Source: Deltaproteobacteria bacterium (lineage in GTDB: Bacteria > Myxococcota_A > Polyangia > DRWM01). Taken from it: a DNA stretch of 51,828 nucleotides. The position numbers were made by a program, and so were the translations under genes. Positions 1-51,828 of the stretch are shown here, piece by piece. The notes beneath the pieces are model-generated. The model had not been told where the DNA came from, ran no database searches, and saw nothing but the letters and a program-made list of their open reading frames with translations. The first letter of the stretch is position 1; every line of letters starts with the position of its first letter. The stretch spans positions 1-51,828 of the forward strand of contig JAFDER010000007.1 in assembly GCA_019310245.1 (NCBI GenBank), written 5' to 3'.

Positions 1-1
1 C

Positions 2-256
2 GTCCTGCTCTCCACCCATGTCCGCCTCCTCGACGGGCTGGAGGCTCTGCTCGGATCGATGCCGTCGTCCCGTCTTGTCCCGTCCCTCCGTCACCTGGCC
101 TTCGTGCCGGACCTCTGCACGCTGTACGCCCAGGTCGTGCCCGCACCCGGAGCCGTCGAGAGTGCGGCACGCATGCTGATGACGCAGGGCAGGGACTTCG
201 TGCTCTCCGGCGGCGATGCCTCATCACGAAGCGTATCCGCTGCAGGGACGAAATAG
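2..256 (+). CDS. 3' end of an unidentified CDS entering from upstream of the window (partial)
   Basis: The frame is open from the window edge to TAG at 254-256. Nearly every codon ends in G/C, the same coding signature as the homology-supported genes here. No family recognised. Confidence 0.35.
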   Translation, partial: VLLSTHVRLLDGLEALLGSMPSSRLVPSLRHLAFVPDLCTLYAQVVPAPGAVESAARMLMTQGRDFVLSGGDASSRSVSAAGTK

Positions 257-279
257 GACTGCCCGGGCCCCTGCTCCCG

Positions 280-313
280 ACTGGACAATTCCAGTCCACT
301 GGAATTGTCCAGT
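280..313. terminator. Perfect 16-nt inverted repeat between convergent genes; possible bidirectional terminator or operator
   Basis: Arms 280-295 (ACTGGACAATTCCAGT) and 298-313 (ACTGGAATTGTCCAGT) are exact reverse complements. The element is unusually A/T-rich for this DNA. There is no U-tract on either side. Confidence 0.35.
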
Positions 314-420
314 AGCGGTCAGTCACCGGGGAACTGTATGGTGCCTTCGACCCACCGCCGTGGACGTTCCTCGCCGTGGACATGTGATGTGCCGATTGAG
401 TAGGATCGATGAGGCAGTGG

Positions 421-966
421 CTAGCCGGTGCCGGCTTCAGGAGAGGTGAAGGGCGGGATGCAGTAGGTTCCCGGCGCGCCGGTCACCACGTCGCAGGTAT
501 AGGACTCCGAGGTCCGGCAGTCGCCCGCGGACGTGCAGCGCTTCAGGCAGTAGCGTCCCAGGTCGTTGAGGTTGACGCACGCGCCTCCCGTGCCGCAGTC
601 CATGTCGGAGGTGCACACGGCCGAGCAGTATCCGCCCGGGAATGTGATGTATCCCATGATGCTCGTCAGGCACGTCACGCCGGCGCCAGGCACGCCTCCA
701 CACTGCGTCGCCGAGTAGCAGGCGTCGCCGACCACGCCTCCAGTGGAGCCGCCGTCGTCGACCGCCTCGGGGATCACATCGGCGGGCAGGTCCGGCGTCA
801 CCTCGGTCGGGACGTCCGGGGGGACCTCGACGGTGTCGGAGGGCATATCCGAGACGTCCAGGAGGTCCGATCCCGTGTCCGTCGCGTCGCGGTTGGTCGG
901 GGTCGTCGTGGACGCGCACCCGGCTGCGAACCAGGTGAGCGCGAGCAGGTATGAAAGTCTTCTCAT
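421..966 (-). CDS. Small cysteine-rich secreted lipoprotein
   Basis: Start chosen at MRRLSYLLALTWFAAGC (signal peptide plus lipobox) inside ORF 421..996. It has an acidic Pro/Asp/Thr linker followed by a Cys-rich domain (GGYCSAVCTSDMDCG...). It is paralogous to the protein at 17946..18365. Confidence 0.7.
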   Translation of the reverse strand: MRRLSYLLALTWFAAGCASTTTPTNRDATDTGSDLLDVSDMPSDTVEVPPDVPTEVTPDLPADVIPEAVDDGGSTGGVVGDACYSATQCGGVPGAGVTCLTSIMGYITFPGGYCSAVCTSDMDCGTGGACVNLNDLGRYCLKRCTSAGDCRTSESYTCDVVTGAPGTYCIPPFTSPEAGTG

Positions 967-1332
967 TTCAGTAGTCTCCAGTTTCGGGGACACCACGTTT
1001 CCAGATCGAACCGTTCAAGTATACGCCGCAACTCGCAACGGCCGCAACTTGATAGTTGTTCTGTGTGCTCCCGGATTCGATCGGGTGCATGATCAGGATC
1101 ACCAGCGGATCCCCCATTCCCTGGGAGTGTCATCCAGGCCCTGTAGAGCCCCAGATCTGAAACGGTAGTCAAGGGCTGCTCCCCAATTGTGAAATATGAT
1201 CCCCCTTTTCCCCCTTCCAGCCCGGTCGGGTGGGTGCGAAACGTTCTGATTCACATCCCGGTCACGGGCCCCGGGCCGGGGCCGGAGCAGACGCCTGCAA
1301 TTCGTCGAAACAATTGGCTTATCCCTTGCCAT

Positions 1333-1388
1333 CCCGGAGGCCTCCCCCGGGCACCGGGGGGCCTCCGGGCAACGCGAGCCGGCTTTTT
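1333..1388 (+). terminator. Strong GC hairpin followed by a T-run, upstream of the sigma-factor gene
   Basis: CCCGGAGGCCTCCCCCGG gca CCGGGGGGCCTCCGGG spans 1333-1369 with one bulged base. TTTTT follows at 1384-1388. It lies about 80 nt before the ATG at 1469, and no upstream plus-strand CDS explains it. Confidence 0.3.
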
Positions 1389-1468
1389 CGGAACATGACC
1401 GCCGGGCGGCACGGGCGTTGCACATCCATCCGTTGCAGACAGCGCGGACAAGGGGTCGGGAACGAGAA

Positions 1469-2341
1469 ATGAAGTCCACCGTCAACTATCTCGCCGAGCG
1501 CAGCCAGGAGTACATGAACGCTCCCAAGCTGTCTGCTGTCGAGGAGCGCGAGCTGCTCATGAGGTGGCGCGGGCAGAGCGACCATTCCGCGCGTCGGCGC
1601 CTCATCGAGTGCAGCATGAGGCACGTGGTCGCGATCGCCAGGCGTTACCGCCGCTATCCCGTTGCGTTCGGCGACCTGATCGCCGAGGGCAGCCTGGGCC
1701 TCGTCATCGCCATCGACAGGTTCGACGTGTCCAAGAATGTCAGGCTCGTCACGTACGCCTCGTACTGGATCAGGGCGTACGTCTTCCAGGCCATCATCAA
1801 GGAATGGAAGCGTGGCAAGACCGGCCTCGGGATGACCCGCAGCAAGACGTTCTTCAAGATCCGCAGGCTGCTGGCGACCCAGATCGCCCTGCATGGCGAG
1901 AGGGGTCCGAACCTGAAGGAGATGGCGCAGGATCTCGACGTGAGCGTCAAGAGCCTCAGGGACATGCTCGATTACCTCGAGACCTACGACGTCTCGCTCG
2001 ACGGCGACTGGAGCGGCGAAGGCGAGAAGCCCGGCCGGCTCCACGACAGGATGGCCGACGGACGGCCCTGTCCCGAGTCGGTGACGGCGGGCGCCGAGTA
2101 CCGCTCGGTGATGCACGCCGTGATCGAACGGGCCCTCAGGTGCCTCGACGAGCGCGAGAGGCTCGTGGCCTCCGCCCGGCTCATGGAGGACGAGCCGAGG
2201 ACGCTCGCCGAACTCGGCCGGACGATGGGCGTCTCGCGCGAGCGTGCACGGCAGATCGAGGTGCGTGCACGGCAGAAGCTGAACCGCGCCCTGAAGCGCG
2301 AGGGCCTCACCTCGGCCTCGCTCATGTCCTTCGGCGCCTGA
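1469..2341 (+). CDS. rpoH: RNA polymerase sigma-70 family factor, RpoH (sigma-32)-like
   Basis: Region 2 reads DLIAEGSLGLVIAIDRFD and LVTYASYWIRAYV. An RpoH-box-like SKTFFKIRR sits at the same spacing from the WI(K/R)A motif as in E. coli RpoH (QRKLFFNLR). Region 4 HTH reads RTLAELGRTMGVSRERARQIE. Start taken at MKSTVNY. Confidence 0.8.
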   Translation: MKSTVNYLAERSQEYMNAPKLSAVEERELLMRWRGQSDHSARRRLIECSMRHVVAIARRYRRYPVAFGDLIAEGSLGLVIAIDRFDVSKNVRLVTYASYWIRAYVFQAIIKEWKRGKTGLGMTRSKTFFKIRRLLATQIALHGERGPNLKEMAQDLDVSVKSLRDMLDYLETYDVSLDGDWSGEGEKPGRLHDRMADGRPCPESVTAGAEYRSVMHAVIERALRCLDERERLVASARLMEDEPRTLAELGRTMGVSRERARQIEVRARQKLNRALKREGLTSASLMSFGA

Positions 2342-2393
2342 GCCTCTCTCGTAGAGCTTGAACTTTTTCACCCGACGGATAACTGTCTTGCGG

Positions 2394-4181
2394 ATGGACC
2401 TCGACTTCTTCCGCCACTCCATCGAGTCTGCCCTCGCCCCGCTCGTTCCGGATGGCGCCGTCCGCGGGCTCGTGTCCGAGCCTCCTCCGCCCAAGGTCGA
2501 CCGCGGAGGCGGATCCGGAAAGGCGAGGCGCTCCTCCGGCCAGCGCGTCAAGCTCGCCGACCTGAGCGTGCCGTGCTTCCGCCTGACCCGGGCCTTCGAG
2601 GGCATGAAGCCTCCCGCGATCGCGGTCCACCTTCTGACCGGGCTTGCCGGCCCTCCCGCGGGGTTTTCGGATGTCGTGGCGAACGGGCCCTACCTCAACT
2701 TCTTCTACGATCCGGCCGTTCTCGCCGAAAAGGTCCTCGAGGGGGAGATCGAGCCCGCCGCGGATACCGGCCTGACCATCCTCGTCGAGTACTCCTCGCC
2801 CAACATCGCCAAGCCCTTCCACATCGGGCACCTTCGCACGACCATCCTGGGCGAGTGCCTCGCCCGCATGCTCGAGCACCAGGGGCACACCGTCGTGCGC
2901 ATCAACCACCTGGGCGACTGGGGTGTGCAGACCGGCTTCCAGATCCTGGCGTGGCGCCGCTGGGGCCGCGACGCCGAGCTCGAGAGGGGAGGGATCAGGT
3001 ACCTGTGCGACCTCTACGTGAGGATCAATGCGGAGGCAGAGGACGATCCGTCGCTCGCCGATCAGGCGCGTGCCCTGTTCCGGAGCCTCGAGGAGGGCGA
3101 TGCGTCCGTGCGCGAGGACTGGAGGAGGTTCGTCGACATCACACTCGAGGAGCTCGGGCGGTCGTACGGCCGCCTCGGGGTGGGTTTCGACCGCTACGAT
3201 GGTGAGAGCTCCTACGAGACCATGATCCCGGGCGTGCTCGAGGAGCTCGACGAGAGCGGGATGCTCTACGAGAGCGAGGGCGCCCGGGTGGTGGACGTGG
3301 AGGGGCTCGAGGAGCCCTGCATCCTCGTCAAGTCCGACGGGGCGACGATCTACCAGACGCGCGACGTGGCCGCGGCGCTCTTCCGCTGGAAGACGTGGCC
3401 CGGATTCTCCCGCTGCCTCTACGTCGTGGCCGCGAACCAGGAGTTCCACTTTCGCCAGGTCTTCGGCGTGTTCGATCGCATGCGCCCCGACGGTGCGGGC
3501 CGGCTGCGCCACGTCAAGTTCGGGATGGTGCGCGATGCCGCGGGGGACATCTTCTCCACGCGCGGGGGCGCGTCCGCCCGGCTGGACGACATCCTGGACG
3601 AGGCGCGTGATCGCGCCCTCGATCTCGTGCGCGAGAAGTCGGGTCCACTGCAGGACGAGATGGCCGTGGCCGAGGCAGTGGGCTGCGCCGCGCTCGCCTA
3701 CGAGTTCCTGCGACGCTCTCCCAACCGCGATCTCAGGTTCGTCTTCGAGGAGGCCTCGCGCCCCGACGGCGACACGGGACCCTACCTGCAATACACGCAT
3801 GCGCGCTGCTGCTCGATCATCAACGAGTGCGGCGGGATGCCGGCCGGCCCCTGGGACCCCTCCCTGCTCGATGGGCCCGAGGAGGTCGAGGTGCTCAAGG
3901 CCCTGCTCAGGCTCCCGTCCGCCGTGGGCCGCAGCGCGGACCACGGGTCCGACGCATACGACACGTCCACCTTCACGTCCGCGCTCATGGAACTGGCGAG
4001 GTCGTTTGGCTCCTTCTACACGGCTTCCGGCGACGCGGGCTCCGGACAAAGGTACCGCTACCCCGTGCGCGACGCGGGGCCCGAGCTGCGGGCCTCGAGG
4101 CTCCGGCTCGTCGACAGCGTGCGCCGCGCCCTCGCGTGGGGCTTGCACCTGCTGACCATCCAGGCGCCGGAACGCATGTGA
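2394..4181 (+). CDS. argS: Arginine--tRNA ligase
   Basis: Class I HIGH motif in SSPNIAKPFHIGHLRTTILGE, followed by INHLGDWGVQTG. The C-terminus QAPERM matches the characteristic ArgS ending. ATG taken at 2394 (MDLDFF); the listed ORF starts at an upstream TTG. Confidence 0.9.
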   Translation: MDLDFFRHSIESALAPLVPDGAVRGLVSEPPPPKVDRGGGSGKARRSSGQRVKLADLSVPCFRLTRAFEGMKPPAIAVHLLTGLAGPPAGFSDVVANGPYLNFFYDPAVLAEKVLEGEIEPAADTGLTILVEYSSPNIAKPFHIGHLRTTILGECLARMLEHQGHTVVRINHLGDWGVQTGFQILAWRRWGRDAELERGGIRYLCDLYVRINAEAEDDPSLADQARALFRSLEEGDASVREDWRRFVDITLEELGRSYGRLGVGFDRYDGESSYETMIPGVLEELDESGMLYESEGARVVDVEGLEEPCILVKSDGATIYQTRDVAAALFRWKTWPGFSRCLYVVAANQEFHFRQVFGVFDRMRPDGAGRLRHVKFGMVRDAAGDIFSTRGGASARLDDILDEARDRALDLVREKSGPLQDEMAVAEAVGCAALAYEFLRRSPNRDLRFVFEEASRPDGDTGPYLQYTHARCCSIINECGGMPAGPWDPSLLDGPEEVEVLKALLRLPSAVGRSADHGSDAYDTSTFTSALMELARSFGSFYTASGDAGSGQRYRYPVRDAGPELRASRLRLVDSVRRALAWGLHLLTIQAPERM

Positions 4182-4371
4182 TCCTCCGGTCGTCCCGGCT
4201 AAGATTGTCAGCTCCGCCGTTCGAGGATACACTTTCACGAGGGGGATCGTGAGTTGGGAACAAGCCGCCGGAGTCGATCGTCTACGAGATCGACGAACAG
4301 TGGAACCTCGCGCGTTTCGCGTTCGTCATGATCGGCAGCGAGTCGATGATCAGAACGGAGGTCTTCAGGTT

Positions 4372-6303
4372 ATGAGAGCGACGCCATGGATTGGTTCGAG
4401 AGGGACGACGCTCCGGCTTGATGCCTGCGCGCTTCTTGCGTGTCTTCTCGTCTCCTGCGGGGGCAAGGGCGTCAGCGACGGCGAGCCCGACGGTTCGGCG
4501 GACGGGACCGTGGACGTGGCGGGCGACTGCGAGGCCGCCGCGGAGGAGTGCAACTACCTGGACGACGACTGCGATGGCGTGATCGACAACGGTTTCGATC
4601 TCGAGACGGACCCCGCCAACTGCGGCGCGTGCGGGGTGTCCTGCGATGCGGAGCACACGACGGCCGCCTGCGTGGACTCGGTGTGCGTGGTGGAGGAGTG
4701 CGAGGCGGGGTGGCACGACGTGGACGGGGACCCGTTCAACGGCTGCGAGTACGAGTGCGAGGCCACGGCCGGGGCCGAGAGCCCTGACGACGGTACCTGC
4801 ACCGACGAGCTGGACAACGACTGCGACGGGAGGATCGACTCCGAGGACACGGACTGCTCGGACTGCGTGTCCGAGATCTGCAACGGGCTGGACGACGACT
4901 GCGACGATCTCGTCGACGAGGACTTCGACCTGGACGCCGATCCGCTCAACTGCGGAGCGTGCGGTACGGCCTGCAGCCACAGGCCGCACGCCACGCCCAC
5001 GTGCGAGGAGGGCACCTGCTCGTTCATGTGCGACGAGGGCTGGATCGACGCGGACGGCCGGGCGGACAACGGGTGCGAGGAGCGAGGCGATCCGTGCACG
5101 CCGGTGCCCGGCGGCACCGAGACGGCCTGCAACGGCGTGGACGAGGACTGCGACACGCTGTTCGACGAGGACTACGTCTCCACGACTTGCGGCGTGGGGG
5201 CGTGCGCGTCCCCCTCGACCTGCGTGGGAGGCGTGGAGGACTGCACGCCGGGCACGCCGGCCGGCGGCGATTCGACCTGCGACGGCGTGGATGACGACTG
5301 CGACGGCAGCGATGACGAGGACTACGTTCCCACGACCTGCGGCGTGGGCGCGTGCGAGAGGGACTCCACCTGCACCGGCGGGGCCGTGGACTGCACTCCA
5401 GGCACACCGTCTGGCAGCGACTCCTCGTGCAACGGAGTGGACGACGATTGCGACGGCAGCGATGACGAGGACTACGTCCCCACGACCTGCGGCGTGGGCG
5501 CGTGCGAGAGGGACTCCACCTGCACCGGCGGGGCCGTGGACTGCACGCCGGGCTCGTCCACGGGCACTGACGACGACTGCGACGGCGTGGACGACGACTG
5601 CGACGGCTCGGCCGACGAGCACTGGACGGCCAGCACGTGCGGTGACGGACCATGCAGGCGCACCGCCACCTGCATCCTGGGTGTTTTCGACTGCACGCCC
5701 GGCACGCCCCCGGGCACTGACGACGACTGCGACGACGTGGACGACGACTGCGACGGTTCGGTCGACGAGCACTGGATGGCCCCCACGTGCGGCGCCTCGG
5801 GCCAGTGCGAGGCGACCGCCACGTGCGTCTCTGGCACCGAGAGCTGCACGCCCAGGGGCGACGACTCGCTCTGGCCCTCGAGCTGGGCCAGCCTCGAAGC
5901 AGGCGTGGTTGCCCAGATCAACGCCGAGCGCGCGGCAGGCGCGTTCTGCAACGGAACCTGGTATCCGCCCGTGGCCTCCCTGACCATGGACACGTCGCTG
6001 CGCCAGGCCTCCCGCTGCCACAGCCTCGACATGGCGGAGAACGACTTCTTCAGCCACACAGGATCCGACGGGACCGCGTTCTGGACGAGGTGCTCCAGGG
6101 CGGGCTACTCCGGCTTCGCAGCCGGGGAGAACATCGCGGCGGGTCAGTCCTCCGCCGCCGCGGCGGTGGCGAGCTGGATGTCCTCGACCTCGGGCCACTG
6201 CGAGATGATCATGAACTCCAGCGTGACCGAGGTGGGGATCGGATACGCCTACAACTCGTCGGCGCGCTGGCGGCGCTACTGGACGGCCGACTTCGGCCGG
6301 TGA
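4372..6303 (+). CDS. Secreted lipoprotein: MopE-type cysteine-rich repeats fused to a C-terminal CAP/SCP (YkwD-like) domain
   Basis: Signal/lipobox LLACLLVSCGG. Repeated C-N-G-x-D-D-D-C-D-G modules. The C-terminal block INAERAAG...HSLDMAENDFFSHTGSDG...GENIAAG...WMSSTSGHCEMIMN...YWTADFG is typical of CAP/PR-1 domains. ATG at 4372 is preceded by GGAG. Confidence 0.8.
   Translation: MRATPWIGSRGTTLRLDACALLACLLVSCGGKGVSDGEPDGSADGTVDVAGDCEAAAEECNYLDDDCDGVIDNGFDLETDPANCGACGVSCDAEHTTAACVDSVCVVEECEAGWHDVDGDPFNGCEYECEATAGAESPDDGTCTDELDNDCDGRIDSEDTDCSDCVSEICNGLDDDCDDLVDEDFDLDADPLNCGACGTACSHRPHATPTCEEGTCSFMCDEGWIDADGRADNGCEERGDPCTPVPGGTETACNGVDEDCDTLFDEDYVSTTCGVGACASPSTCVGGVEDCTPGTPAGGDSTCDGVDDDCDGSDDEDYVPTTCGVGACERDSTCTGGAVDCTPGTPSGSDSSCNGVDDDCDGSDDEDYVPTTCGVGACERDSTCTGGAVDCTPGSSTGTDDDCDGVDDDCDGSADEHWTASTCGDGPCRRTATCILGVFDCTPGTPPGTDDDCDDVDDDCDGSVDEHWMAPTCGASGQCEATATCVSGTESCTPRGDDSLWPSSWASLEAGVVAQINAERAAGAFCNGTWYPPVASLTMDTSLRQASRCHSLDMAENDFFSHTGSDGTAFWTRCSRAGYSGFAAGENIAAGQSSAAAAVASWMSSTSGHCEMIMNSSVTEVGIGYAYNSSARWRRYWTADFGR
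5287..5546 (+). repeat. Near-identical direct duplication (150-nt period) inside the cysteine-repeat gene
   Basis: 5301-5396 and 5451-5546 are identical except one position (5328 T versus 5478 C). Similarity extends to about 5287/5437. Each copy encodes CDGSDDEDYVPTTCGVGACERDSTCTGGAVDCTPG. Confidence 0.9.
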
Positions 6304-6370
6304 GAGCGCAGTAGTTGCGAGCACTTGCGGTGTGTGATATCAGTCAGGCGTCAAGCGAGGGGCTGGAAAG

Positions 6371-6781
6371 ATGAGCATCGAGGATTCCATCAACACCTTC
6401 GGCGAGAAGCAGGTGCCGATCGAGCTCAAGGTGGAGTACAAGCGCGTCAACACGTTCCTGTCCGATTTCTGCAAGAACATCTCGCGCAACTACACGTTCA
6501 TCAAGACCAAGAACCCCCTCCCGGTCGGGACCCTGTTCCTCTTCCGCATCGTCGCGCCGGGCATCGACGAGCCCCTCAACATCAGGGGCTTCGTCAAGAA
6601 GGTCGTGACGGTCGAGAGCGCCACCGATGGCGAGAGCGCCGGGATGGACATCCAGTTCGAGTACGAAGAGCAGGCCGAGCGCGAGTCCCTCATGCGCAGG
6701 GTGCACGCACTCATCGACGAGAGCCTGGGATACAGACTCGGCGAGAAGATCCGGATGTACATCGAGGAGCGGAACGCCTGA
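6371..6781 (+). CDS. PilZ-like domain protein (TIGR02266-like, degenerate c-di-GMP motifs)
   Basis: IELKVEYKRVNTFLSDFCKNISRNYTFIKTKNPLPVGTLFLFRIV...IRGFVKKVV...GMDIQF follows the PilZ beta-barrel pattern. No RxxxR is visible, and the DxSxxG position reads NISRNY. Confidence 0.6.
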   Translation: MSIEDSINTFGEKQVPIELKVEYKRVNTFLSDFCKNISRNYTFIKTKNPLPVGTLFLFRIVAPGIDEPLNIRGFVKKVVTVESATDGESAGMDIQFEYEEQAERESLMRRVHALIDESLGYRLGEKIRMYIEERNA

Positions 6782-6788
6782 AGCGTCG

Positions 6789-7916
6789 CTACTTCTTCTC
6801 GTAGGGTTTCTTCGATTCCTGGTACTTCTTCAACAGCCCGATCCTGGCCTTGGAGTAGGCCATGAGCGCCTTGAATAGGTTCGTGATGCCGGTGGCCTTG
6901 GTGTACGTGCGGGCCCGGGTGATGCAGCCCTTGTAGATGATCCCCTCATCGCCCTCGAAGGATCCCGCGATCGCGGCCAGGGACCGCTGCTCGTCGTAGT
7001 AGGAATTCTTGATCGCGTTCTGGAACTGCTCGTCCTGGAGGTTCGCCTGGCCCGAGAGGAGGAACTTCTTCGCGCAGCCGTCGACCGTGGGAAAGTGCGC
7101 GGCCGCCTTCTCATCCGTGGAGCAGGCTCCGTCGATGGAGATCTTGCTGATGAGGCTCTCGAGCTCGGAGATCTTCTTGAACTCGCCGAGCTCGACGTAG
7201 TCGGAGCCCAGCGAGCAGGACATGAACTTGTAGTAGCGCCAGGCCTGTGCGAGATCGGAGGAGTTGAACTTCTCGCGCTTGCGGGCCTTGGCCCACAGCA
7301 TGCCCCAGCCCTTGTTGGCGGCGTCGGTGAGCTTCGAGTCCCACTTGGCGCGCTCGTTGGCGTCATGGAAGTACTCGGCCATCACGCGCCAGGAGGCGTC
7401 CACCTCCTCGACGGTCTCGGGAAGCCCCTCGAACTGCTCCTCGTACCCCTTGGGGACCTTCATCCCGCGCAGGTTCTCGGCGTGAGCGAGAGTGCCGACC
7501 AGGCTGGGCGGCGGCTCCTTGCCCACGGCCTCGAGCAGAGCCTCGTCGTTGTCGAGGCAGGCGAGGATGAGCTTGCCGAAGAGCCCCTCGTTCTGTGATA
7601 TCGCCGTCTCGATGACGGTCTCGAGCTTGAGGTTCGTGTTGACCTGGCTCTCCGCCGTGCCGCCGAAGATGCACTTCCACGTGCCTCCGTAGCCCGTGGC
7701 GTGGTACTCGGTGAACTCGTTCCAGAAGTCCTTGTGCACCTGGAGATTCGCCTGGCGTTCCTGTTCCGGCTTGAGCAGGAAGAAGTAGTAGCTCGTCACC
7801 CCGCCGCCGATGGAGGCGAGGATGAGGAGCATCACCACGATCTTGACTCCCGTGCCCTTGGACACCTTGATGTCCATGTCGTCGGCAGGGGGTGCAGGTG
7901 TTTTCTGCTCGTCCAT
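6789..7916 (-). CDS. Membrane-anchored hypothetical protein (one N-terminal TM helix, large Lys/Glu-rich domain)
   Basis: Strong SD (AAAGGAGGGAG) 6 nt before the ATG at 7916. TM helix VKIVVMLLILASIGGGVTSYYFFLL. Protein-like composition; no family recognised. Confidence 0.7.
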   Translation of the reverse strand: MDEQKTPAPPADDMDIKVSKGTGVKIVVMLLILASIGGGVTSYYFFLLKPEQERQANLQVHKDFWNEFTEYHATGYGGTWKCIFGGTAESQVNTNLKLETVIETAISQNEGLFGKLILACLDNDEALLEAVGKEPPPSLVGTLAHAENLRGMKVPKGYEEQFEGLPETVEEVDASWRVMAEYFHDANERAKWDSKLTDAANKGWGMLWAKARKREKFNSSDLAQAWRYYKFMSCSLGSDYVELGEFKKISELESLISKISIDGACSTDEKAAAHFPTVDGCAKKFLLSGQANLQDEQFQNAIKNSYYDEQRSLAAIAGSFEGDEGIIYKGCITRARTYTKATGITNLFKALMAYSKARIGLLKKYQESKKPYEKK

Positions 7917-8059
7917 TTGAACTCCCTCCTTTGGGGTGCGATGAGTGTTGGTTTGCCGAATCGCTGCCGGAGCCGCGGCCTCATGGACCGGTCCGCCCCA
8001 CCTTTCGTGCCAACCTATTAAAGATGATCTCGAAAATCAACTGCGGCCACTGCGGCCGT

Positions 8060-9226
8060 TTACATGTTAACGATCAGGATGTCGAGCCGGCCTCCCGGGC
8101 AGGCTTCCGCGAGGCAGTGGCCGGGGTCCGGCGGCGGCGACTCGCCCCATCCCCTGGAGAATACAGCAGATTCCGGAACGCCCCCGTTCACGAGCTCACG
8201 CGCGGCGGACAGGGCGATTTTCCCGGATTTTTCGATGCACACCTCGCCGCTGCATTCCTCGCACAGGTAGGCCTCTACCAGAATCACGGACTTCGATGCA
8301 TCTCCCATGGCTCCGAGTGACGTGCCGATCGCCTCCAGCGCCTCGTCCGTCAGGCCACCGTCCTTCGCGTCGAGCGGGTCGCGCAGGCTCAGGAGGATGC
8401 CGCGCGTGGTCGCCGAGACCATCACGCGGGTGTCCGCCAGCGCCTTGACGAAGCGCTCCACGAGATGCGCGTCAGTCGCGGGATTCTCGAGCGGGTCCGG
8501 CTTGTTCAGCGTGCGCGTGTGGTTCAGCAGGCGGTCGGCGCGCAGCCGCGCGTCGTCCGAGAGCGGACGGGTCGTCTCCCAGTCGGCCCCCTGCGCCTGC
8601 TGCGCCTTCTCGAGGGCCTCGCGCGTCTCCTTCGTCTCGCTGGGCAGCAGCTTCTCGCAGCCGAGTGCCTCGGCCGCGAGCACCGCTCCTGCCGCGGCCT
8701 GCAGGGCCGTCGCGATGCGCCCCGCTTCCACGGCGAGCCACTTGGACTTCTCGCCGTCCTCGAGGCCGGCCATCATGTCCCGGTCCTTCTTGAACGCGGC
8801 GAGGCTGGCCTTTGCCGCGTCCTTCTGGGTTTCGTGATAGGCGTGCAGCTCGAGGAAGCGGGCCTGCGAGTCGATCCTGAGCGACTTGAACTTCGCGAGC
8901 TCGATGCCCGCCTCCTCGATCCTGCGCTCCGCCGCGGCGATGCGCGCGCCCGCCTTCTTCTCGCGCATCACGGCGATGGCGGTCTTGAACAGGGCCGATG
9001 CCTCCATGGCGAGTGCCAGCGCACGGGGCTCGTCGCCGGCCGCGTGGGCGTTGCGGGCCCTCTCGAGCGCGTCCGTGGCGCTCTTCCACAGGGCGGGCGC
9101 CTTCACGCGCGCATCCTGCGCCGCGGGTGAGGACTCGATTCCCGCCGCGTCGGTGATGTACGACGGCGCGGGCGGAGGGCCGCACGAGACGAGCGCCGCC
9201 GCGACGACGAGCAGGACGGCCCTCAT
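8060..9226 (-). CDS. Lipoprotein with helical N-domain and OmpA-like C-terminal domain (tentative)
   Basis: Start chosen at MRAVLLVVAAALVSCG (lipobox) inside ORF 8060..9991. Long Ala-rich helical region. The C-terminal block ILLSLRD...SVILVEAY...IALSAARELVNGGVPESAVFSRGWGESPP follows the OmpA_C pattern. Its ATG overlaps the upstream stop (ATGA at 9223-9226). Confidence 0.6.
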   Translation of the reverse strand: MRAVLLVVAAALVSCGPPPAPSYITDAAGIESSPAAQDARVKAPALWKSATDALERARNAHAAGDEPRALALAMEASALFKTAIAVMREKKAGARIAAAERRIEEAGIELAKFKSLRIDSQARFLELHAYHETQKDAAKASLAAFKKDRDMMAGLEDGEKSKWLAVEAGRIATALQAAAGAVLAAEALGCEKLLPSETKETREALEKAQQAQGADWETTRPLSDDARLRADRLLNHTRTLNKPDPLENPATDAHLVERFVKALADTRVMVSATTRGILLSLRDPLDAKDGGLTDEALEAIGTSLGAMGDASKSVILVEAYLCEECSGEVCIEKSGKIALSAARELVNGGVPESAVFSRGWGESPPPDPGHCLAEACPGGRLDILIVNM

Positions 9227-9576
9227 TTCGCGCTCCAGTAGGATGCGACTCCGGTGGCCAGGATCTGCTCGACCAGGAACTCGTACGCCGCCTGCTCGAC
9301 CCGTGCCTCGTTCTCCGCCTCGAGGGCCTCGATCTCCCTTCCCGCGGCAGCCTTCTCCATCTCGTGCGCCGAGTCCATGGCCCCGAGCAGGTCGAGCTGG
9401 AGCCCGAGCAGCCTCTCGTCGCCCGCCTCGAGAAGCTCGCGCGCCACCTCCATCTCGGAAGGCGCCACCTCGCCCATGCCGCGCGCCTCGAGCTCCTCGA
9501 GCACCGCCGCGGGCTCGCCCGCCTTGATGGACAGGGAGGCGAGCATCACCACCGTCATTGCTATTGTCTTCGACAT
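9223..9576 (-). CDS. Small secreted helical protein, translationally coupled to the downstream lipoprotein
   Basis: Start chosen at MSKTIAMTVVMLASLSIKAG (signal-like) inside ORF 9223..10239. Acidic helical body. Its stop overlaps the next ATG. Confidence 0.5.
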   Translation of the reverse strand: MSKTIAMTVVMLASLSIKAGEPAAVLEELEARGMGEVAPSEMEVARELLEAGDERLLGLQLDLLGAMDSAHEMEKAAAGREIEALEAENEARVEQAAYEFLVEQILATGVASYWSAK

Positions 9577-9697
9577 CGTTGCGTGCTCCGCGAAGGTAGA
9601 AGATTCTTTCACAGGAGAGGGTCGAGATCCACCTCGATCGGCCCCATTGCCGTGGTGATGTTCCCGTCGTAATGTCGGTGACCGACTGGAGGAGTGA

Positions 9698-11806
9698 ATG
9701 AGAATCCGACCATTGGCAACCACCGCTGCCGTGGTTCTCCTCGCCGCGATGAACGGGTGCGGGGGCGACGGCGGAGGCCGGAAGGGGCTGTGCCCGGAGC
9801 CTGCGTCCGGCGGGCCAGTGGCCCTGTTCGACCTGTTCTCGCCCTCGGGCGAGGAGCTCGCGCCGTTTCCCACGGACCTGAAGACCGTCGCGGACGCCGA
9901 TTCGCCGACGGGGCTCAGGCTCGCGTACTCGCGATCCATGTTCAGGAACGGGCTGAACGTGCTCGACGGCGCCGGACTGCAGTCCATCCACTTCGTGCCG
10001 TTCGCCCGTTCCATCGATCCTGCCAGCCTGCCGGCCTCCCCGGCCGCGAGCACGGCCGACGGCTCATCCCTGTTCCTCCTCGACATCGACGGGCTCGGCG
10101 ACGCCGAGGCCGGCACGCTCGCCACGCGCAAGCGTGCGATCGAGACCGGGGTCGTCCACGACGGGAACTCGATCTTCATGCCCACGATCCGCAACGCCAT
10201 CGCCGCGAGGCCCACCGGACGCCTGGAGCCCGGCCGCACCTACGCGCTGGTCACCACGGCCTGCGTCACCGCGCCCGACGGCTCGGGCCTCGGGACCCAG
10301 GAGGGATTCGCGGATATCAGGGACGGCGGCGCGCCGCCGTCGGAGGCGAATCCCGAAGCGGCCGGGGATCTGGCCCGCGTGATCGCGTACCTCGAGAGGG
10401 AAGGGTACCACCGCGGCGATCTGGCCATGGTCACCACCTTCACGACCCAGGTGCCGCAGCACGTGCTCAGCGCCGCGCGCGAGGTGTTCGAGAGCCTTGA
10501 CGCCCCCGACCCCGTCGTGACGCTCGTGTTCGATGCGGCCGACGCGGACGGCAACCTGCACCCGGACCTCATGGATCACATCGAGGACCCCGACATCGAC
10601 GGGGACCCGGCGGATCTGCTCTCGGACTTCGACCTCTCCACCTACAGGTTCGACCGCATCGACAAGGTGGTCTTCGGCACGTTCGAGGCGCCCAGCTTTC
10701 TCGACGACGATGAGATGTTCTCCATCGACGAGACGTGGACCCCCCGGGTCACCGGGACCGAGACGCTGCAGTTCCTGCTGACGCTGCCGCGCGAGGACAC
10801 CGACGCGGGCATCGCGCCTCCCTACCGCGTGCTCGTCTACCAGCACGCCATGACGGTGTGCAAGGAGACGATCCTCCCCCTGGCCGACACCATGGCGCGG
10901 TTCGGGATCGCCGTCATCGGCATCGACACGGTCAAGCACGGCTCGCGGCACCCCGACGAGCCGGGCACGTGCAGCCTCGAGTTCGGCACCTTCATGTACA
11001 TCGACAACTTCTCGCGCTCGAACTCGTACTTCATGCAGACCGTGGTCGACATCTGGAGCCTCGTCGCCATGCTCCAGCGCGGTAGAGGCATCGACGTGCT
11101 GCCGGATCCGGGCGGCGACGGAACGCCCGATCTGGACGTCGAGAGGCTGGCCTTCGCCGGCCAGTCCATGGGCTCGAGCATGGGCATGGATGCCATGGCC
11201 CTCGAGCCCGCCTTCGGCGCGGGTGTGGTGAACGTGGGCGCCGGCTCGATGATGAACCTCATGCTCTCCATGAGCATGGATCTTCCCGACGATCCGGTGC
11301 CCGCGCTCTCGCAGTACGGGCTCTACGAGATGAACATGGGCGCCCTGGTTCCCGCCATGGCGGACCGGGGCGATCCCCTGACCTGGGCGGGCCACCTGAT
11401 CCGTGATCCCGTCTCGCCCGCGCGCACCACGCCGCTCTCGCTCCTCTACCAGCAGGCCGCCTACGACGAGATCCTCCCGTACGAGAGCGCCGCGGTGACG
11501 GCGCAGATCATGGGCATCCCGGGCGTGATGCCCGCTTTGCGTCCCGTTGATGGGCTCGATGCGGCCTCGACCCCGGTCTCGGACAACCTCGACGGGCTCA
11601 CGGCCGCGCTTTTCCAGTACGACCGGCCCGCCGAGCACCAGTTCCTGCTCACCTGCGAGGACCCGGCGGTCATGTTCGCCGGCCAGCTCCAGCTCGCCGT
11701 GTTTGCCGACACGTACCTGCGGGGCGGCCCGGCCGTGATCATCGATCCATTCGACGACGCGCAGATCGCCGCCCACGCACCCGGCTGGGAGTCCTGGACC
11801 CCCTAA
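9698..11806 (+). CDS. Large lipoprotein, alpha/beta-hydrolase (lipase/esterase-like)
   Basis: Signal/lipobox VVLLAAMNGCGG. Nucleophile elbow AFAGQSMGSSMG (GxSxG) with HG-type context (VYQHAM...HGSRH). SD GGAGGAG lies before the ATG. Confidence 0.7.
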   Translation: MRIRPLATTAAVVLLAAMNGCGGDGGGRKGLCPEPASGGPVALFDLFSPSGEELAPFPTDLKTVADADSPTGLRLAYSRSMFRNGLNVLDGAGLQSIHFVPFARSIDPASLPASPAASTADGSSLFLLDIDGLGDAEAGTLATRKRAIETGVVHDGNSIFMPTIRNAIAARPTGRLEPGRTYALVTTACVTAPDGSGLGTQEGFADIRDGGAPPSEANPEAAGDLARVIAYLEREGYHRGDLAMVTTFTTQVPQHVLSAAREVFESLDAPDPVVTLVFDAADADGNLHPDLMDHIEDPDIDGDPADLLSDFDLSTYRFDRIDKVVFGTFEAPSFLDDDEMFSIDETWTPRVTGTETLQFLLTLPREDTDAGIAPPYRVLVYQHAMTVCKETILPLADTMARFGIAVIGIDTVKHGSRHPDEPGTCSLEFGTFMYIDNFSRSNSYFMQTVVDIWSLVAMLQRGRGIDVLPDPGGDGTPDLDVERLAFAGQSMGSSMGMDAMALEPAFGAGVVNVGAGSMMNLMLSMSMDLPDDPVPALSQYGLYEMNMGALVPAMADRGDPLTWAGHLIRDPVSPARTTPLSLLYQQAAYDEILPYESAAVTAQIMGIPGVMPALRPVDGLDAASTPVSDNLDGLTAALFQYDRPAEHQFLLTCEDPAVMFAGQLQLAVFADTYLRGGPAVIIDPFDDAQIAAHAPGWESWTP

Positions 11807-12016
11807 ACTGGCAGGCGATGAAGCTGCCGCCACGGAGCATCGTTGCGTTCATCTGCACGTAGGCTGCCTGCGGTCCTCCCGACAGCACACGTTCCCTGGG
11901 CGACCAAGGGCATGTCGGGGCGCGGGGTCGAAGGCACCATGGAGATCCCCGGTGCCGGAGTGCCCCGCGCTCCCCATGCCCGTGCAGTAGGGTGCCGCGG
12001 ACATGGGAGAAGCAAG

Positions 12017-12790
12017 TCAGTCGTCGGATTCCAGGCGTGCGACGAACTCGTCGACCAGTGCGGTGTAGTCCGTGCGCGCGCGGCCCGACTCGGGCTCGAA
12101 CTCGTAGATCGTCGTGCGGTGCGACGGGCAGGTCTTGAGCTTGGTGTCGATGCGGATCATCGTTCGGAAGACGCGGCTGCCGAACGTCTTGCGCAGGATC
12201 TCCTCCACCTCCCATGTGATGCGCTCGCGGCGGTCCACCTGCGTGAGCACGTAGCCCATGACGCGCGCCGGGATCCTGAGCTTCATCCGGATGCGGCCCA
12301 GCGCCTCGTTGAACTGCTTGAGGCCCAGGATGGGCAGGTACTCGCAGTTGACGGGCACGAGGATCCAGTCCGCAGCCGCCAGCGCGGCCATGGTCGATGC
12401 GCCCATGTGCGGCGGCGTGTCCACGACCACGGTGCCGGTCACCTGCGTGAGCGCGCGCCGCAGCGCGTCGGGGCTGGCGGGGAAGGCGTCCACGGCCTCG
12501 GGCTCGCCGCTCCAGGGCAGGACAAAGAGCCTCTCCGTGCCCGTCGCTCGGCTTGCCCCTTCGGCCGTCGCCTCGCCGCGCAGCACCTCCACGATCCCCG
12601 GGCCGGCGGAGCCGGGATCGAGCAGGTGGGCCGTGGCGCTGCCCTGGGCGTCGAGATCGACGAGGAGCGTCTCGCGGCCGAGCCGGGCCAGGCCGGCGGC
12701 CAGGTGCACGGCCGTGGTCGTCTTGCCCACGCCTCCCTTGAGGTTGGCCACGGCCACGACGGTCGACGAGCCTGTCCGGTCTGCGCCCAT
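12017..12790 (-). CDS. ParA/MinD-family P-loop ATPase
   Basis: Deviant Walker A VANLKGGVGKTTTAVHLAAGLA, then LLVDLDAQGS and VVVDTPP. Start taken at MGADRTG inside ORF 12017..13708, 8 nt after the upstream stop. Confidence 0.85.
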   Translation of the reverse strand: MGADRTGSSTVVAVANLKGGVGKTTTAVHLAAGLARLGRETLLVDLDAQGSATAHLLDPGSAGPGIVEVLRGEATAEGASRATGTERLFVLPWSGEPEAVDAFPASPDALRRALTQVTGTVVVDTPPHMGASTMAALAAADWILVPVNCEYLPILGLKQFNEALGRIRMKLRIPARVMGYVLTQVDRRERITWEVEEILRKTFGSRVFRTMIRIDTKLKTCPSHRTTIYEFEPESGRARTDYTALVDEFVARLESDD

Positions 12791-12798
12791 GCCCGCTC

Positions 12799-13743
12799 CT
12801 AGAACGACCACTTCCAGGTGAACCCGAGCAGGATGTCCATGTCCTCCTCGTGGAGCTCCAGCGGCTCCTTGCGCATCTCGGGCGGCACGTCCTCGGTGTC
12901 GACAGTTTTCCACGCCGTTTGCCCCTCGCCGAGCTTGACGTAGTAGATCACCGCATCGATGACGCCCGCCACCATGGCCGCGATGACCACGGCGCCCATG
13001 ACGTTCGTGGCGTCCTTCAGCATGTCGAAGTAGCCCTTGTACGTTTCCTGGCGCGCCGCGTGCACTCGCGTGGCCTGATTCCCGTAATACTCGCTCAGGC
13101 CCCAGAGCGTGATGTTCGCGCCCAGGAGGGCCAGCTCGCCCCCGAGGAACAGGAAGCCCTTGAGCATGTGGCCGTTCTGGAACTGGCCCACGCCGAAGGG
13201 TACGAGCGCGAAGAGCGGGTTCCGGGTCCGCTGCTCCCTGCCGAGGTACACGGGCATGGAGGCCTCCTTGATCGACTCGATGAGCATCTTCTTCTTCGCC
13301 GCCTTCTCGGCCTTGGCCTTGGCGGCCTCCTTCTCCTTCTCCGCCTGGATGGCGGCGAGCTCGTCCGCGATGCGGAGCTTGACCTTGTAGAAGGTGTCCA
13401 GGATGTCCGTGGGGAACAGGACGGGGTCCAGCTCGTAGTCCGGGTCCTCCCTGAGCAGGGCCTCGAACCTGGCCTCGGCCTCCGGGTTCTTTCCCAGGAA
13501 CATCAACGTGGCTCCCAGGTACTTGTGGACCTCGAACACGAGCGCCTTGTTGTCCAGCGGCGGGTCGCGCTCGAGCAGCGCCGTGAACCTCTGCTCGGCC
13601 GTCTCGAACTCGCCCGTGTCGTAGGCGTTCATGGCGAGCTGGAACTCTGCGAGATCGTCCTGCCCGGTCGCCGACGCATCCCGCGCGGGCAGGAAGGCCG
13701 CGATGCATGCGGCCGCTACGATGCTGGACAGTCTTCTCATCAT
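12799..13743 (-). CDS. Signal-peptide protein with TPR-like N-domain, Lys/Ala coiled coil and C-terminal TM helices
   Basis: MMRRLSSIVAAACIAAFLPARDASA. TPR-like EFETAEQRFTALLERDP...GKNPEAEARFEALLREDP. Coiled coil AEKEKEAAKAKAEKAAKKK. Hydrophobic helices. Ends in ...GFTWKWSF. Confidence 0.65.
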   Translation of the reverse strand: MMRRLSSIVAAACIAAFLPARDASATGQDDLAEFQLAMNAYDTGEFETAEQRFTALLERDPPLDNKALVFEVHKYLGATLMFLGKNPEAEARFEALLREDPDYELDPVLFPTDILDTFYKVKLRIADELAAIQAEKEKEAAKAKAEKAAKKKMLIESIKEASMPVYLGREQRTRNPLFALVPFGVGQFQNGHMLKGFLFLGGELALLGANITLWGLSEYYGNQATRVHAARQETYKGYFDMLKDATNVMGAVVIAAMVAGVIDAVIYYVKLGEGQTAWKTVDTEDVPPEMRKEPLELHEEDMDILLGFTWKWSF

Positions 13744-13844
13744 CTACCGATCAGCCTAAAACGTCTATTCAAAACGATAAATGGTCGAAAAGCAATCCAT
13801 GCCGCGCACTGGCGGCTGCCCGGCCCCACTGTTATCCTCTTCGC

Positions 13845-14399
13845 ATGGTCCGGATCGCATGCTGCGTCGCCCTCGCGATCGCGCTGCTTTCTCCTCGCGC
13901 GCACGCAGGGTGGTACTCCTACATGTCGAAGCAGCCCGCCCCCCGGGTGGCCGTGCTCATCGATCCGCTCGGCATCATGGCCGGCCTCTATTCTGGCATC
14001 ATCCAGATCAAGCCTCAGGTCCAGTACGCTCCCCTCAGGCACCTGGCCATCGAGGCGACGCCGGTCTTTCTCTACGCCTACTCGAAGGAGGGCAAGGTCT
14101 ACGACACCGTGCTCGGCGGCGGGGCCATGCTGGGCCTCAGGCTCGTCCTGCACCATCTCAAGGGGCCGTACCTGGCCACCCGTGCCGGACCGCTCAGCCT
14201 CAAGAGCAGGTCCGTCGAGAGGATCATCATGCTCGTCGAGGTCGAGCTGGGCTGGAGCTGGGCGCCGCGCGCGCGGGGGCTCATCATGACCGGCGGCATG
14301 GGCTACCAGGGCTACTACCCGCTCGATAGCGAGAGCCGGCTCTACTATGTGGCCGCGCACACCTTCATGATCAACTACGCCATCGGATACGCCTGGTGA
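13845..14399 (+). CDS. Small secreted protein, outer-membrane beta-barrel-like (tentative)
   Basis: Start taken at MVRIACCVALAIALLSPRAHAG inside ORF 13707..14399. Alternating hydrophobic strands and an aromatic C-terminus (...NYAIGYAW). The stop overlaps the next gene's GTG (GTGA). Confidence 0.5.
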   Translation: MVRIACCVALAIALLSPRAHAGWYSYMSKQPAPRVAVLIDPLGIMAGLYSGIIQIKPQVQYAPLRHLAIEATPVFLYAYSKEGKVYDTVLGGGAMLGLRLVLHHLKGPYLATRAGPLSLKSRSVERIIMLVEVELGWSWAPRARGLIMTGGMGYQGYYPLDSESRLYYVAAHTFMINYAIGYAW

Positions 14400-15688
14400 A
14401 GAGCCGCACCGGGGAGCCGCGCGAGGACAGGCGAGCGGTCCGTGCCTGGATGATGTACGATTGGGCGAACTCCGCCTTCGCCACCACGGTGCTGGCCGGC
14501 TTCTTCCCCATCTTCTTCAAGAGCTACTGGGCCGGCGGGATGGAGGGAGCCAGGAGCACGGCCCTTCTCGGCACGGCGGCCTCGGTGAGCGTGGTCCTCG
14601 TCTTCCTCGTCGCCGTCGGCCTGGGCTCGCTCGCCGACCGGACGGGCAGCCGCAGGCGGCTGCTGGGCCTGTTCTGCGCGCTCGGCTCGCTCGCGACGAT
14701 GGCCCTCGCCCTCGTGCCGCAGGGCATGGCCGTCTGGGCGCTCGCGCTCTACGTGGTGGGCACGCTGGGGTTCGCGGGCTCGAGCGTGTTCTACGACGCA
14801 CTCCTTCCCCTGATCGCGCGTCCCGAGAGGCTCGACGACGTCTCCACGCGCGGGTATGCCCTCGGGTACCTCGGGGGCGGGCTGCTGTTCGCCGCGCAGG
14901 TCGTGCTCGTCACCTTCCCCCACCTGTTCGGCCTGCCCGACAAGGCCGCGGCCGTGCGGGTGGCCTTCGTGACGACGGGTCTGTGGTGGGCGGGCTTCGC
15001 CGTGCCGGTGCTGACCATGATCCGCGAGGAGAAGCCCGCCCCGGCGGGGAGCGCCCTCACCGTCGTGAAGGAGAGCTTCGCGCGGCTGGCCTCCACCATC
15101 AGGAGCATCGGCTCGTACCGCGACCTGATGCTCTTCCTCGTCGCCTTCTGGTGCTACATGGACGGCGTCGGGACGATCGTGAAGATGGCCACGGCCTACG
15201 GAAAGGACGTGGGCCTCGAGGACGTTCACCTGATCGGCGCGCTGCTCATGGTGCAGTTCATCGGGCTGCCCGCCACGGTGCTCTTCGGCCTGCTCGCCAG
15301 GAGGTTCGGCCGCCGCCGCATGATCCTCGTGGGCATCGCGGCCTACGCGGGCGTGGTCGTCTTCGCCTACTTCATGTCTCGCGGCTGGCACTTCTTCGTC
15401 CTCGCCACGGTGGTGGGGCTCTTCCAGGGCGGGATCCAGGCGATCAGCCGTTCCCTCTACGCCTCCATGACGCCCCGCTCGAGATCCGCGGAGTTCTTCG
15501 GCTTCTACAACCTGTGCGCCAGGTTCTCCACGTTCGTGGGCCCGCTCGTGGTGGGCTGGACCGGCGGGCTCGCGCTGAACCCGCGCTTCGGCATCCTGAC
15601 CCTCGTGGTCCTGTTCGTCGCCGGCGCCGTGCTCCTCGTCATGGTCAAGCCCGAGCGCGGCCGCGCCCGGGCCCAAGAAGAAACCTGA
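14396..15688 (+). CDS. MFS transporter (UMF1/Atg22-like family)
   Basis: N-terminal WMMYDWANSAFATTVLAGFFPIFFK is typical of UMF1 MFS proteins. About 12 hydrophobic helices over 430 aa. Confidence 0.85.
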   Translation: MKSRTGEPREDRRAVRAWMMYDWANSAFATTVLAGFFPIFFKSYWAGGMEGARSTALLGTAASVSVVLVFLVAVGLGSLADRTGSRRRLLGLFCALGSLATMALALVPQGMAVWALALYVVGTLGFAGSSVFYDALLPLIARPERLDDVSTRGYALGYLGGGLLFAAQVVLVTFPHLFGLPDKAAAVRVAFVTTGLWWAGFAVPVLTMIREEKPAPAGSALTVVKESFARLASTIRSIGSYRDLMLFLVAFWCYMDGVGTIVKMATAYGKDVGLEDVHLIGALLMVQFIGLPATVLFGLLARRFGRRRMILVGIAAYAGVVVFAYFMSRGWHFFVLATVVGLFQGGIQAISRSLYASMTPRSRSAEFFGFYNLCARFSTFVGPLVVGWTGGLALNPRFGILTLVVLFVAGAVLLVMVKPERGRARAQEET

Positions 15689-15730
15689 CACATCGCTGCC
15701 GGTCCCGAACATCGATGGACGGTGACTGCC

Positions 15731-15768
15731 AGGGGCCTTTCGACGGGCTGCCCTTCGCCAGGCTCAGG
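15731..15768. repeat. Intergenic short repeat: tandem CCYTTCGMCRGGCTS units containing the GCTGCCCTTCGCCAGGCTCAGG motif
   Basis: cctttcgacgggctg is followed by cccttcgccaggctc. The 22-mer at 15747-15768 matches 27245-27266 with one mismatch. Confidence 0.5.
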
Positions 15769-15890
15769 AAAACTGACAGTCGGGGCCACCAGAGGCTCGA
15801 GAGCGGGCAGGGTGCGGGGTCGGAGCCACCCTGACATTGCCCCGGGTGGCGGAGTGCCCCGCACACTGTGCGCTCATGCATGCGGAGGAG

Positions 15891-15913
15891 GCTGCCCCTC
15901 GACAGGTAGCGGG
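15891..15913. repeat. Third, more diverged copy of the intergenic GCTGCCCYTCGMCAGG motif
   Basis: gctgcccctcgacaggtagcggg here compares with gctgcccttcgacaggctcagggcagcggg at 27245. Confidence 0.4.
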
Positions 15914-15918
15914 TCTGG

Positions 15919-16251
15919 CTAGACCATCGCGGTCCAGGCCACGTGGACGAACTCGCCTCCGGCGAGCGGCCGTCCTTCCAGGTCGTGCGGCCGGATCGTC
16001 AGCACGTGGTTGTCCCCGTCCCACTCCACGGTCGTGTGCACGAAGATCGGATGCAGCGACCCGTCATCGAACCAGCCCGACGTCACGACGGCGATCTCGT
16101 CCGTGGATCGGAAGTTCTTGAGGTTCACCGAGTAGGGGAATGCCGTGCCCTCGCTCTCGACCAAGCCCGCCTCCCGCCTTCGCAGCCTGTCGAGCAGGGA
16201 CTTGATCTTGTTGACGGTGCTGAGCACCTCGTTGAGGTTGATGTTCGCCAT
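15919..16251 (-). CDS. Small hypothetical protein (110 aa)
   Basis: Only the C-terminal part of ORF 15919..17316 looks protein-like (MANINLNEVLSTVNKIKSLLDRL...FVHTTVEWDGDNHVLTIRPHDLEG...). The rest is antisense shadow of the SDR gene. No family recognised. Confidence 0.5.
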   Translation of the reverse strand: MANINLNEVLSTVNKIKSLLDRLRRREAGLVESEGTAFPYSVNLKNFRSTDEIAVVTSGWFDDGSLHPIFVHTTVEWDGDNHVLTIRPHDLEGRPLAGGEFVHVAWTAMV

Positions 16252-16350
16252 GGTGCCTCTCCTGTGGGCAACGTGCGATATGCCGCGCCCGGGCCGATCC
16301 GTCAAGAGCGCCACTTGTCGCCGCCCGGCGCTGGATCTATTGTGGAATCC

Positions 16351-17454
16351 ATGGGCAAGGACCGCACGCTGTTCATGACGGGCTTTCCGGGGTTCATCGG
16401 CAGGCGCCTCATCGAGAAGATCCTCGAGGCGGAGCCCTCCACGTCCGTGGTCTGCCTCGTGGAGAAGCGCTTCGAGTTCAAGGCGCGCGAGGAGGTCCGA
16501 CGGCTGTCCACCAACGGCGGGTCCCGCGGCCCCACCGTCACCGTGGTCGTGGGCGACATCACCCTCCCGGACCTGGGCCTCGACGCCGACGTCATGGCCG
16601 GGCTGAGCGAGCGCGTCACGGACGTCTTCCACCTTGCGGCGGTGTACGACCTGGCGGTCCCCGAGCCCCTGGCGCGCCGCGTCAACGTCTGGGGCACGCG
16701 CCACGTGATCGACTTCTGCCGGTCGCTGCGCGGGCTGGAGAGGTTCGTCTACTACTCCACGTGCTACGTTTCCGGCACCCGGACCGGGACCGTGTACGAG
16801 GACGAGCTCGACATGGGCCAGTCCTTCAAGAACCACTACGAGTCCACCAAGCACGACGCCGAGTACCTCGTGAGGCAGGCCGCCCGGGAGATGCCGACGA
16901 TCATCCTGCGGCCGTCCATCGTGGTCGGCGATCAGGACACGGGTGAGATCCCCAAGTTCGACGGGCCCTACTTCGCGATGGTCCTCGTCGACAAGCTGGC
17001 GCGCCTGCGTGTCCCGCTCCCGTACCTGGGCGAGCTCGCGGCCGAGTCGAACCTCGTGCCCGTCAACTACGCCGTCGACGCCACTGTGGCCCTGTGGAGG
17101 GCCGACGGCGCCCCGGGGGGCACGTTCGCCCTGGCCGACCCCCATCCCATGATCAGCCGCGAGATCTACGCCGAGATCGTGCGCGGCGTGGGAGCGCTGG
17201 GGCCTCTGGGGCGCATCCCTCCCGTGCTGATCACCGCTCCGCTCAGGCTCGCGCGCGTGCGCAGGCTCCTCGGCTTGCCCCGCGAGATCCTCGAGTACTT
17301 CAACCACCCCGCGCACTACGACTGCTCACGGGCCGTCGAGGCCCTCGAGCCCCAGGGCATCGTCTGCCCTGACGTGCGGAGCTACCTGCCCCGTCTCATC
17401 GAGTACTACATGTCGAACCGCGAGCGTCCGGAGCTGCGCTGGCAGGCCAGGTAG
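16351..17454 (+). CDS. NAD-dependent epimerase/reductase of the extended SDR family (thioester/fatty-acyl reductase-like)
   Basis: LFMTGFPGFIGRRL (GxxGxxG). YESTKHDAE (YxxxK). Domain order matches NAD_binding_4-type reductases. Start taken at MGKDRTLF inside ORF 15943..17454. Confidence 0.8.
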   Translation: MGKDRTLFMTGFPGFIGRRLIEKILEAEPSTSVVCLVEKRFEFKAREEVRRLSTNGGSRGPTVTVVVGDITLPDLGLDADVMAGLSERVTDVFHLAAVYDLAVPEPLARRVNVWGTRHVIDFCRSLRGLERFVYYSTCYVSGTRTGTVYEDELDMGQSFKNHYESTKHDAEYLVRQAAREMPTIILRPSIVVGDQDTGEIPKFDGPYFAMVLVDKLARLRVPLPYLGELAAESNLVPVNYAVDATVALWRADGAPGGTFALADPHPMISREIYAEIVRGVGALGPLGRIPPVLITAPLRLARVRRLLGLPREILEYFNHPAHYDCSRAVEALEPQGIVCPDVRSYLPRLIEYYMSNRERPELRWQAR

Positions 17455-17481
17455 TTCCCTTCCCGGAACCCGGGAAGGGAA
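17455..17481. terminator. Perfect 12-bp hairpin immediately after the SDR stop codon, also downstream of rnpB on the other strand
   Basis: TTCCCTTCCCGG aac CCGGGAAGGGAA are exact complementary arms. No U-tract is present, which is common in high-G+C genomes. Confidence 0.45.
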
Positions 17482-17541
17482 CACCGTGGTTGACAGGCCT
17501 GAAGTGCGTGAAAGGGCCATTTCAGGACGGCAAGAGGTAGT

Positions 17542-17906
17542 GGGAGGCGAGTGGTCCTGTAAGCCGGGTTCTGTCGAGTGCGATCATTCATCTGGGACGG
17601 ACGTTGCCGTCCGCCTCTTGCGACCTACCCGGGGACGTTGAGCGGGCCGCCCGGTCCCCTGCTTGGTCTTGCTCCGGACGGGGTTTGCCGTGCCCCCGAC
17701 GTCACCGCCGGGGCGGTGGGCTCTTACCCCACCGTTTCACCCTTGCTCCGATCCAGAGAATCGGGGCGGTTTATTTTCTGTGGCACTTTCCGCCGGTCAC
17801 CCGGCGTCCGCGTTACGGACCGTCCTGCCCTCTGGAGCCCGGACTTTCCTCCGATCCGCCCTCCGAGGAGGACCGACCGGCGATCGCACGGACCACTCAC
17901 ACTCCC
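17542..17906 (-). ncRNA. rnpB: RNase P RNA, bacterial type A
   Basis: The reverse complement contains GGAGGAAAGTCCGGGCTCCAGAGGGCAGG (CR-I), GCAAGGGTGAAACGGTGGGGTAAGAGCCCACCGCC and AGATGAATGATCGCACTCGACAGAACCCGGCTTACAGG (CR-IV/V). The P1 stem is GAGTGGTCC (5' end, about 17898-17890) paired with GGACCACTC (3' end, about 17557-17549). Ends are approximate. Confidence 0.9.
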
Positions 17907-17945
17907 GCGCGCGAGTCTACCACCGTGCCGCCGGGAGTCAATCTC

Positions 17946-18365
17946 TCAGGGCAGGCAGACCTTGCGGTTGTCGGCGCCTCCGCCCGTGGAGCGGCAGTGG
18001 AAGCTCCAGTGGGCGAACTCGGCGCAGAACTCGTCCCCGTCAACGATGTCCTCGCACGAGTAGAAGCAGTACATCTCCGGCGACGACTCGAGCGGCGAGC
18101 ACACCTGCACGTAGCCGTCCGCGCACTCGCCCTCCACGGAGCAGCACTCGTCGTCCGAGGTGCACAGGTGGGTGCAGTAGCCGCCCTCGACCCTGTCCTG
18201 GCAGACGATCTCCCCTGGCAGGTCGGCCGGGTCCACGCCCGGGTAGCAGTCCTCGGGCGTCTCGCACACGAACGGGTTGTCCTTCTCACGTTCGTTGCAC
18301 CCGCAGCCCCCGAGGGCGAGGGCGAGAGAGGCGACGAGGCAGGCGCTTCTCGTGATCTTCTTCAT
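17946..18365 (-). CDS. Small cysteine-rich lipoprotein (paralogue of 421..966)
   Basis: MKKITRSACLVASLALALGGCGC lipobox. Shares the GGYCTHLCTSDDECC motif with GGYCSAVCTSDMDCG of the other protein. Confidence 0.7.
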   Translation of the reverse strand: MKKITRSACLVASLALALGGCGCNEREKDNPFVCETPEDCYPGVDPADLPGEIVCQDRVEGGYCTHLCTSDDECCSVEGECADGYVQVCSPLESSPEMYCFYSCEDIVDGDEFCAEFAHWSFHCRSTGGGADNRKVCLP

Positions 18366-18441
18366 GATCCAAGGATACGGTCATCGCGCCGTCCGGACAA
18401 GTGCTATTGAAAATGGATCCCGCAGGGGGCATCGTCTCTGC

Positions 18442-19230
18442 ATGGGCAAGCAGGTCCACATCCGCGTCGCGGACGTGCACAAGAGCTACGGCGAGAACCA
18501 CGTGCTGCGCGGCGTCGACCTGCTGGTCTACGAGGGCCTCATCAACGTCGTCATCGGAGGCTCCGGCGCGGGCAAGACCGTGCTCATGCGGCAGGTGATC
18601 GGCCTCGAGAAGCCGGACTCGGGCCAGATCTTCATCGATGGCAAGGACATCGTGCCCCTCGGCGAGATGAAGATGGGGCCGGTGAGGCGCAAGTTCGGGA
18701 TGGTCTTCCAGCACGCGGCGCTCTTCGACTCCATGACCGTGTTCGACAACGTGGCCTTCCCCCTGCGCGAGCACACGCGGCTCGGCCGCGGAGAGATCGA
18801 AGCGCGGGTCCTGGACAAGCTCGCCATCCTCGGCCTCGAGGGCGCCGAGGACAGGTACCCGTCCGACATCTCCGGAGGCATGAGGAAGCGCGTGGGCGTG
18901 GCCAGGGCGCTCATCCTCGAGCCGATGATCCTGCTCTACGACGAGCCCACCACGGGCCTGGACCCGATCGCGGCGCGCAACGTCGACGAGCTCGTCCGCG
19001 AGACGGCCGACAAGTTCGACGTGACGAGCTTCGTCATCTCGCACGACATGACCACCACGTTCACCGTGGGCCACTACATCTCCCTGCTCCACGAGGGCAG
19101 GATCCGCATCACGGGCGTTCCGGAGGAGATCATCTCGAGCACGGATCCCGAGGTGATCCGGTTCCTGAGATCCTCCGGCGTCGACCCCAGGACGGTGCTC
19201 GAGGGCGCAGGTGCGCCGCGGGAGGCATGA
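18442..19230 (+). CDS. ABC transporter ATP-binding protein (MlaF/Ttg2A-like), no permease gene adjacent
   Basis: Walker A GGSGAGKT, Q-loop, signature ISGGMRKRVGVARAL, Walker B LLYDEPTTGLD, H-loop ISHD. Start taken at MGKQVHIRV. Confidence 0.85.
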   Translation: MGKQVHIRVADVHKSYGENHVLRGVDLLVYEGLINVVIGGSGAGKTVLMRQVIGLEKPDSGQIFIDGKDIVPLGEMKMGPVRRKFGMVFQHAALFDSMTVFDNVAFPLREHTRLGRGEIEARVLDKLAILGLEGAEDRYPSDISGGMRKRVGVARALILEPMILLYDEPTTGLDPIAARNVDELVRETADKFDVTSFVISHDMTTTFTVGHYISLLHEGRIRITGVPEEIISSTDPEVIRFLRSSGVDPRTVLEGAGAPREA

Positions 19231-19234
19231 GACC

Positions 19235-20509
19235 ATGAAGAGACGGATCACGCGCAGGAGGTTCATCGTGCGCGGCACGTGCGCCGCAGGAGGCCTGCTG
19301 GCCACGGCGTTCGTGCCGGGGTGCAGGGACAAGGGAGGCTGCGCCGAGGTGCTGCCCGAGCAGCCTCCACCGCAGCTGCCGCCGCCCGTCGAGTTCACCT
19401 ACGTCGAGGGCTCGACCGCCGCGTTCCCCTACCTCGAGGTCTCCGGCAACCCGCGCGAGGTGGGCAAGGCCATCGGCAAGCGTTTCGGCGGTCTCATCCG
19501 CAAGGGCCTCGACCGCCGCATGGAGTGGTTCAAGAAGATCCGGGACTACGCCACGGGCGAGGGGCTAAGCGCCTACGAGATCTTCGTCGACGCGGCGCGC
19601 AAGCACACGCCACGCGCGCTCGCCGAGCTCGAGGGCTGGGCCGAGGGCTCGGGCCTGCCGTTCGAGGACCTCATGGCCCTGAACCTCAAGAGCGAGATGT
19701 CCGAGCTCATCCACCAGAAGACGAAGGAGATGCCGCCGACCGACGAGCAGCAACCCGGCTGCTCCACCATCGTCCTGTCCACGCCCGACCGGCTCTACCA
19801 CCTGCACAACGAGGACGGCCACGACGCCTACGCCGACCTCATGTTCATGCTCAAGGTCAAGCCCGACGAGGGCGTGCCCTACCTGACCCTGTCCTACCCC
19901 GGCATCCTGCCCGGCAACGCGCCGGCACTCAACGCCAGCGGCCTGGTCCAGACCACGAACTTCATCAGCTCGCGCGAGGTGCGCCCCGGCGTGGGCCGCT
20001 ACTTCCTCGACCGGATGATCCTCGAGGCGAAGTCCATCGAAGAGGCCCTCAAGTGGGCCACGCACCCCGAGCGCGCCTTCGCCTTCCATCACGTCTTCTC
20101 CTCTCTTCCGGAGAGGAAGGCCGTGGCCGTGGAGGTCACGGCCACGAAGAAGGAGGTCAGGCCCATCAGCGGCCTGTACTTCCACACGAACCATCTCGTG
20201 TTCGAGACCATGAAGGACGAGGAGCAGGACGAGGAGTACGTCTCCACGTCGTCGACGAACCGCTACGAGGTGCTGGACGCCTGGCACCGGGCCCTCGAGG
20301 ACCCCGCCGCGCTGGGGCGCACGAGCCTGCTCGAGCCTCTCTCCTCCCACGAGCGCAAGCCCTGGAGCCCCTGCCGCCACCCCGAGGGCGACGTGCACGG
20401 CTACACCCTGGCCACGGCCGTGTTCGAGGCCCCCGCCGGGACCATGCGCGTCTCCAGGGGCCAGCCCTGCCTCGAGCGCTGGATGGAGTACGAGCAGCCG
20501 GCTTCCTAG
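19235..20509 (+). CDS. Tat-signal lipoprotein, peptidase C45 / acyl-CoA:6-APA acyltransferase-like Ntn hydrolase
   Basis: Twin-arginine ITRRRFIVRG plus lipobox VPGC. Putative autoprocessing/nucleophile site QQPGCSTIVL followed by LHNEDGHD, as in C45-family proteins. Starts 4 nt after the ABC ATPase stop. Confidence 0.6.
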   Translation: MKRRITRRRFIVRGTCAAGGLLATAFVPGCRDKGGCAEVLPEQPPPQLPPPVEFTYVEGSTAAFPYLEVSGNPREVGKAIGKRFGGLIRKGLDRRMEWFKKIRDYATGEGLSAYEIFVDAARKHTPRALAELEGWAEGSGLPFEDLMALNLKSEMSELIHQKTKEMPPTDEQQPGCSTIVLSTPDRLYHLHNEDGHDAYADLMFMLKVKPDEGVPYLTLSYPGILPGNAPALNASGLVQTTNFISSREVRPGVGRYFLDRMILEAKSIEEALKWATHPERAFAFHHVFSSLPERKAVAVEVTATKKEVRPISGLYFHTNHLVFETMKDEEQDEEYVSTSSTNRYEVLDAWHRALEDPAALGRTSLLEPLSSHERKPWSPCRHPEGDVHGYTLATAVFEAPAGTMRVSRGQPCLERWMEYEQPAS

Positions 20510-21758
20510 CGGCGCCCCATCAAGTCCTGAGCGGCGTGCAGCGCGTTGGCCATGCGCTCGGCGAGGTGGAGCGCGCCGGTGAATCCGAGGAAGGGCGTGT
20601 CCGTGAGCACGTGGTGCGAGGTCGACGGCACGCCCAGCTCGACCACGGCCATGCGAGGCCGGAAGATGGGCGTGTACTCGCCGCTGCACATCACGAGGTC
20701 GTCCGGCCCGGCGCCGGCCTCCCGGAGCAGGTGGTAGGGATCGCCGACCACGGGCTCGCACACCACCCGAGCATCGATCGCGACGTCGTCGAGATGCCCC
20801 TGCCTTCCCTTGACCACCGCGATCCTGACGCGCATCCCCAGGTCCGTGCACAGGCCGGCGAGGCCCTCGAGCATGTGCGGGTCGCAGACGAGGTGCGCGG
20901 ACCGGCCCAGGAAGTAGAAGGGGATCGTGCGCTCGAGCCTCTCCGCCGCGCGGCCGATCTCCTCGTCGATGAACGCCCGTGCGCGCTTCTCGCGGCCGAG
21001 GGCCCCGGCGACCGCCTCGATCCACTTCCTCGTCCCCTCGAGCCCGATCGGGACGCCCGTCTGGACGACCCGCGCCCCCGTCATGCCGGCCACGATGCGG
21101 GCGGCCTCGCGGCCATAGGGCAGGGAGATGATCGCGTCGGCGCGGCCGACCTCGTCGAGGTCCTTCCACGCGACGCCGCCGGGCCAGACCGACACGAGCG
21201 TGAGCCCGAGCGCCCCGAGCATCCGCCCGAGCTCGGCGAGGTTGCCCCGCTGGTCGCCCTCGCCACGGTCCATCATGTGGCCGACGATTGCCACGGCGTT
21301 GCGCTCCCGACGATCACCGAGCTCCTTGTTCCTCGCGACCGCGGCCAGGGTCTCGGCGTAGCCGTCGAGCCAGTCGCCGCCGTCCCGGCGACGATCCGGT
21401 CGTACTGCACGCCCGTGATCCCGCACAGGGGCATGGAGGTCAGGAGCACCGCCCCTGCCTGCTCGTGCGCTGCCCTCTCGATGGCCCCGGTCACCTCGGC
21501 CTCCCGGTTCCAGGAGACGTTCTGCGCGTTGGTGCCGGTGAACAGGATGCGGTGCCTCCCGTCGACCCTGTAGAGCGTGGAGGTCCAGTCGTGCCTGCCG
21601 TGTATGAACTGCCCCTTGAAGTGCGCGCAGTCGGGGCCGTCGACCACGAGCCAGACGTCGTCGATCGCGTTCACCGCGATGTAGACGCCCATGAGGTACG
21701 GTAGGTTGTGCCTCAGGCCGTGGGGGAACACGTCCGAGCTGTCAGTGCGTCCGGCCAT
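20506..21758 (-). pseudogene. Nitrogenase component-1-like subunit (NifK/NifN/BchB-like) with an apparent 1-nt frameshift near 21380-21392
   Basis: The N-terminal half lies in ORF 21273..21893 (MAGRTD...VVDGPDCAHFKG...LTSMPLCGITGVQYDRIV). The C-terminal half lies in ORF 20506..21426 (DGGDWLDGYAETLAAVARN...AIVGHMMD...). The span of 1253 nt is not a multiple of 3. The switch falls at a CCCGGCG/GCCGCC run. Confidence 0.6.
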
Positions 21759-23352
21759 GCGTTCCGTACTTCCTGTAGAAATCGGCCCGGCACGCACCCA
21801 CGAGCCGCTCGGCCGTGCGCACCGCGCCCTCGAGGCCCGGCTCGAAGAGCTGCAGGCAGAACGGCATCTTGCCCGCCGCCGTGATCCGCGCATCGCAGTA
21901 CAGGTCCGAGTAGATCGCCCCGCAGGGCAGATCCCGCATGAGCCGCTGCAGCGACTCCCTGTCGTCGAACCGGTGGATCTCCACGCCCGGACGATCGTCC
22001 GGCGCGGGTCCGTCCCCGTACACCATGAGGTCGATGCCGAATCCCATCTCGCACACCACGCCCAGCACCGGCACGCCCGCCATCTTCACGGGATCGCCCA
22101 GGGCCGCACACTCGTCCGCATCCACGACGAATCCGAGCCTCACGCCCGCCGCATCCTGCCTCAGGCGCCTGCGCTCCGCCGCGCACCGGCGCATCCGCCT
22201 CTTCCACGCCCTTCTCATCTCCGCCTCCCGGCCGACGGATCGCGCGATCGCCTCGAGCCACCTGCGCGTGTCCGCGACTCCGTGGGGCGTCGGCGGCTCG
22301 ATCGTCTCGAGGGGCAGGGGCCGGAACACGCTCTCGTAGAGCGCATCGCGGTACGGATCGGGCACGAGCACCTGGACTGCCGCCCTGCGCCAGTCCCTGG
22401 CCCTCTCGAGATCGATCCGGGGCACCAGCGCGCTCACGACGTCGATCCCCGCCTCGACGAGCAGTCCCTCGAGCTCCACGAGCGCCGGGCCCGGAGCGAT
22501 GCCCGCCAGTGCGACCGACGATCCGCGCCGCTTCCTCCTCTTGCCCGAGTCGATCGCCGCCGCGAGCAGCTCTGCGGTCAGGTCCCTGCCCGCCGGTGCG
22601 AACACGTCGTCGTAGATGATGTCGCCGCGACCGCTCCACCTGCGCACCGACTCCTGCATGTCGTCGCCGATGACGTGAGGCATGCACGTCGACCTGACCA
22701 CCACCACGTCCCCTTCGCACGTCCTGTCCGCCAGCGCGTCGAGCACGGCGTCGAGCTTGGCCGCGCCGCCCGTGATGATGTCCGCGTCGCGCATGTCGGT
22801 GGTGATGAAGCTCGGGATGGAGCGTTCCGGCGCCGGCGCGTTCGGCACGTGCGCGAGCGGCCGGATCCAGGGATAGCAGAACAGGGACATCGATCGCGCG
22901 TCGATCGCGGGCGTGGCGTACTGGCACTCCGACTCGCCGTGCGAGACGGTGACCACGCGCCTGCCCGTCACGCGCAGGGCGCTCGAGGCGTTCCTCTCGA
23001 ACTCGCGGCGGAAGACGAACCTGCGCCACGCGTCGGGTGCACCCCACTGCTCGACCGTGACGACCCCCCGGTCCACGATCTCTTCCGGATCGACCGCACC
23101 ACGCTCCTGATCCTCCTCCGGGACCTTCTGCGCGATCTCATCGAACGTCGCGTCACCGAGCCTCCCCGCGATCGACCGCAGGATCCGCTCCTGCTGGGCG
23201 GTGATCGTCGTGCCCTCGTACCTGAAGGACAGGTGCCTCGTCTCCAGCAGGCACGGGCCGCTGCCGGCCGGCGAGATGATGATGGTCAGCGGCGCGACGC
23301 CCTCGTACGTGACGTTCATGCGCACCGCGTCGCCGCGGCGCACGAGCGCCAT
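21742..23352 (-). CDS. Nitrogenase component-1-like subunit (NifD/NifE/BchN-like) with a long N-terminal extension
   Basis: VTVSHGESECQY occupies the HGxxGC-type position. RSTCMPHVIGDDM is the TCxxxxIGDD motif of the Oxidored_nitro family. Start taken at MALVRR, 17 nt after the NifH-like stop. The 3' end overlaps the next gene by 17 nt. Confidence 0.7.
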   Translation of the reverse strand: MALVRRGDAVRMNVTYEGVAPLTIIISPAGSGPCLLETRHLSFRYEGTTITAQQERILRSIAGRLGDATFDEIAQKVPEEDQERGAVDPEEIVDRGVVTVEQWGAPDAWRRFVFRREFERNASSALRVTGRRVVTVSHGESECQYATPAIDARSMSLFCYPWIRPLAHVPNAPAPERSIPSFITTDMRDADIITGGAAKLDAVLDALADRTCEGDVVVVRSTCMPHVIGDDMQESVRRWSGRGDIIYDDVFAPAGRDLTAELLAAAIDSGKRRKRRGSSVALAGIAPGPALVELEGLLVEAGIDVVSALVPRIDLERARDWRRAAVQVLVPDPYRDALYESVFRPLPLETIEPPTPHGVADTRRWLEAIARSVGREAEMRRAWKRRMRRCAAERRRLRQDAAGVRLGFVVDADECAALGDPVKMAGVPVLGVVCEMGFGIDLMVYGDGPAPDDRPGVEIHRFDDRESLQRLMRDLPCGAIYSDLYCDARITAAGKMPFCLQLFEPGLEGAVRTAERLVGACRADFYRKYGTHGRTH

Positions 23353-23369
23353 CTCGACAAGCCCGCCCG

Positions 23370-24203
23370 TCACCTCGAGAATTCCCGGCGCGACAGCTCG
23401 TAGAACGTCTTGTCGTCCATGGGCGTCGGAGGCTCGATCCTCGCGGGATCGATCCGGAGCACCTTGCGCGCGAGCTTGCCCAGGTTCTTCACCGTCTCGC
23501 AGTCCGGGGCGTGCTCGGCCAGCGTGAGTCTCCTGTACTCCGCCTTCCTGAACCGCGCGTCCCGCCTCAGCGTGGCCACCACCCTCGTCTTCAGCTTCCG
23601 GGCGAAGCGCCCGATCATCCTCTCGTCGGCCTTCGCGTCCTTGAGGTTCGCGACGAGCCCGCCCAGCACCACCCCGTTGGGGGCGCAGTTGACCACCGCG
23701 CGCGCGATGTTGTTGGCCGCGTACAGGCTCATGAGCTCGTCGGAGACCACGATGAAGACCTTCTCGCCGAAGCCCTTGCGGAGCGGCGTGGCGAAGCCTC
23801 CGCACACGATGTCGCCCAGCAGGTCGAACAGCACCGTGTCGTAGCCGTTTCGCTCGAGCAGCTCGCTCTCCGTGAAGAACTCGAGCATCCGCGCGATCCC
23901 GCGCCCCGCGCACCCCACGCCGGGTTCCGGCCCCCCCGCCTCGATGCAGTGGATCCCCGAGCGCGCCTCGAGGAGCACGTCCTCGAGCCTCACGTCGTTC
24001 GTCCTGATCAGCTGGTCGATGACCGTGGGGATGTCGGTCCGGCTCATGAGCAGCATCGTGGCGTCGCGCTTGGGGTCGCACCCCACGAACAGCACCTTCC
24101 TGCCCATCTGCGCGTAGATCGTGCTCAGGTTCGTCAGGATGGTGGATTTGCCGATGCCACCCTTGCCAAGGAACACGATCCTCTCGATCCGCTTCTTGCT
24201 CAT
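23370..24203 (-). CDS. NifH/BchL-family ATPase (nitrogenase iron-protein-like)
   Basis: GKGGIGKST (P-loop), VGCDPKRDAT (switch I), GGPEPGVGCAGRGI and DLLGDIVCGGFATPL (both 4Fe-4S Cys ligands retained). Start taken at MSKKRIERIVFL. Confidence 0.85.
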   Translation of the reverse strand: MSKKRIERIVFLGKGGIGKSTILTNLSTIYAQMGRKVLFVGCDPKRDATMLLMSRTDIPTVIDQLIRTNDVRLEDVLLEARSGIHCIEAGGPEPGVGCAGRGIARMLEFFTESELLERNGYDTVLFDLLGDIVCGGFATPLRKGFGEKVFIVVSDELMSLYAANNIARAVVNCAPNGVVLGGLVANLKDAKADERMIGRFARKLKTRVVATLRRDARFRKAEYRRLTLAEHAPDCETVKNLGKLARKVLRIDPARIEPPTPMDDKTFYELSRREFSR

Positions 24204-24222
24204 GGGTTCTGCCGTTGTATCA

Positions 24223-24228
24223 ATTATA
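24223..24228 (-). promoter_or_regulatory. Perfect TATAAT hexamer 19 nt upstream of the NifH-like ATG (candidate -10 box)
   Basis: The minus strand reads ...GACGGCC TATAAT TGATACAACGGCAGAACCC ATG. No convincing -35 and no SD. A consensus A/T hexamer is conspicuous in this G+C-rich DNA. Confidence 0.25.
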
Positions 24229-24319
24229 GGCCGTCGCGTGAAGCGCGGGTGCTTCCGGAGAATAATCCTAGCGAAACGGGGTTTGTAGCCGTCAGGAGGG
24301 CGGGCACCGCGGAAAAGGC

Positions 24320-25363
24320 ATGAAGAAGAGGCTCGCATTCCTCGCGCTCTCGCTCCTGGTCCACGCGGGCCTTCTCTCGGTGATCCTGCTCGTCGGGCCT
24401 CCGGTGATCGAGGGTGATCCCGGGCTGATCGTCCACTACGTCGAGACCGGGGCCCGGCCCGAGGCCGCGCCGCCGCCCACGGAGCCCTCACCGCCTGACA
24501 TGCCGGAGCCGCGCCCCGCGCGCCGGCAGGTGAGTCATTCTTCACCCGAGACCGTCATCGAGGTCGAGCCTCCTGCGGCGCCTCCAGCGCCGGCCCCGGC
24601 CGCCGGGAAGACGAAACCGCAGTTCAGGTCGAATCCCTTCAAGCTCTCCTACGAGGTGCTCTCGGAGACACTCGGGCCTCTCGAGGTGGAGCAGGGGCCG
24701 CTGGACGTGGACGGCATGCTCGGGGCCTACTTCGACGAGCTCGAGGCGTACAAGACCGTCAGGTACGGCACGTTCGACCCCGGGCTCCTGACGCTCCGCG
24801 ACGGCATGGAGGACTTCTGGCACCCCGACTTCGGGCAGATCCACGACAGCCCGCTCAAGGGCGCGGTGGGCAAGATGCTCGCGAGCTGGCAGAAGACGGC
24901 GCAGACCTACGGGCATACCGGCTCACCCGTCGAGGATCCGCCCACGAACCAGTTCTACGGAGACATGAAGCCGCAGGACCTGGGCATTCTTGACACGTAC
25001 GAGCAGCTGGAGAAGTCGGACGCGTTCACGACGCGTGCCAGGCTCGTCGTGCGCATCGACTTCGACGGCAAGGGAGGCTGGAAGGTCGAGAAGCTCTCGG
25101 GATCGGGGTACTCGGAGGTGGACCACGCCGCGATGGAGGCCGTGCACGAGGCCCTCGAGGCGCACGACGACCTCGTGCCGGGGTACGAGGCGAGGACCAG
25201 GTGGGCGCTCGAGGCGGACTTCACGGTCCTGCCGCCGCTGCCCGTCGCGGGTTTTACCTTCGACCTCGCGCTGGGCGTGTTCGAGACGGCCTATCCCCTC
25301 AAGAAGACGGTCAGGCGCAGGATCAAGCTCCTGGCCGTGGCCCTGCCACAGCCCGAGGCATAG
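24320..25363 (+). CDS. TonB-like membrane-anchored protein (tentative)
   Basis: N-terminal TM helix LAFLALSLLVHAGLLSVILLV. Pro-rich spacer (PEAAPPPTEPSPPDMPEPRP, EPPAAPPAPAPA). The C-terminal block VVRIDFDGKGGWKVEKLSGSGYSEVDHAAMEAVHEA resembles TonB_C. Confidence 0.5.
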   Translation: MKKRLAFLALSLLVHAGLLSVILLVGPPVIEGDPGLIVHYVETGARPEAAPPPTEPSPPDMPEPRPARRQVSHSSPETVIEVEPPAAPPAPAPAAGKTKPQFRSNPFKLSYEVLSETLGPLEVEQGPLDVDGMLGAYFDELEAYKTVRYGTFDPGLLTLRDGMEDFWHPDFGQIHDSPLKGAVGKMLASWQKTAQTYGHTGSPVEDPPTNQFYGDMKPQDLGILDTYEQLEKSDAFTTRARLVVRIDFDGKGGWKVEKLSGSGYSEVDHAAMEAVHEALEAHDDLVPGYEARTRWALEADFTVLPPLPVAGFTFDLALGVFETAYPLKKTVRRRIKLLAVALPQPEA

Positions 25364-25371
25364 AGCTTCCT

Positions 25372-26958
25372 CTACGGCGGTGCGCACGTGCAGGACGGCG
25401 GCAGGATCAGCGAGAGCGCCGCGTTCGCGTGGAGCTCCTCGATCTTTCCGTCCGGACCGATTCGCAAGATCGATGAGCCTCCGCCGGCCACGGCCTCGAC
25501 GAGCCCGCGGCTGGAGAACGAGGCTCCGAGCCTGAACCGGCTGGCCATGCGCCAGTCCGCGATCCCGCCCTTCGCGTCGATCGTGGCGAGCACGCTCGCG
25601 GTCGCGGTGCAGCCCTGCCCGCGGAAGACGAGCATGCGCGCCTTTGCCTCGAGCGGGCACGAGAGCCAGTCCTCCTCGCCCGCCAGCTTCCAGAACGCGT
25701 CCCAGTCCGGTCCCTCGAGCGCGCCGAGCATCTTGCGCGCCTTGCTCCCGCTCGCCGGCGCGCAGCTCTTCGTCCACTGCGACTCGTCGACCGACGCGCA
25801 GCACGGCCGTGCGCTCTCGGTGAAGCCCCATGCGGCGAGGTCCGCGTCGGACGTGAACGCACCCTCCCGGTCCGCGGGCATCCTGAACATGTGGCCCTCC
25901 ACGAGGACCGCCGCGGCGCGGCCCGTCCCGTTCCAGCCCGCCGTCGCGAATCCGATGCCCTCGGGATGGCGGAACACGGGCTCGAGCACGCCTCCCAGCC
26001 CGCCCACGTCCCAGAAGATCCGCGTCTTCGTGTCGACGAGCGTGAACGAGCCCGAGACGGTGACCGGGCCTCCGGCCGGGCAGTCTGCGGCCGTGAGGTT
26101 CTCGACGAGGAAGAACCGGTCCCCCGTCTCGCCCATGAGCCCCGTTCCGCGCAGGAGACGGCGCCTGCCGCCGTTGCCGTCGACGAGCTCGATGAAGCCG
26201 GGAGCAGCGATCGAGATCGACTCCTCGTCTCCCGTCTTCCACGCCGCGCCGTCGAGGTGCACGGTCGCGGCGCGGGGCTCGATCTCGAGCGGCCCGCGGG
26301 CCTTGCCCGTGATCCCGAAGAGCTCGATCTCGGCCGCGTGAACGATCGAGTCCGAGCGGCCGGGGCGGGTCTTCGCGATCTCCAGCGTGACCGTGCGCGT
26401 CACGATGCCCGCGGGCAGGAGGATGTGGCGGTGATCCCAGCCGCGCTTGATCCGGGCCTCGGCCCAGCCCGCGTCCGTGTGCACCCGGATCACCTTGGGC
26501 CTCGCGTGCGCCTTGAACTCCTCGTGGCTCGCGCCCGCTCCCGGGAAGATGCGGATCACGTGCACCTCCGCCTCCTCGGGCAGCACGAGAGAGATGGCGC
26601 AGGGCCGGGCCTCGTCGATCCGCGAGCACGACCAGGACGTGCGCAGGTCGTCGTCCCGCGCGGCCGCGGGGTCGGAGCCGGGCGCCGCCCATGAGGGCGT
26701 GACGGCCTCGCCCTCGAGCGCGTACAGTGCCACGCTGGCCTTCCTGCCCGCCTTGAGCGTGTAGGGCGTCCTGAGCTTGCCTCCGAGCGGCGTCGCGCTC
26801 CTCGTGGGCTGCCCGTCAGGGACTCCTGCGCTCTGGAGAATGCTCCCCGCCGCCCCGTCGGCCGCCTTCCAGGGACGCTCGGGCACCTCCTTGCGACCCG
26901 CCTTGCACGCTACAACGCCCACGCACAGGGCGATCAGGACTGCAGGCAATCTGCTCAT
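25372..26958 (-). CDS. Lipoprotein with a discoidin (F5/8 type C)-like domain (tentative)
   Basis: MSRLPAVLIALCVGVVACK lipobox. ARDDDLRTSWSC...ISLVLPEEAEVHVIRIF...PKVIRVHTD...VTLEIAK...AAEIELFG follows the galactose-binding-like pattern. Start chosen inside ORF 25372..27174. Confidence 0.6.
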   Translation of the reverse strand: MSRLPAVLIALCVGVVACKAGRKEVPERPWKAADGAAGSILQSAGVPDGQPTRSATPLGGKLRTPYTLKAGRKASVALYALEGEAVTPSWAAPGSDPAAARDDDLRTSWSCSRIDEARPCAISLVLPEEAEVHVIRIFPGAGASHEEFKAHARPKVIRVHTDAGWAEARIKRGWDHRHILLPAGIVTRTVTLEIAKTRPGRSDSIVHAAEIELFGITGKARGPLEIEPRAATVHLDGAAWKTGDEESISIAAPGFIELVDGNGGRRRLLRGTGLMGETGDRFFLVENLTAADCPAGGPVTVSGSFTLVDTKTRIFWDVGGLGGVLEPVFRHPEGIGFATAGWNGTGRAAAVLVEGHMFRMPADREGAFTSDADLAAWGFTESARPCCASVDESQWTKSCAPASGSKARKMLGALEGPDWDAFWKLAGEEDWLSCPLEAKARMLVFRGQGCTATASVLATIDAKGGIADWRMASRFRLGASFSSRGLVEAVAGGGSSILRIGPDGKIEELHANAALSLILPPSCTCAPP

Positions 26959-27244
26959 CGTATCAGGAGGAGAATAGGGCGTCGCGTCACGCGATTCAAT
27001 GATGCGCTTTGTGGAGTCGGCCGCCGAATAACGCCTACGGTCAGCTACGAGGTGGTCGTGGTGAGTCTGCACGGTCGTCTTCTCCGACTCGGACGACGGC
27101 ACGTCGAGCGAGCGTCTCGTCGCCACGAGCGATCTCGAGCGCGGGCGGACCATGACGCTCGGCAAGGTCGCCACGCTGCCGCCCGGTCAGGGCATCTGCA
27201 CGGTCATCGACGGCAAGCTCGACTTCCACCCCTAGACCTGGTTC

Positions 27245-27315
27245 GCTGCCCTTCGACAGGCTCAGGGCAGCGGGAATGCTCAGGGCAGCGGAAATGCTCA
27301 GGGCAATGAGGGAAT
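27245..27315. repeat. Intergenic repeat: GCTGCCCTTCGACAGGCTCAGGGCAGC hairpin motif followed by about three tandem 18-20-nt units
   Basis: The units are gctcagggcagcgggaat, gctcagggcagcggaaat and gctcagggcaatgagggaat (27260-27315). GCTGCCC and GGGCAGC form a 7-bp stem. The array abuts the activase stop codon (27317). Confidence 0.7.
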
Positions 27316-27316
27316 A

Positions 27317-28072
27317 CTAGGTGGAGGCGAGGATGGCGGCGCCCAGGGCCGCGACGCACCGGGGCTCCTCGGGCACGTGGACGTCGGTGGACAGGCCGCG
27401 GGCGACGAGATCGACCATGCAGGCGTTGAGGGCCACGCCTCCGACGAACATCACGCCGGGCTCGACGCGGACCCTCTGCATCATCGAGACGGTGCGGCGG
27501 GCAGTGGCCTCGTGGATCCCCAGGGCCACGTCCTCGCGCGCCATGCCGCGCGCCACCATGGAGACTACCTCCGACTCCGCGAACACGGTGCACATCGAGT
27601 TGATCTCGACCGGTGACGACGTGGCCGTGGCCGCGGCCACGGCCGCGGCCACGAAGTCGCGCATCGAGAAGCCGAGCGCCGTGGCGATCACCTCGAGGAA
27701 CCGGCCCGTGCCCGCGGCGCACCTGTCGTTCATCTCGAACTTGCGCACCTTCCCGCTCTCGTCGAGGCACACGGCCTTGGTGTCCTGACCGCCGATGTCC
27801 AGGATCGTCCGGCACTCGGGCCTCAGCCGGCCGGCGCCCACGCTCACGGCCTTGATCTCGCTCACCGCCTCGCATCCGAGGTACGTGACGGCCAGCCTTC
27901 TTCCGTAGCCGGTCGCGACGAGGCGGTCGTACCCGACGCCCTCGAGCAGGCCCGAGACCTGCGAGACCGGGTCGTGCGTCGTCTCCGCGATCCGGGAACG
28001 CGCGATCCGCCCGCCCTCGATCACGACGAGCTCGATCGAGCGCGAGCCGATGTCGATGCCCGCGGCCCGCAC
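27317..28072 (-). CDS. BadF/BadG/BcrA/BcrD-type ATPase: activase of a 2-hydroxyacyl-CoA-dehydratase-family enzyme
   Basis: AGIDIGSRSIELVV (ASKHA phosphate-1), ILDIGGQDTK, NDRCAAGTGRFLE (cluster Cys), VFVGGVALN. GTG start at 28072, 2 nt after the upstream stop. Confidence 0.85.
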   Translation of the reverse strand: MRAAGIDIGSRSIELVVIEGGRIARSRIAETTHDPVSQVSGLLEGVGYDRLVATGYGRRLAVTYLGCEAVSEIKAVSVGAGRLRPECRTILDIGGQDTKAVCLDESGKVRKFEMNDRCAAGTGRFLEVIATALGFSMRDFVAAAVAAATATSSPVEINSMCTVFAESEVVSMVARGMAREDVALGIHEATARRTVSMMQRVRVEPGVMFVGGVALNACMVDLVARGLSTDVHVPEEPRCVAALGAAILAST

Positions 28073-28074
28073 GC

Positions 28075-29358
28075 TCAGCCCTCGATCCGTTCCACGAACG
28101 CCTCGACCCGCGTGCGGATCTGCTCCACGTCCTCCTGCGAGTAGTCCGTGTCGATGCGCAGGACCGGGATCCCGTCCTTCTCGAGCGCCCGCTCCACCGG
28201 CCCTGCCTCGATCTGGTACGGGTGGCAGAACTGCAGCCCGTAGTGGATGACGCCGTCGGCCTTCAGATCCTTCGCCATCTCGCGCACGTGCTCGAGCCTG
28301 CCCGGGTTGGGAGTGAACACGGCGCAGTCGATCTCGAAGTAGCGGTCCACGATGTTCTCGACGAGCGCCTCCACGCTGCCGCCGGAATCGTCCACCAGGT
28401 TCCGGGTGCCCCTCTCGCCCACGCACGACTCCTCGCCCACGATCACCGCCTTCGTGGAGCTCTCCACGATGTGAGGCACCTTCCAGTTCGGGATGGCCAT
28501 GGGGCAGCCGCTCATCAGGATGCGCGGCGCGCCCTTCGGCCTGACGCCCTGGCCGGCCTCGATCCGCTTCTCGAGCTCGTCGCAGATCTTGTTGATCGAG
28601 TCGGTGAAGCGCGGCGGGTCGTCGTAGAAGGAGATCTGGTTCGCCAGGAGCGCGTCCAGCCCCGAGATGGGGGCGGGATCGGCGGCCCGCAGCCTCGAGA
28701 GCCTGTGCAGGGCCCCGCGCTTCCCGTTCACGGTCCGGATGCCCTCCCTGAGCGAATCGACCGTGATCGTCCTGCCCGAGACGTCCTCGAGCTTCTTCAG
28801 GAACTTGACGTACTCGCTCCTCAGGATGGCCCGTCCCTCCTCGCTCTTCATCTGCGGCATGTCCATGACGAAGAGGTCGCTGACGTGCTCCGCGAAGATC
28901 TCGTACGCCTTCTTCTTGCCGTCGCAGGTGTTCTCCCCCACGATGAGGTCGCTTGCCAGCATGTACGGGCACACCTTCCCGAGCTGGAAGCCGAAGAAGC
29001 CCTTGATGAGCGAGCAGGTGTTGCGCGGCAGGTACCTCTCGGCCTCCTCGAGGCCCCAGGGCGCGCCGGCACACAGGCCGACGCAGATCCCGTGAACGGC
29101 GAGCACGAGCTCCTCGGGCACGAAGACGCAGAAGGTGCCCACCACCTTCCTGCCCTCCGCCCGGGCGTCCACGAGCTCCTTGATCCTGAGGCCGTGCACC
29201 TCCGTGATCACGAAGTCGAGGTACTTCATGCCCTCGGGCCGGTTCTCCTGGCTGTGGTACACGTCCTTGTAGCCCTGTCCGAGGACCTGCATGAGCGTGT
29301 CGTGGGCCTCGAGATCGATCCCGAGCTCTTCCCACATGGGACGGTAGTCTGTCGACAT
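28075..29358 (-). CDS. 2-hydroxyacyl-CoA dehydratase family protein (single-subunit, YjiM / double-cubane-cluster-protein-like)
   Basis: Typical HGD-D-family blocks VGTFCVFVPEELV, GENTCDGKKKAYE, ILMSGCPMA, VIHYGLQFCHPY and many conserved Cys. SD GGGAGG before the ATG at 29358. Confidence 0.8.
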   Translation of the reverse strand: MSTDYRPMWEELGIDLEAHDTLMQVLGQGYKDVYHSQENRPEGMKYLDFVITEVHGLRIKELVDARAEGRKVVGTFCVFVPEELVLAVHGICVGLCAGAPWGLEEAERYLPRNTCSLIKGFFGFQLGKVCPYMLASDLIVGENTCDGKKKAYEIFAEHVSDLFVMDMPQMKSEEGRAILRSEYVKFLKKLEDVSGRTITVDSLREGIRTVNGKRGALHRLSRLRAADPAPISGLDALLANQISFYDDPPRFTDSINKICDELEKRIEAGQGVRPKGAPRILMSGCPMAIPNWKVPHIVESSTKAVIVGEESCVGERGTRNLVDDSGGSVEALVENIVDRYFEIDCAVFTPNPGRLEHVREMAKDLKADGVIHYGLQFCHPYQIEAGPVERALEKDGIPVLRIDTDYSQEDVEQIRTRVEAFVERIEG

Positions 29359-29627
29359 TCTTGCCTCCCTTGGCTTCCGAGCGGCGACCCGCCCAGAGGC
29401 CCGGAGGCGACTAGGTGGGCGGCGGCTCGTTCAGGCGATGCGTTTCAGAGAGCCGGACCGGCTCCCCGTTGCCGCATCAGGTCATGAGTTGTGAGATCCT
29501 GAAGTCGCGCCTCATTGCGTTCCTTCTCCTTTTTTTCCGACCGATATGGTCATTCATTCGCAGGATCCGGGCTTTGTCAAGCTGACCCCCCCTTTACACG
29601 CCCACGGGCCTCTGAGAGGCTCTCATC

Positions 29628-30140
29628 ATGCGCGCCGCGATCAGCCTCATCGCCCTTGGCCTGGCGGCCTGCGGGGCCCGTGCGCCGCAGGCGGAGCCCG
29701 TGGCGCCGCTCGACGCTCCTGTGCCCGTTCCGCCCGTTTCCCCCGAGGCGCCGGAGCCCGGGCCCGCCGGACCTCCGTCCGTGGACGAGGCGGTCAAGCA
29801 GAGGATCGAGGAGCTCTTCATGCTCTGCAAGAGCGGCGACTACGACGAGGCGGCCGGGTACCTCGTCTACCGCGGCGAGGACGAGCTCAGGGAGTGGAAG
29901 ACCGTCCATGACTACTCCACCGAGGAAGGCAAGAAGGCGGCGCACGGCGTGTGCAACAGGATCAGCGCCACCCTCTCGGCGTCCGACTCCTGGGAGTTCG
30001 AGGACTTCGAGACGGAGGAGGAGTCCGAGGGGCTGTGGCTCGTCTGGGAGGTGGTCTTCTGGAAGGGGGGGCAGAGGCAGGTCGTGATCTTCGCCTTCCT
30101 CGAGGTCGAGGGCGTCATCGCCCTGGGCGACATCGACTGA
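29628..30140 (+). CDS. Hypothetical lipoprotein
   Basis: MRAAISLIALGLAACG lipobox, Pro-rich linker, acidic globular domain. No family recognised. Confidence 0.6.
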   Translation: MRAAISLIALGLAACGARAPQAEPVAPLDAPVPVPPVSPEAPEPGPAGPPSVDEAVKQRIEELFMLCKSGDYDEAAGYLVYRGEDELREWKTVHDYSTEEGKKAAHGVCNRISATLSASDSWEFEDFETEEESEGLWLVWEVVFWKGGQRQVVIFAFLEVEGVIALGDID

Positions 30141-30149
30141 GGAAAAAGA

Positions 30150-30500
30150 GTGCAGGACGCCGACGTCGGGAAGATCTACGAGCTGTTCAGCATCGTCTCG
30201 ATGCTCGCCACGCTCCTGGTGGCCTGCACCGCGTTCGTGGTGGCCATCGTCCTGAGCGTGCGCCGGCAGTCGATCGTGGGGGCGTGGCTGCTCGCCGTGG
30301 GCTGGGCGGGTGCCTGGCTCGTGGACGTGGGCTACCTGGGCGCGAGCTTCCTGTCGGGGCGCCTCGAGGGCCCGGTCATCCTCTGGGTCTACCTGGGCCT
30401 TCGCCTCGTGACCCTTCTCTTCGGGCTGCTGACGGCCGTGGCCCTCGCCCTCATGCGGCCGCCGCGCCGCGCTCCGGACGGGGAGGCGGCCCATGGCTGA
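30150..30500 (+). CDS. Small integral membrane protein
   Basis: GTG start after AGGA. Three to four hydrophobic helices. The 3' end overlaps the next gene (ATGGCTGA). Confidence 0.5.
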   Translation: MQDADVGKIYELFSIVSMLATLLVACTAFVVAIVLSVRRQSIVGAWLLAVGWAGAWLVDVGYLGASFLSGRLEGPVILWVYLGLRLVTLLFGLLTAVALALMRPPRRAPDGEAAHG

Positions 30501-30828
30501 GACCGTGCAGGTCATCTCGGCGCTGCACGCCGTCATCTCCCTCGTGTGGGTGCTGCTCGACTTCGTGATCGCCGGCGTCGTGATCTACCGATTCAGGTCC
30601 ACGCTCACGAGCTGGTTCATCGCCGGAGGCTTCGTGTTCTTCGCCCTGGTGAGGATCATCAGCAGCCTGTTCAACTGGCTCGTGATGCCTCACGTGGGCG
30701 GGGACTACATGCTCACGAACGTGATCTCCAACGCGGTGTTCACGAGCCTGTACGCGCTCACCTGCCTGCTCGTGGCCTGCGGCGTGGGCCTCATCCCGAG
30801 GAGCCTGCGCAGGCTCGCCGAGGCGTGA
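30493..30828 (+). CDS. Small integral membrane protein
   Basis: The ATG overlaps the upstream stop. Hydrophobic helices (ISLVWVLLDFVIAGVVIY, FIAGGFVFFALVRII, LYALTCLLVACGVGLI). Confidence 0.5.
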   Translation: MAETVQVISALHAVISLVWVLLDFVIAGVVIYRFRSTLTSWFIAGGFVFFALVRIISSLFNWLVMPHVGGDYMLTNVISNAVFTSLYALTCLLVACGVGLIPRSLRRLAEA

Positions 30829-30832
30829 TCCA

Positions 30833-31657
30833 TCAGCGCAGCTGCTCGCAGCCGAAGTCGCCTGACGTGAGGATGCGGCGCGTCTCCGCGGTGGCGGCGT
30901 CGATGATCTCGGGGCCTCGCGAGAGCTTCCCGGGCCCCGACGCAGGCACGTCCGGGGCGAGGACGAGCACCTCGAGGCCCCGCTCGCGCAGCCCGTTCAC
31001 GACCCGCTGCTGCTCCGGGTAGATGAGGCAGTGCAGGGCGGCCCGCAGGCCGGCTGCGATCGATGTGGGAGGCCCGGGCGGGTAGGCCTGCGAGAGATAG
31101 TTGACCAGGATGACGTCGATGTCGTCCCGGGATGCCAGGAAGCCCAGCGGCACCTTCTCCACCGTGCCTCCGTCCCAGTACACGTGATCGCCGATGGGAG
31201 CCGGCGCGAACATCCCTGGCAGGGCGCAGGAGGCGCGCACCGCGGGGGCGAGGGGCCCGGAGTCGAACACGTGCAGCCTGCGCTCGTTCAGGTCGAATGC
31301 CGTGGCGGCGAAGTCGAACCGGCAGTCGTCGAAGGTGCCGGCGGTGAGGATCCTGCCGAGCTTCCTCTCCATGCGCTTGCCGCGGATCAGCCCGCCGGGC
31401 CTGCCGGACGCATCCCAGGGCATGGGCAGATCCACCAGGTCCGTCACGCCGATCGACAGGAGCGCTGTGCGGATCGTGGGCGGGTCCATGCCCGACGCCC
31501 ACATGGCCCCCACGAGGGCTCCCGCGCTGGCGCCGGTCACGGCCACCGGCCTCACGCCGAGGTCGTGGATCGTGGTGACGAAGCCGGCGTGGGCGAAGAA
31601 GCCGAAGTAGCCCGAGGCCAGGCACACGCCGACGCGTCTTCCGGTCAGGTCCACCAT
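30833..31657 (-). CDS. Patatin-like phospholipase
   Basis: GxSxG nucleophile VTGASAGALVG. The Asp of the dyad lies in VYWDGGTVEKVP. The glycine-rich oxyanion motif is degenerate (LASGYFGFFAHAG). Start taken at MVDLTGRR inside ORF 30833..31801. Confidence 0.75.
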   Translation of the reverse strand: MVDLTGRRVGVCLASGYFGFFAHAGFVTTIHDLGVRPVAVTGASAGALVGAMWASGMDPPTIRTALLSIGVTDLVDLPMPWDASGRPGGLIRGKRMERKLGRILTAGTFDDCRFDFAATAFDLNERRLHVFDSGPLAPAVRASCALPGMFAPAPIGDHVYWDGGTVEKVPLGFLASRDDIDVILVNYLSQAYPPGPPTSIAAGLRAALHCLIYPEQQRVVNGLRERGLEVLVLAPDVPASGPGKLSRGPEIIDAATAETRRILTSGDFGCEQLR

Positions 31658-31821
31658 GGGCACAGGACTATACGTCCCTGCCCGGACGGTCAACCGCTGG
31701 CCACTGAGCTTGTTTCGCCTCCGTGCGGAACATCGCCCGCCGCCGGTTGTCCAAGCTTTGGCCGGGGCGGGTTGTCCAACGGGTACGACCCAGAAGAACA
31801 ACTGGATGCAAAGGAGGGGCT

Positions 31822-33942
31822 TTGGCTGAGGCGGTGCAGCTCAAAGCTTACGGTCGCGTCGATCTCGACGGCACTCACAGGGCGGTCGTCGAGGCGGACT
31901 GGCCGGAGATTCCAACCACGGGGGACGACTCCCGGACAACCTACCTCGAGCTCGAAAGCGGAGGCATGAGCTGTGCCGTCCTGCTGAGCGAGCACAGAAG
32001 CTCGACCGAGGGCAGGATCTACCTCGACCGCTACAAGCAGTGGCACCTCGGAATCCGCGACGGGGATCCGGTGCACGTGCGCGTGGCCACGCCGGAGCAG
32101 GCCGGCAAGGTGGTGCTGAGGGTCCCGGCCAACTTCTCCAGGCGCGACGTGGTGCGCTTCATCGGAAAGCCGCTGACGCGCGGCGAGAAGACGGCGCTCT
32201 ACACGTTCGGCGGCGATGCGCGCCTGATCGAGGTCGCCGAGGCGGGCCCGGGCAGGATCGTGGTGGTCGCCCCGTCCTCGGACGTGAGGACCACAACCTC
32301 GCAGGTCGATGACGTGCCGGTCACGTACAAGGACATCGGCGGCCTCGGCAGGGAGGTGGAGCGGATCCGCGAGGTGGTGGAGTATCCGTTCCGGTTTCCG
32401 GAGCTGTTCCAGCACCTGGGTGTGTCGCCTCCGCGCGGCATCATCCTGAGCGGCCCGCCCGGAACGGGCAAGACGCTCATCGCCAGGGCGCTCGCCAACG
32501 AGTCCGGGGCGCGGTTCTTCTCAGTGAGCGGCCCGGAGATCTACTCCAAGTGGTACGGCAAGAGCGAGGAGAACCTCAGGAACATCTTCGCAAGCGCCGT
32601 GCGCGACGCCCCCTCCATCGTGGTGATCGACGAGCTGGATGCGCTCGTTCCGATCAGGGAGAAGACTCACGGCGATCAGGAGCAGAGGATCGTCGCCACG
32701 TTCCTCACGCAGATGGACGGGCTGAAGGAGATGAAGGACGTGGTCGTGGTGGGCACGACCAACCGGATCGACGCGATCGACCCCGCGCTCAGGCGCGGAG
32801 GACGGTTCGAGTGCGAGGTCCACATCGGCGTGCCGGACGAGGCGGGCCGGCAGGAGATCCTGGCCATCCACTCCCGCAGGATGCCGCTGGGGCCGGACGT
32901 GGACCTCGGGCAGGCGGCGTCCATGTCGTCGGGGTTCACGGGTGCCGATCTCGCGTCGCTGTGCCGCGAGGCGGCCTACTCCGCACTCAGGAGGGTGTTT
33001 CCGGGTCTGTCCACGGAGGGCGGGGAGCTCGACGGGCTCGACCGGCTCGAGGTGTGTCAGTCCGATTTCGAGAAGGCGCTCTCCTCGGTCCCCCCGTCGG
33101 CCCTCAAGGAGTTCCTCATCGAGATCCCCGCGGCGGGCTGGGACGACGTGGGAGGGCACGGGGAGACGAAGAAGCTCCTCGTCGAGAACATCTGCTACGC
33201 CGTCACACGGCGCGAGGCGTTCCGCAGCGCCGGCATCGAGCCGGCGAAAGGCATCCTTCTCTACGGGCCTCCCGGCACGGGCAAGACGCTCCTCGCGAGG
33301 GCCGTGGCGAGTGAGTGCGGCGCGCAATTCATCGCGCTCAGGGGCCCGGAGATCCGCTCGAGGTGGCTGGGGGAGTCCGAGGAGCGGATCAGGCAGCTGT
33401 TCAAGAAGGCCCGCACCGTTGCTCCCTGCGTGATCTTCATCGATGAGATCGACGCCGTGGTGCCGGCGCGCGGCGGGTCACCCTCGAGCTCCACCGACGG
33501 GGTCGTCAACCAGCTCCTCGCTGAGATGGACTCCATCGAGGGCGGGGCGGGCGTGTGCATCGTCGGGGCCACGAACCGGATCGGGATCCTCGATCCCGCC
33601 GTTCTCAGGCCGGGCCGCTTCGACTGCCTCGTGGAGGTGGGCCTGCCGGACGGGCGCGACAGGGAGGAGATCTTCGCCGTGCACGTGCGCGGCAAGCCCC
33701 TGGCACCCGACGTGGATCTCGCCCTGCTCGCGGCCCTGACCGAGGGCCTGTCCGGAGCCCAGATCGCGGAGATCTGCCGGCTGGCCGCGTGGTCGTCGCT
33801 CAGGGAGGCGGGATTCGAGGCAGAGGGCCTCGTCGTCGCCGCGGGCCACTTCGGCAGCGCGCTCGAGCGCGTCCGCAGCACAGCGGACGGGGTGGCACGC
33901 TTGCTCAGGGTCGTGGCCGCGGGTGGGGAGGACGGAACATGA
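31822..33942 (+). CDS. Cdc48/VCP-like AAA+ ATPase (N-domain plus two AAA modules)
   Basis: N-domain GRIYLDRYKQWHLGIRDGDPVHVRV. D1 has GPPGTGKTLIARALA and VVIDELD. D2 has GPPGTGKTLLARAVA and IFIDEID. Both carry SRH-like GRF(E/D) motifs. The start is TTG 31822 or GTG 31834, after AAGGAGG at 31811-31817. The stop overlaps the next ATG. Confidence 0.85.
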   Translation: MAEAVQLKAYGRVDLDGTHRAVVEADWPEIPTTGDDSRTTYLELESGGMSCAVLLSEHRSSTEGRIYLDRYKQWHLGIRDGDPVHVRVATPEQAGKVVLRVPANFSRRDVVRFIGKPLTRGEKTALYTFGGDARLIEVAEAGPGRIVVVAPSSDVRTTTSQVDDVPVTYKDIGGLGREVERIREVVEYPFRFPELFQHLGVSPPRGIILSGPPGTGKTLIARALANESGARFFSVSGPEIYSKWYGKSEENLRNIFASAVRDAPSIVVIDELDALVPIREKTHGDQEQRIVATFLTQMDGLKEMKDVVVVGTTNRIDAIDPALRRGGRFECEVHIGVPDEAGRQEILAIHSRRMPLGPDVDLGQAASMSSGFTGADLASLCREAAYSALRRVFPGLSTEGGELDGLDRLEVCQSDFEKALSSVPPSALKEFLIEIPAAGWDDVGGHGETKKLLVENICYAVTRREAFRSAGIEPAKGILLYGPPGTGKTLLARAVASECGAQFIALRGPEIRSRWLGESEERIRQLFKKARTVAPCVIFIDEIDAVVPARGGSPSSSTDGVVNQLLAEMDSIEGGAGVCIVGATNRIGILDPAVLRPGRFDCLVEVGLPDGRDREEIFAVHVRGKPLAPDVDLALLAALTEGLSGAQIAEICRLAAWSSLREAGFEAEGLVVAAGHFGSALERVRSTADGVARLLRVVAAGGEDGT

Positions 33943-35291
33943 GCCGCGCCATGGCAGCGCTCGCCTCCCTGGCCCTGTGCCTCGGCGGCGCGGCCGCCTC
34001 GGGGGCCGCGGCTCCCGTCGAGCTGGACATCGTCATCCTCGTTGACACCTCGGAGTCGATGCAAGGATTCGGCAAGCAGGCCCTGGCCGGGTTCGCGGAC
34101 GGGCTGGGAGGCTCGAGCCGCATGGCGCTTGCCACGTTCGGAGAGGAGGCCCGGATGGTGCGGCCGCTCAGGACCGTGACGGGCAAGGACCGGGCCAGGT
34201 TGATGAAGTCCATCAGCACGCTCTCCTTCTCCTCGAGCTTCAAGGACATGGAGGGCGGCCTCACCCTCGCGCTCTCGCATCTCGTTCTTCACGCGAGGCC
34301 CGGAGCGGTGCGGGCGGTGGTGCTCGTCACCAACGGCGACGTGCTTCCGTCCGCCGGGCCCGGGACGGCGGAGGACATCGTCAAGCAGCTCACGGACGGG
34401 ATCCTGTACGAGTACCTCGTCGAGGAGATCCCGGTCCACACGGTGGCCTTCGGAGCCTCGGACGTCGATCTCATGCAGGACATCGGGTCGAGCACGGGAG
34501 GCAAGAGCCTCGTGGCGCCCGACGCGATCGCGCTCAATGACGCGCTGTCGCTGCTCTCGGCGACGCTAGCTCCCGCCGCGCCGGAGCAGCCCGCGCCCGT
34601 CCTGGCAGCCGTCGCCCGGGACAGGCCTGCGGAGTCGGACGCGAGGATGGCGTCCACGCTCGTGGCCGCGGCCGGAGGCGCCGCGGCCCTCGCGCTCGTC
34701 ATGGGCATGCTCGTGCTCGCGCTCCTGCTCGTCAACACGGTCCGGCTCGGCGCCCTGGTCAGGAGCCAGCCGCCGGCGGAGCCGAAGGGCGCCTCCGCGC
34801 CCGGCGCCTTCGCGGGCCTGCGCAAGAAGGCGGGCCGGATCACGAAGCTGCTCATGGAGGCGCGCTCGAGCATCGAGGGCTTCAACGTGGACCTCGAGGA
34901 CTACGCCGCGGAGTCGTGGGAGAAGGAGAAGGAGCTGAGCAACAGGTACCACAGCCTGGCCTCGAGCCTCTTCCTGCTCATCGACAATCTCGAGGTGCAG
35001 GAGAGGAGCGGCGGCGCGGGCGACGGCTCCGACTGGCTGGCCAGGCGAGCGCGCAAGATGCTGGCGAGGGAGGGGATCGAGGAGATCACCGTGAGCGAGG
35101 GCGACTCCTTCGACGGCATGTATCACAAGCACGCCGGAGATCGCGACGACGACCGGCCCGAGGGAGCGGTGCTCGAGGTCACCCGCAAGGGTTACTACGT
35201 CATGGGCGTCTCGCCGGACGGGGACGACATCATCCTGAGGCACGCGGAAGTCGTCGTGAGCCGCGGCAATGCAAGGCGCAGGGCGGGATGA
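33939..35291 (+). CDS. Fusion protein: signal/anchor, VWA domain, TM helix, coiled coil and GrpE-like C-terminal domain
   Basis: MSRAMAALASLALCLGGAAASG. VWA motifs VILVDTSESM...VLVTNGD. TM helix LVAAAGGAAALALVMGMLVLALLLV. The C-terminus GIEEITVSEGDSFDGMYHKHAG...VLEVTRKGYYVMG...ILRHAEVVVS aligns by eye with the GrpE beta-domain. ATGA overlap with the AAA+ gene. Confidence 0.8.
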   Translation: MSRAMAALASLALCLGGAAASGAAAPVELDIVILVDTSESMQGFGKQALAGFADGLGGSSRMALATFGEEARMVRPLRTVTGKDRARLMKSISTLSFSSSFKDMEGGLTLALSHLVLHARPGAVRAVVLVTNGDVLPSAGPGTAEDIVKQLTDGILYEYLVEEIPVHTVAFGASDVDLMQDIGSSTGGKSLVAPDAIALNDALSLLSATLAPAAPEQPAPVLAAVARDRPAESDARMASTLVAAAGGAAALALVMGMLVLALLLVNTVRLGALVRSQPPAEPKGASAPGAFAGLRKKAGRITKLLMEARSSIEGFNVDLEDYAAESWEKEKELSNRYHSLASSLFLLIDNLEVQERSGGAGDGSDWLARRARKMLAREGIEEITVSEGDSFDGMYHKHAGDRDDDRPEGAVLEVTRKGYYVMGVSPDGDDIILRHAEVVVSRGNARRRAG

Positions 35292-35307
35292 CCGCACGGA
35301 GGTGAAC

Positions 35308-37269
35308 ATGTCGAGGGCGATCGGGATAGACCTGGGAACCTACAACTCCGCGGCCTCCGTGGCCCTGGGGCGCAACCGCATCGTCATGGTCGAGAGCAGG
35401 TACGGAAGGACCCTGTACGGAAAGAGCTTCCCGTCCTTCGTGCTGTTCGACAGGCAGGGAGGCAAGCAGATGGTGGGGCAGAGGGCGCGCGAGGAGATGT
35501 CGATCAACCCGGATCTCGTCGTGTGGGGCGTCAAGCGCCTCGTGGGGCTGTCCTACCAGCAGGCGCTCGAGATGGGCGAGCTGTCCAGGTTCTCCTACGG
35601 GATCGAGGAGGGCCCGGGAGGCACCATCCTCATCAATGTGGGCGAGGAACGCTACACCCCCTCACACATCCTCGAGTTCATCCTCAGGGAGATCAAGGAG
35701 GACGCCGAGAACCCGAGGGTCAACCCCACGCTGGGAGGTCCCGTGGACGGGGCGGTCATCTCCATCCCGGCCTACTTCAAGGCCATCCGGACGGGGCCGA
35801 TCGTCGAGGCGGCCCGGCGGGCCGGGTTCGAGGAGGTGGACACCATCGCCGAGCCGACCGCTGCGGCCATCCAGTATTGCCTGGAGATCGACAGGGAGGC
35901 CAACCTGCTCGCCTTCGACATCGGAGCGGGCACGCTGGACGTGACGGTCATGCTGGTGGTCAACGAGCAGGACGAGCTCATTCCGGGCGAGTTGTGCACG
36001 TCCGGACACGAGGCCCTGGGCGGGATCGACATGGACGATGCGATCATCTCCCACGTCATCGAGACGCACGGGCTCTCGTCCCTGCGGCACGACCACACCA
36101 TGATGGCCATCCTCAAGGAGGAGGTTGAGAAGGCCAAGATCCGGCTCTCGTCGAGGACGAGGACGACGATCGAGCTCCCGCAGGGACAGTCCATCACGCT
36201 GACGAGGGACGAGCTGGAGGAGGCGCTCTCTCCGCTGCTGGCTCTCTGCCGCGGTCCGGTGAGGGTGGCCCTGCAGCAGTCCGGGCTCGAGGCCGCCGAC
36301 CTGGATCACGTGCTGTTCATCGGCGGGCCGACGCACATGCCCTGCATCCGGCGCGTGGTGCGCGAGGAGCTCGAGAAGCTCGGCGCGCGCAGCGGCGTTC
36401 TCGACGTGATGGCCGGGATGGAGGGTGGCGGACTGCCCATCGATCCCATGGAGTGCGTGGCCCGCGGCGCATCGCTCAAGGCGGGCAAGATCATCGAGCC
36501 CATCGGCAAGGTGATCGCCGAGGGCTACGGCACAATCTACGGTCCGGTCGACGGATGCGACGATTACTACGAGCCGATCATCAGGGAGAACTCGAACTAC
36601 CCCATCTCGGACAGCTCGGTGCTGTGCCACCCCGATCCGAAGGCGCTCGAGGTCCCCATCCCTCTCGTCGCCAAGCGGCCGGACGTGGAGAGGTCCACGG
36701 CCGAGAAGACCGTCTTCAGGTACGAGTACCTGGGAAACTACACGCTGAGCATCACGCCCACGGGCAAGGTGCCGTCCATCGACGTCATCCTGCAGGTCAC
36801 CGACGACAAGAGGATCGTCGCGAACCTCGTGCATGCCCAGACGCACCAGAAGGTCAGGTTCAAGGGGCTCGATCTGCTGATGGGAGAGGAGATACAGCTC
36901 CAGGAGCACACCCCGCCCGAGCGGTGGACCAAGAAGGACGTGGAGCGGTTCCGGGACACCGTGCGGCACAAGAAGAGCCGCTGGACGCGGACGCACCTCG
37001 AGCACCACATCCACGTGGCACAGGAGGCACTCGCGCTCGTCTCGGGCCCGGACAATGCCAAGGTGGTGGCTGCGATGTCCGAGGTCAGGAGCGCGGTCTC
37101 GAGGCCCGTCGAGAACGAGTACAGGTTCCCGAACGACGACTGTCCCAACATCTCGAACCGGATCAAGGAGCTGCTGGACACGCTCAGGCAGCCCGAGGTC
37201 GGCAAGATCTCCGAGGAGGAATTTCGCCGTTACCTGGACCAGCTCATCACGATCGCGCGGATGGACTGA
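35308..37269 (+). CDS. Hsp70-family chaperone, non-housekeeping paralogue
   Basis: AIGIDLGTYNS, AVISIPAYF, DTIAEPTAAAIQY, LAFDIGAGTLDVTV, LGGIDMDD, FIGGPTHMPCIRR, ECVARGASL, then a beta-sandwich-like and helical C-terminal region. GGAGG lies 5 nt before the ATG. Confidence 0.85.
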   Translation: MSRAIGIDLGTYNSAASVALGRNRIVMVESRYGRTLYGKSFPSFVLFDRQGGKQMVGQRAREEMSINPDLVVWGVKRLVGLSYQQALEMGELSRFSYGIEEGPGGTILINVGEERYTPSHILEFILREIKEDAENPRVNPTLGGPVDGAVISIPAYFKAIRTGPIVEAARRAGFEEVDTIAEPTAAAIQYCLEIDREANLLAFDIGAGTLDVTVMLVVNEQDELIPGELCTSGHEALGGIDMDDAIISHVIETHGLSSLRHDHTMMAILKEEVEKAKIRLSSRTRTTIELPQGQSITLTRDELEEALSPLLALCRGPVRVALQQSGLEAADLDHVLFIGGPTHMPCIRRVVREELEKLGARSGVLDVMAGMEGGGLPIDPMECVARGASLKAGKIIEPIGKVIAEGYGTIYGPVDGCDDYYEPIIRENSNYPISDSSVLCHPDPKALEVPIPLVAKRPDVERSTAEKTVFRYEYLGNYTLSITPTGKVPSIDVILQVTDDKRIVANLVHAQTHQKVRFKGLDLLMGEEIQLQEHTPPERWTKKDVERFRDTVRHKKSRWTRTHLEHHIHVAQEALALVSGPDNAKVVAAMSEVRSAVSRPVENEYRFPNDDCPNISNRIKELLDTLRQPEVGKISEEEFRRYLDQLITIARMD

Positions 37270-37273
37270 GCGC

Positions 37274-37879
37274 ATGGTTCCCGCCCAGGGCGCCATGATC
37301 ATCGAGCTCGTGGACGGCTGCCTCTACGAGCAGGCGCTGGGCGTGTCCTTCGACGCGAGCCGGTCGAGCGTGAACCGCAGGCACGTCAAGCTCCTGTACA
37401 GGTTCCTTGACTACCCGTCGGTGCGCGAGGCCCTCAACAGGGCCAAAAGCGTGCTCGCCTCGGAGAAGGGGCTGGACAAGGGCCGCAGGCTCGCGTCCCT
37501 GTCGCGCCATGCCGAGGCGCTGCCCTACCTGCGCGCGGCCGTGCAGGAGGGGGGAGACGTAGAGGATCACGTCCGGCTCGGCCGCGCCCTGGAGCGGCTC
37601 GAGCGGTTCGAGGAGGCCCTGCCGCACTTCGGCCGCGCCGCCTCCGAGCGGGGCCTGGCCATCGACCACCACCGTCTCGGGGCGGCCCTGTTCCATCTCG
37701 GCCGCCTCGATGATTCGCTCCCCCACCTCGAGAGGGCCGTGGAGCTGGGCCACGACATGCTGGACGAGGAGATGCTCATGTCCTGCTGGGAGAGGATCCG
37801 CCTGAGGCGCAGGCGGACGCTCGTCGACAGGGTGCGCGGCCTCGTCGCCGGGCTGCGCGCCTCGCTGGCCGGACGCTAG
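37274..37879 (+). CDS. J-domain-like (HPD-less) N-terminus plus TPR repeats (tentative)
   Basis: LYEQALGVSFDASRSSVNRRHVKLLYRFLDYPSVREALNRAKSVL follows the helix II/III pattern of J domains, but the HPD position reads LDYP. Downstream TPR-like repeats (HAEALPYLRAAVQ, RFEEALPHFGRAAS, RLDDSLPHLERAVE). Starts 4 nt after the Hsp70 stop. Confidence 0.5.
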   Translation: MVPAQGAMIIELVDGCLYEQALGVSFDASRSSVNRRHVKLLYRFLDYPSVREALNRAKSVLASEKGLDKGRRLASLSRHAEALPYLRAAVQEGGDVEDHVRLGRALERLERFEEALPHFGRAASERGLAIDHHRLGAALFHLGRLDDSLPHLERAVELGHDMLDEEMLMSCWERIRLRRRRTLVDRVRGLVAGLRASLAGR

Positions 37880-37920
37880 TCTTACGTTTCGGGCGTTCTT
37901 GATCTATTCTTCCGGATGAG

Positions 37921-39156
37921 ATGGCCGACCGGACCGATAGCATGGAGTTCGACGAGAGCGGCGTGATCCTGCCGCGCGACGAGAAGCTGCTCGAGTACGT
38001 GCGGTCCAACTCCGGCAGGTGGGTCGCGGTCAGCGCGCAGGACGGGATGCTGCTCCTGCGCAGGGCGGACAAGGGCGGCGGCGGCCGCGTGCTGATGAGC
38101 GGCGAGATCAAGCGCGAGGGCTGGCTCGTCGACATCCTCAGCTTCGTGTGCAACCAGGGGCTCACGGGCAAGATCGTGGTCGTGAGCCGCGACGTCAGGA
38201 GGGAGCTGTTCTTCGACAAGGGGCAGCTGAGGCTGGCGAGCTCGACGGCAACGGGCGATCTGCTCGGCGAGTTCATCCTGAGCGAGGGGCTCATCACCAA
38301 GGAGCAGCTCGACGCGGCGCTCAAGGAGATCGGGCCGGGCAAGAGGCTGGGGCAGGTCCTGGTCGACAAGGGCATCCTGACCCGCCACGACATCTACAAC
38401 CTGCTCAACAAGAAGGTGGAGAAGATCTTCTTCGACGCCATCGTCCTGCACGACGGCGTCTACACCTTCGACGAGGACATCGACCTGTCGAAGCTGCCCG
38501 CCTCGATCAGCATCGACACGAAAACGCTGCTGATGAAGGGCCTGACCAAGAGGGACGAGCTGACCTACTACCGGGAGACGGTACCCAGGCCCGGCGGCAT
38601 GCTCAGCAATCAGCTCAAGGCCCTGGACGCCTGCTCGAGCGTGGAGAAGGACTTCGTCTCCAAGGTCGACGGCTCGAGGACCCTCGCCGAGATCGACGAC
38701 CTGCTGCACCTGGGCGACTTCGAGACCGTCAGGATCGCCCGGAAGCTGGCATCCAAGGGCCTGCTCGTGGTCATCCTCGACAAGGAGATGGAGGCGGATG
38801 CCCTCAGGTCGGTGGTTCACGACTTCAACACCGCCATCCGCGTCATCTACGACGCGATCCAGGGCAGGGTGAAGGCGGACGAGCTGACGGAGCTGGGCAG
38901 GGAGTTCATGAGCAAGAGCACCCAGCAGCTCGAGGGGCCCGAGAAGGTCACCCTCAAGCGGACGGGTGAGTTCGACTTCCACAACGTGATGAGGATCTAC
39001 GAGGCCAGCGAGGCCAGGGAGAAGATGAACCTCATCATCATGGTCCTGAGCAGGTACATCTCCTTCATCCTCTTCACCGCGAACTCATACCTGCCCGTCA
39101 ACGAGCAGGAGAAGCTCTCCTCGAGCGTCTACGGCAATCTCGACGCCTACTCGTGA
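37921..39156 (+). CDS. DUF4388 (PATAN)-domain protein
   Basis: GEIKREGWLVDILSFVCNQGLTGKIVV...RRELFFDKGQLRLA...GDLLGEFILSEGLITKEQLDAALKE...RLGQVLVDKGILTRHDIYNLL is the typical DUF4388 pattern with MshEN-like LG-x-L motifs. Confidence 0.7.
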   Translation: MADRTDSMEFDESGVILPRDEKLLEYVRSNSGRWVAVSAQDGMLLLRRADKGGGGRVLMSGEIKREGWLVDILSFVCNQGLTGKIVVVSRDVRRELFFDKGQLRLASSTATGDLLGEFILSEGLITKEQLDAALKEIGPGKRLGQVLVDKGILTRHDIYNLLNKKVEKIFFDAIVLHDGVYTFDEDIDLSKLPASISIDTKTLLMKGLTKRDELTYYRETVPRPGGMLSNQLKALDACSSVEKDFVSKVDGSRTLAEIDDLLHLGDFETVRIARKLASKGLLVVILDKEMEADALRSVVHDFNTAIRVIYDAIQGRVKADELTELGREFMSKSTQQLEGPEKVTLKRTGEFDFHNVMRIYEASEAREKMNLIIMVLSRYISFILFTANSYLPVNEQEKLSSSVYGNLDAYS

Positions 39157-39209
39157 GCCGCGCGAACAATTTCCTGTCGATCAATAGACTACAGTGACAG
39201 GAGGGAGAC

Positions 39210-40148
39210 ATGCAGACGAGAATCCCGGCCATCATCCTGATCCTGCTTCTCGCCCCGGCCTGCGATGCCGACGGCCCCGGCACGCAATGGGACGCCCTGG
39301 ACACGGGTTTTGACCCGGCCCTGGACGCGGCCGGCGACCCGGTCTCCGACGCGGCCGAGGACGCGCCGGCGGACCCGGCGGTCGACGTGCCTGCCGACAC
39401 TCCCGCGGACACCGGAACCGACCCGATGCCGGACGACGGCTGCCTTCACCCCGATCCCGCCGGCGGATACGACCCGTCGGGAGGCTCGGGAGGCTCGACG
39501 GGTCCCGGAGGCACGTGGGACTACTCCGCCAGCTCCGGCTCCAGGCACGTCTTTGTCTACATCCCCACGTCCTACGCCCCGGACGTCACGGCCTCGCCCG
39601 TGATCTTCCTGTTCAACGAGGAGATAGGCGACTGGCGTGCCATCGCGGACGGCGATGGCATCATCCTCGTCGACCTCGACGAGTACAACGACGTCGAGGC
39701 CTACGTGGACAAGCTCAACGCGGTCGCCACCGACCTCGAGGCCGGATACAACGTGGACCGCGCGCGCTACTACTGGGCCGGGTGGAGCGCCGGCGGAAAC
39801 ATCGTCGTCATGCTGGGCGCCGGGAACCAGGACTTCCTGGCGGGCACCATGGTCTTCCCCGGCACGGGAGGCGACTACGCTCGTACCGATCTCGAGGCCA
39901 GGAGCACGGCCCACGCTTCGGATCCGTGCCTGCACATGATGGCGATGTTCTACGCCTGCGGCAGCGCCGACCCGAACTACGATTACGGCGTTCCGGTGCA
40001 GTACGAGGCCAACGCGTGGCGCGACTGGTTCGGCTACGAGACCACCTTCGTGCTCGTCGAGGGCTCGAACCACTACATCAGCGAGACCACCCACCACATC
40101 CGGCAGCAGGCTTGGGACTGGATCGAGGACCACAACCTGTACAACTGA
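39210..40148 (+). CDS. Secreted lipoprotein, esterase/depolymerase-like alpha/beta hydrolase
   Basis: ILILLLAPACD lipobox, acidic Pro/Asp linker, GxSxG in YWAGWSAGGNIVV. SD GGAGGGAG before the ATG. Confidence 0.6.
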   Translation: MQTRIPAIILILLLAPACDADGPGTQWDALDTGFDPALDAAGDPVSDAAEDAPADPAVDVPADTPADTGTDPMPDDGCLHPDPAGGYDPSGGSGGSTGPGGTWDYSASSGSRHVFVYIPTSYAPDVTASPVIFLFNEEIGDWRAIADGDGIILVDLDEYNDVEAYVDKLNAVATDLEAGYNVDRARYYWAGWSAGGNIVVMLGAGNQDFLAGTMVFPGTGGDYARTDLEARSTAHASDPCLHMMAMFYACGSADPNYDYGVPVQYEANAWRDWFGYETTFVLVEGSNHYISETTHHIRQQAWDWIEDHNLYN

Positions 40149-40238
40149 GCCCGTCGCGCCATTCGATGTGCTAACCTCTAAATATCAGGCGGGTTCGGCT
40201 GTCTAATCGAGGACCCGGACCATCGACAGGAGGAGCCC

Positions 40239-41189
40239 ATGAGGCGCGCAGGTGCGATCCTGATCATGCTCACCGTGCTCGGAGCCGCGGCTGGAGCCGG
40301 CGCCGAGGACGCGGCCGGCAGGGGCAAGCTCACCGTGGTGACCACGCCCTGGACCAAGGTCCAGGTGGACGGCGAGGAGGTGGGCAACACGCCGGTCCTG
40401 GGCCACGAGGTGGGCGCGGGCAAGCACGAGGTCACCCTCGTCAACGAGTCGTTCTCCATCTCGTTCTCGATGAGCGTGACGGTCAAGGACGGCAAGGAGA
40501 CGAAGATCTCGCACTCCTTCGAGGTCGAGACCACGAAGGGCGACGGGAGGCTGAACGTGACCACGAGCCCCTGGAGCGAGGTCCACGTGGACGGCGAGTT
40601 CCTGGGCAACACGCCCATCCAGGGCCACAAGCTCGGTCCCGGAAAGCACACGATCAAGCTGGTCAACGAGGGCCTGGGGATCTTGGAGACGCTCAGCGTG
40701 ACGATCGAGGACGGGATGGACACTACCATCTCCAAGCAGCTGGCCTCCACGCCGAAGACCGGCACGCTGAGCGTCACGGCCCATCCGTGGGCGAAGGTGT
40801 TCGTCGGCGGCGTGGAGCTCGGCAACACGCCCATCGTCAAGCACAGGCTCGAGCCCGGCAAGCACAAGGTCAAGCTCGTCAACGACGCGCTCGGCGTCAC
40901 GAAGACCTTCACCGTCAAGATCACGAAGGGCCAGGACACCAAGCTCGTCAAGAACCTCAACAAGAAGGGCGTCAAGGGCCCCCAGGGCACGCTGAGCGTC
41001 ACCACCACGCCCTGGACCACCGTGTACGTTGACGGCAAGAAGGTGGGGAACAGCCCGCTCATCAAGCACAAGCTCAAGGCCGGCAAGCACACTGTCAAGC
41101 TCGTCAACAAGGATCTCGAGATCCAGAAGGTCTTCAAGGTCACGATCAAGAAGGGCGAGGACACGCAGATCGTCAAGAACCTCCTCTAG
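40239..41189 (+). CDS. Secreted protein with four PEGA domains
   Basis: Signal peptide, then four repeats of the form G-x-L-x-V-x-T-x-P-W-(x)-V-x-V-D-G-x-x-(L/V)-G-N-T-P-...-G-K-H-x-V-K-L-V-N. Confidence 0.8.
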   Translation: MRRAGAILIMLTVLGAAAGAGAEDAAGRGKLTVVTTPWTKVQVDGEEVGNTPVLGHEVGAGKHEVTLVNESFSISFSMSVTVKDGKETKISHSFEVETTKGDGRLNVTTSPWSEVHVDGEFLGNTPIQGHKLGPGKHTIKLVNEGLGILETLSVTIEDGMDTTISKQLASTPKTGTLSVTAHPWAKVFVGGVELGNTPIVKHRLEPGKHKVKLVNDALGVTKTFTVKITKGQDTKLVKNLNKKGVKGPQGTLSVTTTPWTTVYVDGKKVGNSPLIKHKLKAGKHTVKLVNKDLEIQKVFKVTIKKGEDTQIVKNLL

Positions 41190-41239
41190 TCTCGCCCTGA
41201 CCCTTGTCGTACAATGGATCTCCCTCCAGGGAGCATGAG

Positions 41240-43060
41240 ATGAAGACCGTCTTCATAGGCGGGGGCCACGGCTGCAAGGCCGTGCTGGAGCTTGTCTTCC
41301 AGCGCAGGCTCGCCGTGCTCAGCCCCGAGATCATCGGGGTCGTGGATCCGGATCCCGAGGCGCCGGGCATGGTGCTCGCGCGCGAGCACGATCTGCCGAC
41401 CTACTCGAGCGTGCGGGAGGCCCTCGCGCTTCCCGGGCTCAAGCTCGTCATCGAGGTGACAGGCATCGACGAGGTCAGGGAGGAGATCGTGCGCCTCGTC
41501 CCGGACCGCGTGCGCGTCATGGACCACGACATGGCGCGCGTGTTCTGGGATCTCGACGAGATGGCCAAGGACCTGCGGGAGGAGCTCAATCGCAAGACCG
41601 TGCTCGAGGCCGTGATCCGGGAGGACCGGCGGAGGCTGCAGGAGCTTCTCGACAGCCTGCCCGACGCGGTGATGGTCCTTGACAACGAGGGGCGCATCGA
41701 GCGCGTCAACCGCAAGTTCGAGGAGGTCACCGAGCTGCCCTGGCCCGAGGTGCGCGGCCTGTTCTGCCGGGACATGGCCCGGGGCAGGGACATCGACTGC
41801 GGTGCCGAGGACTGCCCCCGCAGGCGCGTGCTCGAGACGGGCAGGGCCCTGACCGTGGTCCAGCAGCACTCCTGCATCCGCGCTGCCTGCACCAGCGGCG
41901 ACTGCTACTACCAGATCACCGCCACGCCTGTCCTGAAGGACCGGGTCGTGATCACCTCGCGGGAGGTCACCGAGCAGATCCGCCTCGCCCTCGAGACCGA
42001 GGAACTGGCGAGGCGGGCCCGCCAGATCCTCACCGCCGTGCACGGCATCATCACCATCTCCGATCTCGACGGGCGCTACCAGTTCGCGAATCCCAGCGCC
42101 CAGCGCTTCTTCGGCATTTCCGCTGACGCCTTCATCGGCAAATCGACCACCGAGATCCTCCCGCCCGACGTCGCCGTGCTCTTCGAGGATAACGACCGGG
42201 CGCTCCTCGAGAAGGGGAGTCGCATGACGAGCAAGGAGACGTTCCACCTGGGAGGACACGAGAGCGTGCTCATCACGGAGAGGATCCTGCTCAGGGACTA
42301 CAAGGAGGAGCTGGTCGGGATCTGCCGCGTCTCGCGCAACGTCACCGAGTCGATGCAGCTGCAGGAGGAGATCGTCGAGTCGGAGAAGCACGCGGCCGTG
42401 GGAAAGCTCGCGGCCGGCGTGGCCCACGAGCTCAACAACCCCCTCACGGGAATCCTCACCTTCTCCGAGTCGCTGCTCGACGACACGCCTGAGGACTCGC
42501 CGGTGCGCGAGGACCTCGAGGTCATCGTGCGCGAGACGTTCAGGTGCCGCCAGATCGTGCGCGACCTGCTCGACTTCTCGCGTCAGGCGAGGTCGAATCC
42601 CCAGGTGCTGTCCATGGTGCCCGTCGTCAAGAAGGCCGTCCAGCTCGTCAACAAGCAGGCCGCCTTCCAGGACATCGACTTCGTTCTCGAGCTCGATGAC
42701 GATGCGAGCGTGCGGGCGGACTTCAACCAGCTCCAGCAGGTGATCCTCAATCTCGTCATCAACGCCCGCGACGCGATGGACGGCAGGGGGATGCTCACCG
42801 TCCGCGCGAGGAACGACAGGGATAGGCGCCGGGTGGTGGTCGACGTCTCGGACGAGGGCTGCGGCATCGCGCCGGAGAACATCGACAAGATCTTCGAGCC
42901 TTTCTACTCCACCAAGGGCCAGCGGGGCAACGGCCTCGGTCTGGCCGCGGTGCGTTCGATCATGGAGCAGAACAAGGGCGCCATCGCCGTGCAGAGCACC
43001 CCGGGCGAGGGCTCGATCTTCACCATCTCCCTGCCCGCCGTCAGCTCCACCTCCTCCTGA
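41240..43060 (+). CDS. Cytoplasmic sensor histidine kinase: Rossmann-like N-domain, PAS domains (one Cys-rich), HisKA, HATPase_c
   Basis: MKTVFIGGGHGCKAVLELV...IIGVVDPDPEAPG (Gfo/Idh/MocA-like). Cys-rich PAS FCRD...CGAEDCPRRR...HSCIRAACTSGDCYY. H-box AGVAHELNNPLTGI. N, D, G boxes NLVINARDAM, DEGCGI, GNGLGL. No response regulator is adjacent. Confidence 0.85.
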   Translation: MKTVFIGGGHGCKAVLELVFQRRLAVLSPEIIGVVDPDPEAPGMVLAREHDLPTYSSVREALALPGLKLVIEVTGIDEVREEIVRLVPDRVRVMDHDMARVFWDLDEMAKDLREELNRKTVLEAVIREDRRRLQELLDSLPDAVMVLDNEGRIERVNRKFEEVTELPWPEVRGLFCRDMARGRDIDCGAEDCPRRRVLETGRALTVVQQHSCIRAACTSGDCYYQITATPVLKDRVVITSREVTEQIRLALETEELARRARQILTAVHGIITISDLDGRYQFANPSAQRFFGISADAFIGKSTTEILPPDVAVLFEDNDRALLEKGSRMTSKETFHLGGHESVLITERILLRDYKEELVGICRVSRNVTESMQLQEEIVESEKHAAVGKLAAGVAHELNNPLTGILTFSESLLDDTPEDSPVREDLEVIVRETFRCRQIVRDLLDFSRQARSNPQVLSMVPVVKKAVQLVNKQAAFQDIDFVLELDDDASVRADFNQLQQVILNLVINARDAMDGRGMLTVRARNDRDRRRVVVDVSDEGCGIAPENIDKIFEPFYSTKGQRGNGLGLAAVRSIMEQNKGAIAVQSTPGEGSIFTISLPAVSSTSS

Positions 43061-43162
43061 TCCCGCGCGCTCCTGCGCACCTTGCCCGTTCGAGGGCGAA
43101 ACACTGCCCCCACGGTACCAGCCTCTGAATGTTCGGTGGAAGCGATGCGTTCGATCGTCGCT

Positions 43163-44590
43163 CTAGAGATCCCAGCCCTTGTCGATGTCGTCCTTCGGCT
43201 CCTCGTCCCAGCCCTCGTCCTTCTTGTCCTTGATGGCCTTTTCCTCGGCGCGCAGGGCGGCCACTTCCTCGGGCACTGCACTGGGTGTCTTGCGAGACGG
43301 GTCGCTTCTCGGAATGGGCCGGGTCTCCGCCAGGAACCTGTCCCTCTCCTTCTTGAGGATGGACTTGCTGGTCGGCGGGTCCGACGGCCTGTTGAGGTCG
43401 TCGGTCAGGTAGTTGACCTCAACGGCGGAAGGAGGCGACGGCACGTTGACGTGATCCAGGGGAGGGGAGGTCGACGACCTGCGCCTGCGGGCCCGCGCCA
43501 GCGGACCCTCGCTGTCGTTGCCGCTCACGATGCGGTAGCCGGTCAGCGAGTCCCGGACCTGTTCGGGCTGCGAATTCCTCAGCCTCGGGGGAGGCTGCGT
43601 GGGCGGGCGTGAGACCTGGTGGCCAACCGCGCGCGCCGCGAGGGGTCCGAGCACGCGGCTCATGTGCTGTGCGCTCTCGAACCGCATCGAGGGGCTCTTG
43701 GACAGCGCCTGGTTGATCACCGCCACGAGGTCGACGGGAAGCTCGGGAAGGTGATCGCGAGGGTCGGGCGGCGGCTTCGTGATGATGTCCACCATCAGGG
43801 TCGCGTAGCTCGTCGAGCGGAAGGGCAGCCTTCCGGTCGTCATCTCGTAGAGGATGATCCCGACCGAGTACAGGTCGGCTCGGTGGTCGACGTCGAGCCT
43901 CCCCTCGGCCTGCTCGGGCGAGACGTAGTAGGGGGTCCCGTAGACCTTGCCTGCCTCGGTCAGTCGGCTCGTCTGGTCCATCTGGGCCGTGGACAGCCGG
44001 GAGATGCCGAAGTCGAGCAGCTTGACGATCTCCTCGCCGCCGGACTGCAGCGCAAGGAAAATGTTCTCCGGCTTGAGGTCGCGGTGGATGATGCCCTCGG
44101 AGTGCACCGCGTGCAGGCCGTCGAGCACCTGCATGGTGATGTCCACGGCGCGGTCGACCGAGAGCCTCTCCTCGCGCTCGAGCAGCTCGCCCAGGCTGTC
44201 GCCCTCGAGGTGCTCCATGACGATGTACGGCACGTCCTCGGACGTCTCGCCCATGTCCAGCACCGCCACGATGTTCTTGTGGCCCAGCGCGGCGGCGATC
44301 CTGGCCTCGTTGATGAACCTCTGCCTGACCTCGGACGAGCCGCACGTCTCGGGCGCCAGGAACTTGATGGCGACGCGCCGGTCGATCAGCTTGTGGCGGC
44401 CCTCGTAGACGACCCCCATCCCGCCCGAACCCACGACGCCCTCGACCCTGTACTTGCCGTCCAGGAGGCTGCCGCCCATCTTGTGGATCGAGGCGAGTTT
44501 CTGACCCGTTTTCGGGCAGACATCGATGTCCTCGTCATGGTCGAGGTGGCAGTGCGGACAGATGAAGGTTCTCTTCTTCAGATAGCGCAA
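43163..44590 (-). CDS. Ser/Thr protein kinase (Hanks type) with N-terminal zinc-ribbon-like motif and disordered acidic tail
   Basis: GSGGMGVVYEG, VAIKFL, HRDLKPENIFL, DFGIS, GTPYYVSPEQ. N-terminus CPHC-x12-CPKTG. TTG start at 44590; an internal ATG (MGGSLL) is an alternative. Confidence 0.9.
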   Translation of the reverse strand: MRYLKKRTFICPHCHLDHDEDIDVCPKTGQKLASIHKMGGSLLDGKYRVEGVVGSGGMGVVYEGRHKLIDRRVAIKFLAPETCGSSEVRQRFINEARIAAALGHKNIVAVLDMGETSEDVPYIVMEHLEGDSLGELLEREERLSVDRAVDITMQVLDGLHAVHSEGIIHRDLKPENIFLALQSGGEEIVKLLDFGISRLSTAQMDQTSRLTEAGKVYGTPYYVSPEQAEGRLDVDHRADLYSVGIILYEMTTGRLPFRSTSYATLMVDIITKPPPDPRDHLPELPVDLVAVINQALSKSPSMRFESAQHMSRVLGPLAARAVGHQVSRPPTQPPPRLRNSQPEQVRDSLTGYRIVSGNDSEGPLARARRRRSSTSPPLDHVNVPSPPSAVEVNYLTDDLNRPSDPPTSKSILKKERDRFLAETRPIPRSDPSRKTPSAVPEEVAALRAEEKAIKDKKDEGWDEEPKDDIDKGWDL

Positions 44591-44866
44591 ACCAAGTACC
44601 TACATTGAGCTGGTGGGACCGCACAGGGCGGCCTCTCCTCCCACAGCAGTCAACATGCTACGCGCAGAGTCGTTTTTATCACGAGGCCCATCGGCAGTCA
44701 ATAAAGCCGACGCGAGCCACAGTGAGTGATCTCACCTCCCTAGCTTCACCATGGTATTCTCGGAATTCCAGGAGTGCGCATTACACGAATACTGAACGCA
44801 TCGAGCCGGAAACGTGTTTCATGATCCCGCGGTGCACATGCATGAGGCGGCCGCCGAGTCCTCTCG

Positions 44867-44895
44867 TTGACACCCACCCGAGCCGAACGCATACT
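44867..44895 (+). promoter_or_regulatory. Sigma-70-like promoter candidate TTGACA-17 nt-CATACT just before the redox operon
   Basis: TTGACA at 44867-44872 and CATACT at 44890-44895. The ATG at 44906 has no SD, so the transcript would be leaderless or nearly so. Confidence 0.3.
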
Positions 44896-44905
44896 CACCG
44901 GGCCC

Positions 44906-45697
44906 ATGCAGGTCAGGGTGACAGTGGATGGCAGGGGGGTACGCGCCGAGAGGCACCAGATGCTCCTCGGGCTTCTCCACAGCCTCGGGGTGCGTCTGCC
45001 CACGCTCTGCCACCTCGACGGCCTGAGCCCGTACGGCGCCTGCCGGCTGTGCCTGGTCGAGGTCGCGCGCGGCGGGGGCACGCGCGTCACCACCGCGTGC
45101 AACCTGCCCGTCGAGGATGGAGCCGTCTACACGACGTCGTCGCCGAGGCTGTCCCGCCTCAGGAGGCTCGCGGCCGAGCTCCACCTGGCCCGCTGCCCCG
45201 ACGAGCCGGAGGTCCGCCGCGTCGCCCGGGCTCTCGGGGTCCGCAGGGCGAGGCTGAGGCCCGTGGGCGACACCTGCATCCTGTGCGGCCTGTGCGAGCG
45301 CGTGTGCCGCGAGGTGGTGGGTGCGAGCGCCCTCGGGTTCGAGGGACGGGGAACGTCCCGCGCGCTCGCCAGCGCGTACGGCGAGGTGCCCGAGGAGTGC
45401 ATCGGCTGCGGCGCCTGCTCGTTCGTCTGCCCCACGGGGACGATCCGGATGCAGGAGGCCGCCGTCGAGTCCCTGCGGCGGCTGCCCGGGTCAGAGCGGC
45501 CCTGCCGCCACGCGCTGACGGGGATGATGCCGGCGGCGTTGTGCTCGATGAGCTACCAGTGCGCGTCGTGCGAGGTCGACCAGCGTCTCAGGGAGATCGT
45601 CTCCACGCATCCCGTGCTCGCGCTGGGCAGGGGTCCCGAGGCCCGCCGTCTGGCCGAGTACCTGGTCACGACACGCCGGGGAGCGGGGCGGCCATGA
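44906..45697 (+). CDS. Iron-sulfur protein: NuoG/HndD-N-terminal-like [2Fe-2S] plus two [4Fe-4S] motifs
   Basis: MQVRVTVDG...LPTLCHLDGLSPYGACRLCLVEV...TACNLPVEDG. CILCGLCERVC and CIGCGACSFVCP. Start taken at M14 of ORF 44867..45697. The stop overlaps the next ATG (ATGA). Confidence 0.75.
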   Translation: MQVRVTVDGRGVRAERHQMLLGLLHSLGVRLPTLCHLDGLSPYGACRLCLVEVARGGGTRVTTACNLPVEDGAVYTTSSPRLSRLRRLAAELHLARCPDEPEVRRVARALGVRRARLRPVGDTCILCGLCERVCREVVGASALGFEGRGTSRALASAYGEVPEECIGCGACSFVCPTGTIRMQEAAVESLRRLPGSERPCRHALTGMMPAALCSMSYQCASCEVDQRLREIVSTHPVLALGRGPEARRLAEYLVTTRRGAGRP

Positions 45698-48576
45698 GCC
45701 ACGATCCGAGGCCGTCCGGCCGGGCGCCGTGCAGGCATGCCTGTCCCGTGGATCAGAACGCGAAGGAGTACGTCGCGCTCATCGCGGAGGGCCGGTTCCG
45801 GGACTCGCTCGAGGTCATCCGCAGGACCAACCCCTTTGCCTCGGTGTGCGGACGCGTGTGCACGCATCCTTGCGAGCGCGAGTGCGTCCGCGCGGGCTCG
45901 GGCGGCGCCGTGGCCGTGCGCTGGCTCAAGCGCTTCGTGGCCGACCGGGCCGCCGACGAGGGATCCCTGCCACCTGCCGGACCCTTCGATCCGTGGAGGA
46001 CGCAGCGGGTGGCCGTCGTGGGAGCGGGCCCGGCGGGCCTGACCGCAGCGCTCGATCTCGCCTCGCTGGGCTACGGCACGACCGTGCTCGAGGCCCGCGA
46101 CGAGCCGGGCGGGATGATGCGCTGGGGCATTCCCGAGTTCAGGCTTCCTCGCCACCTCGTGCGCCTCGAGACGCGCGCCGTCGAGGAGGCGGGCGTGAGG
46201 ATCGTGACGGGATTCAGGCTGGGACGCGACGGCGATCTCGACGATCTGCTCGCCGGGGACCATGCGGCCGTGCTCATCGCGGCCGGCGCCGGACGGCAGT
46301 CCGGGCTTCCCATCGAGGGCGACTCGGGCGAGGGCGTGGCCGACACCCTCGCGTTCATGGAGACAGGCACCGTCGCGGGCCGGCCACTGGCCCGCATGCG
46401 CGTCGTCGTCGTCGGCGCCACCCGCGAGGGGTTCGACGCGGCGCGTCTCGCCGCGCGGCAGGGCGCACGATCCGTCGTGCTCGTCACGCACCTCGAGCAC
46501 GATACGTGGGACGGCTCGGTCGTCGAGGCGCTCGAGGCCGACGGGGTCAGGATCATGGACGGGATCAGGCCCGTCGCGGTGCGCAGGAAGGCGGGCCGGA
46601 TCGAGGCTCTCGAGGTCCGGCGGGTCTCGGGCCGCGGCAGGAACGTGACGATTCCCGCCTCGATCGTGCTGCCTGCGGCCGACCGCCACGTGGACCCGGG
46701 ACTGCTCGACGCGTGTCGCGGCGTGCAGAGGGGGCCGTGGGGGATCATCGCCGATCCCCGCTCCCTCGCCACCTCGCGCTCCGGCGTGTTCGCAGCCGGC
46801 GATGCGGTGACCGGTCCGAGGAACGTCATCGAGGCGGTGGCGGCGGGACACAGAGCGGCCTCGGCCATCCACGAGAGCCTCTCCGGCGAGACGTGGCAGG
46901 CGGCCGGCAGGCCATGGCCGCCGTCCGCCGGACCCGAGGCCTGGGAGATCACCGCCCCCTCGCACCCGGCGCTCGAGCGGTCCGCGCCTCTCTCGGGCCC
47001 GGCGATGGCCATGCGCGAGGCGCGCCGCTGCCTGAGGTGCGGGCAGTGCCTGGACTGCGAGACGTGCCACCCGGACTGCCCCACGCGCGTCGCCATGCTC
47101 GCCCTGCCGGGCTCGCGCACCCCGTCATGGACGGATCCTCTGATCAAGATCGACGAGGAGGTTGTCGTCGAGGTCCTGGGCGGCGGCCCGATCCGTCTCG
47201 GAGACGATCCGCCGCGCGAGCCCGTGGTTCCCGTACCGGTGGTGGACGCCTCCGCATGCCTCGGTTGCGGTCGCTGCGCCGATGCCTGCCCCTACGACGT
47301 GGTGCAGATGACGCTCGGCGCGGACGGGGCGGGGATCGCCCGCATCCACGCGCATGCCTGCCGGGCGTGCGGCTCGTGCGCCGGCGCCTGCCCGGTCGAT
47401 GCCATCGACCAGCCGTACTGGAGCCACGACGCGCTGGACCGTGCCGTTGACGGCAGGAGCGGGGACGTGGTGCTCGCCTGCAGGTGGGGCGAGGATGCGC
47501 CGGCATCGGCCGTGCCGCTTCCGTGCGCGGGACGCGCGGGCGAGCGCGTCCTGCTGCGCGCCGCCGCCGCCGGCGCCTCGTCCGTCGACCTGCGCGACTG
47601 CGGCGACGCGTGCCGGTACCGCACCGGACGCGCGTGCGGCCAGGCCGCGCTTGCGAGGGTCGAGACCGTCCTGGAGCGCCTCGGTCTCGAGGCCGGCAGG
47701 CTGTCCGGCAACGACGTTGCGCCCATGGAGTCCGGCGACGGTCACGGCCGGTCCGTTGCCGGACCATTCGCAAGGCCCATGCTCGACGTCGAGAGGCTGC
47801 TCGCGCGCTCGGAGATCACGCCAGTGCGCAGACCCCTCGTGCACGACCTTCGCGTTGCCGACAGGGCAGATGTCCTGCTCCACTCCGGCTGCCTGCCCTT
47901 CATCGACGCCCTGGCCGGCAACGACGTGGATCCATGCCTTGCTCATGGACTGAGGTCCGCGGTCCGGCTCCTCAACCGATCCGGGATCGTTCCCGCCCTG
48001 ACCGACGACGAGCGATCCTGCGGCCTCGATCTGCGCGGCGCCGGGGACGGGGAGGCGTACCTGAGGCTCGCCGCGCTCGGTGTCGAGGCGATCGAGCGCA
48101 CGGGCGCCCGCGTGGTGGTGACCACATGCGGCGAGGCCGTCCATGCGCTCGCCGCACAGGTGAAGGCCGCCCGTGGATCTTCCCCGCTCGAGGTCGTTCA
48201 CCTCGCCTTGTTCCTCGACGAGATGCAGCCGGAGCCGCCGCGCGCGCCGGCCGGGGCGCCGGCCGTGGCCGTGCTCGATGATCCCGCGGATCCGGCCGTG
48301 CGAAGGGCGGCCTCGAGGTTGCTGCGATCGGCGGGCCTGAGGCCCGTCAGGTGGAAGCCTCCTCGCCACCCGGTGCGTGAGGCTCACGGCCAGGGGACCC
48401 GGGAGGACGCGCTCGCAGTGCTCGAGGCGGCGCGCTCGAGCGGCGCCTCCATCGTCGCGTGCACGTCCCTGAGGCGGAGTCTCGGTGCGATGTACGTGCT
48501 GAGACAGGGAGGCTGGGACGGCTTCGGCGTGCGCGTGATGGATCTCGCCTCGCTCCTCGCAGGCGGTGGACCATGA
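45694..48576 (+). CDS. Multidomain oxidoreductase: GltD-like Fe-S/FAD/NAD(P) module, 4Fe-4S ferredoxin domain, MvhD/FlpD-like domain and HdrB-like CCG-type domain
   Basis: CRHACPV...NPFASVCGRVCTHPCERECVR. VAVVGAGPAGLTAALDL...EARDEPGGMMRWGIPEFRLP. GVFAAGDAVTGPRNVIEAVAAGHRAA. CLGCGRCADACP and CRACGSCAGACP. VVLACRWG...LPCAGR...DLRDCGDACRY (MvhD pattern). LLHSGCLPF...VVTTCGEAVHAL (HdrB/LutA-like). Only the part from MSHDPRPSG of ORF 44605..48576 is used. Confidence 0.75.
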   Translation: MSHDPRPSGRAPCRHACPVDQNAKEYVALIAEGRFRDSLEVIRRTNPFASVCGRVCTHPCERECVRAGSGGAVAVRWLKRFVADRAADEGSLPPAGPFDPWRTQRVAVVGAGPAGLTAALDLASLGYGTTVLEARDEPGGMMRWGIPEFRLPRHLVRLETRAVEEAGVRIVTGFRLGRDGDLDDLLAGDHAAVLIAAGAGRQSGLPIEGDSGEGVADTLAFMETGTVAGRPLARMRVVVVGATREGFDAARLAARQGARSVVLVTHLEHDTWDGSVVEALEADGVRIMDGIRPVAVRRKAGRIEALEVRRVSGRGRNVTIPASIVLPAADRHVDPGLLDACRGVQRGPWGIIADPRSLATSRSGVFAAGDAVTGPRNVIEAVAAGHRAASAIHESLSGETWQAAGRPWPPSAGPEAWEITAPSHPALERSAPLSGPAMAMREARRCLRCGQCLDCETCHPDCPTRVAMLALPGSRTPSWTDPLIKIDEEVVVEVLGGGPIRLGDDPPREPVVPVPVVDASACLGCGRCADACPYDVVQMTLGADGAGIARIHAHACRACGSCAGACPVDAIDQPYWSHDALDRAVDGRSGDVVLACRWGEDAPASAVPLPCAGRAGERVLLRAAAAGASSVDLRDCGDACRYRTGRACGQAALARVETVLERLGLEAGRLSGNDVAPMESGDGHGRSVAGPFARPMLDVERLLARSEITPVRRPLVHDLRVADRADVLLHSGCLPFIDALAGNDVDPCLAHGLRSAVRLLNRSGIVPALTDDERSCGLDLRGAGDGEAYLRLAALGVEAIERTGARVVVTTCGEAVHALAAQVKAARGSSPLEVVHLALFLDEMQPEPPRAPAGAPAVAVLDDPADPAVRRAASRLLRSAGLRPVRWKPPRHPVREAHGQGTREDALAVLEAARSSGASIVACTSLRRSLGAMYVLRQGGWDGFGVRVMDLASLLAGGGP

Positions 48577-50651
48577 GAAGGATCCACGCACATCCCATCC
48601 TCGACGTGAAGCCGCGCCCGAAGGTGCGCTTCACGTTCAACGGCGAGCAGGTGGACGCGTTCGAGGGGGAGATGATCTCCTCCGCGCTCTTCGCGGGCGG
48701 CGTGCACCACTTCGGCCTCCATCCGGGCGACGGCAGCCCCCAGGGCATCTTCTGCGCCAACGGCCAGTGCTCCCAGTGCACGGTGATCGCCGACGGCCTT
48801 GCCGTGAAGTCCTGCATGACGCCCGTCAGGCAGGGCATGATCGTGCAGAGCTGCAACACCGTTCCGCAGCTCGTTGCGGACGACCGTCCCGCGGAGCTCA
48901 GGGACGCGCCCGTGGTCGAGACGGACGTACTCGTCATCGGTGGTGGTCCCGCCGGGATCAACGCCGCCATCGAGCTCGCGCGTGCCGGCATCGGCGGCAT
49001 CCTCGTGGACGACAAGCCCGGGCTGGGCGGCAAGCTCACCCTGCAGACGCACTCCTTCTTCGGTTCCATCGACGCGTGCCACGCCGGCACGCGGGGCATT
49101 GACATCGGCACCCTGCTCGCCGACGAGCTCGAGGGGATCGGCCGGTTCCAGGTCTGGACGCGCACCTCCGCCGTGGGCATCTTCCACGACCGGGCGGTCG
49201 GGCTTGTCAGGAACGGGTCCTCGTACGTGCTCGTGCGTCCCCGCGCCCTCCTCGTCGCAACCGGCGCGCGGGAGAAGGCGCTGGCCATGCCGGGAGGCGA
49301 CCTGCCCGGCGTCTACGGAGCAGGTGCGTTCCAGACGCTCGTCAACCGGGACCTCGTGCGGTCTGCCTCGCGCCTGTTCATCGTCGGCGGCGGGAACGTA
49401 GGCCTCATCGCGGGCTACCACGCTCTCCAGGCGTCCATCGACGTCGTGGGGCTGGTGGAGGCCCTCCCCGAGGTGGGAGGCTACAAGGTGCACCTCGACA
49501 AGCTGAGGCGGCTCGGCGTGCCGGTGTGGACCTCCCACTCCGTTGCGAGGATCATCGGCCGCGAGCACGTGGAGTCGGTGGTCATTTGCGAGCTGGACCG
49601 CCGCTGGAAGCCCGTCCCCGGATCCGAGAGGAGCTTCGACGTGGACACGGTCCTCGTCGCCGTGGGCCTCACCCCGATCGACGAGATCGCCCTCAAGGCG
49701 CGGCTCTATGGCATGGACGTGTGGACGGCCGGGGACGCGCACATGATCGCCGAGGCGAGCGCGGCCATCTTCAGCGGCAAGATGGCGGGCCGGGAGATCG
49801 CGCGCGCCCTTGGCGCGGACACCGACGTGCCCGCATCATGGCAGAGGACGGCCGAGGTCCTGCGATCCAGGCCCGGCCCCGTCGAGGAGATCCCCCTCGC
49901 CGAGCACGACCTGCCCGTCCATCCCGTGATCCGCTGCTTCCAGCCCATCCCGTGCAACCCCTGCACGGAGGTCTGTCCCGTGGGACGGATCACGATCCCC
50001 GCGGGCGACATCATGGACCTGCCCGTGTTTCTCGGCGAGGAGTGCCTGGGGTGCGGCCGCTGCGTGGCCGTGTGCCCCGGGCTTGCGATCAACCTGCTCG
50101 TCAGGGATGCCGATCCGCGCAGGCGCATTGCACAGATCGTCATGCCCTACGAGCTCGGTGCCGACACCATCGAGCCCGGCCAGAGGGTCGTGACGGTCGG
50201 GACCGAGGGCGAGCGCGTCGGCCGCGGCCGCGTGCTCGCCACGCGCAGGCACGAGGACCTCGACCGCCGGCTGCTCGTGATCATCGAGGTCCCCTGGAAG
50301 GACAGGCTCCGCGTCGCGGGCTTCCGCGTGCGCACGCCGCGCGAGGGACGCCACGCGCGCAGGCGGGCCGAGCCCGAGACGATCGTGTGCCGGTGCGAGC
50401 GCGTGACCCGCGAGCGCGTGGTTCAGGAGATCCGCAGGGGCGTCAGGGACATCAACCAGCTCAAGGCCACCCTGCGCTCCGGAATGGGAGCGTGCGGCGG
50501 AAAGACGTGCGGCGAGCTGATCCTCAGGATCTTCCGCGAGGAGGGCGTCGAGCCCGCCTCCGTCGAGAAGAACACCCTCAGGCCCTTCTTCGAGGAGGTG
50601 CCCCTCGGGGTCTTTGCCGGAGCCGTCGATGGCGACGGAGAGGAGGCCTAG
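48573..50651 (+). CDS. Opine/sarcosine-oxidase alpha (OoxA/HcnAB/PDH-alpha)-like Fe-S flavoprotein
   Basis: N-terminal [2Fe-2S] FTFNGEQVDAFEGE...CANGQCSQCTV...SCMTPV. VLVIGGGPAGINAAIELA and FIVGGGNVGLIAG dinucleotide folds. CNPCTEVCP and CLGCGRCVAVCP. C-terminal BFD-like CRCERVT...GACGGKTC. ATGA overlap with the upstream gene. Confidence 0.8.
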   Translation: MRRIHAHPILDVKPRPKVRFTFNGEQVDAFEGEMISSALFAGGVHHFGLHPGDGSPQGIFCANGQCSQCTVIADGLAVKSCMTPVRQGMIVQSCNTVPQLVADDRPAELRDAPVVETDVLVIGGGPAGINAAIELARAGIGGILVDDKPGLGGKLTLQTHSFFGSIDACHAGTRGIDIGTLLADELEGIGRFQVWTRTSAVGIFHDRAVGLVRNGSSYVLVRPRALLVATGAREKALAMPGGDLPGVYGAGAFQTLVNRDLVRSASRLFIVGGGNVGLIAGYHALQASIDVVGLVEALPEVGGYKVHLDKLRRLGVPVWTSHSVARIIGREHVESVVICELDRRWKPVPGSERSFDVDTVLVAVGLTPIDEIALKARLYGMDVWTAGDAHMIAEASAAIFSGKMAGREIARALGADTDVPASWQRTAEVLRSRPGPVEEIPLAEHDLPVHPVIRCFQPIPCNPCTEVCPVGRITIPAGDIMDLPVFLGEECLGCGRCVAVCPGLAINLLVRDADPRRRIAQIVMPYELGADTIEPGQRVVTVGTEGERVGRGRVLATRRHEDLDRRLLVIIEVPWKDRLRVAGFRVRTPREGRHARRRAEPETIVCRCERVTRERVVQEIRRGVRDINQLKATLRSGMGACGGKTCGELILRIFREEGVEPASVEKNTLRPFFEEVPLGVFAGAVDGDGEEA

Positions 50652-51823
50652 TGGGAGGCAGGAGCCACAGCGCGGACGTGGTCGTGATCGGCGCCGGAAG
50701 CGTCGGTGCACCGCTCGCCTACTTCCTCGCCCGCGGGGGCGCGCGCGTCACGGTTGTGGACATGCACGCCTCGCCGGGCCGGGGTCAGAACCGCGCCGCC
50801 ATCGGAGGCGTGAGGGCCACGCACTCCGATCCCGCGAAGATCCGCCTGTGCCTCGACAGCCTCGAGATCTTCTCCACCTGGCGCGAGGAGCACGGCGACG
50901 ACATCGGTTGGAAGCGCGGGGGGTACTGCTTCCCCGCGTTCCGCGACCGCGAGGAGTCCATCCTCAAGGCGCTGCTTCCCGCGCAGAAGGAGCAGGGGCT
51001 CGAGATCGACTGGGTGGAGCCGGACGAGGTCAAGAGGCTCATCCCTGGAATCGTCGAGCGGGACCTGAGGGGCGGTACGTACAGCCCGGGCGACGGTCAG
51101 GTCTCGCCACTGCGCGCCGTGACCGCCTTCTCGCGCGCCGCCGAGAGGCACGGGGCCACCTTCCGGTTCCGCGAGCGCGTGACCGGGATCACGATCCGCA
51201 GGGGCCGCATCCAGGGGATCGCAACGGATCGAGGGAAGCTCTCGGCGCCGGTCGTCGTCAACGCCGCCGGCGCCGAGGCGAGGCAGATCGGATCCCTGGC
51301 CGGCCTCGACGTGCCCGTGACGCCGGACAGCCACGAGGCCGGCATCACCGCTCCCGTGGAGCAGTTCCTTGCACCTCTCGTCGTGGACATCCGCCCCGGG
51401 GACGAGGGGAAGACCTCCAACTTCTACTTCGGCCAGAACTCCGAGGGTCAGATCATCTTCTGCTACACGCCGAGCACGCTCTTCGTGGGGACGAACGCGG
51501 AATCCACCTCCGAGTTCATGCCCGTGCTCGCGCGCCGCATGATCGCCCTCGTACCGAGGCTCAAGAACCTGCTCGTGCGCCGCGTCTGGCGCGGGCTCTA
51601 CCCCATGACCCCGGACGGGACCATCATCCTCGACGCGGTGCGAGAGGTCGATGGACACTTCCTGGCGGTCGGGATGTGCGGGCAGGGCTTCATGCTCGGT
51701 CCCGGTGTGGGCCGCTGCATGGCTTCGTTCATCCTGGACGGCACACCGACCTTGCCTCCCGGGGTGTTCGGGTCCCTGTCCTACTACCGCGATTTCGAGT
51801 CCAAGACCGAGGCCCTGAAGTAA
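50651..51823 (+). CDS. FAD-dependent amine/amino-acid oxidoreductase (DAO family; SoxB/OoxB/HcnC/PDH-beta-like)
   Basis: ADVVVIGAGSVGAPLAYFLARGGARVTVVD, internal DAO blocks, C-terminal GMCGQGFMLGPGVGRCMA. The GTG start overlaps the upstream TAG (TAGTG). TAA at 51821-51823. Confidence 0.8.
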   Translation: MGGRSHSADVVVIGAGSVGAPLAYFLARGGARVTVVDMHASPGRGQNRAAIGGVRATHSDPAKIRLCLDSLEIFSTWREEHGDDIGWKRGGYCFPAFRDREESILKALLPAQKEQGLEIDWVEPDEVKRLIPGIVERDLRGGTYSPGDGQVSPLRAVTAFSRAAERHGATFRFRERVTGITIRRGRIQGIATDRGKLSAPVVVNAAGAEARQIGSLAGLDVPVTPDSHEAGITAPVEQFLAPLVVDIRPGDEGKTSNFYFGQNSEGQIIFCYTPSTLFVGTNAESTSEFMPVLARRMIALVPRLKNLLVRRVWRGLYPMTPDGTIILDAVREVDGHFLAVGMCGQGFMLGPGVGRCMASFILDGTPTLPPGVFGSLSYYRDFESKTEALK

Positions 51824-51828
51824 GGCCG

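Follow-up and report, generated by a model that had tools for sequence, protein, structure and literature searches.

A nitrogenase-like nflH-nflD-nflK operon with an interrupted nflK in an uncultured Myxococcota genome, a probable member of Group VI

Introduction

Group VI nitrogenase paralogs were defined in groundwater Elusimicrobia, and homologues were reported in 14 Myxococcales genomes and also in Gracilibacteria (Méheust et al. 2020, bioRxiv 10.1101/765248). The carriers listed in Table S2 of that study include Myxococcales and Deltaproteobacteria MAGs (bioRxiv 10.1101/765248). The D and K subunits of this group are highly divergent, retain no more than four of the six cysteines of the P-cluster, lack Cys275/His442, and are not accompanied by NifB (bioRxiv 10.1101/765248; PMC13474568). 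Between 0 and 13 copies of radical SAM genes are found nearby (bioRxiv 10.1101/765248). According to a recent review, the group is still uncharacterised (North & Shafaat 2026, PMC13474568).

Three characterised nitrogenase-like (NFL) enzymes act on tetrapyrroles, namely DPOR (BchLNB/ChlLNB) and COR (BchXYZ), which form Group V, and CfbCD. DPOR and COR are each encoded by three genes, act on an organic substrate and hold one [4Fe-4S] cluster at the interface of the heteromeric catalytic component; the NB-cluster of DPOR is held by three Cys of N and one Asp of B. CfbD is a homodimer without a K subunit and uses the equivalents of NifD Cys88 and Cys154 in a symmetric 2+2 arrangement. The cfb genes occur in methanogens or ANME. 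Isethionate reductase (ISR, IsrBHDK; Group IV-F) has a non-diazotrophic role and an H-D-K operon. Its predicted four-Cys [4Fe-4S] is bound through NifD Cys88 and NifK Cys70, Cys95, and Cys153 (1+3) without L-cluster ligands, and it depends on IsrB, a radical SAM protein; its genes lie in a sulfonate locus. Finally, methylthio-alkane reductase (MAR, MarBHDK; Group IV-C), which has the radical SAM protein MarB, holds a P-cluster and an L-like cluster via six Cys plus Cys270/His429 of MarD.

Results and Discussion

An nflHDK operon on the minus strand

The window (i.e. the whole stretch of DNA that was analyzed, 51.8 kb) belongs to the genome of an uncultured Myxococcota, a myxobacterium, and carries a nitrogenase-like nflH-nflD-nflK operon (Table 1). 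Taken as a whole, the data are best explained by a member of Group VI (NflHDK) with CfbD-like electron-transfer chemistry, a reading to which we assign a probability of roughly 0.6. A previous sequence-only reading had suggested an uncharacterised reductase of the superfamily; its divergence and uncharacterised function stand, but the set matches the properties of the described Group VI and is probably not an unrecognised clade. What is new here is a further probable member of this known, functionally uncharacterised group.

Table 1. Features of the nflHDK operon. Positions refer to the window, except where residues (aa) are given.
Feature	Position	Strand	Remarks
nflH, NifH-like ATPase/reductase, 277 aa	23370..24203	-	Fer4_NifH, E 8.6e-79
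nflH P-loop GKGGIGKST, aa 13-21	24141-24167	-	
nflH switch I CDPKRDAT, aa 42-49	24057-24080	-	
nflH cluster Cys98 in GVGCAGRGI	within 23895-23921	-	
nflH cluster Cys134 in GDIVCGGFATPL	within 23781-23816	-	
nflD, catalytic-component subunit	21742..23373	-	Oxidored_nitro, E 1.5e-25
nflD N-terminal family-specific domain	aa 1-80	-	
nflD Cys143 in VSHGESEC (HGESEC)	22924-22947	-	
nflD Cys223 in STCMPHVIGDD	22660-22692	-	
nflK 5' fragment, 125 native codons	21383..21758	-	ORF 21273-21758; Cys44 (VVDGPDC), Cys112 (SMPLC)
nflK deletion junction, 43 nt lost	21380..21383	-	DNA alignment with intact orthologues L001, L023
nflK 3' fragment, 291 codons plus stop	20506..21381	-	Oxidored_nitro, E 5.1e-34 on ORF 20506-21426
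Divergent intergenic region, nflH / conserved 347-aa neighbour	24204..24319	.	Read from sequence

Group VI was recognised by the following properties: (i) an NflH outside groups I-V with about 40% identity to NifH, the equivalents of Cys97/Cys132, and the Walker and switch motifs; (ii) NflD and NflK subunits with about 22-25% identity to NifD/K and no more than four occupied positions among the six P-cluster Cys; (iii) absence of the FeMo-co ligands Cys275/His442 and of NifB/NifEN; and (iv) a neighbourhood rich in radical SAM or B12-radical SAM genes, a frequent but not obligatory feature. Membership was judged by proxies, i.e. by sequences of Elusimicrobiota and Myxococcota MAGs from similar sources together with the matching properties.

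Similarity of the three subunits to Group VI and to curated families

The first gene had been proposed to encode a NifH/BchL-family ATPase with four motifs. The profile match (Table 1) supports this, and all four motifs were found (4/4); switch II is also present. Identity of NflH amounted to 40% with NifH (NGR234), 37-38% with BchL and BchX, and 55% with its counterpart in an NFL cluster of Elusimicrobia, and the nearest relatives outside the myxobacteria were Elusimicrobiota H proteins (52-59% identity). Among the NCBIfam models, NflH scored about equally on nifH (270.6 bits, cut-off 394) and CfbC (269.3, cut-off 402), followed by BchL (178.9, cut-off 345) and BchX (166.9, cut-off 331). In a neighbour-joining tree of H proteins, NflH grouped with Myxococcota sequences (bootstrap 100), and this clade had Elusimicrobiota H as its sister group (bootstrap 66). 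NifH, BchL, and BchX were placed outside in this tree, whose references from characterised enzymes are one of each of these three, and which has weak deep support (bootstrap 6 at the node parting the whole set from NifH).

NflD comprises 536 aa when translated from the ATG at 23352 (21742-23352), or 543 aa if translation begins at GTG 23373, where a 4-nt overlap with the nflH stop results. The GTG is the likelier start, because D of the relatives P0002, P0004, and P0005 begins about 7 codons further upstream. The 17-nt gap between H and D that had been noted before holds only for the ATG. Profile search confirmed D as Oxidored_nitro-type, and both motifs named for it are found (Table 1). Alignment with NifD (hhalign probability 96.5) placed Cys143 at NifD Cys88 and Cys223 at NifD Cys154, with a Pro in the Cys275 column; on inspection, the His442 region reads PFCLQLFEPG and contains no His. 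D thus has no equivalents of Cys62, Cys275, or His442. Both Cys143 and Cys223 are conserved in at least 90% of 97 diverse family members. Over its full length, N-terminal extension included, D is 30% identical to D of the Elusimicrobia NFL cluster, as compared with 24% over 79 aa for NifD. Searches against the NFL cluster of an Elusimicrobia MAG (L017) gave E-values of 5e-63 for D and 6e-103 for K. The AF2 model of D (pLDDT 79.8) had its best Foldseek matches in NifD and MarD (E about 1e-15). All NCBIfam scores of D were far below the cut-offs, with nifE the highest (30.8 bits, cut-off 505), followed by CfbD (TIGR03282; 23.7, cut-off 268), nifD (21.7, cut-off 653), and BchN (15-21, cut-offs 324-420).

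K is 43-45% identical to K of the Elusimicrobia NFL cluster and scores less than 28 bits against NifK. Its highest curated-model matches were BchB (44-46 bits, cut-off 490) and BchZ (33-39, cut-off 529), with nifK at 21-25 (cut-off 427). The earlier description of a highly divergent nitrogenase-like H-D-K set is upheld, and with NCBIfam scores far below every cut-off the three subunits fall outside the characterised enzymes. In K, Cys44 is the equivalent of NifK Cys95. The second Cys (Cys112), which is missing from the K of L006 and K1 of L007, lies in an MPxC motif aligning at the NifK Cys153 region, two residues off the Cys153 column in the profile alignment. No Cys precedes VVDGPDC, and there is no equivalent of NifK Cys70. 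The P-cluster ligands are represented by the Cys88 and Cys154 equivalents in D and those of Cys95 and approximately Cys153 in K; FeMo-co ligands as well as NifB and NifEN are absent within the window. Along with the myxobacterial host, the cluster Cys and nucleotide-binding motifs of H and the full-length homology to Elusimicrobia H-D-K, these properties resemble Group VI. The window differs in lacking any radical SAM gene within 51.8 kb, in its single D/K pair (some relatives possess an extra D'/K' pair), and in its interrupted K.

A putative CfbD-like route of electrons

In the mechanism that we infer from the conserved ligands and motifs, an NflH homodimer would carry a bridging [4Fe-4S] via Cys98 and Cys134 and bind MgATP through its intact P-loop and both switch regions. 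It would pass single electrons to an NflD/NflK heteromer with one simple [4Fe-4S] at the D/K interface, ligated by Cys143/Cys223 of D and Cys44/Cys112 of K. D has the same ligand pair as CfbD, which would imply an all-Cys 2+2 [4Fe-4S] and no complex metallocluster, and the predicted cluster would be a heteromeric version of the symmetric CfbD arrangement. N2 is probably not a substrate, since neither a P-cluster nor a FeMo-co or L-cluster site is predicted for NflDK. By analogy with DPOR, COR, and CfbCD, NflHDK most likely reduces an unsaturated organic compound.

A 43-nt deletion in nflK

The nflK span (21758-20506) measures 1253 nt, a length not divisible by three, and two ORFs that differ in frame extend across it (21273-21758 and 20506-21426). 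The sequence-only reading had described a single Oxidored_nitro-type gene. The motifs VVDGPDCAHF and TSMPLCGITG (both in the 5' piece) and the Pfam match (in the 3' piece) do exist, but not in one reading frame, and the 43-nt deletion had been overlooked. A 17-nt overlap of D and K was correctly described (K ATG 21758, D stop 21742). Relative to three intact orthologues, the deletion lies at approximately 21381/21382, ambiguous by about 2 nt; it takes out the equivalent of VDVDRPVVEVPGRSL, some 14 conserved residues, and changes the reading frame, and the 5' frame continues for 36 out-of-frame codons to a stop at 21273. The deleted segment is present in 7 of 7 aligned K relatives and matches the strand and loop of NifK in which Ser188 lies, and its loss would remove a conserved core strand beside the predicted cluster. 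As sequenced, the window copy would not be expected to yield a functional K subunit. Possibly, the operon represents an inactivated copy.

It is conceivable, though we consider it the less probable case, that the operon is intact in the organism and that the 43-nt gap is an assembly or minor-variant artefact of the metagenome contig. Both K fragments are well preserved: GC3 is 0.95 in each, similar to neighbouring genes, and identity to the intact K of L001 is 86% for the 5' fragment (N-terminus) and 78% for the 3' fragment (residues 142-427). dN/dS between the window K and intact orthologues (0.18-0.41) does not exceed the values among the intact orthologues themselves (0.20-0.44), and nflH and nflD are undamaged. 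Moreover, an apparent split of K can be artefactual, as in L032, where it is a run of N. The lesion in the window, however, is a clean loss without N and without a long flanking repeat (junction repeats of about 6-9 nt only), which is atypical of short-read assembly errors, and the deposited contig sequence carries it. Conservation alone does not separate an artefact from a very recent real deletion. The lesion is either very recent or unrepresentative of the whole population.

Gene neighbourhoods of the window operon and its relatives

A Pfam scan of the window's 39 other predicted proteins revealed no nif, bch, cfb, NifB-like, or radical SAM genes, in agreement with the earlier observation that cofactor-assembly, chlorophyll, cfb, and marB-type genes are absent nearby. 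NifE and NifN are likewise absent from the 51.8 kb window, which is the part of the genome in view, and the accessory genes of the relatives' clusters have no homologue in it. A search for the operon in related genomes detected intact H, D, and K in the same synteny on three close sister contigs (L001, L023, and the P0003 contig), and these closest relatives are likewise without radical SAM neighbours. L004/L005, whose D is 42% identical, form another stand-alone subclade, which is intact as well. The description of the operon as stand-alone holds here and in the closest relatives, but more distant members of the D family reside in clusters rich in radical SAM genes. These include (i) L003, with four B12-radical SAM genes and radical SAM methyltransferases near HDK; (ii) L006, L015, L027, and L028, which share a conserved block of radical SAM-H-D-K-ABC-GTPase-radical SAM; (iii) L007, with radical SAM genes in between two HDK sets; and (iv) L017.

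Such neighbourhoods bear on the proposal by Méheust et al. for Group VI, i.e. reduction of a tetrapyrrole toward a novel cofactor together with (B12-)radical SAM enzymes, which in the present case would be encoded elsewhere in the genome. This is a possibility that we hold to be rather doubtful for the window operon. It gains from the tetrapyrrole substrates of DPOR, COR, and CfbCD, from the CfbD-like ligand pattern, from the radical SAM neighbours of L003, L006, L007, L015, L027, and L028, and from two relatives (P0214 and P0264) that carry D as a fusion with radical SAM domains. Against it, no tetrapyrrole gene was present at any locus examined; the sole TP_methylase, that of L006, bears a weak resemblance to RsmI and does not represent a uroporphyrinogen methyltransferase. 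The radical SAM genes of the relatives had their best scores, all below the cut-offs, on RiPP/natural-product C-methyltransferase, HxsC, and MoaA-like models, and a riboswitch search detected neither cobalamin nor other elements. In addition, the window and its closest relatives lack the very co-occurrence with radical SAM genes that underlies the hypothesis.

More speculatively, and in our view unlikely, the stand-alone Myxococcota sets (the window, L001, L023, and the P0003 contig and, separately, L004/L005) may form a self-sufficient ATP-dependent reductase of a non-tetrapyrrole substrate, in which the N-terminal domain of D, which is conserved and has no structural match, would aid recognition of a substrate or partner. 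If true, this would add a new type of chemistry to the nitrogenase superfamily, one that does not depend on the radical SAM partners of other Group VI members.

Also unlikely is a decaying relic, with loss of the pathway partners in the stand-alone Myxococcota subclade and ongoing pseudogenisation of the window copy. The frameshifting deletion in an essential part of K, the missing partner genes nearby and the fast evolution of D (dN/dS 0.41-0.50) are consistent with decay. The lesion is a single one, however, and dN/dS indicates purifying selection on H (0.19-0.21) and on the 5' part of K (0.18-0.23); the intact sister contigs and the intact L004/L005 subclade also argue against it.

Comparison with characterised enzymes

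Compared with CfbCD, the catalytic component of the window would be a D/K heteromer with an additional N-terminal domain in D, the host is bacterial, and cfbA, cfbB, and cfbE are absent; together with the low CfbC and CfbD scores, this led us to reject an assignment to CfbCD. DPOR and COR were rejected as well: the three-gene architecture, the predicted single interface cluster, and the BchB and BchZ matches of K are shared, but all Bch scores (BchL, BchX, BchN, BchB, BchZ) are below the cut-offs, no bch genes are found in the window, and the ligand pattern is 2+2 Cys instead of the 3 Cys plus 1 Asp of DPOR. ISR resembles the window operon in its predicted four-Cys [4Fe-4S] and its H-D-K order, but D of the window also has a Cys154 equivalent and K has none for Cys70 (2+2 instead of 1+3), and neither a radical SAM protein nor a sulfonate locus is found in the window. 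A true Nif/Vnf/Anf nitrogenase was rejected by the sub-cut-off nifH, nifD, and nifK scores, the missing P-cluster and Cys275/His442 ligands, and the lack of NifB/EN in the window. The same holds for MAR, given the missing ligands of the P-cluster and of the L-like cluster and no MarB or other radical SAM protein in the window.

That the operon belongs to one of these characterised clades with its partners located elsewhere is therefore very improbable: MarD tops the PDB matches of the D profile (9d9u_A, 9fmg_A; E 1.3e-18; E 9e-6 with the single sequence), with NifE next, and H does equally well on nifH and CfbC, but D lacks the ligands required by Nif and Mar, no NifB-, MarB-, or IsrB-type protein is encoded in the window, and the proteins resemble the Elusimicrobia set several-fold more closely than any characterised enzyme.

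Flanking genes and upstream region

Among the neighbouring genes, the suggested C45 Ntn hydrolase was supported by a match to the C45/AAT family (PF03417, E 3.5e-31), whereas support for the suggested TonB-like protein was weak (TonB_2, E 0.068; 13.8 bits, cut-off 22). A consensus scan of the intergenic region 24204-24319 yielded no full sigma-70 site, and no Rfam element was detected there. By direct reading, a TATAAT hexamer is present on the minus strand at 24223-24228, and the nflH ATG follows about 20 nt downstream.

Organization of the nflH-nflD-nflK genes

Within the window (G+C content about 68%), the nitrogenase-like (NFL) genes nflH, nflD and nflK follow each other closely on the minus strand. 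NflH carries the P-loop GKGGIGKST, the switch I motif CDPKRDAT and the cluster cysteines Cys98 and Cys134, and NflD the motifs VSHGESEC (Cys143) and STCMPHVIGDD (Cys223). For both proteins, family matches and motifs were as described in the sequence-only reading of this DNA. That reading had also placed a 17-nt gap between nflH and nflD and a 17-nt overlap between nflD and nflK. The overlap is correct, but the gap exists only if nflD begins at its ATG. Since the D proteins of relatives begin about seven codons further upstream, the GTG at 23373, which overlaps the nflH stop codon by 4 nt, is the likelier start. When the remaining 39 predicted proteins of the window (51.8 kb) were scanned against Pfam, no gene of the nif, bch or cfb type, for a NifB-like protein or for a radical SAM enzyme was detected, and the reported absence of nif, bch or cfb context was thereby upheld.

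Features of the nfl locus and its surroundings
Feature	Position	Strand	Remark
H-D-K gene trio	20506-24203	-	
nflH	23370-24203	-	277 aa; Fer4_NifH, E = 8.6e-79 (Pfam)
nflD	21742-23352	-	536 aa from ATG; Oxidored_nitro from residue 132 onward, E = 1.5e-25 (Pfam)
NflD N-terminal domain	23113-23352	-	residues 1-80; family-wide
nflK, whole span	21758-20506	-	1253 nt
nflK, 5′ ORF	21273-21758	-	
nflK, 3′ ORF	20506-21426	-	Oxidored_nitro, E = 5.1e-34 (Pfam)
RNase P RNA, bacterial class A	17544-17899	-	full length; 299 bits
347-aa protein	24320-25363	+	divergent from nflH
BcrAD_BadFG/HGD-D pair	27317-29337	-	251 aa and 420 aa
AAA ATPase, VWA-GrpE and Hsp70-family genes	31822-37269	+	
Fe-S/flavoprotein series	44906-51823	+	
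Member 1	within 44906-51823	+	Fer2_4/Fer4 protein
Member 2	within 44906-51823	+	960 aa; Fer4_20, Pyr_redox_2 and FlpD (MvhD-like)
Member 3	within 44906-51823	+	681 aa; Fer2_4, Pyr_redox_2 and BFD
Member 4	within 44906-51823	+	DAO oxidoreductase, truncated at contig end

Probable affiliation with Group VI

The three proteins were compared with curated NCBIfam models using their bit-score cut-offs. NflH scored 270.6 bits against nifH (cut-off 394), 269.3 against CfbC (402), 178.9 against BchL (345) and 166.9 against BchX (331). The best model was nifE for NflD (30.8 bits, cut-off 505) and BchB for NflK (44-46 bits, cut-off 490). Because every score lies below its cut-off, assignment to any characterised enzyme was rejected. 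Among solved structures, the methylthio-alkane reductase subunit MarD was the best sequence match of NflD (E = 9e-6 with the single sequence, 1.3e-18 with the clade profile), followed by NifE. The AF2 model of NflD (pLDDT 79.8) adopts the NifD/MarD/NifE fold (Foldseek E ~1e-15, TM ~0.5, 15-17% identity).

Group VI of the NFL proteins was defined from paralogs in groundwater Elusimicrobia, whose D and K subunits are highly divergent and lack some P-cluster cysteines; genes for M- and P-cluster assembly are missing, radical SAM or B12-radical SAM genes are frequent neighbours, and homologues were reported from two genomes of Gracilibacteria and fourteen of Myxococcales, with Enhygromyxa salina SWB007 listed as a cultured carrier (Méheust et al. 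2020; 10.1101/765248). A 2026 review still counts the group among the uncharacterised ones and gives it no more than four of the six P-cluster cysteines, with neither Cys275 nor His442 (PMC13474568). An Elusimicrobia MAG locus (L017), containing four Oxidored_nitro genes, one H gene and radical SAM genes, aligned with the window genes throughout: identity was 30% for D across its whole length, N-terminal extension included (E = 5e-63), 43% for K (E = 6e-103) and 55% for H. Database matches of NflH came first from MAGs of Myxococcota and 'Deltaproteobacteria' (65-92% identity) and next from Elusimicrobiota proteins annotated as 'AAA family ATPase' (52-59%). A neighbour-joining tree grouped NflH with Myxococcota sequences (bootstrap 100), a clade whose sister group was formed by H proteins of Elusimicrobiota (bootstrap 66); NifH, BchL and BchX fell outside, and deeper nodes were weak. 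Judged by these MAG sequences and by its properties, the locus matches Group VI, a clade that already included myxobacteria when described in 2020. The proposal of a divergent, uncharacterised and context-free operon stands, but the clade to which it probably belongs was already recognised.

An exhaustive profile search returned 524 cluster representatives of the D family (E <= 1e-30), most of which span the N-terminal domain, indicating that the family is widespread among uncultured bacteria. In a scan with clade-specific search patterns that covered a single genome from each GTDB species, D relatives were confined to Myxococcota and Deltaproteobacteria MAGs, and a metagenome scan with one D alignment (A2) yielded six loci. 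Neither NflH nor NflD of the window had an exact sequence match in any indexed contig. The broad D alignments (97 and 20 sequences) contained no conserved stretch of 7-10 columns.

To our knowledge, no nitrogenase-like branch without an assigned reaction is larger than Group VI, and finding its substrate would widen the range of chemistry known for ATP-driven Fe-S reductases. The present locus makes three additions, which we consider modest: a myxobacterial subclade whose H-D-K stands by itself, with no radical SAM partners; a ligand pattern that would correspond to a heteromeric form of the 2+2 site of CfbD; and a conserved D N-terminal domain without structural precedent.

Predicted cluster ligands

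Alignment of the D clade profile with NifD (hhalign, probability 96.5) equated Cys143 with NifD Cys88 and Cys223 with Cys154; no residue was found opposite Cys62, and the Cys275 column is occupied by proline. By inspection, the D region matching His442 (PFCLQLFEPG) contains no histidine. Both D cysteines are conserved in at least 90% of 97 diverse family members. In NflK, Cys44 (VVDGPDC) is the equivalent of NifK Cys95, Cys112 (SMPLC) is offset by two residues from the NifK Cys153 column, and no cysteine occurs at the Cys70 position. The second K cysteine is absent from some distant relatives in the K alignment.

This 2+2 pattern resembles that of CfbD, an F430 synthesis protein in which the counterparts of Cys88 and Cys154 bind one [4Fe-4S] cluster in a symmetric arrangement. 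It differs from the six cysteines of Nif and Mar, from the three cysteines and one aspartate of DPOR, and from isethionate reductase, whose ligands are D Cys88 and K Cys70, Cys95 and Cys153. From the aligned residues we infer a heteromeric version of the CfbD site. The [4Fe-4S] cluster of NflH2 would then serve as ATP-driven electron donor to one interfacial [4Fe-4S] cluster in NflD/K, which may reduce an organic substrate.

Modelled alone, the N-terminal domain of NflD folds into four strands and two helices (pLDDT ~90 for aa 1-80). It had no Pfam match and no significant fold match in the PDB (Foldseek, best E = 0.24). Between this domain and a conserved WRRFxFRREF motif lies a disordered linker (aa 81-105).

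A frameshifting deletion in nflK

The sequence-only reading had treated nflK as a single gene, but its span is divided into two ORFs in different frames, with the Oxidored_nitro match confined to the 3′ ORF. When aligned with the intact K (431 aa) of the closest relative (L001, whose D is 72% identical), the window sequence showed a frameshifting 43-nt deletion, and the same deletion was evident against a second intact orthologue (L023). K is intact in the contig of a third relative (P0003) as well, and all three loci share the synteny of the window. The deleted segment, VDVDRPVVEVPGRSL, occurs in all seven aligned K relatives. According to the profile alignment, it corresponds to a NifK strand and loop including Ser188, beside the P-cluster site, and its loss is probably inactivating.

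GC3 is still 0.95 in each of the two K fragments, and their dN/dS values (0.18-0.41) are no higher than those between the two intact orthologues (0.20-0.44); the lesion is therefore either very recent or an assembly or variant artefact. The loss is clean and flanked by repeats of only 6-9 nt, which is not typical of an assembly error. As its own K is damaged, the window locus offers no better experimental entry point than the intact relatives or E. salina SWB007.

At another related locus (L032, 3200-4572), K also seemed split at nearly the same place, into ORFs of 122 and 338 aa. It was rejected as a second split K, the cause being a 10-N scaffold gap without any deletion.

Gene content of related loci

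The closest relatives (D ~70% identical) have a stand-alone H-D-K with the synteny of the window, and H-D-K is likewise stand-alone in a subclade with 42% identity (L004 and L005). The loci of more distant members are richer. Four (L006, L015, L027 and L028) have a common radical SAM-H-D-K-ABC-GTPase-radical SAM block. Locus L007 contains two complete, divergent H-D-K sets in tandem (486-4731 and 9102-12480), with one radical SAM and one B12-radical SAM gene in between; its H proteins share 44% and 77% identity with that of the window, and its first D comprises 710 aa. A second, shorter D′/K′ pair adjoins H-D-K in L003 (12960-15555), L010 (13061-15555) and the Elusimicrobia locus L017 (3920-6729), accompanied in L003 and L010 by numerous B12-radical SAM genes. 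D′ lacks the N-terminal domain, and the window has no such pair. This arrangement is reminiscent of NifDK with NifEN, or of one reductase with two catalytic components.

The D family further includes candidate fusions of NifH-like and D proteins (790-1040 aa; P0152, P0159, P0175, P0180, P0187 and P0213) and of radical SAM and D proteins, with the radical SAM domain C-terminal in one and N-terminal in the other (P0214 and P0264). These fusions support a functional coupling of the family with radical SAM enzymes. The proposal that Group VI acts on tetrapyrroles gained no direct support: by curated-model scores, the TP_methylase of L006 is weakly RsmI-like and its cobW-like protein weakly HypB-like, and its radical SAM proteins resemble RiPP or natural-product C-methyltransferases, HxsC and MoaA, all below cut-off. 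When 23 accessory proteins of L003 and L006 were searched against the window (tblastn), only K matched and no accessory homologue was found. A conserved 262-aa ABC ATPase beside K in L006 and L028 was rejected as a homologue of the window ABC ATPase at E <= 1e-3.

Genomic surroundings

In an Rfam scan at gathering thresholds, which covered the window together with five related loci, RNase P RNA was the only element detected, and neither a riboswitch nor a leader appeared; the RNase P RNA gene has a syntenic counterpart in L001, so the window represents an ordinary chromosomal region. A scan for promoters and terminators gave nothing informative.

Two neighbours had been named from the sequence. 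The C45/AAT hydrolase was borne out by Pfam. The 'TonB-like' label is marginal for the 347-aa protein, whose sole family match is sub-threshold (TonB_2, E = 0.068). The protein contains a Pro-rich stretch and, at its N-terminus, a hydrophobic segment, and it is conserved beside nflH in L001 and the P0003 contig as in the window.

At a distance of 3 kb from nflH, a BcrAD_BadFG-type activator ATPase adjoins a single subunit of the HGD-D 2-hydroxyacyl-CoA-dehydratase-like type; this second pair for ATP-dependent Fe-S electron transfer is syntenic in the P0003 contig. Further along, a double-AAA (Cdc48-like) ATPase gene is followed by genes encoding a VWA-GrpE fusion and a member of the Hsp70 family, and a series of Fe-S and flavoprotein genes extends to the end of the contig.

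Follow-up and report, generated by a model that had tools for sequence, protein, structure and literature searches.

In PAM, composed of mtHsp70 Ssc1, Tim44, Pam18, Pam16 and Mge1, an Hsp70 cycle is held at the membrane together with a GrpE-family exchange factor and the J-like protein Pam16, which has no HPD motif. Eukaryotic Cdc48 works with Hsp70 and J-proteins in membrane-protein extraction. In the bacterial two-chaperone disaggregase formed by DnaK-DnaJ-GrpE and ClpB (Hsp70/Hsp100), an Hsp70 with GrpE-type and J-type cofactors is combined with a double-ring threading AAA+, presumably to act jointly on non-native proteins, and an AAA+ gene adjoins a VWA-containing gene in MoxR-VWA, RavA-ViaA, CbbQ-CbbO, NorQ-NorD and BchI-BchD. 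Two further arrangements are relevant. E. coli HscC, a specialised Hsp70 without the GrpE-signature loop, acts at the inner membrane via the tail-anchored cofactors DjlB/DjlC (PMC8215388), and the GTPase-centred GAP1-N2 conflict systems place a private Hsp70, GrpE and J/TPR proteins beside an NTPase (Kaur et al. 2020, PMC7159879).

Here, we analyse a four-gene cassette that builds on such known chaperone machinery and whose hosts are so far uncultured organisms only. It lies in a window of 51,828 nucleotides (the whole stretch of DNA analysed) from a deltaproteobacterial contig. An earlier note on this DNA did not recognise the combination as a described system; likewise, we found no published description of the four-part cassette in the searchable literature.

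A four-gene operon and its candidate promoter

By ORF reading, the genes g1–g4 lie on the same strand and are tightly joined in one block (31822–37879; Table 1), all four showing the GC1/GC2/GC3 pattern typical of real genes on a contig of 68% GC. The junctions proposed earlier were confirmed in their coordinates: an ATGA overlap between g1 and g2 (33939–33942), 16 nt between g2 and g3 (35292–35307) with GGAGG inside at 35299–35303, and 4 nt between g3 and g4 (37270–37273). The cassettes of relatives likewise have overlaps and short gaps, and a search inside the block found no promoter-like or terminator-like sites, which upholds the view of a single coupled operon. In the frame of ORF 31723–33942, g1 starts at a TTG with AGGAGG (31812–31817) 5 nt ahead; both are kept in relatives.

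Table 1 Features of the cassette in window coordinates
Feature	Position	Strand	Description or basis
Candidate ECF-sigma-type promoter	31727..31753	+	GGAAC (-35), 16 nt, TGTCCA (-10); consensus match
Second copy of GGTTGTCCAA	31770..31779	+	25 nt downstream of first copy (31745-31754)
g1	31822..33942	+	Cdc48/VAT-like double-ring AAA+ ATPase, 706 aa
g2	33939..35291	+	Membrane-spanning VWA / GrpE-like protein, 450 aa, NCBI MBW2260546.1
g2 signal-peptide-like hydrophobic segment, residues 1-25	33939..34013	+	Hydropathy, sequence
g2 VWA domain, residues 30-196	34026..34526	+	Pfam VWA; predicted extracytoplasmic
g2 transmembrane helix, residues ~239-267	34653..34739	+	Kyte-Doolittle maximum 2.69
g2 GrpE-like domain, residues 328-441	34920..35261	+	Pfam GrpE; predicted cytoplasmic
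g3	35308..37269	+	Divergent Hsp70, 653 aa, MBW2260547.1
g4	37274..37879	+	J-like domain + TPR protein, 201 aa, MBW2260548.1
g4 J-domain-fold module without HPD, residues ~15-63	37316..37462	+	Profile search, AF2 model, Foldseek
g4 TPR repeats, residues ~66-158	37469..37747	+	Pfam TPR_2 + TPR_1

ECF promoters are marked by a GGAACTT -35 and a CGTC -10 element, that of M. xanthus CarQ included (PMC3397946). The motif GGAAC-N16/17-YGTCYA, with a chance expectation of 0.12 per window, has exactly one occurrence 5′ of the AAA+ gene, both in the window and at the related loci L001, L003, L005, L011/12 and L013, and only four other matches were found across 98 loci. It was seen in Myxococcota loci only and is common to two Myxococcota clades whose upstream genes are unlike (patatin versus frr). 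In Myxococcota, then, the operon appears to be preceded by a conserved candidate ECF-sigma-type promoter, on which its expression may depend. The second copy of GGTTGTCCAA is found in L013 too, and is degenerate in L011.

Domain composition of the four proteins

The assignment of g1 as a two-ring Cdc48/VAT-type ATPase holds. It has an N-domain (residues 1–165) and two AAA domains (Pfam AAA, E 1.1e-88; D1 ~207–338, D2 ~478–607), with GPPGTGKT at residues 211 and 482 and DELD and DEID as Walker B motifs. The closest solved relative is archaeal VAT (5g4g, E 8e-173), with ~50% identity over the ATPase rings, while the N-domain is divergent relative to Cdc48/p97 and VAT. Eight orthologues keep Walker A/B, sensor-1, the arginine fingers and the aromatic pore loops of both rings (KWYG in D1, RWLG in D2). 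Since g1 does not end in an HbYX motif and the all-against-all neighbour census brought out no recurring protease gene, g1 is best regarded as a stand-alone unfoldase.

As proposed earlier, g2 unites a VWA and a GrpE-like domain, both above their Pfam gathering scores (48 bits against 23.8, and 39.8 against 25.8, respectively). Solved-structure matches of the former are VWA/integrin I-domains; its MIDAS, D36-T-S-E-S40 (DTSES), is intact, the residues being invariant or nearly so in an 11-sequence alignment of g2 relatives. The GrpE-like domain aligns with the canonical GrpE of L007 (hhalign, E 3.5e-6, 33% identity over 112 columns) and shows 30% identity by tblastn; judged by sequence comparison, its homology to GrpE is significant.

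The topology of g2 was taken from hydropathy and sequence. Its N-terminus resembles a signal peptide, and a strong transmembrane helix lies between the VWA and the GrpE-like domain, so that the VWA and the AAA+ are predicted to be on different sides of the membrane. Of the 66 best family representatives, 54 have a helix at the matching position, just N-terminal to the GrpE-like domain. The form with signal peptide, VWA and helix occurs in the window, L015 and the P0065 contig, whereas in many family members (L014, L016, L017) the VWA is degenerate or missing: L014 has a degenerate VWA without MIDAS, L017/P0161 have 4–5 transmembrane helices, and L016 has a single N-terminal helix with an extracytoplasmic part of ~20 residues. 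Thus, as far as these sequences tell, the conserved trait of g2 is the membrane anchor, and the VWA is an optional domain. The earlier idea of an AAA+/VWA functional couple does not survive these findings, nor the fact that g1 belongs to the classic clade of AAA+ and is not MoxR-type.

The same variability bears on a possible role in transmembrane signalling, whereby a ligand on the extracytoplasmic domain (VWA here) would alter the GrpE-like dimer and gate Hsp70/AAA+ action on one regulatory client, as in DnaK control of sigma-32. The intact MIDAS of the Myxococcota VWA, extracytoplasmic modules that vary as is typical of sensors, the ECF-type promoter, and the PatA_N/DUF4388, PAS histidine kinase and Ser/Thr kinase genes downstream in the window's clade would all fit. 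However, many members have either hardly any extracytoplasmic part (L016) or a degenerate VWA without MIDAS (L014), no regulator is conserved beside the cassette in the neighbour census, and a mere switch would hardly call for a double-ring threading unfoldase; we regard signalling as quite unlikely.

g3 matches Pfam HSP70 (226 bits) and comprises an NBD (~1–390), an SBD-beta-like region (~391–530) and a helical C-terminal region (531–653). It retains the counterparts of DnaK D8, K70, E171, D194 and T199, so that the ATPase residues are intact, as well as the K55/E267 equivalents of the upper salt bridge. In DnaK this bridge reportedly slows nucleotide release (Brehmer 2001, as cited in PMC8215388). 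Lost from g3 are DnaK residues 285–293, the IIB loop overlapping the GrpE-signature motif, and the VLLL interdomain linker is replaced. HscA and HscC, both without the GrpE-signature loop, do not use GrpE (PMC8215388); by the same token, the GrpE-like domain of g2 may merely tether the Hsp70.

Against the PRK00290-type DnaK model g3 scores 240 bits (cutoff 648), bearing out a dedicated, non-housekeeping Hsp70. Public annotation ('nucleotide exchange factor GrpE', 'Hsp70 family protein/DnaK', 'TPR protein') would let these pass for ordinary housekeeping dnaK-grpE-dnaJ genes that stand beside an AAA+ gene by accident. This is already contradicted, and hardly credible, given the g3 score, the ~17 bits of g2 against GrpE equivalog models with cutoffs of ~170–190, its membrane anchor, and a g4 with neither DnaJ architecture nor HPD. 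Furthermore, the family is rare (68 representatives at E<=1e-10 among 1.84 billion; a g2-type VWA-GrpE relative in 1 of 185,579 GTDB species representatives, scanned with subfamily-specific patterns), and the real grpE-dnaJ locus at L007 differs in appearance from the cassette.

For g4, described earlier as a J-like/TPR protein, the TPR repeats were recovered by Pfam and the J fold by modelling, with no Pfam DnaJ match. Profile searches against solved structures gave ~18 sub-threshold J-domain matches aligned to J helices I–II. The AF2 model of the N-domain (pLDDT 87) retrieved J-domains as ~30 of the 36 top Foldseek matches, all with E-values of at least 0.24; the best was 6jmg (probability 0.99, TM 0.71). 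The N-terminal domain is accordingly predicted to adopt a J-domain fold. The alignment shows no HPD motif in any family member, the helix II–III loop reading LDYP, RDHP, RREP and so on, and stimulation of the Hsp70 ATPase by g4 therefore cannot be assumed. The N-domain is kept in L015, L016, L019–L021, L023 and L098, despite the TPR part being lost to a transmembrane helix (L015 only) or expanded; the repeat unit of g4 is also present in its L098 counterpart, which is ~600 aa long. Foldseek matches of the TPR part are MamA and other TPR proteins. Of the 'complete' Hsp70 cycle once claimed, then, the Hsp70, GrpE-like and J-like components are present, while the HPD, the IIB loop and the VLLL linker are missing.

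Conservation and genomic surroundings

Co-localisation extends well beyond close relatives. At least 13 independent lineages share the order AAA+, TM-GrpE-like, Hsp70, J-like, their flanks differing and their Hsp70 identity going down to ~42–48%, and co-occurrence is therefore beyond chance. Four components thus make up the conserved core: the Cdc48/VAT-like double-ring AAA+, the TM GrpE-like protein, the divergent Hsp70 of ~650 aa and the J-fold protein. Source names of Hsp70-family members include Myxococcota, Sedimentisphaerales, Bryobacteraceae, Acidoferrales and "Saccharimonadales". In L024 and L025 the AAA+ gene is directly beside a more distant Hsp70 gene, with no detectable GrpE-like gene, so the exchange factor or tether is not universally needed. 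Apart from the four core families, the neighbour census found no recurring ones, client or channel genes included.

A compact cassette, patchy over phyla and variable in its flanks, could serve in conflict or defence by NTPase-plus-chaperone 'thresholding', with the Hsp70 and its cofactors sensing an invader protein and the AAA+ unfolding an essential or invader target. The GAP1-N2 precedent, HepT/MNT toxin-antitoxin pairs adjoining the cassette in L004 and L016, a SIR2-NACHT-TPR gene nearby in L016, and a patatin gene close by in the window, L011, L013 and the P0065 contig agree with this. Yet PADLOC matched g1 to generic AAA entries only and g2–g4 to none, the census revealed no recurring nuclease, pore-forming or NADase effector, there is no GTPase or STAND partner, and searches for copies on plasmids, phages or IMG/VR viral contigs found none. 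Several lineages carry the cassette amid the housekeeping genes rpsB-tsf-pyrH-frr, and the ECF-type promoter would better suit an envelope response. Defence is, in our view, unlikely.

One Myxococcota clade has a PilY1 and minor-pilin operon in convergent orientation to the cassette, and a gene for a PilB-like T2SSE ATPase a few kb upstream; PilY1 proteins of some species have VWA domains. This raises the possibility of a lineage-specific helper for surface structures (type IV pili, EPS, development), comparable to the M. xanthus Hsp70 homologues SglK/GrpS and StkA, which influence S-motility and EPS (PMC8265645, PMC4319316). We consider it very unlikely, as neither the window's clade nor any non-Myxococcota member has the pilus genes next to the cassette, and the core is kept in phyla without myxobacterial development. 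The SglK lead of the earlier note also fell away: SglK belongs to the canonical PRK00290-type DnaKs and can complement E. coli dnaK (PMC8265645), and g3, far below that model's cutoff, is not its orthologue.

A proposed machine and its relation to known systems

We tentatively propose, at somewhat less than an even chance, that the cassette encodes an ECF-regulated, membrane-tethered Hsp70/Cdc48 two-chaperone machine unfolding or extracting membrane-associated proteins. From gene structure, domain identities, catalytic motifs, synteny, the hydropathy-based anchor and the promoter-like motif, we infer the protein-protein contacts, exchange activity, clients, direction of hand-over and ECF dependence as follows. 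The four genes would form a self-contained machine at the cytoplasmic face of the inner membrane. The single-pass g2 would bind the NBD of its dedicated Hsp70 through the cytoplasmic GrpE-like domain, tethering g3 at the membrane, and nucleotide exchange would probably reset it. g4 may dock on the Hsp70 through its J-domain-fold module, its TPR repeats recruiting clients or bridging to the AAA+. g3 would then pass membrane-associated clients to g1, a hexamer in which both D1 and D2 are active and which would thread and unfold them or pull them out of the membrane. For the Myxococcota lineage studied here, the extracytoplasmic VWA could be a lineage-specific ligand-binding or sensing module, and transcription, apparently from an ECF-sigma promoter, could make the machine part of an envelope-stress or extracytoplasmic-signal response.

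Such a machine would differ from each of the systems it resembles. Unlike DnaK/ClpB, its AAA+ is of the classic Cdc48/VAT clade, not Hsp100, and has no M-domain; its four genes make up a single operon, its GrpE-like protein is anchored in the membrane, HPD is missing from the J-like domain, and the Hsp70 has neither GrpE-signature loop nor VLLL linker. With Cdc48/p97 (ERAD) and VAT/Cdc48-20S proteasome systems it shares the VAT-like rings and their aromatic pore loops, but its N-domain is divergent, and it has no linked ubiquitin-like system, Ufd1/Npl4-type adaptor, HbYX tail, proteasome or protease gene. Conflict systems of the GAP1-N2 type, mostly of actinobacteria and firmicutes, use a GTPase with FNIII-repeat partners and have no Cdc48-type AAA+ or membrane-anchored GrpE. 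From the AAA+/VWA pairs the cassette departs in that its AAA+ is not MoxR-type and its VWA, degenerate or missing in many family members, is predicted to sit across the membrane. HscC is anchored by a true HPD J-protein, with no exchange factor and no AAA+, whereas here the anchor is the GrpE-like protein. PAM likewise keeps an Hsp70 at the membrane with a GrpE-family factor and an HPD-less J-like protein; its tether, however, is Tim44, its Mge1 is soluble and it has no AAA+ unfoldase, whereas the cassette has no linked translocon.

A conserved four-gene cassette

The source contig (68% GC, from a MAG labelled 'Deltaproteobacteria bacterium' by NCBI) carries four same-strand genes, g1 to g4, all of them supported as real by codon-position GC, for which profile searches returned two AAA modules (g1), VWA plus GrpE (g2), HSP70 (g3) and TPR repeats (g4). 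The coordinates, the ATGA overlap, the gaps and the GGAGG were verified where the earlier note had placed them. The same order, AAA+, GrpE-like, Hsp70 and g4, was found in all contexts read, namely in two Myxococcota clades (A: the window and the retrieved loci L013, L008-10 and L011-12; B: L001-3 and L004-5) and in other lineages (L014, L015, L016, L017, L018-L022, L098 and the P0065 contig), with stop and start codons that usually overlap or almost abut. In an all-against-all comparison of every ORF of 20 loci, only the g1-g4 families recur across 13 lineages. We therefore regard the genes as a self-contained four-gene cassette that sits in varying genomic contexts, and the expectation that they would be co-localised in related genomes is borne out, with one and the same order in at least 13 lineages. 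Every family member found is from uncultured organisms, and searches of plasmids, phages and IMG/VR contigs returned none.

A metagenome scan with alignment patterns of the Hsp70 added six family members among 80 loci (L018-L023), plus two-gene variants (L024 and L025); the patterns were too general, and the remaining loci are ordinary Hsp70s. In the variants, a Cdc48-like AAA+ gene is immediately followed by the gene of a more distantly related Hsp70; the AAA+ is 46-47% identical to the orthologue in L015 and the Hsp70 34-35% identical to g3, and tblastn detected no GrpE-like or J-like gene there. The L098 cassette is on a 1.49-Mb contig that also bears an Alba-family gene, and the host may therefore be archaeal. 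Frameshifts interrupt its AAA+ and g4 genes, and the J-like domain of g4 is encoded in another frame, inside an apparent 213-nt 'gap' downstream of the Hsp70 gene; this points to errors in a long-read assembly.

Coordinates of the cassette genes, nearby features and related loci
Locus	Coordinates	Strand	Feature	Remark
window	4156-6303		ORF, CAP/MopE-motif protein	
window	4257-4284	+	GGAAC-N17-CGTCTA	only other window match to the promoter motif; at start of ORF 4156-6303
window	23370-24554	-	NifH/frxC-family ATPase gene	upstream of cassette
window	28075-29358	-	2-hydroxyglutaryl-CoA dehydratase D-component gene	upstream of cassette; a neighbour in L013 and L022 too
window	30833-31657	-	patatin-like phospholipase gene	divergent from cassette; same arrangement in L011/L012 and L013
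window	31727-31753		candidate ECF promoter	upstream of g1
window	31745-31754, 31770-31779		GGTTGTCCAA, exact direct repeat	25 nt apart; first copy holds putative -10
window	31822-33942	+	g1, Cdc48/VAT-like AAA+	TTG start preceded by AGGAGG
window	33939-35291	+	g2, VWA/TM/GrpE-like	ATGA overlap with g1
window	35308-37269	+	g3, divergent Hsp70	16-nt gap before, GGAGG inside
window	37274-37879	+	g4, J-like/TPR	4-nt gap before
window	37864-37880		weak terminator-like hairpin	
window	37921-39156	+	PatA_N/DUF4388-domain gene	41 nt after g4
window	39210-40148		hydrolase-like gene	
window	40239-41189		PEGA-repeat protein gene	
window	41204-43060		PAS histidine kinase gene	
L001	14059-21080		cassette	second Myxococcota clade
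L003	14050-20878		cassette	second Myxococcota clade
L004	6758-12852		cassette	second Myxococcota clade
L004	5645-6488		HepT/MNT-type toxin-antitoxin pair	beside or near cassette
L016	1-1645, 15263-15929		HepT/MNT-type toxin-antitoxin pairs	beside or near cassette
L024	5863-9614		two-gene variant	
L025	35-3777		two-gene variant	
L098	5883-12013		cassette	

Features of the four proteins

The first protein, g1, consists of two tandem AAA (PF00004) modules whose Walker A/B, sensor-1 and arginine-finger motifs, together with aromatic pore loops (KWYG in D1, RW[LIF]G in D2), are kept in eight orthologues; this is the motif signature of a predicted threading unfoldase with two active rings. The closest solved structure is Thermoplasma VAT (E 8e-173), with p97 next, and the NCBIfam CDC48-subfamily model TIGR01243 is the top model at 700.1 bits, yet under its curated cutoff of 802.65. 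The proposed two-ring AAA+ of Cdc48 type (classic clade, type II) is supported. In Cdc48/VAT-type ATPases the N-domain consists of a double-psi barrel and a beta-clam (CDC48_N, CDC48_2). Here the N-domain is family-specific and has a conserved GRVDLDGTHR motif; that of the window gave no Pfam match at E<=1, with alignments to TIGR01243 and VAT beginning at residues 43 and 64, and those of orthologues gave weak CDC48_2 matches (22.6 bits for L015, against a gathering score of 22.4). The C-termini are variable, lack the penultimate Tyr and hold no HbYX motif, through which archaeal members dock to the 20S proteasome, and the neighbour census found no protease gene beside the cassette. Coupling to a proteasome or protease was rejected on these two grounds. 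The AAA+ gene starts with TTG behind a strong GGAGG in the window and at the equivalent positions in L013, L011, L001 and L014 (GTG in L003), and this may serve to keep it less strongly translated than the genes downstream.

The Hsp70, g3, scores 226 bits against Pfam HSP70, and the residues equivalent to D8, K70, E171, D194 and T199 are all there, without variation across the family, in keeping with the claim of intact nucleotide-binding motifs. The family is well populated, with members of ~650 aa that can be aligned from end to end (40-93% identity), from MAGs named by their sources as Deltaproteobacteria/Polyangia, Sedimentisphaerales, Bryobacteraceae, Acidoferrales and Saccharimonadales. 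The protein stays far below the equivalog cutoffs, scoring 240 bits with PRK00290 (cutoff 648), 232 with TIGR02350 (823) and 191 with HscA (709). Since SglK of M. xanthus is PRK00290-type (PMC8265645), g3 is not its orthologue; the SglK lead of the earlier note, and with it SglK/GrpS orthology, was dropped on this score.

Furthermore, g3 has no equivalent of residues 285-293 of E. coli DnaK (2kho), a stretch that overlaps the GrpE signature, i.e., the loop of Hsp70 subdomain IIB at residues 290-295 that is missing in HscA and HscC, neither of which uses GrpE (PMC8215388). The K55 and E267 equivalents are retained. The hydrophobic interdomain linker, which we take to be 389-VLLL-392 in DnaK (the 2kho check covered the NBD part, the linker being outside it), is aligned to ...EPIGKVIAE... 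in g3. The C-terminus of the family is a conserved amphipathic helix, EEFRRYLDQLIxIAxM; as it has no EEVD, TPR docking of the EEVD type on the Hsp70 tail was ruled out.

The C-terminal domain of g2 scores 39.8 bits against Pfam GrpE (gathering score 25.8; relatives 45-55 bits) and is 30% identical to the canonical GrpE of a grpE-dnaJ locus; hhalign against a canonical GrpE gave E 3.5e-6. Judged by profile and alignment, it is a true GrpE homologue. With the NCBIfam GrpE equivalogs it reaches 12-17 bits (cutoffs 164-194), and, unlike soluble GrpE of ~200 aa, g2 is a 450-aa protein with a signal-like segment, a VWA domain and a TM helix. Profile searches found both domains of the VWA-GrpE fusion that had been read from the sequence; a full-length g2 profile search against solved structures returned VWA domains and no GrpE. 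An exhaustive phmmer search with the GrpE-like domain among 1.84 billion proteins gave 163 representatives at E<=1e-3, of which 68 reach E<=1e-10; the domain is C-terminal in every one of them, and a strongly hydrophobic helix directly precedes it in 54 of the 66 best. The fusion itself is rare (13 clusters among 5.8 billion proteins), and subfamily-specific patterns found a VWA-GrpE relative in a single GTDB species representative out of 185,579 scanned.

The helix of the window protein covers residues ~239-267 (Kyte-Doolittle maximum 2.69) and is followed by basic residues, with the signal-like segment N-terminal of the VWA; hydropathy indicates no TM segment in g1, g3 or g4. From hydropathy, therefore, we predict an extracytoplasmic VWA and a cytoplasmic GrpE-like domain. 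What precedes the helix differs within the family: a signal-like segment and VWA in the window, L015 and the P0065 contig; a VWA without MIDAS in L014; four to five TM helices in P0161/L017, where AAA+ and Hsp70 genes still flank it; and only about 20 residues in L016. A transmembrane signalling device, which is conceivable for the VWA-bearing subfamily only, is quite unlikely.

This topology also bears on the AAA+/VWA couple, a pairing that the earlier note had brought up with MoxR-VWA as one example. With the VWA predicted on the opposite side of the membrane, there is no basis left for such a pairing; moreover, the VWA is missing or degenerate in L014, L016 and L017, and the AAA+ is classic-clade rather than MoxR-clade. 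We rejected the couple.

The N-terminal domain of g4, of ~65 residues (consensus RYEEALGV...NRxHVRLL...VREALNRAK), is kept in every lineage, while the C-terminal part varies, being made of TPR repeats in the window, of that repeat unit extended to about 600 aa in L098, of a TM helix in L015 and of a short tail in L016. A word-based search with g4 found close relatives only. Pfam DnaJ (PF00226) did not match the N-domains of nine members even at E<=10, hhalign against one J-domain gave E 0.003 with a probability of 10%, and a g4 profile run against PDB sequences listed about 18 J-domains below threshold, with helices I-II as the aligned part. AF2 models, both built on shallow 8-sequence alignments, were confident, the whole of g4 reaching a pLDDT of 92.5 and its N-domain 87. 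Foldseek with the whole model returned TPR proteins only; the J fold (helices I-IV, with a helix II/III hairpin) emerged with the separate N-domain model, for which about 30 of the 36 top PDB matches were J-domains (E 0.24-6, weak values owing to the small size of a helical domain of 60 residues), the best being 6jmg (probability 0.99, TM 0.71), with the DnaK-bound J-domain 5nro_B among them. The HPD tripeptide is absent in all members, the loop that joins helices II and III reading LDYP, RDHP, RDHA, RREP, RTSP, RSRP, RDNP, RAHP or HDSD. Given the J-like predicted fold and the absence of HPD throughout, g4, as modelled, belongs with the HPD-less J-fold proteins, of which Pam16 is one.

Thus, of the J-like/TPR protein described earlier, the TPR repeats and a predicted J fold stand, but a Pfam DnaJ match and the HPD do not, and a complete Hsp70 cycle of the canonical kind is not supported, the HPD being missing in g4 and the GrpE-signature loop and VLLL linker in g3. 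That g1-g4 are ordinary housekeeping dnaK-grpE-dnaJ genes is a most improbable reading. The 51,828-nt source contig, the one part of the genome covered, carries no canonical dnaK, grpE or dnaJ.

Promoter and neighbouring genes

Upstream of g1 lies the motif GGAAC-N16/17-YGTCYA, for which 0.12 matches per window are expected. In L001, L003, L005, L011/12 and L013 it recurs exactly once ahead of the AAA+ gene, at the matching position and in the same orientation, with only four other matches in about 1 Mb of retrieved loci, and is absent from the non-Myxococcota cassette loci. Because the upstream genes differ between the Myxococcota clades (divergent patatin versus frr), the motif appears to travel with the cassette. 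ECF sigma promoters, that of M. xanthus CarQ included, are marked by a GGAAC(TT) -35 and a CGTC -10 (PMC3397946), and by consensus match we consider the site a candidate ECF promoter. A scan for sigma-70 promoters and terminators gave counts within random expectation. Of the two GGTTGTCCAA copies, the second is also found in L013 and, in degenerate form, in L011.

The patatin gene next to the cassette likely has its ATG start near 31657, inferred from the conserved MVDL... N-terminus common to L013; on the P0065 contig a patatin gene is 3.7 kb downstream of the cassette, and other lineages have none. On the other flank, the run from the PatA_N gene to the kinase gene also follows the cassette in L008/L009 and L013 and not outside that clade; with only a weak hairpin in between, it may be co-transcribed with the cassette. 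The cassettes of the second Myxococcota clade are placed downstream of rpsB-tsf-pyrH-frr and convergent with a PilY1 and minor-pilin (N_methyl) operon, with genes for a PilB-like T2SSE ATPase and a 480-aa AAA protein a few kb upstream. A helper of pilus or EPS functions, for which this synteny speaks in one clade only, is very unlikely.

A role in defence or conflict, also raised by the earlier note, is unlikely as well. Private Hsp70 sets do exist in GTPase conflict systems (PMC7159879), and the toxin-antitoxin genes near the cassette in L004 and L016, which are unrelated lineages, and a SIR2-NACHT-TPR gene about 4 kb upstream in L016 are weak hints of a defence-island context. Against this, PADLOC-DB 2.0 gave only generic AAA matches (IetA, TRIP13) for g1, and none of g2-g4, the patatin and the PatA_N neighbour matched a system model; the 20-locus ORF comparison revealed no recurring effector; no copies turned up in the plasmid, phage and IMG/VR searches; and some contexts are housekeeping. 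The GAP1-N2 GTPase/Hsp70 conflict system (Kaur et al. 2020) was discarded specifically: in such systems, a GAP1-N2 GTPase is encoded nearby together with an FNIII-repeat protein, whereas no GTPase flanks the cassette in the window or related loci.

Possible mechanism and relation to known systems

As the reading with the best support, we tentatively propose, with little short of an even chance of being right, that the cassette encodes a membrane-tethered, ECF-regulated two-chaperone machine of Hsp70 and Cdc48 type that unfolds or extracts membrane-associated proteins. Thus, g2 would tether the Hsp70 at the membrane and probably reset it; g4 would dock through its J fold, with the TPR repeats as adaptor; the VAT-like ring of g1 would unfold or extract membrane-associated clients; and expression would respond to an extracytoplasmic signal via an ECF sigma factor. 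Against this reading speak the loss of the HPD and of the GrpE-signature loop, the lack of a client gene nearby in the neighbour census, and the L024/L025 variants without a detectable GrpE-like gene.

A more specific version, which we hold to be doubtful, is a prokaryotic membrane-protein dislocation machine. Here, the Hsp70 tethered by TM-GrpE and the Pam16-like J protein would pass envelope proteins to the Cdc48-type unfoldase upon ECF-mediated induction by envelope stress, with the periplasmic VWA of the window protein selecting or sensing the client. If so, bacteria would possess a functional equivalent of ERAD retrotranslocation or the mitochondrial import motor.

To our knowledge, DnaK and ClpB are the only bacterial pair of Hsp70 and AAA+ protein known to cooperate, and joint action of Cdc48/p97 and Hsp70 at membranes is seen as a eukaryotic trait. 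We found no description of this four-part module in the searchable full-text literature, in agreement with the first impression that it is not a described system, and saw no earlier one of a membrane-anchored GrpE homologue. The cassette is, accordingly, a variant of Hsp70/AAA+ chaperone machinery for which we found no prior description. Hard-wired in one conserved bacterial operon, the four parts, namely an unfoldase of Cdc48/VAT type, a dedicated Hsp70, a GrpE homologue anchored in the membrane and an HPD-less J-fold protein, would add a new branch to the Hsp70 network. The public annotations are generic (plain GrpE, DnaK, TPR protein), which the present analysis corrects. Furthermore, the cassette is a compact, expressible four-protein system for studying ubiquitin-free hand-over of substrates from Hsp70 to a Cdc48-type ring, what a membrane-fixed GrpE fold can do and the role of J-like domains without HPD. 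In the proposed model, the cassette would work as DnaK/ClpB does, but it is not a member of that system; its likeness to the PAM motor and to ERAD is by analogy, and it belongs to neither.

Follow-up and report, generated by a model that had tools for sequence, protein, structure and literature searches.

In the window, i.e., the whole stretch of 51,828 nucleotides that was analysed, four genes lie close together on the forward strand and are followed by a fifth:

31822..33942, + strand: gene 1, a Cdc48/VAT-like AAA+ ATPase with an N-domain, D1 and D2 (mechanical open reading frame from 31723)
33939..35291, + strand: gene 2, a bitopic membrane protein of 450 aa with a signal peptide, a VWA domain, a transmembrane (TM) helix and a GrpE-like domain
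35308..37269, + strand: gene 3, a divergent Hsp70 of 653 aa, the presumed client of the GrpE-like domain (PF00012, E=9e-67)
37274..37879, + strand: gene 4, a TPR protein of 201 aa (TPR_1, TPR_2) whose conserved N-terminal domain is J-domain-like and lacks HPD
37921..39156, + strand: an adjacent DUF4388/PatA_N protein with an MshEN-type c-di-GMP-binding motif, 41 nt downstream of the four (PF14332, E=1.3e-18; NF053729, E=3e-13)

Gene 2 is the main subject here. Its translation is identical to P0001, named by NCBI 'MAG: nucleotide exchange factor GrpE [Deltaproteobacteria bacterium]'. A GGAGG motif lies at 33927-33931, ahead of the ATG at 33939; this start shares 4 bp with the end of the AAA gene, including its stop codon (ATGA), and the GC3 of gene 2 is typical for genes of the window. 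A preliminary description made from the letters alone had proposed a single 450-aa fusion of VWA, TM and GrpE segments, and Pfam, AlphaFold, Foldseek and hydropathy recovered every element that it listed; this is a genuine single protein. Because the window derives from a metagenome-assembled genome, one may wonder whether two unrelated genes, one for a VWA protein and one for GrpE, were fused artificially by an assembly chimera or a mis-called reading frame. This reading is already effectively refuted: 37 full-length cluster representatives drawn from NCBI, JGI, ENA and Logan assemblies, that is, from independent samples and assemblers, have this architecture in one continuous chain, with 40-83% identity among the closest 12; the junction itself (linker, TM helix and juxtamembrane motif) is conserved, and codon-position GC is uniform. 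The protein is organised as follows:

33939..34013, + strand: signal-peptide-like N-terminus, aa 1-25 (MSR, a hydrophobic core and ...SGAAA)
34023..34568, + strand: extracytoplasmic VWA domain, aa 29-210 (Pfam, AlphaFold and Foldseek)
34659..34733, + strand: transmembrane helix, aa 241-265 (Kyte-Doolittle 19-residue mean 2.69)
34734..34853, + strand: cytoplasmic juxtamembrane linker, variable over aa 266-289, with a conserved basic/hydrophobic motif at aa 290-305, AFAGLRKKAGRITKLL
34812..35069, + strand: GrpE-like helical stalk and helical-bundle region, aa 292-377
35070..35261, + strand: GrpE-like beta-domain ('wing'), aa 378-441 (G-I-E-E-I...G-D-x-F-D-G-x-Y-H ... R-K-G-Y ... L-R-H-A-E-V-V-V-S)

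The orientation suggested at first, with the VWA domain outside and the GrpE domain inside, agrees with all the topology indicators that we collected. The hydrophobic N-terminus (10-residue Kyte-Doolittle maximum 2.41), the Ala/Pro linker and the single strong TM helix, which falls within a helix predicted by AlphaFold at aa 235-275, are all found in the gene 2 protein. A hydrophobic N-terminal segment is found in 36 of the 37 family representatives, and a TM segment between the VWA and GrpE domains in all of them; the mean number of K+R within 15 residues rises from 1.2 before the TM segment to 3.3 after it, and the net charge from -0.24 to +2.4, a positive-inside bias on the C-terminal side. 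The GrpE side is likewise predicted to be cytoplasmic in all architectures of the anchored-GrpE family. In the juxtamembrane motif R295 and L304 are invariant, and F291, L294, K296, K297, A298 and L305 are at least 90% conserved (alignment A1).

The assignment of the cytoplasmic part to GrpE is backed by profile, structure and residue conservation. PF01025 matches aa 328-441 (profile positions 51-164 of 165) with E=4.7e-10 and 39.8 bits against a gathering score of 25.8, and a Foldseek search of the C-terminal part against the PDB returned 11 matches with E from 7e-7 to 2e-4, all of them GrpE or GrpEL1 (9a81, 1dkg, 3a6m, 4ani, 9bls, 9blt), the next match having E=0.8. The charged helical region that had been noticed after the TM helix corresponds to aa 292-377, with helices at 292-315, 323-356 and 364-377, and is followed by a wing of six predicted strands (pLDDT ~85-92), in models of moderate confidence overall (mean pLDDT 71-73) built from shallow alignments of 9-11 sequences. 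The order of a long helix, short helices and a six-stranded beta-wing is that of the GrpE proteins of E. coli and T. thermophilus and of human GrpEL1, and MAFFT reproduced the alignments that had been drawn by eye (LLPVIDSLDRAL with LFLLIDNLEVQE, GVEVI...HQAI with GIEEI...HKHAG, and KGY... with KGY...LRHAEVVV), which share the wing motifs G-[VI]-E-x-I, F-D, H, K-G-Y and R-x-A-x-V-x-V. No other part of the protein is as well conserved across phyla as the wing; at 16 of the 19 beta-domain columns with at least 70% conservation in canonical GrpE, the anchored family has the same consensus residue, including G379, G388, F391, D392, H396, K417, G418, Y419, R434, A436, V438 and V440. By tblastn, aa 318-443 are 30% identical to a canonical GrpE from a Chthoniobacterales MAG, the gene of which adjoins dnaJ, and canonical-looking soluble proteins of GrpE length are retrieved by a C-terminal domain profile (E ~1e-9 to 1e-7). 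The sequence signal is nonetheless weak, as the family profile reaches only E=0.21 against PDB GrpE sequences. Like GrpE, this domain probably dimerises through its stalk, here together with the TM helices, and the gene of GrpE likewise adjoins an Hsp70 gene.

Canonical GrpE is soluble, whereas the gene 2 protein is anchored in the membrane and carries an extracytoplasmic domain, and the two also differ in the stalk. In Mtb GrpE the stalk bears a basic patch, N71/R73/K74/R75, mutation of which abolished function, and the stalk motif is required for exchange and refolding (PMC10803776); the equivalent E. coli residues are N71/R73/R74/R75. This N-x-R-K-R patch is replaced by D-Y-(A/G)-A-E-x-W in the anchored family (D-Y-A-A-E-x-W in gene 2, where DLEDYAAESW stands for the canonical (A)DFENYRKR, the stalk also carrying LFLLIDNLE). 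G122 and P151 of canonical GrpE are not conserved either, and the hairpin around the position of E. coli R183 has an insertion of 6-8 residues.

The adjoining Hsp70, already recognised in the preliminary description, is also divergent, a partner that is not of the DnaK type, and that both it and the GrpE stalk lack features of the canonical pair had been overlooked. Gene 3 is 29% identical to E. coli DnaK and 27% to HscC. It looks active, judging from its invariant catalytic residues D8, K70, E171, D194, T199 and D201, and differs from DnaK by the deletion of residues 284-292, which overlaps the 'GrpE signature' region, by the substitutions R56 to E/Q, L257 to A/T, R167 to D and N170 to A, and by an interdomain linker VIAEG in place of VLLLD. 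R56 and L257 are among the features responsible for the dependence of DnaK on GrpE (Mayer review, PMC8215388). With DnaK 284-292, R56 and L257 absent, the gene 3 Hsp70 may therefore release ADP quickly without any exchange factor. One could then suppose that the gene 2 protein is a pseudo-exchange factor devoid of exchange activity, serving as a Tim44-like membrane docking site or as an inhibitor that holds Hsp70 in one state. The loss of the basic patch, G122 and P151, and a partner lacking the signature loop, R56 and L257 in the manner of HscA and HscC, which do not use GrpE (PMC8215388), speak for such a reading. Nevertheless, it is chiefly through its beta-domain that GrpE contacts the nucleotide-binding domain of DnaK and opens the cleft (PMC4753570, PMC10803776), and it is precisely this wedge that is best conserved across phyla, a strictness of surface conservation that a pure tether would not need; we hold a pseudo-exchange factor to be unlikely.

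The ectodomain leads to another question, namely whether it governs what happens on the other side of the membrane. The VWA assignment is firm (PF00092 at aa 30-196, E=2e-12, above the gathering score, with VWA_2 and VWA_3 also matching; VWA structures at E ~1e-10 in Foldseek; pLDDT ~85-93 over residues 29-210), and the DTSES and VLVTNGD motifs first pointed out lie at aa 36-40 and 128-134. Of the metal site (MIDAS), D36, S38 and S40 are present, but K102 stands for Thr and N132, the fifth MIDAS residue, for Asp, so that the site is partial. Alignment with PDB 4rck and with the family places K102 of 'FKD', not the 'EGGL' initially put forward, at the Thr position. In the protein's own clade the site is degenerate, with Lys in place of Thr and either Asn or Ser in place of Asp.

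The preliminary description had seen in this architecture a coupling of an envelope binding event to the ATPase cycle of Hsp70: a periplasmic VWA ligand would alter the packing of the TM-stalk dimer or its helices and switch nucleotide exchange on or off, so that, if true, an event in the envelope would control the chaperone cycle. It is tempting to follow this idea, since the stalk comes after the TM helix in one chain, the canonical GrpE stalk is a regulatory thermosensor (PMC4753570, PMC8215388), most VWA-bearing relatives (e.g., P0031, P0052 and P0079) have a complete DxSxS...T...D MIDAS, which suggests metal-dependent ligand binding in the wider family, and the VWA form is the most common architecture of anchored GrpE (~37 representatives). 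However, in the same operon of relatives the place of the VWA domain is taken by a 4-TM bundle, by unknown domains or by nothing but a TM anchor, both the Thr and the Asp of the MIDAS are lost in the clade of gene 2, and the VWA ligand is not identifiable. Moreover, the segment that links the TM helix to the stalk, aa 273-291, is poorly conserved and has pLDDT <50, which argues against rigid transmission of a signal and makes it a poor conduit for piston or rotation movements. Signalling through the VWA domain is thus possible but unsupported, quite improbable in our estimation, and does not stand as the core logic of the system; the constant feature is the membrane anchorage of the GrpE domain rather than VWA sensing.

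The gene neighbourhood extends well beyond the Hsp70 that had been noted, to an AAA+ ATPase and a TPR protein that had been missed. Gene 1 likely starts at TTG 31822, which is preceded by AAGGAGG at 31811-31817 and from which the N-termini of homologues align. It belongs to the CDC48 family (TIGR01243, E=4e-210) with two PF00004 AAA domains; CDC48_2 is recognised in its homologues, the match in L013 exceeding the gathering score. It looks active, to judge by the intact GPPGTGKT Walker A and DE Walker B motifs and the aromatic pore loops, KWYG and RWLG, of both rings. Across 11 loci (the window, L001, L002/L003, L004/L005, L006-L008, L012, L013/L014, L015, L017, L018 and L019, with L012 retaining the GrpE and Hsp70 genes only) the order AAA, anchored GrpE, Hsp70, TPR is kept wherever the contig extends; on all contigs long enough to show it, gene 1 lies upstream of the anchored-GrpE gene, which is directly followed by the Hsp70 gene in 11/11, and 4-bp start/stop overlaps are frequent across the four-gene loci. 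The N-domain and repeat type of gene 4 are shared by L001, L002, L004, L006, L013 and L017, and the repeat type only by L015; against J-domains, this N-domain reaches an hhalign probability of only 17%. The DUF4388/PatA_N gene follows the cassette in L006 and L007 and is absent from L001, L002, L004, L013 and L017-L019; it is lineage-specific and outside the conserved core. The NCBI MAG labels of the loci are Deltaproteobacteria, Myxococcota and Actinomycetota, and one contig is probably archaeal. The anchored GrpE thus belongs to a four-gene chaperone operon found in several uncultured bacterial lineages and on one probably archaeal contig, and we found no description of either in the literature searched.

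Such a list of AAA+, VWA, Hsp70, GrpE and TPR parts recalls the NTPase, VWA and Hsp70/GrpE systems catalogued by Kaur et al. 2020 (PMC7159879) and raises the idea of an anti-phage or conflict system, all the more as the AAA protein matches the IetA and TRIP13 models of PADLOC and two of the loci, L013 and L018, have transposase genes close to the cassette. The PADLOC matches of the AAA protein are nonetheless generic, and its three operon partners have none; the 11 loci contain no gene for an effector (nuclease, protease, toxin or pore) and are flanked by housekeeping genes (e.g., rpsB-tsf-pyrH-frr, argS), and the system of PMC7159879 is GAP1-N2-GTPase-centred, differently arranged and found in Actinobacteria and Firmicutes. 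A role in conflict is accordingly very improbable.

Partial counterparts exist among known chaperone systems. E. coli HscC is, like gene 3, a specialised divergent Hsp70 with a co-chaperone anchored in the inner membrane, and its locus has genes for TPR-like (Sel1) repeat proteins (PMC8215388); its anchored cofactors are however the J-proteins DjlB/DjlC and not the exchange factor, it uses no GrpE and has no AAA+ partner, and gene 3 lacks the HscC deletion of DnaK 76-101. As in the DnaK-ClpB bi-chaperone and Cdc48/p97 extraction systems, Hsp70 is encoded here with a double-ring AAA+ protein having aromatic pore loops, of Cdc48/VAT type (TIGR01243; CDC48_2 N-domain in homologues); it is not ClpB and has no M-domain, and the operon lacks ubiquitin-like machinery and proteasome genes. 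In the mitochondrial import motor (mtHsp70, Tim44, Pam16/Pam18 and Mge1/GrpEL1), the Hsp70 cycle is held at the membrane by anchored cofactors. The operon resembles it in concept by combining a putative GrpE-family exchange factor with a J-like protein lacking HPD, but in the motor the GrpE homologue is soluble and Tim44 is the tether; the operon has no translocon gene, and no homology beyond GrpE and Hsp70 is shown. MoxR-VWA/Bat operons (PDB 4rck; 3ibs, BatB) bring together an AAA+ ATPase, VWA proteins of the membrane and a TPR protein, and the solved VWA domain with the best sequence match to that of gene 2 is 4rck, a Vibrio 'membrane spanning protein' (E=3e-5). Their AAA+ protein is nevertheless MoxR rather than Cdc48-type, they are not known to include Hsp70 or GrpE, and, unlike there, the VWA domain and the ATPase are predicted here on opposite sides of the membrane.

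Taken together, gene 2 most likely encodes a protein that, tethered to the membrane, serves the Hsp70 of its own operon as a dedicated exchange factor or docking site; this operon is a widely conserved and apparently translationally coupled set in which gene 2 comes second. The best joint explanation, to which we give a probability of roughly 60%, is that of a type-I inner-membrane anchored GrpE docking this Hsp70 within a membrane-proximal machine. A Sec-type signal peptide would export the VWA domain, a single TM helix would anchor the protein, and the GrpE-homologous stalk and beta-wing would face the cytoplasm. The conserved wing would bind the nucleotide-binding domain of the gene 3 Hsp70 and dock it at the cytoplasmic face of the membrane, where ADP release would most likely be promoted. 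As one end of the GrpE-like domain is fixed at the membrane, the substrate-binding domain of the docked Hsp70 would be kept beside the bilayer. The VWA ectodomain would be an accessory module of one sub-family and not a defining part, and may localise or regulate the machine by binding a partner in the periplasm or envelope. Together with the AAA+ unfoldase and the TPR scaffold, the docked Hsp70 would make up this machine close to the membrane, where it would remodel proteins or extract them.

Translation confirmed that the VWA and GrpE-like parts remarked in the preliminary description lie in one 450-aa open reading frame, and both were found by Pfam. Residues 30-196 match VWA (PF00092, E=2e-12; also VWA_2 and VWA_3), and residues 328-441 match positions 51-164 of the 165-position GrpE profile (PF01025, E=4.7e-10) with 39.8 bits, where the gathering score is 25.8. 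A GGAGG (33927-33931) precedes the ATG, which shares the four bases ATGA with the stop of the gene before it; a scan for promoters and terminators returned nothing above chance. We refer to this protein as the anchored GrpE, the second gene of the following operon:

31822..33942, likely start TTG 31822 after AAGGAGG: gene 1, Cdc48/VAT-like ATPase, upstream of the anchored GrpE
33939..35291, + strand: gene 2, anchored GrpE, 450 aa
35308..37269: gene 3, Hsp70, 653 aa
37274..37879: gene 4, TPR protein, 201 aa

The C-terminal domain belongs to the GrpE family by profile and by fold. Relatives of the anchored GrpE score 37-45 bits against PF01025. The full-length AlphaFold model (mean pLDDT 71, built on 11 homologues) shows the VWA fold with confidence at residues 29-210, followed by a long helix (235-275) that encloses the hydrophobic stretch aa 241-265, by helices at 292-315, 323-356 and 364-377, and then by six short strands. 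Submitted whole to Foldseek, it returned VWA structures only, which drowned any GrpE signal, and the C-terminal part was therefore modelled separately (aa 266-450, pLDDT 73). All 11 significant PDB matches of this second model (E 7e-7 to 2e-4) were GrpE or human GrpEL1 (9a81, 1dkg, 3a6m, 4ani, 9bls and 9blt; probability 1.0, TM-score 0.36-0.56), the twelfth falling to E=0.8, so that the fold search proposed earlier for the residues after the TM helix came out in favour of GrpE. The by-eye alignments to E. coli GrpE were likewise reproduced by MAFFT, the E. coli sequence having been checked against PDB 1dkg, and a canonical 205-aa grpE adjoining dnaJ in a Chthoniobacterales MAG is 30% identical to aa 318-443; the degenerate-pattern genome scan that found it gave two loci in all with narrow patterns and has little bearing on distribution. 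Against PDB sequences, the full-length family profile matched VWA entries only and the C-terminal profile reached GrpE at E=0.21 at best; such a search alone being indecisive, it was the Pfam profile and the Foldseek result that settled the question. Assigning these proteins to the family is no novelty, since NCBI annotation already calls them "nucleotide exchange factor GrpE". The anchored GrpE is not an orthologue of the housekeeping GrpE, because it obtains about 17 bits from the NCBIfam GrpE equivalog models, whose cut-offs are 164-194.

A word-index search yielded 12 homologues besides the anchored GrpE itself (40-92% identity), ten of them full-length with the same architecture and two truncated. 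Among 1.84 billion cluster representatives, a C-terminal-domain profile matched 601 at E<=1e-3, of which 88 reached E<=1e-10 and 34 reached E<=1e-30; this gives a family of about 90 representative clusters (50% identity) at E<=1e-10; soluble proteins of ordinary GrpE length appear from E of about 1e-9 onwards. Architectures were scanned with two domain HMMs and a hydropathy window in the best 150 of the 601 matches together with the 13 word-index proteins. About 37 full-length proteins of 405-493 aa carry a hydrophobic N-terminus, a VWA domain, a TM segment and a GrpE domain; in about nine, of 300-330 aa, the GrpE domain comes after four TM helices, and in a set of 200-260-aa proteins after a single N-terminal TM helix; the ectodomains of P0046 and P0049, two further relatives, match nothing. 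The fusion is no assembly chimera, a concern raised in the preliminary description, because the VWA-TM-GrpE representatives come from NCBI, JGI, ENA and Logan assemblies. Among the VWA forms, a hydrophobic N-terminal segment follows 0-4 basic residues in 36 of 37 and a central TM segment is present in all 37; within 15 residues of the TM, K+R averages 1.2 before vs 3.3 after, and net charge -0.24 before vs +2.4 after. This positive-inside pattern predicts a cytoplasmic GrpE domain and an external VWA domain, as had been proposed, and the 4-TM form, with its even number of helices, fits the same placement of the GrpE domain.

Eleven anchored-GrpE loci were compared: the window, L001, L002/L003, L004/L005, L006-L008, L012, L013/L014, L015, L017, L018 and L019. 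They include a low-GC-type sequence with the VWA form (L013/L014), the 4-TM form (L012 and L015), the 1-TM form in a MAG labelled Actinomycetota (L017) and an ectodomain of no recognised kind (L018). The Hsp70 gene lies directly 3' of the anchored GrpE in 11/11, often with a 4-bp overlap, and encodes 653-667 aa where complete. An AAA gene stands 5' wherever the contig extends, L012 being too short for flanking genes, and a gene follows that of Hsp70 in nine of the ten loci other than the window; besides these four genes, nothing is conserved from locus to locus. Gene 1 is identified by TIGR01243 (E=4e-210) and encodes two AAA domains with intact Walker A/B and aromatic pore loops (KWYG and RWLG), and its homologues match the CDC48_2 N-domain. 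In PADLOC-DB v2 it gives generic AAA matches only, and neither the anchored GrpE, the Hsp70, the TPR protein nor the neighbouring DUF4388 protein has any match. The 1.49-Mb contig of L015 is probably archaeal, since it encodes Alba and FrhB homologues. Upstream of its 4-TM GrpE (4560-7971) are short called genes, two with AAA or AAA-lid matches (84 and 166 aa) and three without a Pfam match (123, 200 and 214 aa), which could be long-read frameshift errors or a pseudogene.

The surroundings of the operon offer several further observations. In relatives of 40-44% identity the cassette (L001 14050-21377, L002 14059-21080, L004 6758-12852) sits between rpsB-tsf-pyrH-frr and a convergent PilY1/minor-pilin (N_methyl) cluster, and in L001 and L002 a PilB-like MshEN/T2SSE ATPase is found upstream; a link of the cassette to type IV pili may exist, or the synteny may be coincidental. 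Downstream in the window, 41 nt after the TPR gene, a DUF4388/PatA_N protein (37921..39156, +) with an MshEN-type c-di-GMP-binding motif (NF053729, aa 115-164) may be co-transcribed; its gene also follows the cassette in L006 and L007 and is absent in more distant loci. About 2.5 kb upstream of the operon lie genes for a 2-hydroxyacyl-CoA dehydratase (HGD-D) and a BcrAD/BadFG-type activase (27317..29358, -), and in L017 a 1427-aa BcrAD+HGD-D fusion (212-4495, -) divergently adjoins the AAA gene of the Actinomycetota-labelled MAG, a proximity that is probably coincidence. The window is otherwise ordinary chromosomal sequence with argS, sigma factor, HGD-D, NifH-like, Ser/Thr kinase, PEGA and PAS-kinase genes. 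Nitrogenase-component-1-like (Oxidored_nitro) and NifH/frxC-like genes (20506..21426, - and 23370..24545, -) and heterodisulfide-reductase/MvhD-like Fe-S flavoproteins (44605..50651) suggest that the source organism lives anaerobically. Four open reading frames with gene-like codon-position GC have no Pfam-A match at E<=1e-5:

9698..11806, + strand: ORF, 702 aa
6789..7916, - strand: ORF, 375 aa
12799..13743, - strand: ORF, 314 aa
24320..25363, + strand: ORF, 347 aa

The VWA (Rossmann-like) fold of the ectodomain is supported by Foldseek, where numerous VWA structures match with E of about 1e-10; its MIDAS is incomplete. D36, S38 and S40 are present, and the last Asp position is occupied by N132 of "TNG". 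The Thr position, formerly sought at "EGGL", has to be moved, as both VWA alignments (to PDB 4rck and among 38 members) place it at K102 of "FKD", one residue before the invariant D103. Within the window's clade the Thr position is K or T and the Asp position N, D, S or G. Several distant relatives, P0031, P0052 and P0079 among them, have the full DxSxS...T(D/N)...(S/T)DG pattern, and because of these the ancestral ectodomain probably bound its ligand via a metal.

On the cytoplasmic side, 26 anchored GrpEs were compared residue by residue with 14 canonical ones. The beta-domain is kept: 16 of the 19 columns that are >=70% conserved in canonical GrpE hold the same consensus residue in the anchored clade, including the motifs G-[VI]-E-x-I, G..FD, H, KGY and R-x-A-x-V-x-V, and R434 corresponds to E. 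coli GrpE R186. With the beta-domain GrpE makes its main contact with DnaK, at subdomains IB and IIB, and forces the cleft apart (PMC4753570; PMC10803776). One defining functional feature of canonical GrpE is missing, since the basic stalk patch N71-x-R73-K/R74-R75 is replaced by D-Y-(A/G)-A-E-x-W, with D321, A323, A324 and E325 of our protein at the positions of E. coli N71/R73/R74/R75 and W327 invariant. In Mtb GrpE this patch (R64-R86) touches Hsp70 subdomain IA and the substrate-binding domain, and its mutation abolishes exchange, binding and refolding (PMC10803776). The anchored clade further has a 6-8 residue insertion in the hairpin that bears R183 in E. coli GrpE, and it keeps neither P151 nor G122 of canonical GrpE, the latter being the site of the grpE280 G122D mutation. 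Three soluble proteins of about 190-210 aa (P0109, P0155 and P0158) share the Trp replacing the RKR patch, a one-residue stalk deletion and the hairpin insertion; since these features are clade-specific, the non-canonical clade seems to have soluble members too.

The partner Hsp70 has diverged as well. It shares 29% identity with E. coli DnaK and 27% with HscC, falls far under the NCBIfam DnaK and HscA cut-offs (240 bits vs 648 for the DnaK equivalog) and departs from the HscC type in its length (653 aa vs 550-580 aa) and in having no deletion of DnaK 76-101. Five operon Hsp70s all keep the catalytic residues D8, K70, E171, D194, T199 and D201. We examined the GrpE-dependence features, namely the IIB loop around 284-295, the K55/R56-E264/E267 salt bridges and the L257 hydrophobic patch: K55(R), E264 and E267 are kept, while R56 is E/Q, L257 is A/T and the nine residues DnaK 284-292 are deleted. 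This deletion overlaps the "GrpE signature", also absent from HscA and HscC (PMC8215388). Two J-domain contacts are altered (R167 to D, N170 to A), and the hydrophobic linker VLLLD of DnaK reads VIAEG. Given the low identity, the scores under the cut-offs and the altered DnaK features, the operon Hsp70 is, as judged from its sequence, of neither DnaK, HscA nor HscC type. With features lost from both partners, the GrpE-Hsp70 interface looks co-evolved. The GrpE-like domain could equally well serve mainly to dock the Hsp70, because an Hsp70 without the closing features of DnaK may release ADP quickly unaided.

The gene 4 products of the five close relatives, L013 and L017 have in common an N-terminal domain (YEEALG...R..V...H..L) and repeats (RG...D..WLG..L..LGR..EALP.L); that of L015 shares the repeats only, and in L018 and L019 the gene after Hsp70 has just faint TPR matches. 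The N-terminal domain covers about 70 aa (window 37274..37480, "YEEALGVxFDAxRxxVNRxHVRLLHRF...VRxALNRAKS") and recurs in L001, L002, L004, L006, L013 and L017. Aligned with six J-domains by hhalign, it gave a probability of 17% (E=1.5e-3) over helices I-II only; gene 4 has no Pfam DnaJ match and none of six homologues has an HPD motif, which fits the loss of R167/N170 in the Hsp70, and the J-like domain and Hsp70 may be a co-evolved pair. The Hsp70 C-terminus IA[RD][MV]D, conserved in five close Deltaproteobacteria/Myxococcota-type loci (window, L001, L002, L004 and L006), recalls the EEVD tail that TPR co-chaperones bind in eukaryotes. We discarded such a tail as a general feature of the operon Hsp70s, as it is confined to these five and absent from the L013 and L015 proteins.

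What remains constant across the family is a GrpE domain predicted at the cytoplasmic membrane face, beside a dedicated Hsp70, a Cdc48-like unfoldase and a TPR protein. By way of its beta-wing the anchored GrpE probably docks the operon Hsp70 to the membrane, where it would most likely promote nucleotide exchange. The end of the stalk, preceded by the conserved motif AFAGLRKKAGRITKLL (aa 290-305), would point to the membrane, so that a bound Hsp70 would turn its substrate-binding domain to the membrane surface. The association of Hsp70 with an AAA+ unfoldase suggests a machine for membrane-proximal protein remodelling or extraction, which the VWA domain would localise or modulate in the VWA sub-family. 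As to the motif itself, AFAGLRKKAGRITKLL (window 34806..34853) is highly conserved, has a hydrophobic core between basic residues and takes the place of the N-terminal tail, which in canonical GrpE is disordered and competes with substrate; the Hsp70 could bind it through the substrate-binding domain as a pseudo-substrate. The coupling of an envelope binding event to the Hsp70 cycle, as first imagined, would require strict transmembrane allostery from the VWA domain, and this is disfavoured because ectodomains are interchangeable among relatives, the MIDAS of the anchored GrpE is degenerate and the linker at aa 273-291 is variable and modelled with low confidence. We regard as unlikely the boldest version, a new membrane-proximal machine in which a fourth prokaryotic Hsp70 type, a membrane-integrated GrpE and a Cdc48-like unfoldase are gated across the membrane by VWA binding; if true, it would amount to transmembrane signalling by a co-chaperone instead of a kinase.

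Among known systems the closest are GrpE, whose fold and beta-wing resemble those of the anchored GrpE, the mitochondrial import motor, the Hsp70-AAA+ bi-chaperones and the HscC/DjlB/DjlC/Sel1 locus of E. coli, which also combines a specialised Hsp70 with a membrane-anchored cofactor, but there a J-protein. GrpS/SglK of M. xanthus was set aside as a counterpart because GrpS carries just a GrpE domain, being one of only two M. xanthus GrpEs with that domain alone (PMC10313047), and so were the conflict systems of Kaur et al. and the CoCoNuT Hsp70/VWA/Cdc48 associations, whose arrangement differs. In the full-text literature searched, which includes few subscription-journal papers, and in the reviews consulted, we found no description of a VWA-GrpE fusion, a membrane-anchored GrpE or an operon of this kind. 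These reviews treat GrpE as a soluble stand-alone cofactor, list DnaK, HscA and HscC as the only prokaryotic Hsp70 types and regard the DnaK paralogues of complex bacteria as unexplained.

The finding, then, is a membrane-integrated GrpE whose external domains vary and whose constant companions are a distinct Hsp70, a Cdc48-like unfoldase and a TPR protein, in a family spread over several MAG phylum labels and one probably archaeal genome. The function of the operon is what we infer, and the interest is for chaperone specialists, to whom the lost stalk patch, the longer hairpin and the deleted IIB loop offer a natural experiment in GrpE-Hsp70 interface co-evolution, and the operon a testable case for the role of the unexplained DnaK paralogues of complex bacteria. 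Should the module act in the way suggested here, prokaryotes would place an Hsp70 cycle at the membrane via its exchange factor, in a mirror image of E. coli HscC/DjlC and the mitochondrial import motor, and would tie an Hsp70 to a Cdc48-type ATPase outside eukaryotes.

Follow-up and report, generated by a model that had tools for sequence, protein, structure and literature searches.

Archaeal dye-linked L-proline dehydrogenases, represented by PDH1 (alpha4beta4; 1Y56) and by the alpha-beta-gamma-delta enzyme of T. profundus (pdhA/F/X/B), are the closest characterised relatives of the products of g3 and g4, the last two genes of a four-gene locus in a stretch of DNA from a Deltaproteobacteria bacterium (the window, that is, the whole 51,828 nucleotides analysed). 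Their beta subunit is a DAO-family FAD enzyme, like g4, their alpha subunit combines a gamma-like N-terminal [2Fe-2S] site, dinucleotide folds and Cys-cluster domains, like g3, and the alpha and beta genes are adjacent, as are g3 and g4. The window differs from them in that the alpha-, gamma- and delta-type parts form a single 692-aa protein, and in that two additional Fe-S/flavin subunits, g1 and g2, precede the pair. We know of no established physiological acceptor for the archaeal enzymes, which to our knowledge have been assayed with artificial dyes only. Their alpha subunit has an N-terminal gamma-type [2Fe-2S] motif of the form Cys-X4-Cys-X2-Cys-X11-12-Cys, and bacterial opine and D-hydroxyproline dehydrogenases and HCN synthase have a common design of 2 FAD, FMN and [2Fe-2S] (PMC4575208). 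Subunits like g1 or g2 are not mentioned for the archaeal enzymes in the family descriptions of PMC4575208 and PMC4364671.

The two additional subunits recall other systems. Nfn-type enzymes (NfnSL/NfnAB, and the Bfu-type NfnABC and StnABC; 9BOV, 9N5U, 8OH5) contain a GltD-like FAD/[4Fe-4S] module homologous to g2, but the window operon lacks the small FNR-like subunit NfnA/S, with its [2Fe-2S] and NAD(H) site, and the conserved Bfu core of BfuB (NuoF-like, FMN) and BfuC (NuoE-like), no NuoE/F homologue being found anywhere in the 51.8-kb window; in addition, g2 has lost the NADPH motif and carries appended MvhD and HdrB-like domains, and the third partner is an amino-acid dehydrogenase instead of NAD+. 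With HdrABC-MvhAGD the locus shares an MvhD-type [2Fe-2S] adaptor and an HdrB-fold domain in g2, a ferredoxin dicluster in front of MvhD, as in HdrA2, and the general logic of a donor module docked onto a flavoprotein core; it has neither HdrA proper nor a hydrogenase, and the high-potential substrate would be pyrroline-5-carboxylate (P5C)/proline, not CoM-S-S-CoB. GlpABC likewise combines a DAO-family flavoprotein with BFD-type [2Fe-2S] and a CCG-domain Fe-S subunit. GlpC and EtfD pass electrons to quinone at the membrane and keep their CCG cysteines, whereas the window domain is decayed, soluble and fused to GltD/MvhD modules. As an analogy of mechanism only, the confurcating lactate dehydrogenase (LDH)/EtfAB complex of Acetobacterium woodii, from unrelated families (Etf and GlcD-type LDH), solves what would be the same thermodynamic problem: its substrate is too positive for NAD+, and the reaction is driven by co-oxidation of reduced ferredoxin.

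Organisation of the four-gene operon

Four co-oriented ORFs occupy positions 44906-51823 (Table 1), and each junction is an overlap that can be read directly: ATGA at 45694 between g1 and g2, ATGA at 48573 between g2 and g3, and TAGTG at 50649 between g3 and g4, the last with an SD-like sequence, GGAGAGGAGG, just 5' of the g4 GTG. The operon described in the initial annotation is borne out, including a g4 start at the g3/g4 overlap, which is placed at 50651; a frame opened at 50649 runs into stop codons. In these frames the GC3 of the four ORFs is 0.88-0.92. No transmembrane-grade hydrophobic segments were found in any of the four proteins, which are predicted to be soluble.

Both hexamers of the promoter-like element in front of g1, and their spacing, are conserved in two relatives (L001 and L002), while the remaining intergenic DNA is not. 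Since the element stops 10 nt 5' of the g1 ATG, the leader would be very short or absent. The g4 stop codon lies 5 nt from the end of the window; in relatives an unrelated gene follows about 300 nt downstream of g4, so that the operon consists of four genes. The same genes, in the same order and with the same flanking genes, were found again in relatives with 48-80% g2 identity, and g2-g3-g4 also in archaeal MAGs: the arrangement is not due to chance. Pfam agrees with the domains initially assigned to all four proteins, with the exception of the CCG of g2, which falls below cut-off. No characterised complex or curated family equal to the operon was found, and every NCBIfam model stays below its cut-off. 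The labels in present use, among them "FAD-dependent oxidoreductase" and "glutamate synthase beta subunit-like", are uninformative for this operon.

Table 1. Features of the g1-g4 locus, in window coordinates.
Feature	Position	Strand	Evidence
Sigma-70-type promoter-like element, TTGACA-17 nt-CATACT	44867..44895	+	Consensus scan 10/12, 0.1 expected by chance
g1, 263-aa HoxU/NuoG-N-terminal-like Fe-S protein	44906..45697	+	Pfam Fer2_4 2.3e-14 and Fer4 families (4Fe-4S dicluster)
g1 C-terminal four-Cys motif CRHxLxGxxPxAxCxxSYxCxxC(E/D)xDQ (C200, C213, C219, C222)	45503..45571	+	Alignment
g2, 960-aa fusion protein, start overlapping g1 stop	45694..48576	+	ORF, Pfam; full-length homologues with 30-80% identity
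g2 GltD/NfnB-type module: Fer4_20 (aa 10-89) and FAD-binding Pyr_redox_2 (aa 105-385)	45721..46848	+	Pfam
g2 CxxCxxCxxCxxCxxxCP motif (C446-C462), then 2x[4Fe-4S] ferredoxin domain (aa 515-572)	47029..47409	+	Pfam Fer4_7 5.1e-9
g2 MvhD/FlpD-type [2Fe-2S] domain (C596, C611, C636, C640)	47479..47730	+	Pfam FlpD 29.8-33.8 bits, cut-off 22.3
g2 C-terminal HdrB-like double-CCG domain, decayed	47764..48573	+	CCG alignment, tblastn, profile and structure comparison
g3, 692-aa SoxA/PDH-alpha-like alpha-type subunit	48573..50651	+	Pfam Fer2_4, Pyr_redox_2, Fer4, BFD
g4, 390-aa DAO-family FAD dehydrogenase (beta subunit), GTG start overlapping g3 TAG	50651..51823	+	Pfam DAO 1.1e-65

The g3-g4 core and its candidate substrate

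At its N-terminus g3 carries a gamma-type [2Fe-2S] site (C61-x4-C66-x2-C69-x11-C81) that is invariant in alignments A2 and A5 and has the spacing of the L-proline/opine dehydrogenase/HCN synthase family. It is followed by an FAD motif and by an invariant second Rossmann motif, GGGNVG...VE (two GxGxxG motifs in total). The second Rossmann fold binds NAD+ in SoxA alpha and ATP in PDH1 alpha, and in g3 it could be a structural nucleotide site. The protein also contains two [4Fe-4S] sites (C455-C468 and C491-C501) and a BFD-type [2Fe-2S] site (C606, C608, C641, C646; Pfam BFD 5.5e-9), whose spacing, C606-x-C608-x32-C641-x4-C646, is longer than the published Cys-X-Cys-X15-20-Cys-X4-Cys of alpha subunits. 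Mean column identity between bacteria and archaea is 66% in alignment A2. Foldseek places the g3 model next to SoxA alpha (2e-25) and PDH1 alpha (1y56_A, 8.7e-25), while NCBIfam HdrA and HdrA2 match short parts only, far under their cut-offs; Pfam and Foldseek agree on the Fe-S flavoprotein of OoxA/HcnAB/PDH-alpha type, with 4Fe-4S and BFD clusters, anticipated for this gene.

The DAO-family dehydrogenase expected in g4 was confirmed by Pfam. Its top solved relative is the beta subunit of P. horikoshii L-proline dehydrogenase (1y56_B, 1.6e-54), matched over the full length (aa 8-379), with dimethylglycine and sarcosine enzymes at 1e-27 or weaker. The match of g4 to 1y56_B and of g3 to SoxA and PDH1 alpha, together with the gamma-type motif and a BFD-type site of longer spacing, indicate a PDH-like core, and these comparisons make g4 the probable site of L-proline/P5C chemistry.

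Gene context was surveyed in 83 related loci, within 8 kb of the g3-g4 pair. P5C dehydrogenase was found in 10-11 of them (one with 748 bits on TIGR01236, cut-off 613.6), ProC (P5C reductase), passing the TIGR00112 cut-off, in 5, members of the ornithine cyclodeaminase family in 4 and a class-III aminotransferase in 3. These neighbours point to proline/P5C as the likely substrate of the core, and so narrow towards it the choice among sarcosine, opines, glycine and proline left by the initial annotation. The assignment is transferred from orthologues, since no proline-pathway gene (P5C dehydrogenase or ProC) is present in the window or its close relatives, which also lack NuoEF genes; in addition, ProC adjoins the core in Bacillota, which has no simple explanation whichever way the reaction runs.

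It seems quite unlikely that g4 acts instead on another secondary amine or amino acid (sarcosine, glycine, D-proline/hydroxyproline, an opine or pipecolate), with the same electron-transfer logic: 1y56_B is by far its best solved relative, orthologous cores adjoin genes of the four types listed above in about 22 of the 83 loci, and there are no sarcosine, glycine-cleavage, folate or opine genes among the annotated conserved neighbour clusters. Such a substrate would be in keeping with the top NCBIfam matches of g4, ThiO glycine oxidase (118 bits) and SoxB (97 bits), all under cut-offs, with a g3 fold closest to sarcosine oxidase alpha, and with a window devoid of proline-pathway neighbours. 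The alpha-beta-gamma family, moreover, switches substrates by subunit exchange, and proline is not a substrate for the subfamily of BjOpnDH2, a near relative of archaeal L-ProDH (PMC4575208).

The partner subunits g1 and g2

The NuoG-N-terminal-like 2Fe-2S/4Fe-4S protein proposed for g1 was recovered by Pfam; its top NCBIfam match is HoxU (110 bits, below the model cut-off). A [2Fe-2S] site (C35, C46, C49, C65) and two CxxCxxCxxxC(P) motifs for 2x[4Fe-4S] (C124-C134 and C165-C175) are present in g1, and the His-ligated NuoG-type cluster motif is absent. The protein is HoxU/HydA-N-like and may correspond to the HydA/NuoG-type Fe-S domain ([2Fe-2S] plus [4Fe-4S] clusters) with which BfuA begins in Bfu-type enzymes; it has no BfuBC partner in the window. 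Its C-terminal four-Cys motif, kept in all eight aligned g1-type proteins and absent from type-B fusion proteins, could bind a further metal or Fe-S cluster.

As for the GltD-type NAD(P)H module assigned to g2, the GltD type stands (Pfam Fer4_20 1.1e-20, Pyr_redox_2 9.5e-19). Residues 6-403 match 9bov_A (1.6e-65), 8oh5_C, 9n5u_A and NfnB 4ylf_B (1.6e-65 to 1e-50), and the nearest among solved structures (9bov, 8oh5, 9n5u) serve for NADPH entry in the bifurcating enzymes NfnABC and StnABC. The FAD motif GAGPAG is intact. Compared with the large subunit of NfnAB/NfnSL, which has 2x[4Fe-4S], FAD and an NADPH-binding Rossmann motif (GGGNxAxD ... YRR), g2 has the Fer4_20 and FAD domains, but its second Rossmann motif reads GATREG(FD)...THLE, versus GGGNAALD...YRRT in NADPH-binding relatives (15 homologues compared); the canonical motif is kept in the archaeal, L022 and L024 homologues. 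With this degenerate motif, the module has probably lost NAD(P)H binding in the window clade. The Fe-S cysteines of the Fer4_20, Cys-rich, ferredoxin and MvhD parts are all invariant (alignment A1), from which the MvhD domain and every ferredoxin-type cluster are predicted to be intact. The MvhD assignment held, above the Pfam threshold and with its four Cys invariant, and NCBIfam HdrA2 matches in g2 only the stretch of ferredoxin and MvhD.

The HdrB/CCG end of g2 was right as to fold. The canonical CCG protein of relatives matches 47848-48561 in tblastn (E 9e-19), the C-terminal profile finds 9ojn (1.3e-17) and HdrB (2e-4 to 5e-4) in the PDB, and the AF2 model of the domain (pLDDT 85) retrieves with Foldseek EtfD first, LutA second and also HdrB (E about 3e-5), at a TM of about 0.6. 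The clusters are another matter: Pfam CCG gives 16.1 bits, under the 20.6 cut-off, and against canonical syntenic CCG proteins CCG1 keeps 3/5 Cys (GC733...SC776G...TC812GEA) and CCG2 1/5 (DPAD...(CCG deleted)...AC923TSL), while HdrB has two CCG motifs (CX31-39CCX35-36CXXC) whose ten Cys hold two non-cubane [4Fe-4S] clusters. With four of these ten left, a heterodisulfide-reductase-type site is unlikely in the window protein and no disulfide chemistry is expected in g2. The GltD/ferredoxin/MvhD/HdrB-like fusion was correctly described in its domains, but the NADPH motif and six of the ten CCG Cys are lost, which removes two of the three features by which a bifurcating partner is usually recognised.

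A modular family and the proposed complex

The g3-g4 core is 50-60% identical across bacteria and archaea, with at least 589 genomic matches; among the matches listed, its sediment and subsurface lineages include Thermoplasmata, Anaerolineae, Planctomycetota, Myxococcota, Syntrophomonadaceae and Aminicenantes, and the window g4 is 47-65% identical to g4 of 80 genome loci. Its two closest relatives reach 79-90%. Judged by sequence identity, the partner domains have diverged far more rapidly than the core (38-59% for g2 domains and 77-79% for g3/g4, window versus L001). An MvhD-containing partner lies directly upstream of the core in 31 of about 73 assessable loci (some 40%), from many phyla; upstream partners are of GltD type in 15 loci and consist of NuoF/NuoEF-type Bfu-like subunits, some of them NuoE-NuoF fusions, in 18. 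NuoE/NuoF-type BfuC/B-like subunits are encoded next to g1 in L013, L015 and L021, and seven related loci have an intact Fer4+2xCCG protein (CCG 4.9e-28). Seven loci from Bacillota/Syntrophomonadaceae encode g3 as an in-frame fusion with a HoxU-Fd-MvhD-HdrB-like module (about 1,315 aa), and separate g3+FlpD fusions occur in P0162 and P0221; in many loci the pair has no partner module. The modular family to which the window operon belongs is widespread and has other variants, with NuoEF (Bfu-type) modules or intact CCG, and the recurrence of MvhD, GltD, NuoEF and CCG partners beside the core makes coupling modules a recurrent design. The arrangement, initially regarded as unusual, is not rare. 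No description of a proline dehydrogenase combined with an Hdr/Nfn-like module was found in the literature searched.

The overlapping junctions, conserved promoter, synteny and in-frame fusions support one complex, and the idea of a co-translated assembly put forward from the overlaps and the parts list holds. Two independent co-transcribed enzymes, an Nfn-like/ferredoxin-linked oxidoreductase (g1 and g2) and a PDH-type dehydrogenase (g3 and g4), are highly improbable: even if the g3-g4 pair stands alone in many genomes and GltD-Fd-MvhD proteins, about 750-780 aa long, abound as stand-alone forms, the fusions to g3, the start/stop codon overlap at the g2/g3 junction and the position of the partner immediately upstream of g3 in so many phyla argue against it, as does g2 itself, which on its own has no recognisable substrate site in the window clade.

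We tentatively propose, with somewhat less than even confidence, that g1-g4 form a soluble proline:acceptor oxidoreductase complex that would couple proline/P5C to low-potential carriers, possibly by bifurcation or confurcation, this last element being least certain for the decayed window variant. In such a single multi-flavin, multi-Fe-S complex, the g3-g4 core would be the bacterial counterpart of the archaeal heteromeric L-proline dehydrogenase, the FAD of g4 interconverting L-proline and P5C. By analogy with the characterised family, in which FMN lies at the alpha/beta interface, electrons would pass through an interface flavin and the Fe-S clusters and FAD of g3. The MvhD [2Fe-2S] domain of g2, together with its HdrB-like scaffold, would dock the core to g1 and g2. 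These two subunits would provide a chain of about 8-9 Fe-S clusters and one FAD, built from Nfn/Bfu-type (GltD) and Hdr/Mvh-type parts, between the core and a low-potential carrier outside the complex, ferredoxin being the likeliest. The proline/P5C couple has a midpoint of about -120 mV and is too electropositive for direct NAD+ reduction. The complex might serve proline oxidation in an organism without quinone-linked PutA, coupling it to the oxidation of reduced ferredoxin with reduction of NAD(P)+ (confurcation), and in the reverse direction it would be a bifurcating P5C reductase. In the Myxococcota-type lineage the invariant g3 Rossmann motif would be the sole remaining candidate pyridine-nucleotide site; with its own NADPH site and CCG clusters lost, and no NuoEF nearby, the partner may act purely as an electron wire.

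Alternatively, the complex could be a non-bifurcating dehydrogenase in which g3 and g4 oxidise proline or a related amine, with g1 and g2 as only a relic Fe-S/flavin wire, free of energetic coupling, that leads downhill to an acceptor of higher potential such as a quinone reductase, a cytochrome, a disulfide carrier or oxygen-linked systems. We regard this as doubtful, if still a serious contender. The losses in g2 and the absence of NuoEF or a Bfu core nearby would agree with it, as would the weaker constraint on the partner domains than on the core and the loci in which the pair has no partner. The HdrB fold, besides, also occurs in non-bifurcating quinone-linked enzymes (EtfD and LutA, the top Foldseek matches), and the canonical CCG protein of the relatives matches GlpC and LdhH. 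However, some 8-9 clusters and a flavin, with all ligands conserved, would be costly for simple downhill transfer, the operon has no membrane anchor or quinone-site subunit, and in other lineages the same MvhD and HdrB-like adaptor joins the core to NuoEF or to a GltD with intact NADPH motif, that is, to low-potential chemistry. Returning to the coupled complex, it is a speculative extension, one that would rather fail than hold, that the core and its MvhD-linked partners constitute a new flavin-based bifurcating/confurcating class with proline/P5C as high-potential couple. Its partners would be GltD- or NuoEF/Bfu-type, with or without intact CCG; that the partly decayed window variant would still couple, via the g3 flavin, is equally speculative.

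Proline is abundant in detrital protein, and the handling of its first oxidation step by strict anaerobes is poorly documented; a core repeatedly wired to MvhD, GltD, NuoEF and CCG modules is a testable candidate for an energy-coupled proline dehydrogenase. Without bifurcation, the operon would still be a clearly defined member of the PDH/opine dehydrogenase family that has gone unannotated. If the proposal is true, a ferredoxin- and NAD(P)-linked proline dehydrogenase would account for proline oxidation without quinone-linked PutA in many uncultured anaerobic peptide degraders, and the few known classes of bifurcating enzymes would gain one that acts on an amino acid. Members of the family also differ in the modules that were gained, were lost or have decayed, a natural series in which to study the evolution of such complexes, with the NADPH site intact or lost, the CCG clusters intact or decayed, the Bfu core present or absent, and the partner separate or fused.

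Layout and expression of the operon

The four genes form a single transcription and translation unit. Their junctions overlap, as the initial annotation had proposed and as can be read directly in the sequence (ATGA at 45694 and 48573, TAGTG at 50649). A start of g4 at position 50649 was discarded, given the stop codons in that translation, and g4 begins at the GTG at 50651. GC3 in these frames is 0.88-0.92, and no membrane-grade hydrophobic segment was detected in g1, g2, g3 or g4. Shine-Dalgarno-like purine-rich stretches lie upstream of g2 and g4, the clearest being that of g4 (GGAGAGGAGG); g2 to g4 have such sequences internally, in contrast to g1, which is probably almost leaderless. The window ends 5 nt past the stop codon of g4, and in related loci an unrelated polysaccharide deacetylase gene follows about 300 nt downstream, which sets the operon at four genes. 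Coordinates are collected in the table.

Coordinates of the operon, its neighbors and related features (positions in the window unless a locus of another genome is named)
Feature	Position	Strand	Remarks
g1	44906-45697	same as g2-g4	263 aa, reading frame
g2	45694-48576	same as g1, g3, g4	960 aa, reading frame
g3	48573-50651	same as g1, g2, g4	692 aa, reading frame
g4	50651-51823	same as g1-g3	390 aa, GTG start
Promoter-like element	44867-44895; with the gap to the g1 start, 44867-44906		TTGACA-17-CATACT
Four-Cys motif of g1	45503-45571		aa 200-222
Match to canonical CCG protein	47848-48561		in g2
PEGA-repeat protein	40239-41189		upstream neighbor of operon
PAS histidine kinase	41204-43060		upstream neighbor of operon
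Ser/Thr kinase	43163-44590	minus	divergent from operon; N-terminal CxxC...C zinc-ribbon-like start
The three preceding genes together	40239-44590; L001 4583-8978
RNase P RNA	17544-17899	minus	RF00010, full length
Antisense ORFs over g2-g4	45553-47070, 47125-48591, 48384-49742, 50648-51658	minus	336-505 aa
Peptidase_M24 gene	L004 5127-6233; L005 1321-2427		368 aa, candidate Xaa-Pro dipeptidase
In-frame partner-g3 fusions	L016, L029, L036, L044, L049, L054, L066		e.g. L036:2706-6662

A consensus scan revealed a promoter-like element ending 10 nt 5' of the g1 ATG, and two related loci (L001 and L002) keep both hexamers and their spacing upstream of g1, while the remaining intergenic sequence has diverged. 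Transcription thus probably starts from a promoter dedicated to the operon, and the short distance to the ATG suggests a first gene that is leaderless or almost so. Since a sigma-54 regulator is conserved downstream in relatives, a sigma-54 promoter was also considered and rejected: the intergenic region contains no such site and matches across the window are at chance level. An Rfam scan gave no leader RNA or riboswitch for the operon, the only family at gathering score in the window being the class A bacterial RNase P RNA located elsewhere (299 bits, model positions 1-367), and no terminator was found upstream of the operon.

The genes for the PEGA-repeat protein and the two kinases flank the operon in relatives too. 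The long antisense ORFs opposite g2-g4 were dismissed as artefacts; many such antisense and out-of-frame ORFs are by-products of a G+C content of 68-74%. Several apparently conserved minus-strand ORF clusters across loci were likewise antisense shadows of g3 and g4, which look conserved because they lie opposite conserved genes in high-G+C DNA.

A proline dehydrogenase-like core

The Pfam domains of the four proteins agreed with the parts list of the initial annotation, and no NCBIfam model reached its cut-off for any of them. g1 combines a Fer2_4 [2Fe-2S] domain with a two-cluster ferredoxin domain, is nearest to HoxU and to the N-terminus of NuoG or HydA, with scores under every curated cut-off, and lacks the His-ligated cluster motif. 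Outside Pfam coverage, its C-terminus carries a four-Cys motif, CR(H/Y)xLxGxxPxAxCxxSYxCxxC(E/D)xDQ, also kept in loci L001, L002, L006, L013, L015, L021 and L058 and missing from the type-B fusion proteins described below, which may constitute an extra Fe-S or zinc site. g3 consists of an N-terminal [2Fe-2S] domain, a two-Rossmann Pyr_redox_2 body, a 2x[4Fe-4S] domain and a BFD-type [2Fe-2S] domain, and g4 is a DAO-family flavoprotein. In total, roughly 13-14 Fe-S sites and three FAD sites are predicted for this soluble protein set, and the ligands of the relay clusters are all conserved.

The system is built around a conserved pair, g3 and g4. Among 8,000 candidates scored, 7,350 g3 homologs had E values below 1e-20, and identity is 50-60% from Myxococcota to Thermoplasmata. 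At least 589 genomic matches encode a relative in a scan with one genome per species, from which 80 loci, all from MAGs, were retained; the nearest among the matches listed is a Myxococcota MAG (77% identity). In nearly every locus g4 directly follows g3. Among solved structures, g4 comes closest to the Pyrococcus horikoshii dye-linked L-proline dehydrogenase, beta subunit (PDH; 1y56_B, 1.6e-54, full length), with dimethylglycine, glycine and sarcosine enzymes scoring far below. The nearest matches of the g3 model are the alpha subunits of sarcosine oxidase and PDH1. Two [2Fe-2S] motif types are described for the family of PDH, opine dehydrogenase and HCN synthase (PMC4575208; PMC4364671), and g3 carries both types, although the Cys spacing of the second (C606-x-C608-x32-C641-x4-C646) is longer than published. 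The core belongs to this family: of three defining features examined, the DAO-type beta subunit and the N-terminal [2Fe-2S] motif agree, and for the third, the ADP-binding and second [2Fe-2S] motifs of the alpha subunit, two GxGxxG motifs and a BFD domain are present with the deviating spacing.

Gene neighborhoods point to proline/pyrroline-5-carboxylate (P5C) as the substrate. ORFs of 83 non-redundant loci were clustered and representatives of the recurrent clusters annotated, within 8 kb of the core. P5C dehydrogenase was found in 10-11 of these loci (one scoring 748 bits on TIGR01236, cut-off 613.6), P5C reductase (ProC) in five, over its cut-off, the ornithine cyclodeaminase family in four and a class-III aminotransferase in three; it is these neighbors that indicate proline/P5C. 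Two caveats apply: the window has none of these neighbors, a sequence search of its whole length giving no P5C dehydrogenase, ProC or NuoEF, and one ProDH-like subfamily does not use proline (PMC4575208). A conserved 401-aa "unknown" neighbor in Thermoplasmata loci turned out to be an ORF antisense to the P5C dehydrogenase gene and was rejected. In two archaeal loci (L004 and L005) the Peptidase_M24 gene lies about 2 kb upstream of g2-g3-g4, and fumarase, LarA and a FAD_binding_4 oxidase are encoded downstream.

Partner modules and the partial decay of g2

g2, for which an exact-sequence lookup returned no identical sequence on record, is composed of a GltD/NfnB-type Fer4_20 and FAD domain, an invariant six-Cys motif, a 2x[4Fe-4S] ferredoxin domain, an MvhD/FlpD domain and a 270-aa C-terminal domain. 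The MvhD assignment made initially was borne out, with a score over the Pfam threshold and four invariant Cys. The proposed HdrB/CCG end stood as far as homology to CCG proteins is concerned, while its set of cluster ligands did not. As its Pfam CCG score is below threshold (16.1 bits, cut-off 20.6), profile, tblastn and fold comparisons were needed. In relatives, a canonical Fer4+2xCCG protein (locus L013; CCG 4.9e-28) occupies the position of this domain and matches the corresponding part of g2 by tblastn (E 9e-19). A profile of the domain against PDB retrieved EtfD (9ojn, 1.3e-17) and HdrB (2e-4 to 5e-4), and its AlphaFold model (pLDDT 85) matched EtfD, LutA and HdrB at TM around 0.6. In the alignment, however, the canonical GC...CCG...CPEC and DPC...CCG...CPKC have become GC...SCG...CGEA and DPA...(deleted)...CTSL, leaving three of five ligands in the first motif and one of five in the second, and the loss is greater still in archaeal homologs. 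Judged from these ligands, an HdrB-type non-cubane cluster pair and disulfide chemistry are unlikely in g2.

The GltD-type NAD(P)H module was likewise found only in part: the module and its FAD motif are there, but the NADPH motif, canonical in archaeal and some bacterial homologs (GGGNAALDxAR...YRRT), is degenerate in the window clade (GATREGFD...THLE), as tends to be the case in loci bearing g1. g2 of this lineage thus appears to be a flavin/Fe-S relay that lacks its own substrate site. A genuine glutamate synthase small subunit was rejected, with the GltB-type partner absent and the NADPH motif lost.

Three arrangements were found upstream of the core. In type A, that of the window, a GltD-Fd-MvhD protein is accompanied by an HdrB-like domain either fused and decayed or separate and intact (seven loci), and by g1 in some loci only. 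In type B, a NuoF-type or NuoE-NuoF fusion gene precedes a HoxU-like-Fd-MvhD protein, whose C-terminal 267 aa are a decayed HdrB-like domain (hhalign 91%, E 9.5e-7). Type C is the g3-g4 pair alone. The fullest versions of the system (type-A loci L013, L015 and L021, plus L022 on the opposite strand) have NuoE/NuoF-type genes, which in the first three lie in front of g1, together with g1, GltD-Fd-MvhD, the intact Fer4+2xCCG protein (best NCBIfam matches TfrB, LdhH and GlpC, all under cut-offs), g3 and g4. Counting type-A cases, a NuoF-type or NuoE-NuoF fusion gene is upstream in 18 loci, and an MvhD-containing partner is directly upstream of the core in 31 of about 73 assessable loci.

In seven Bacillota/Syntrophomonadaceae loci (MAGs) the whole type-B partner and g3 form one continuous reading frame of about 1,315 aa with HoxU-like, Fd, MvhD, HdrB-like and g3-homologous parts, preceded by a NuoE-NuoF fusion gene; ProC follows g4 in five of the seven and a class-III aminotransferase is upstream in three. 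Proteins P0162 and P0221 are further, separate g3+FlpD fusions. These fusions are direct evidence for a physical association of the MvhD-type partner with the core, and partners so recurrent and partly fused indicate that the MvhD and HdrB-like pair behaves as a conserved adaptor between a PDH-like core and interchangeable redox modules.

Proposed electron flow and relation to known complexes

In the proposed mechanism, g4 would interconvert proline and P5C, and electrons would pass via g3 through the MvhD cluster to the flavin and clusters of g2 and to g1, finally reaching ferredoxin or another external carrier. Since NAD+/NADH lies about 200 mV below the proline/P5C couple, an anaerobe needs either an acceptor of high potential or an added driving force. 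The Nfn-, Bfu- and Hdr-type origin of the partner modules suggests that this force comes from reduced ferredoxin being oxidized alongside (confurcation); run backwards, the complex would act as a bifurcating P5C reductase. Our tentative reading is that the complex is linked to proline and coupled to carriers of low potential; genuine bifurcation within it seems rather unlikely. The case is weaker for the variant in the window, where the NADPH site and CCG clusters have been lost and NuoEF is not encoded nearby; the sole nucleotide site left would be the invariant GGGNVG...VE fold of g3, whose equivalent in related structures binds a nucleotide that plays no redox role. The leading alternative, an electron wire running downhill with no energetic coupling, would accommodate these losses; it too seems rather unlikely. 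The operon borrows one module each from Nfn, Hdr and Bfu enzymes and is none of the three. It differs from Nfn in its degenerate NADPH motif and absent small subunit, from Hdr in having no HdrA and incomplete CCG ligands, and from Bfu enzymes in that the window has no BfuB/C. The nearest relatives of the GltD module of g2 are the NADPH-entry subunits of NfnABC and StnABC, whose bifurcation is structurally proven.

Full-text literature searches and a survey of the Bfu family yielded nothing on a PDH-type enzyme connected to MvhD/Hdr/Bfu-type modules, and the third substrates in that survey (hydrogen peroxide, pyruvate, CO, aldehydes, aryl-CoA esters, NADP+, F420, formate and quinones) do not include proline. 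Such a combination, of which the window lineage carries a version with a partly decayed partner, is widespread and uncharacterized, and has real relevance for the bioenergetics of anaerobes.
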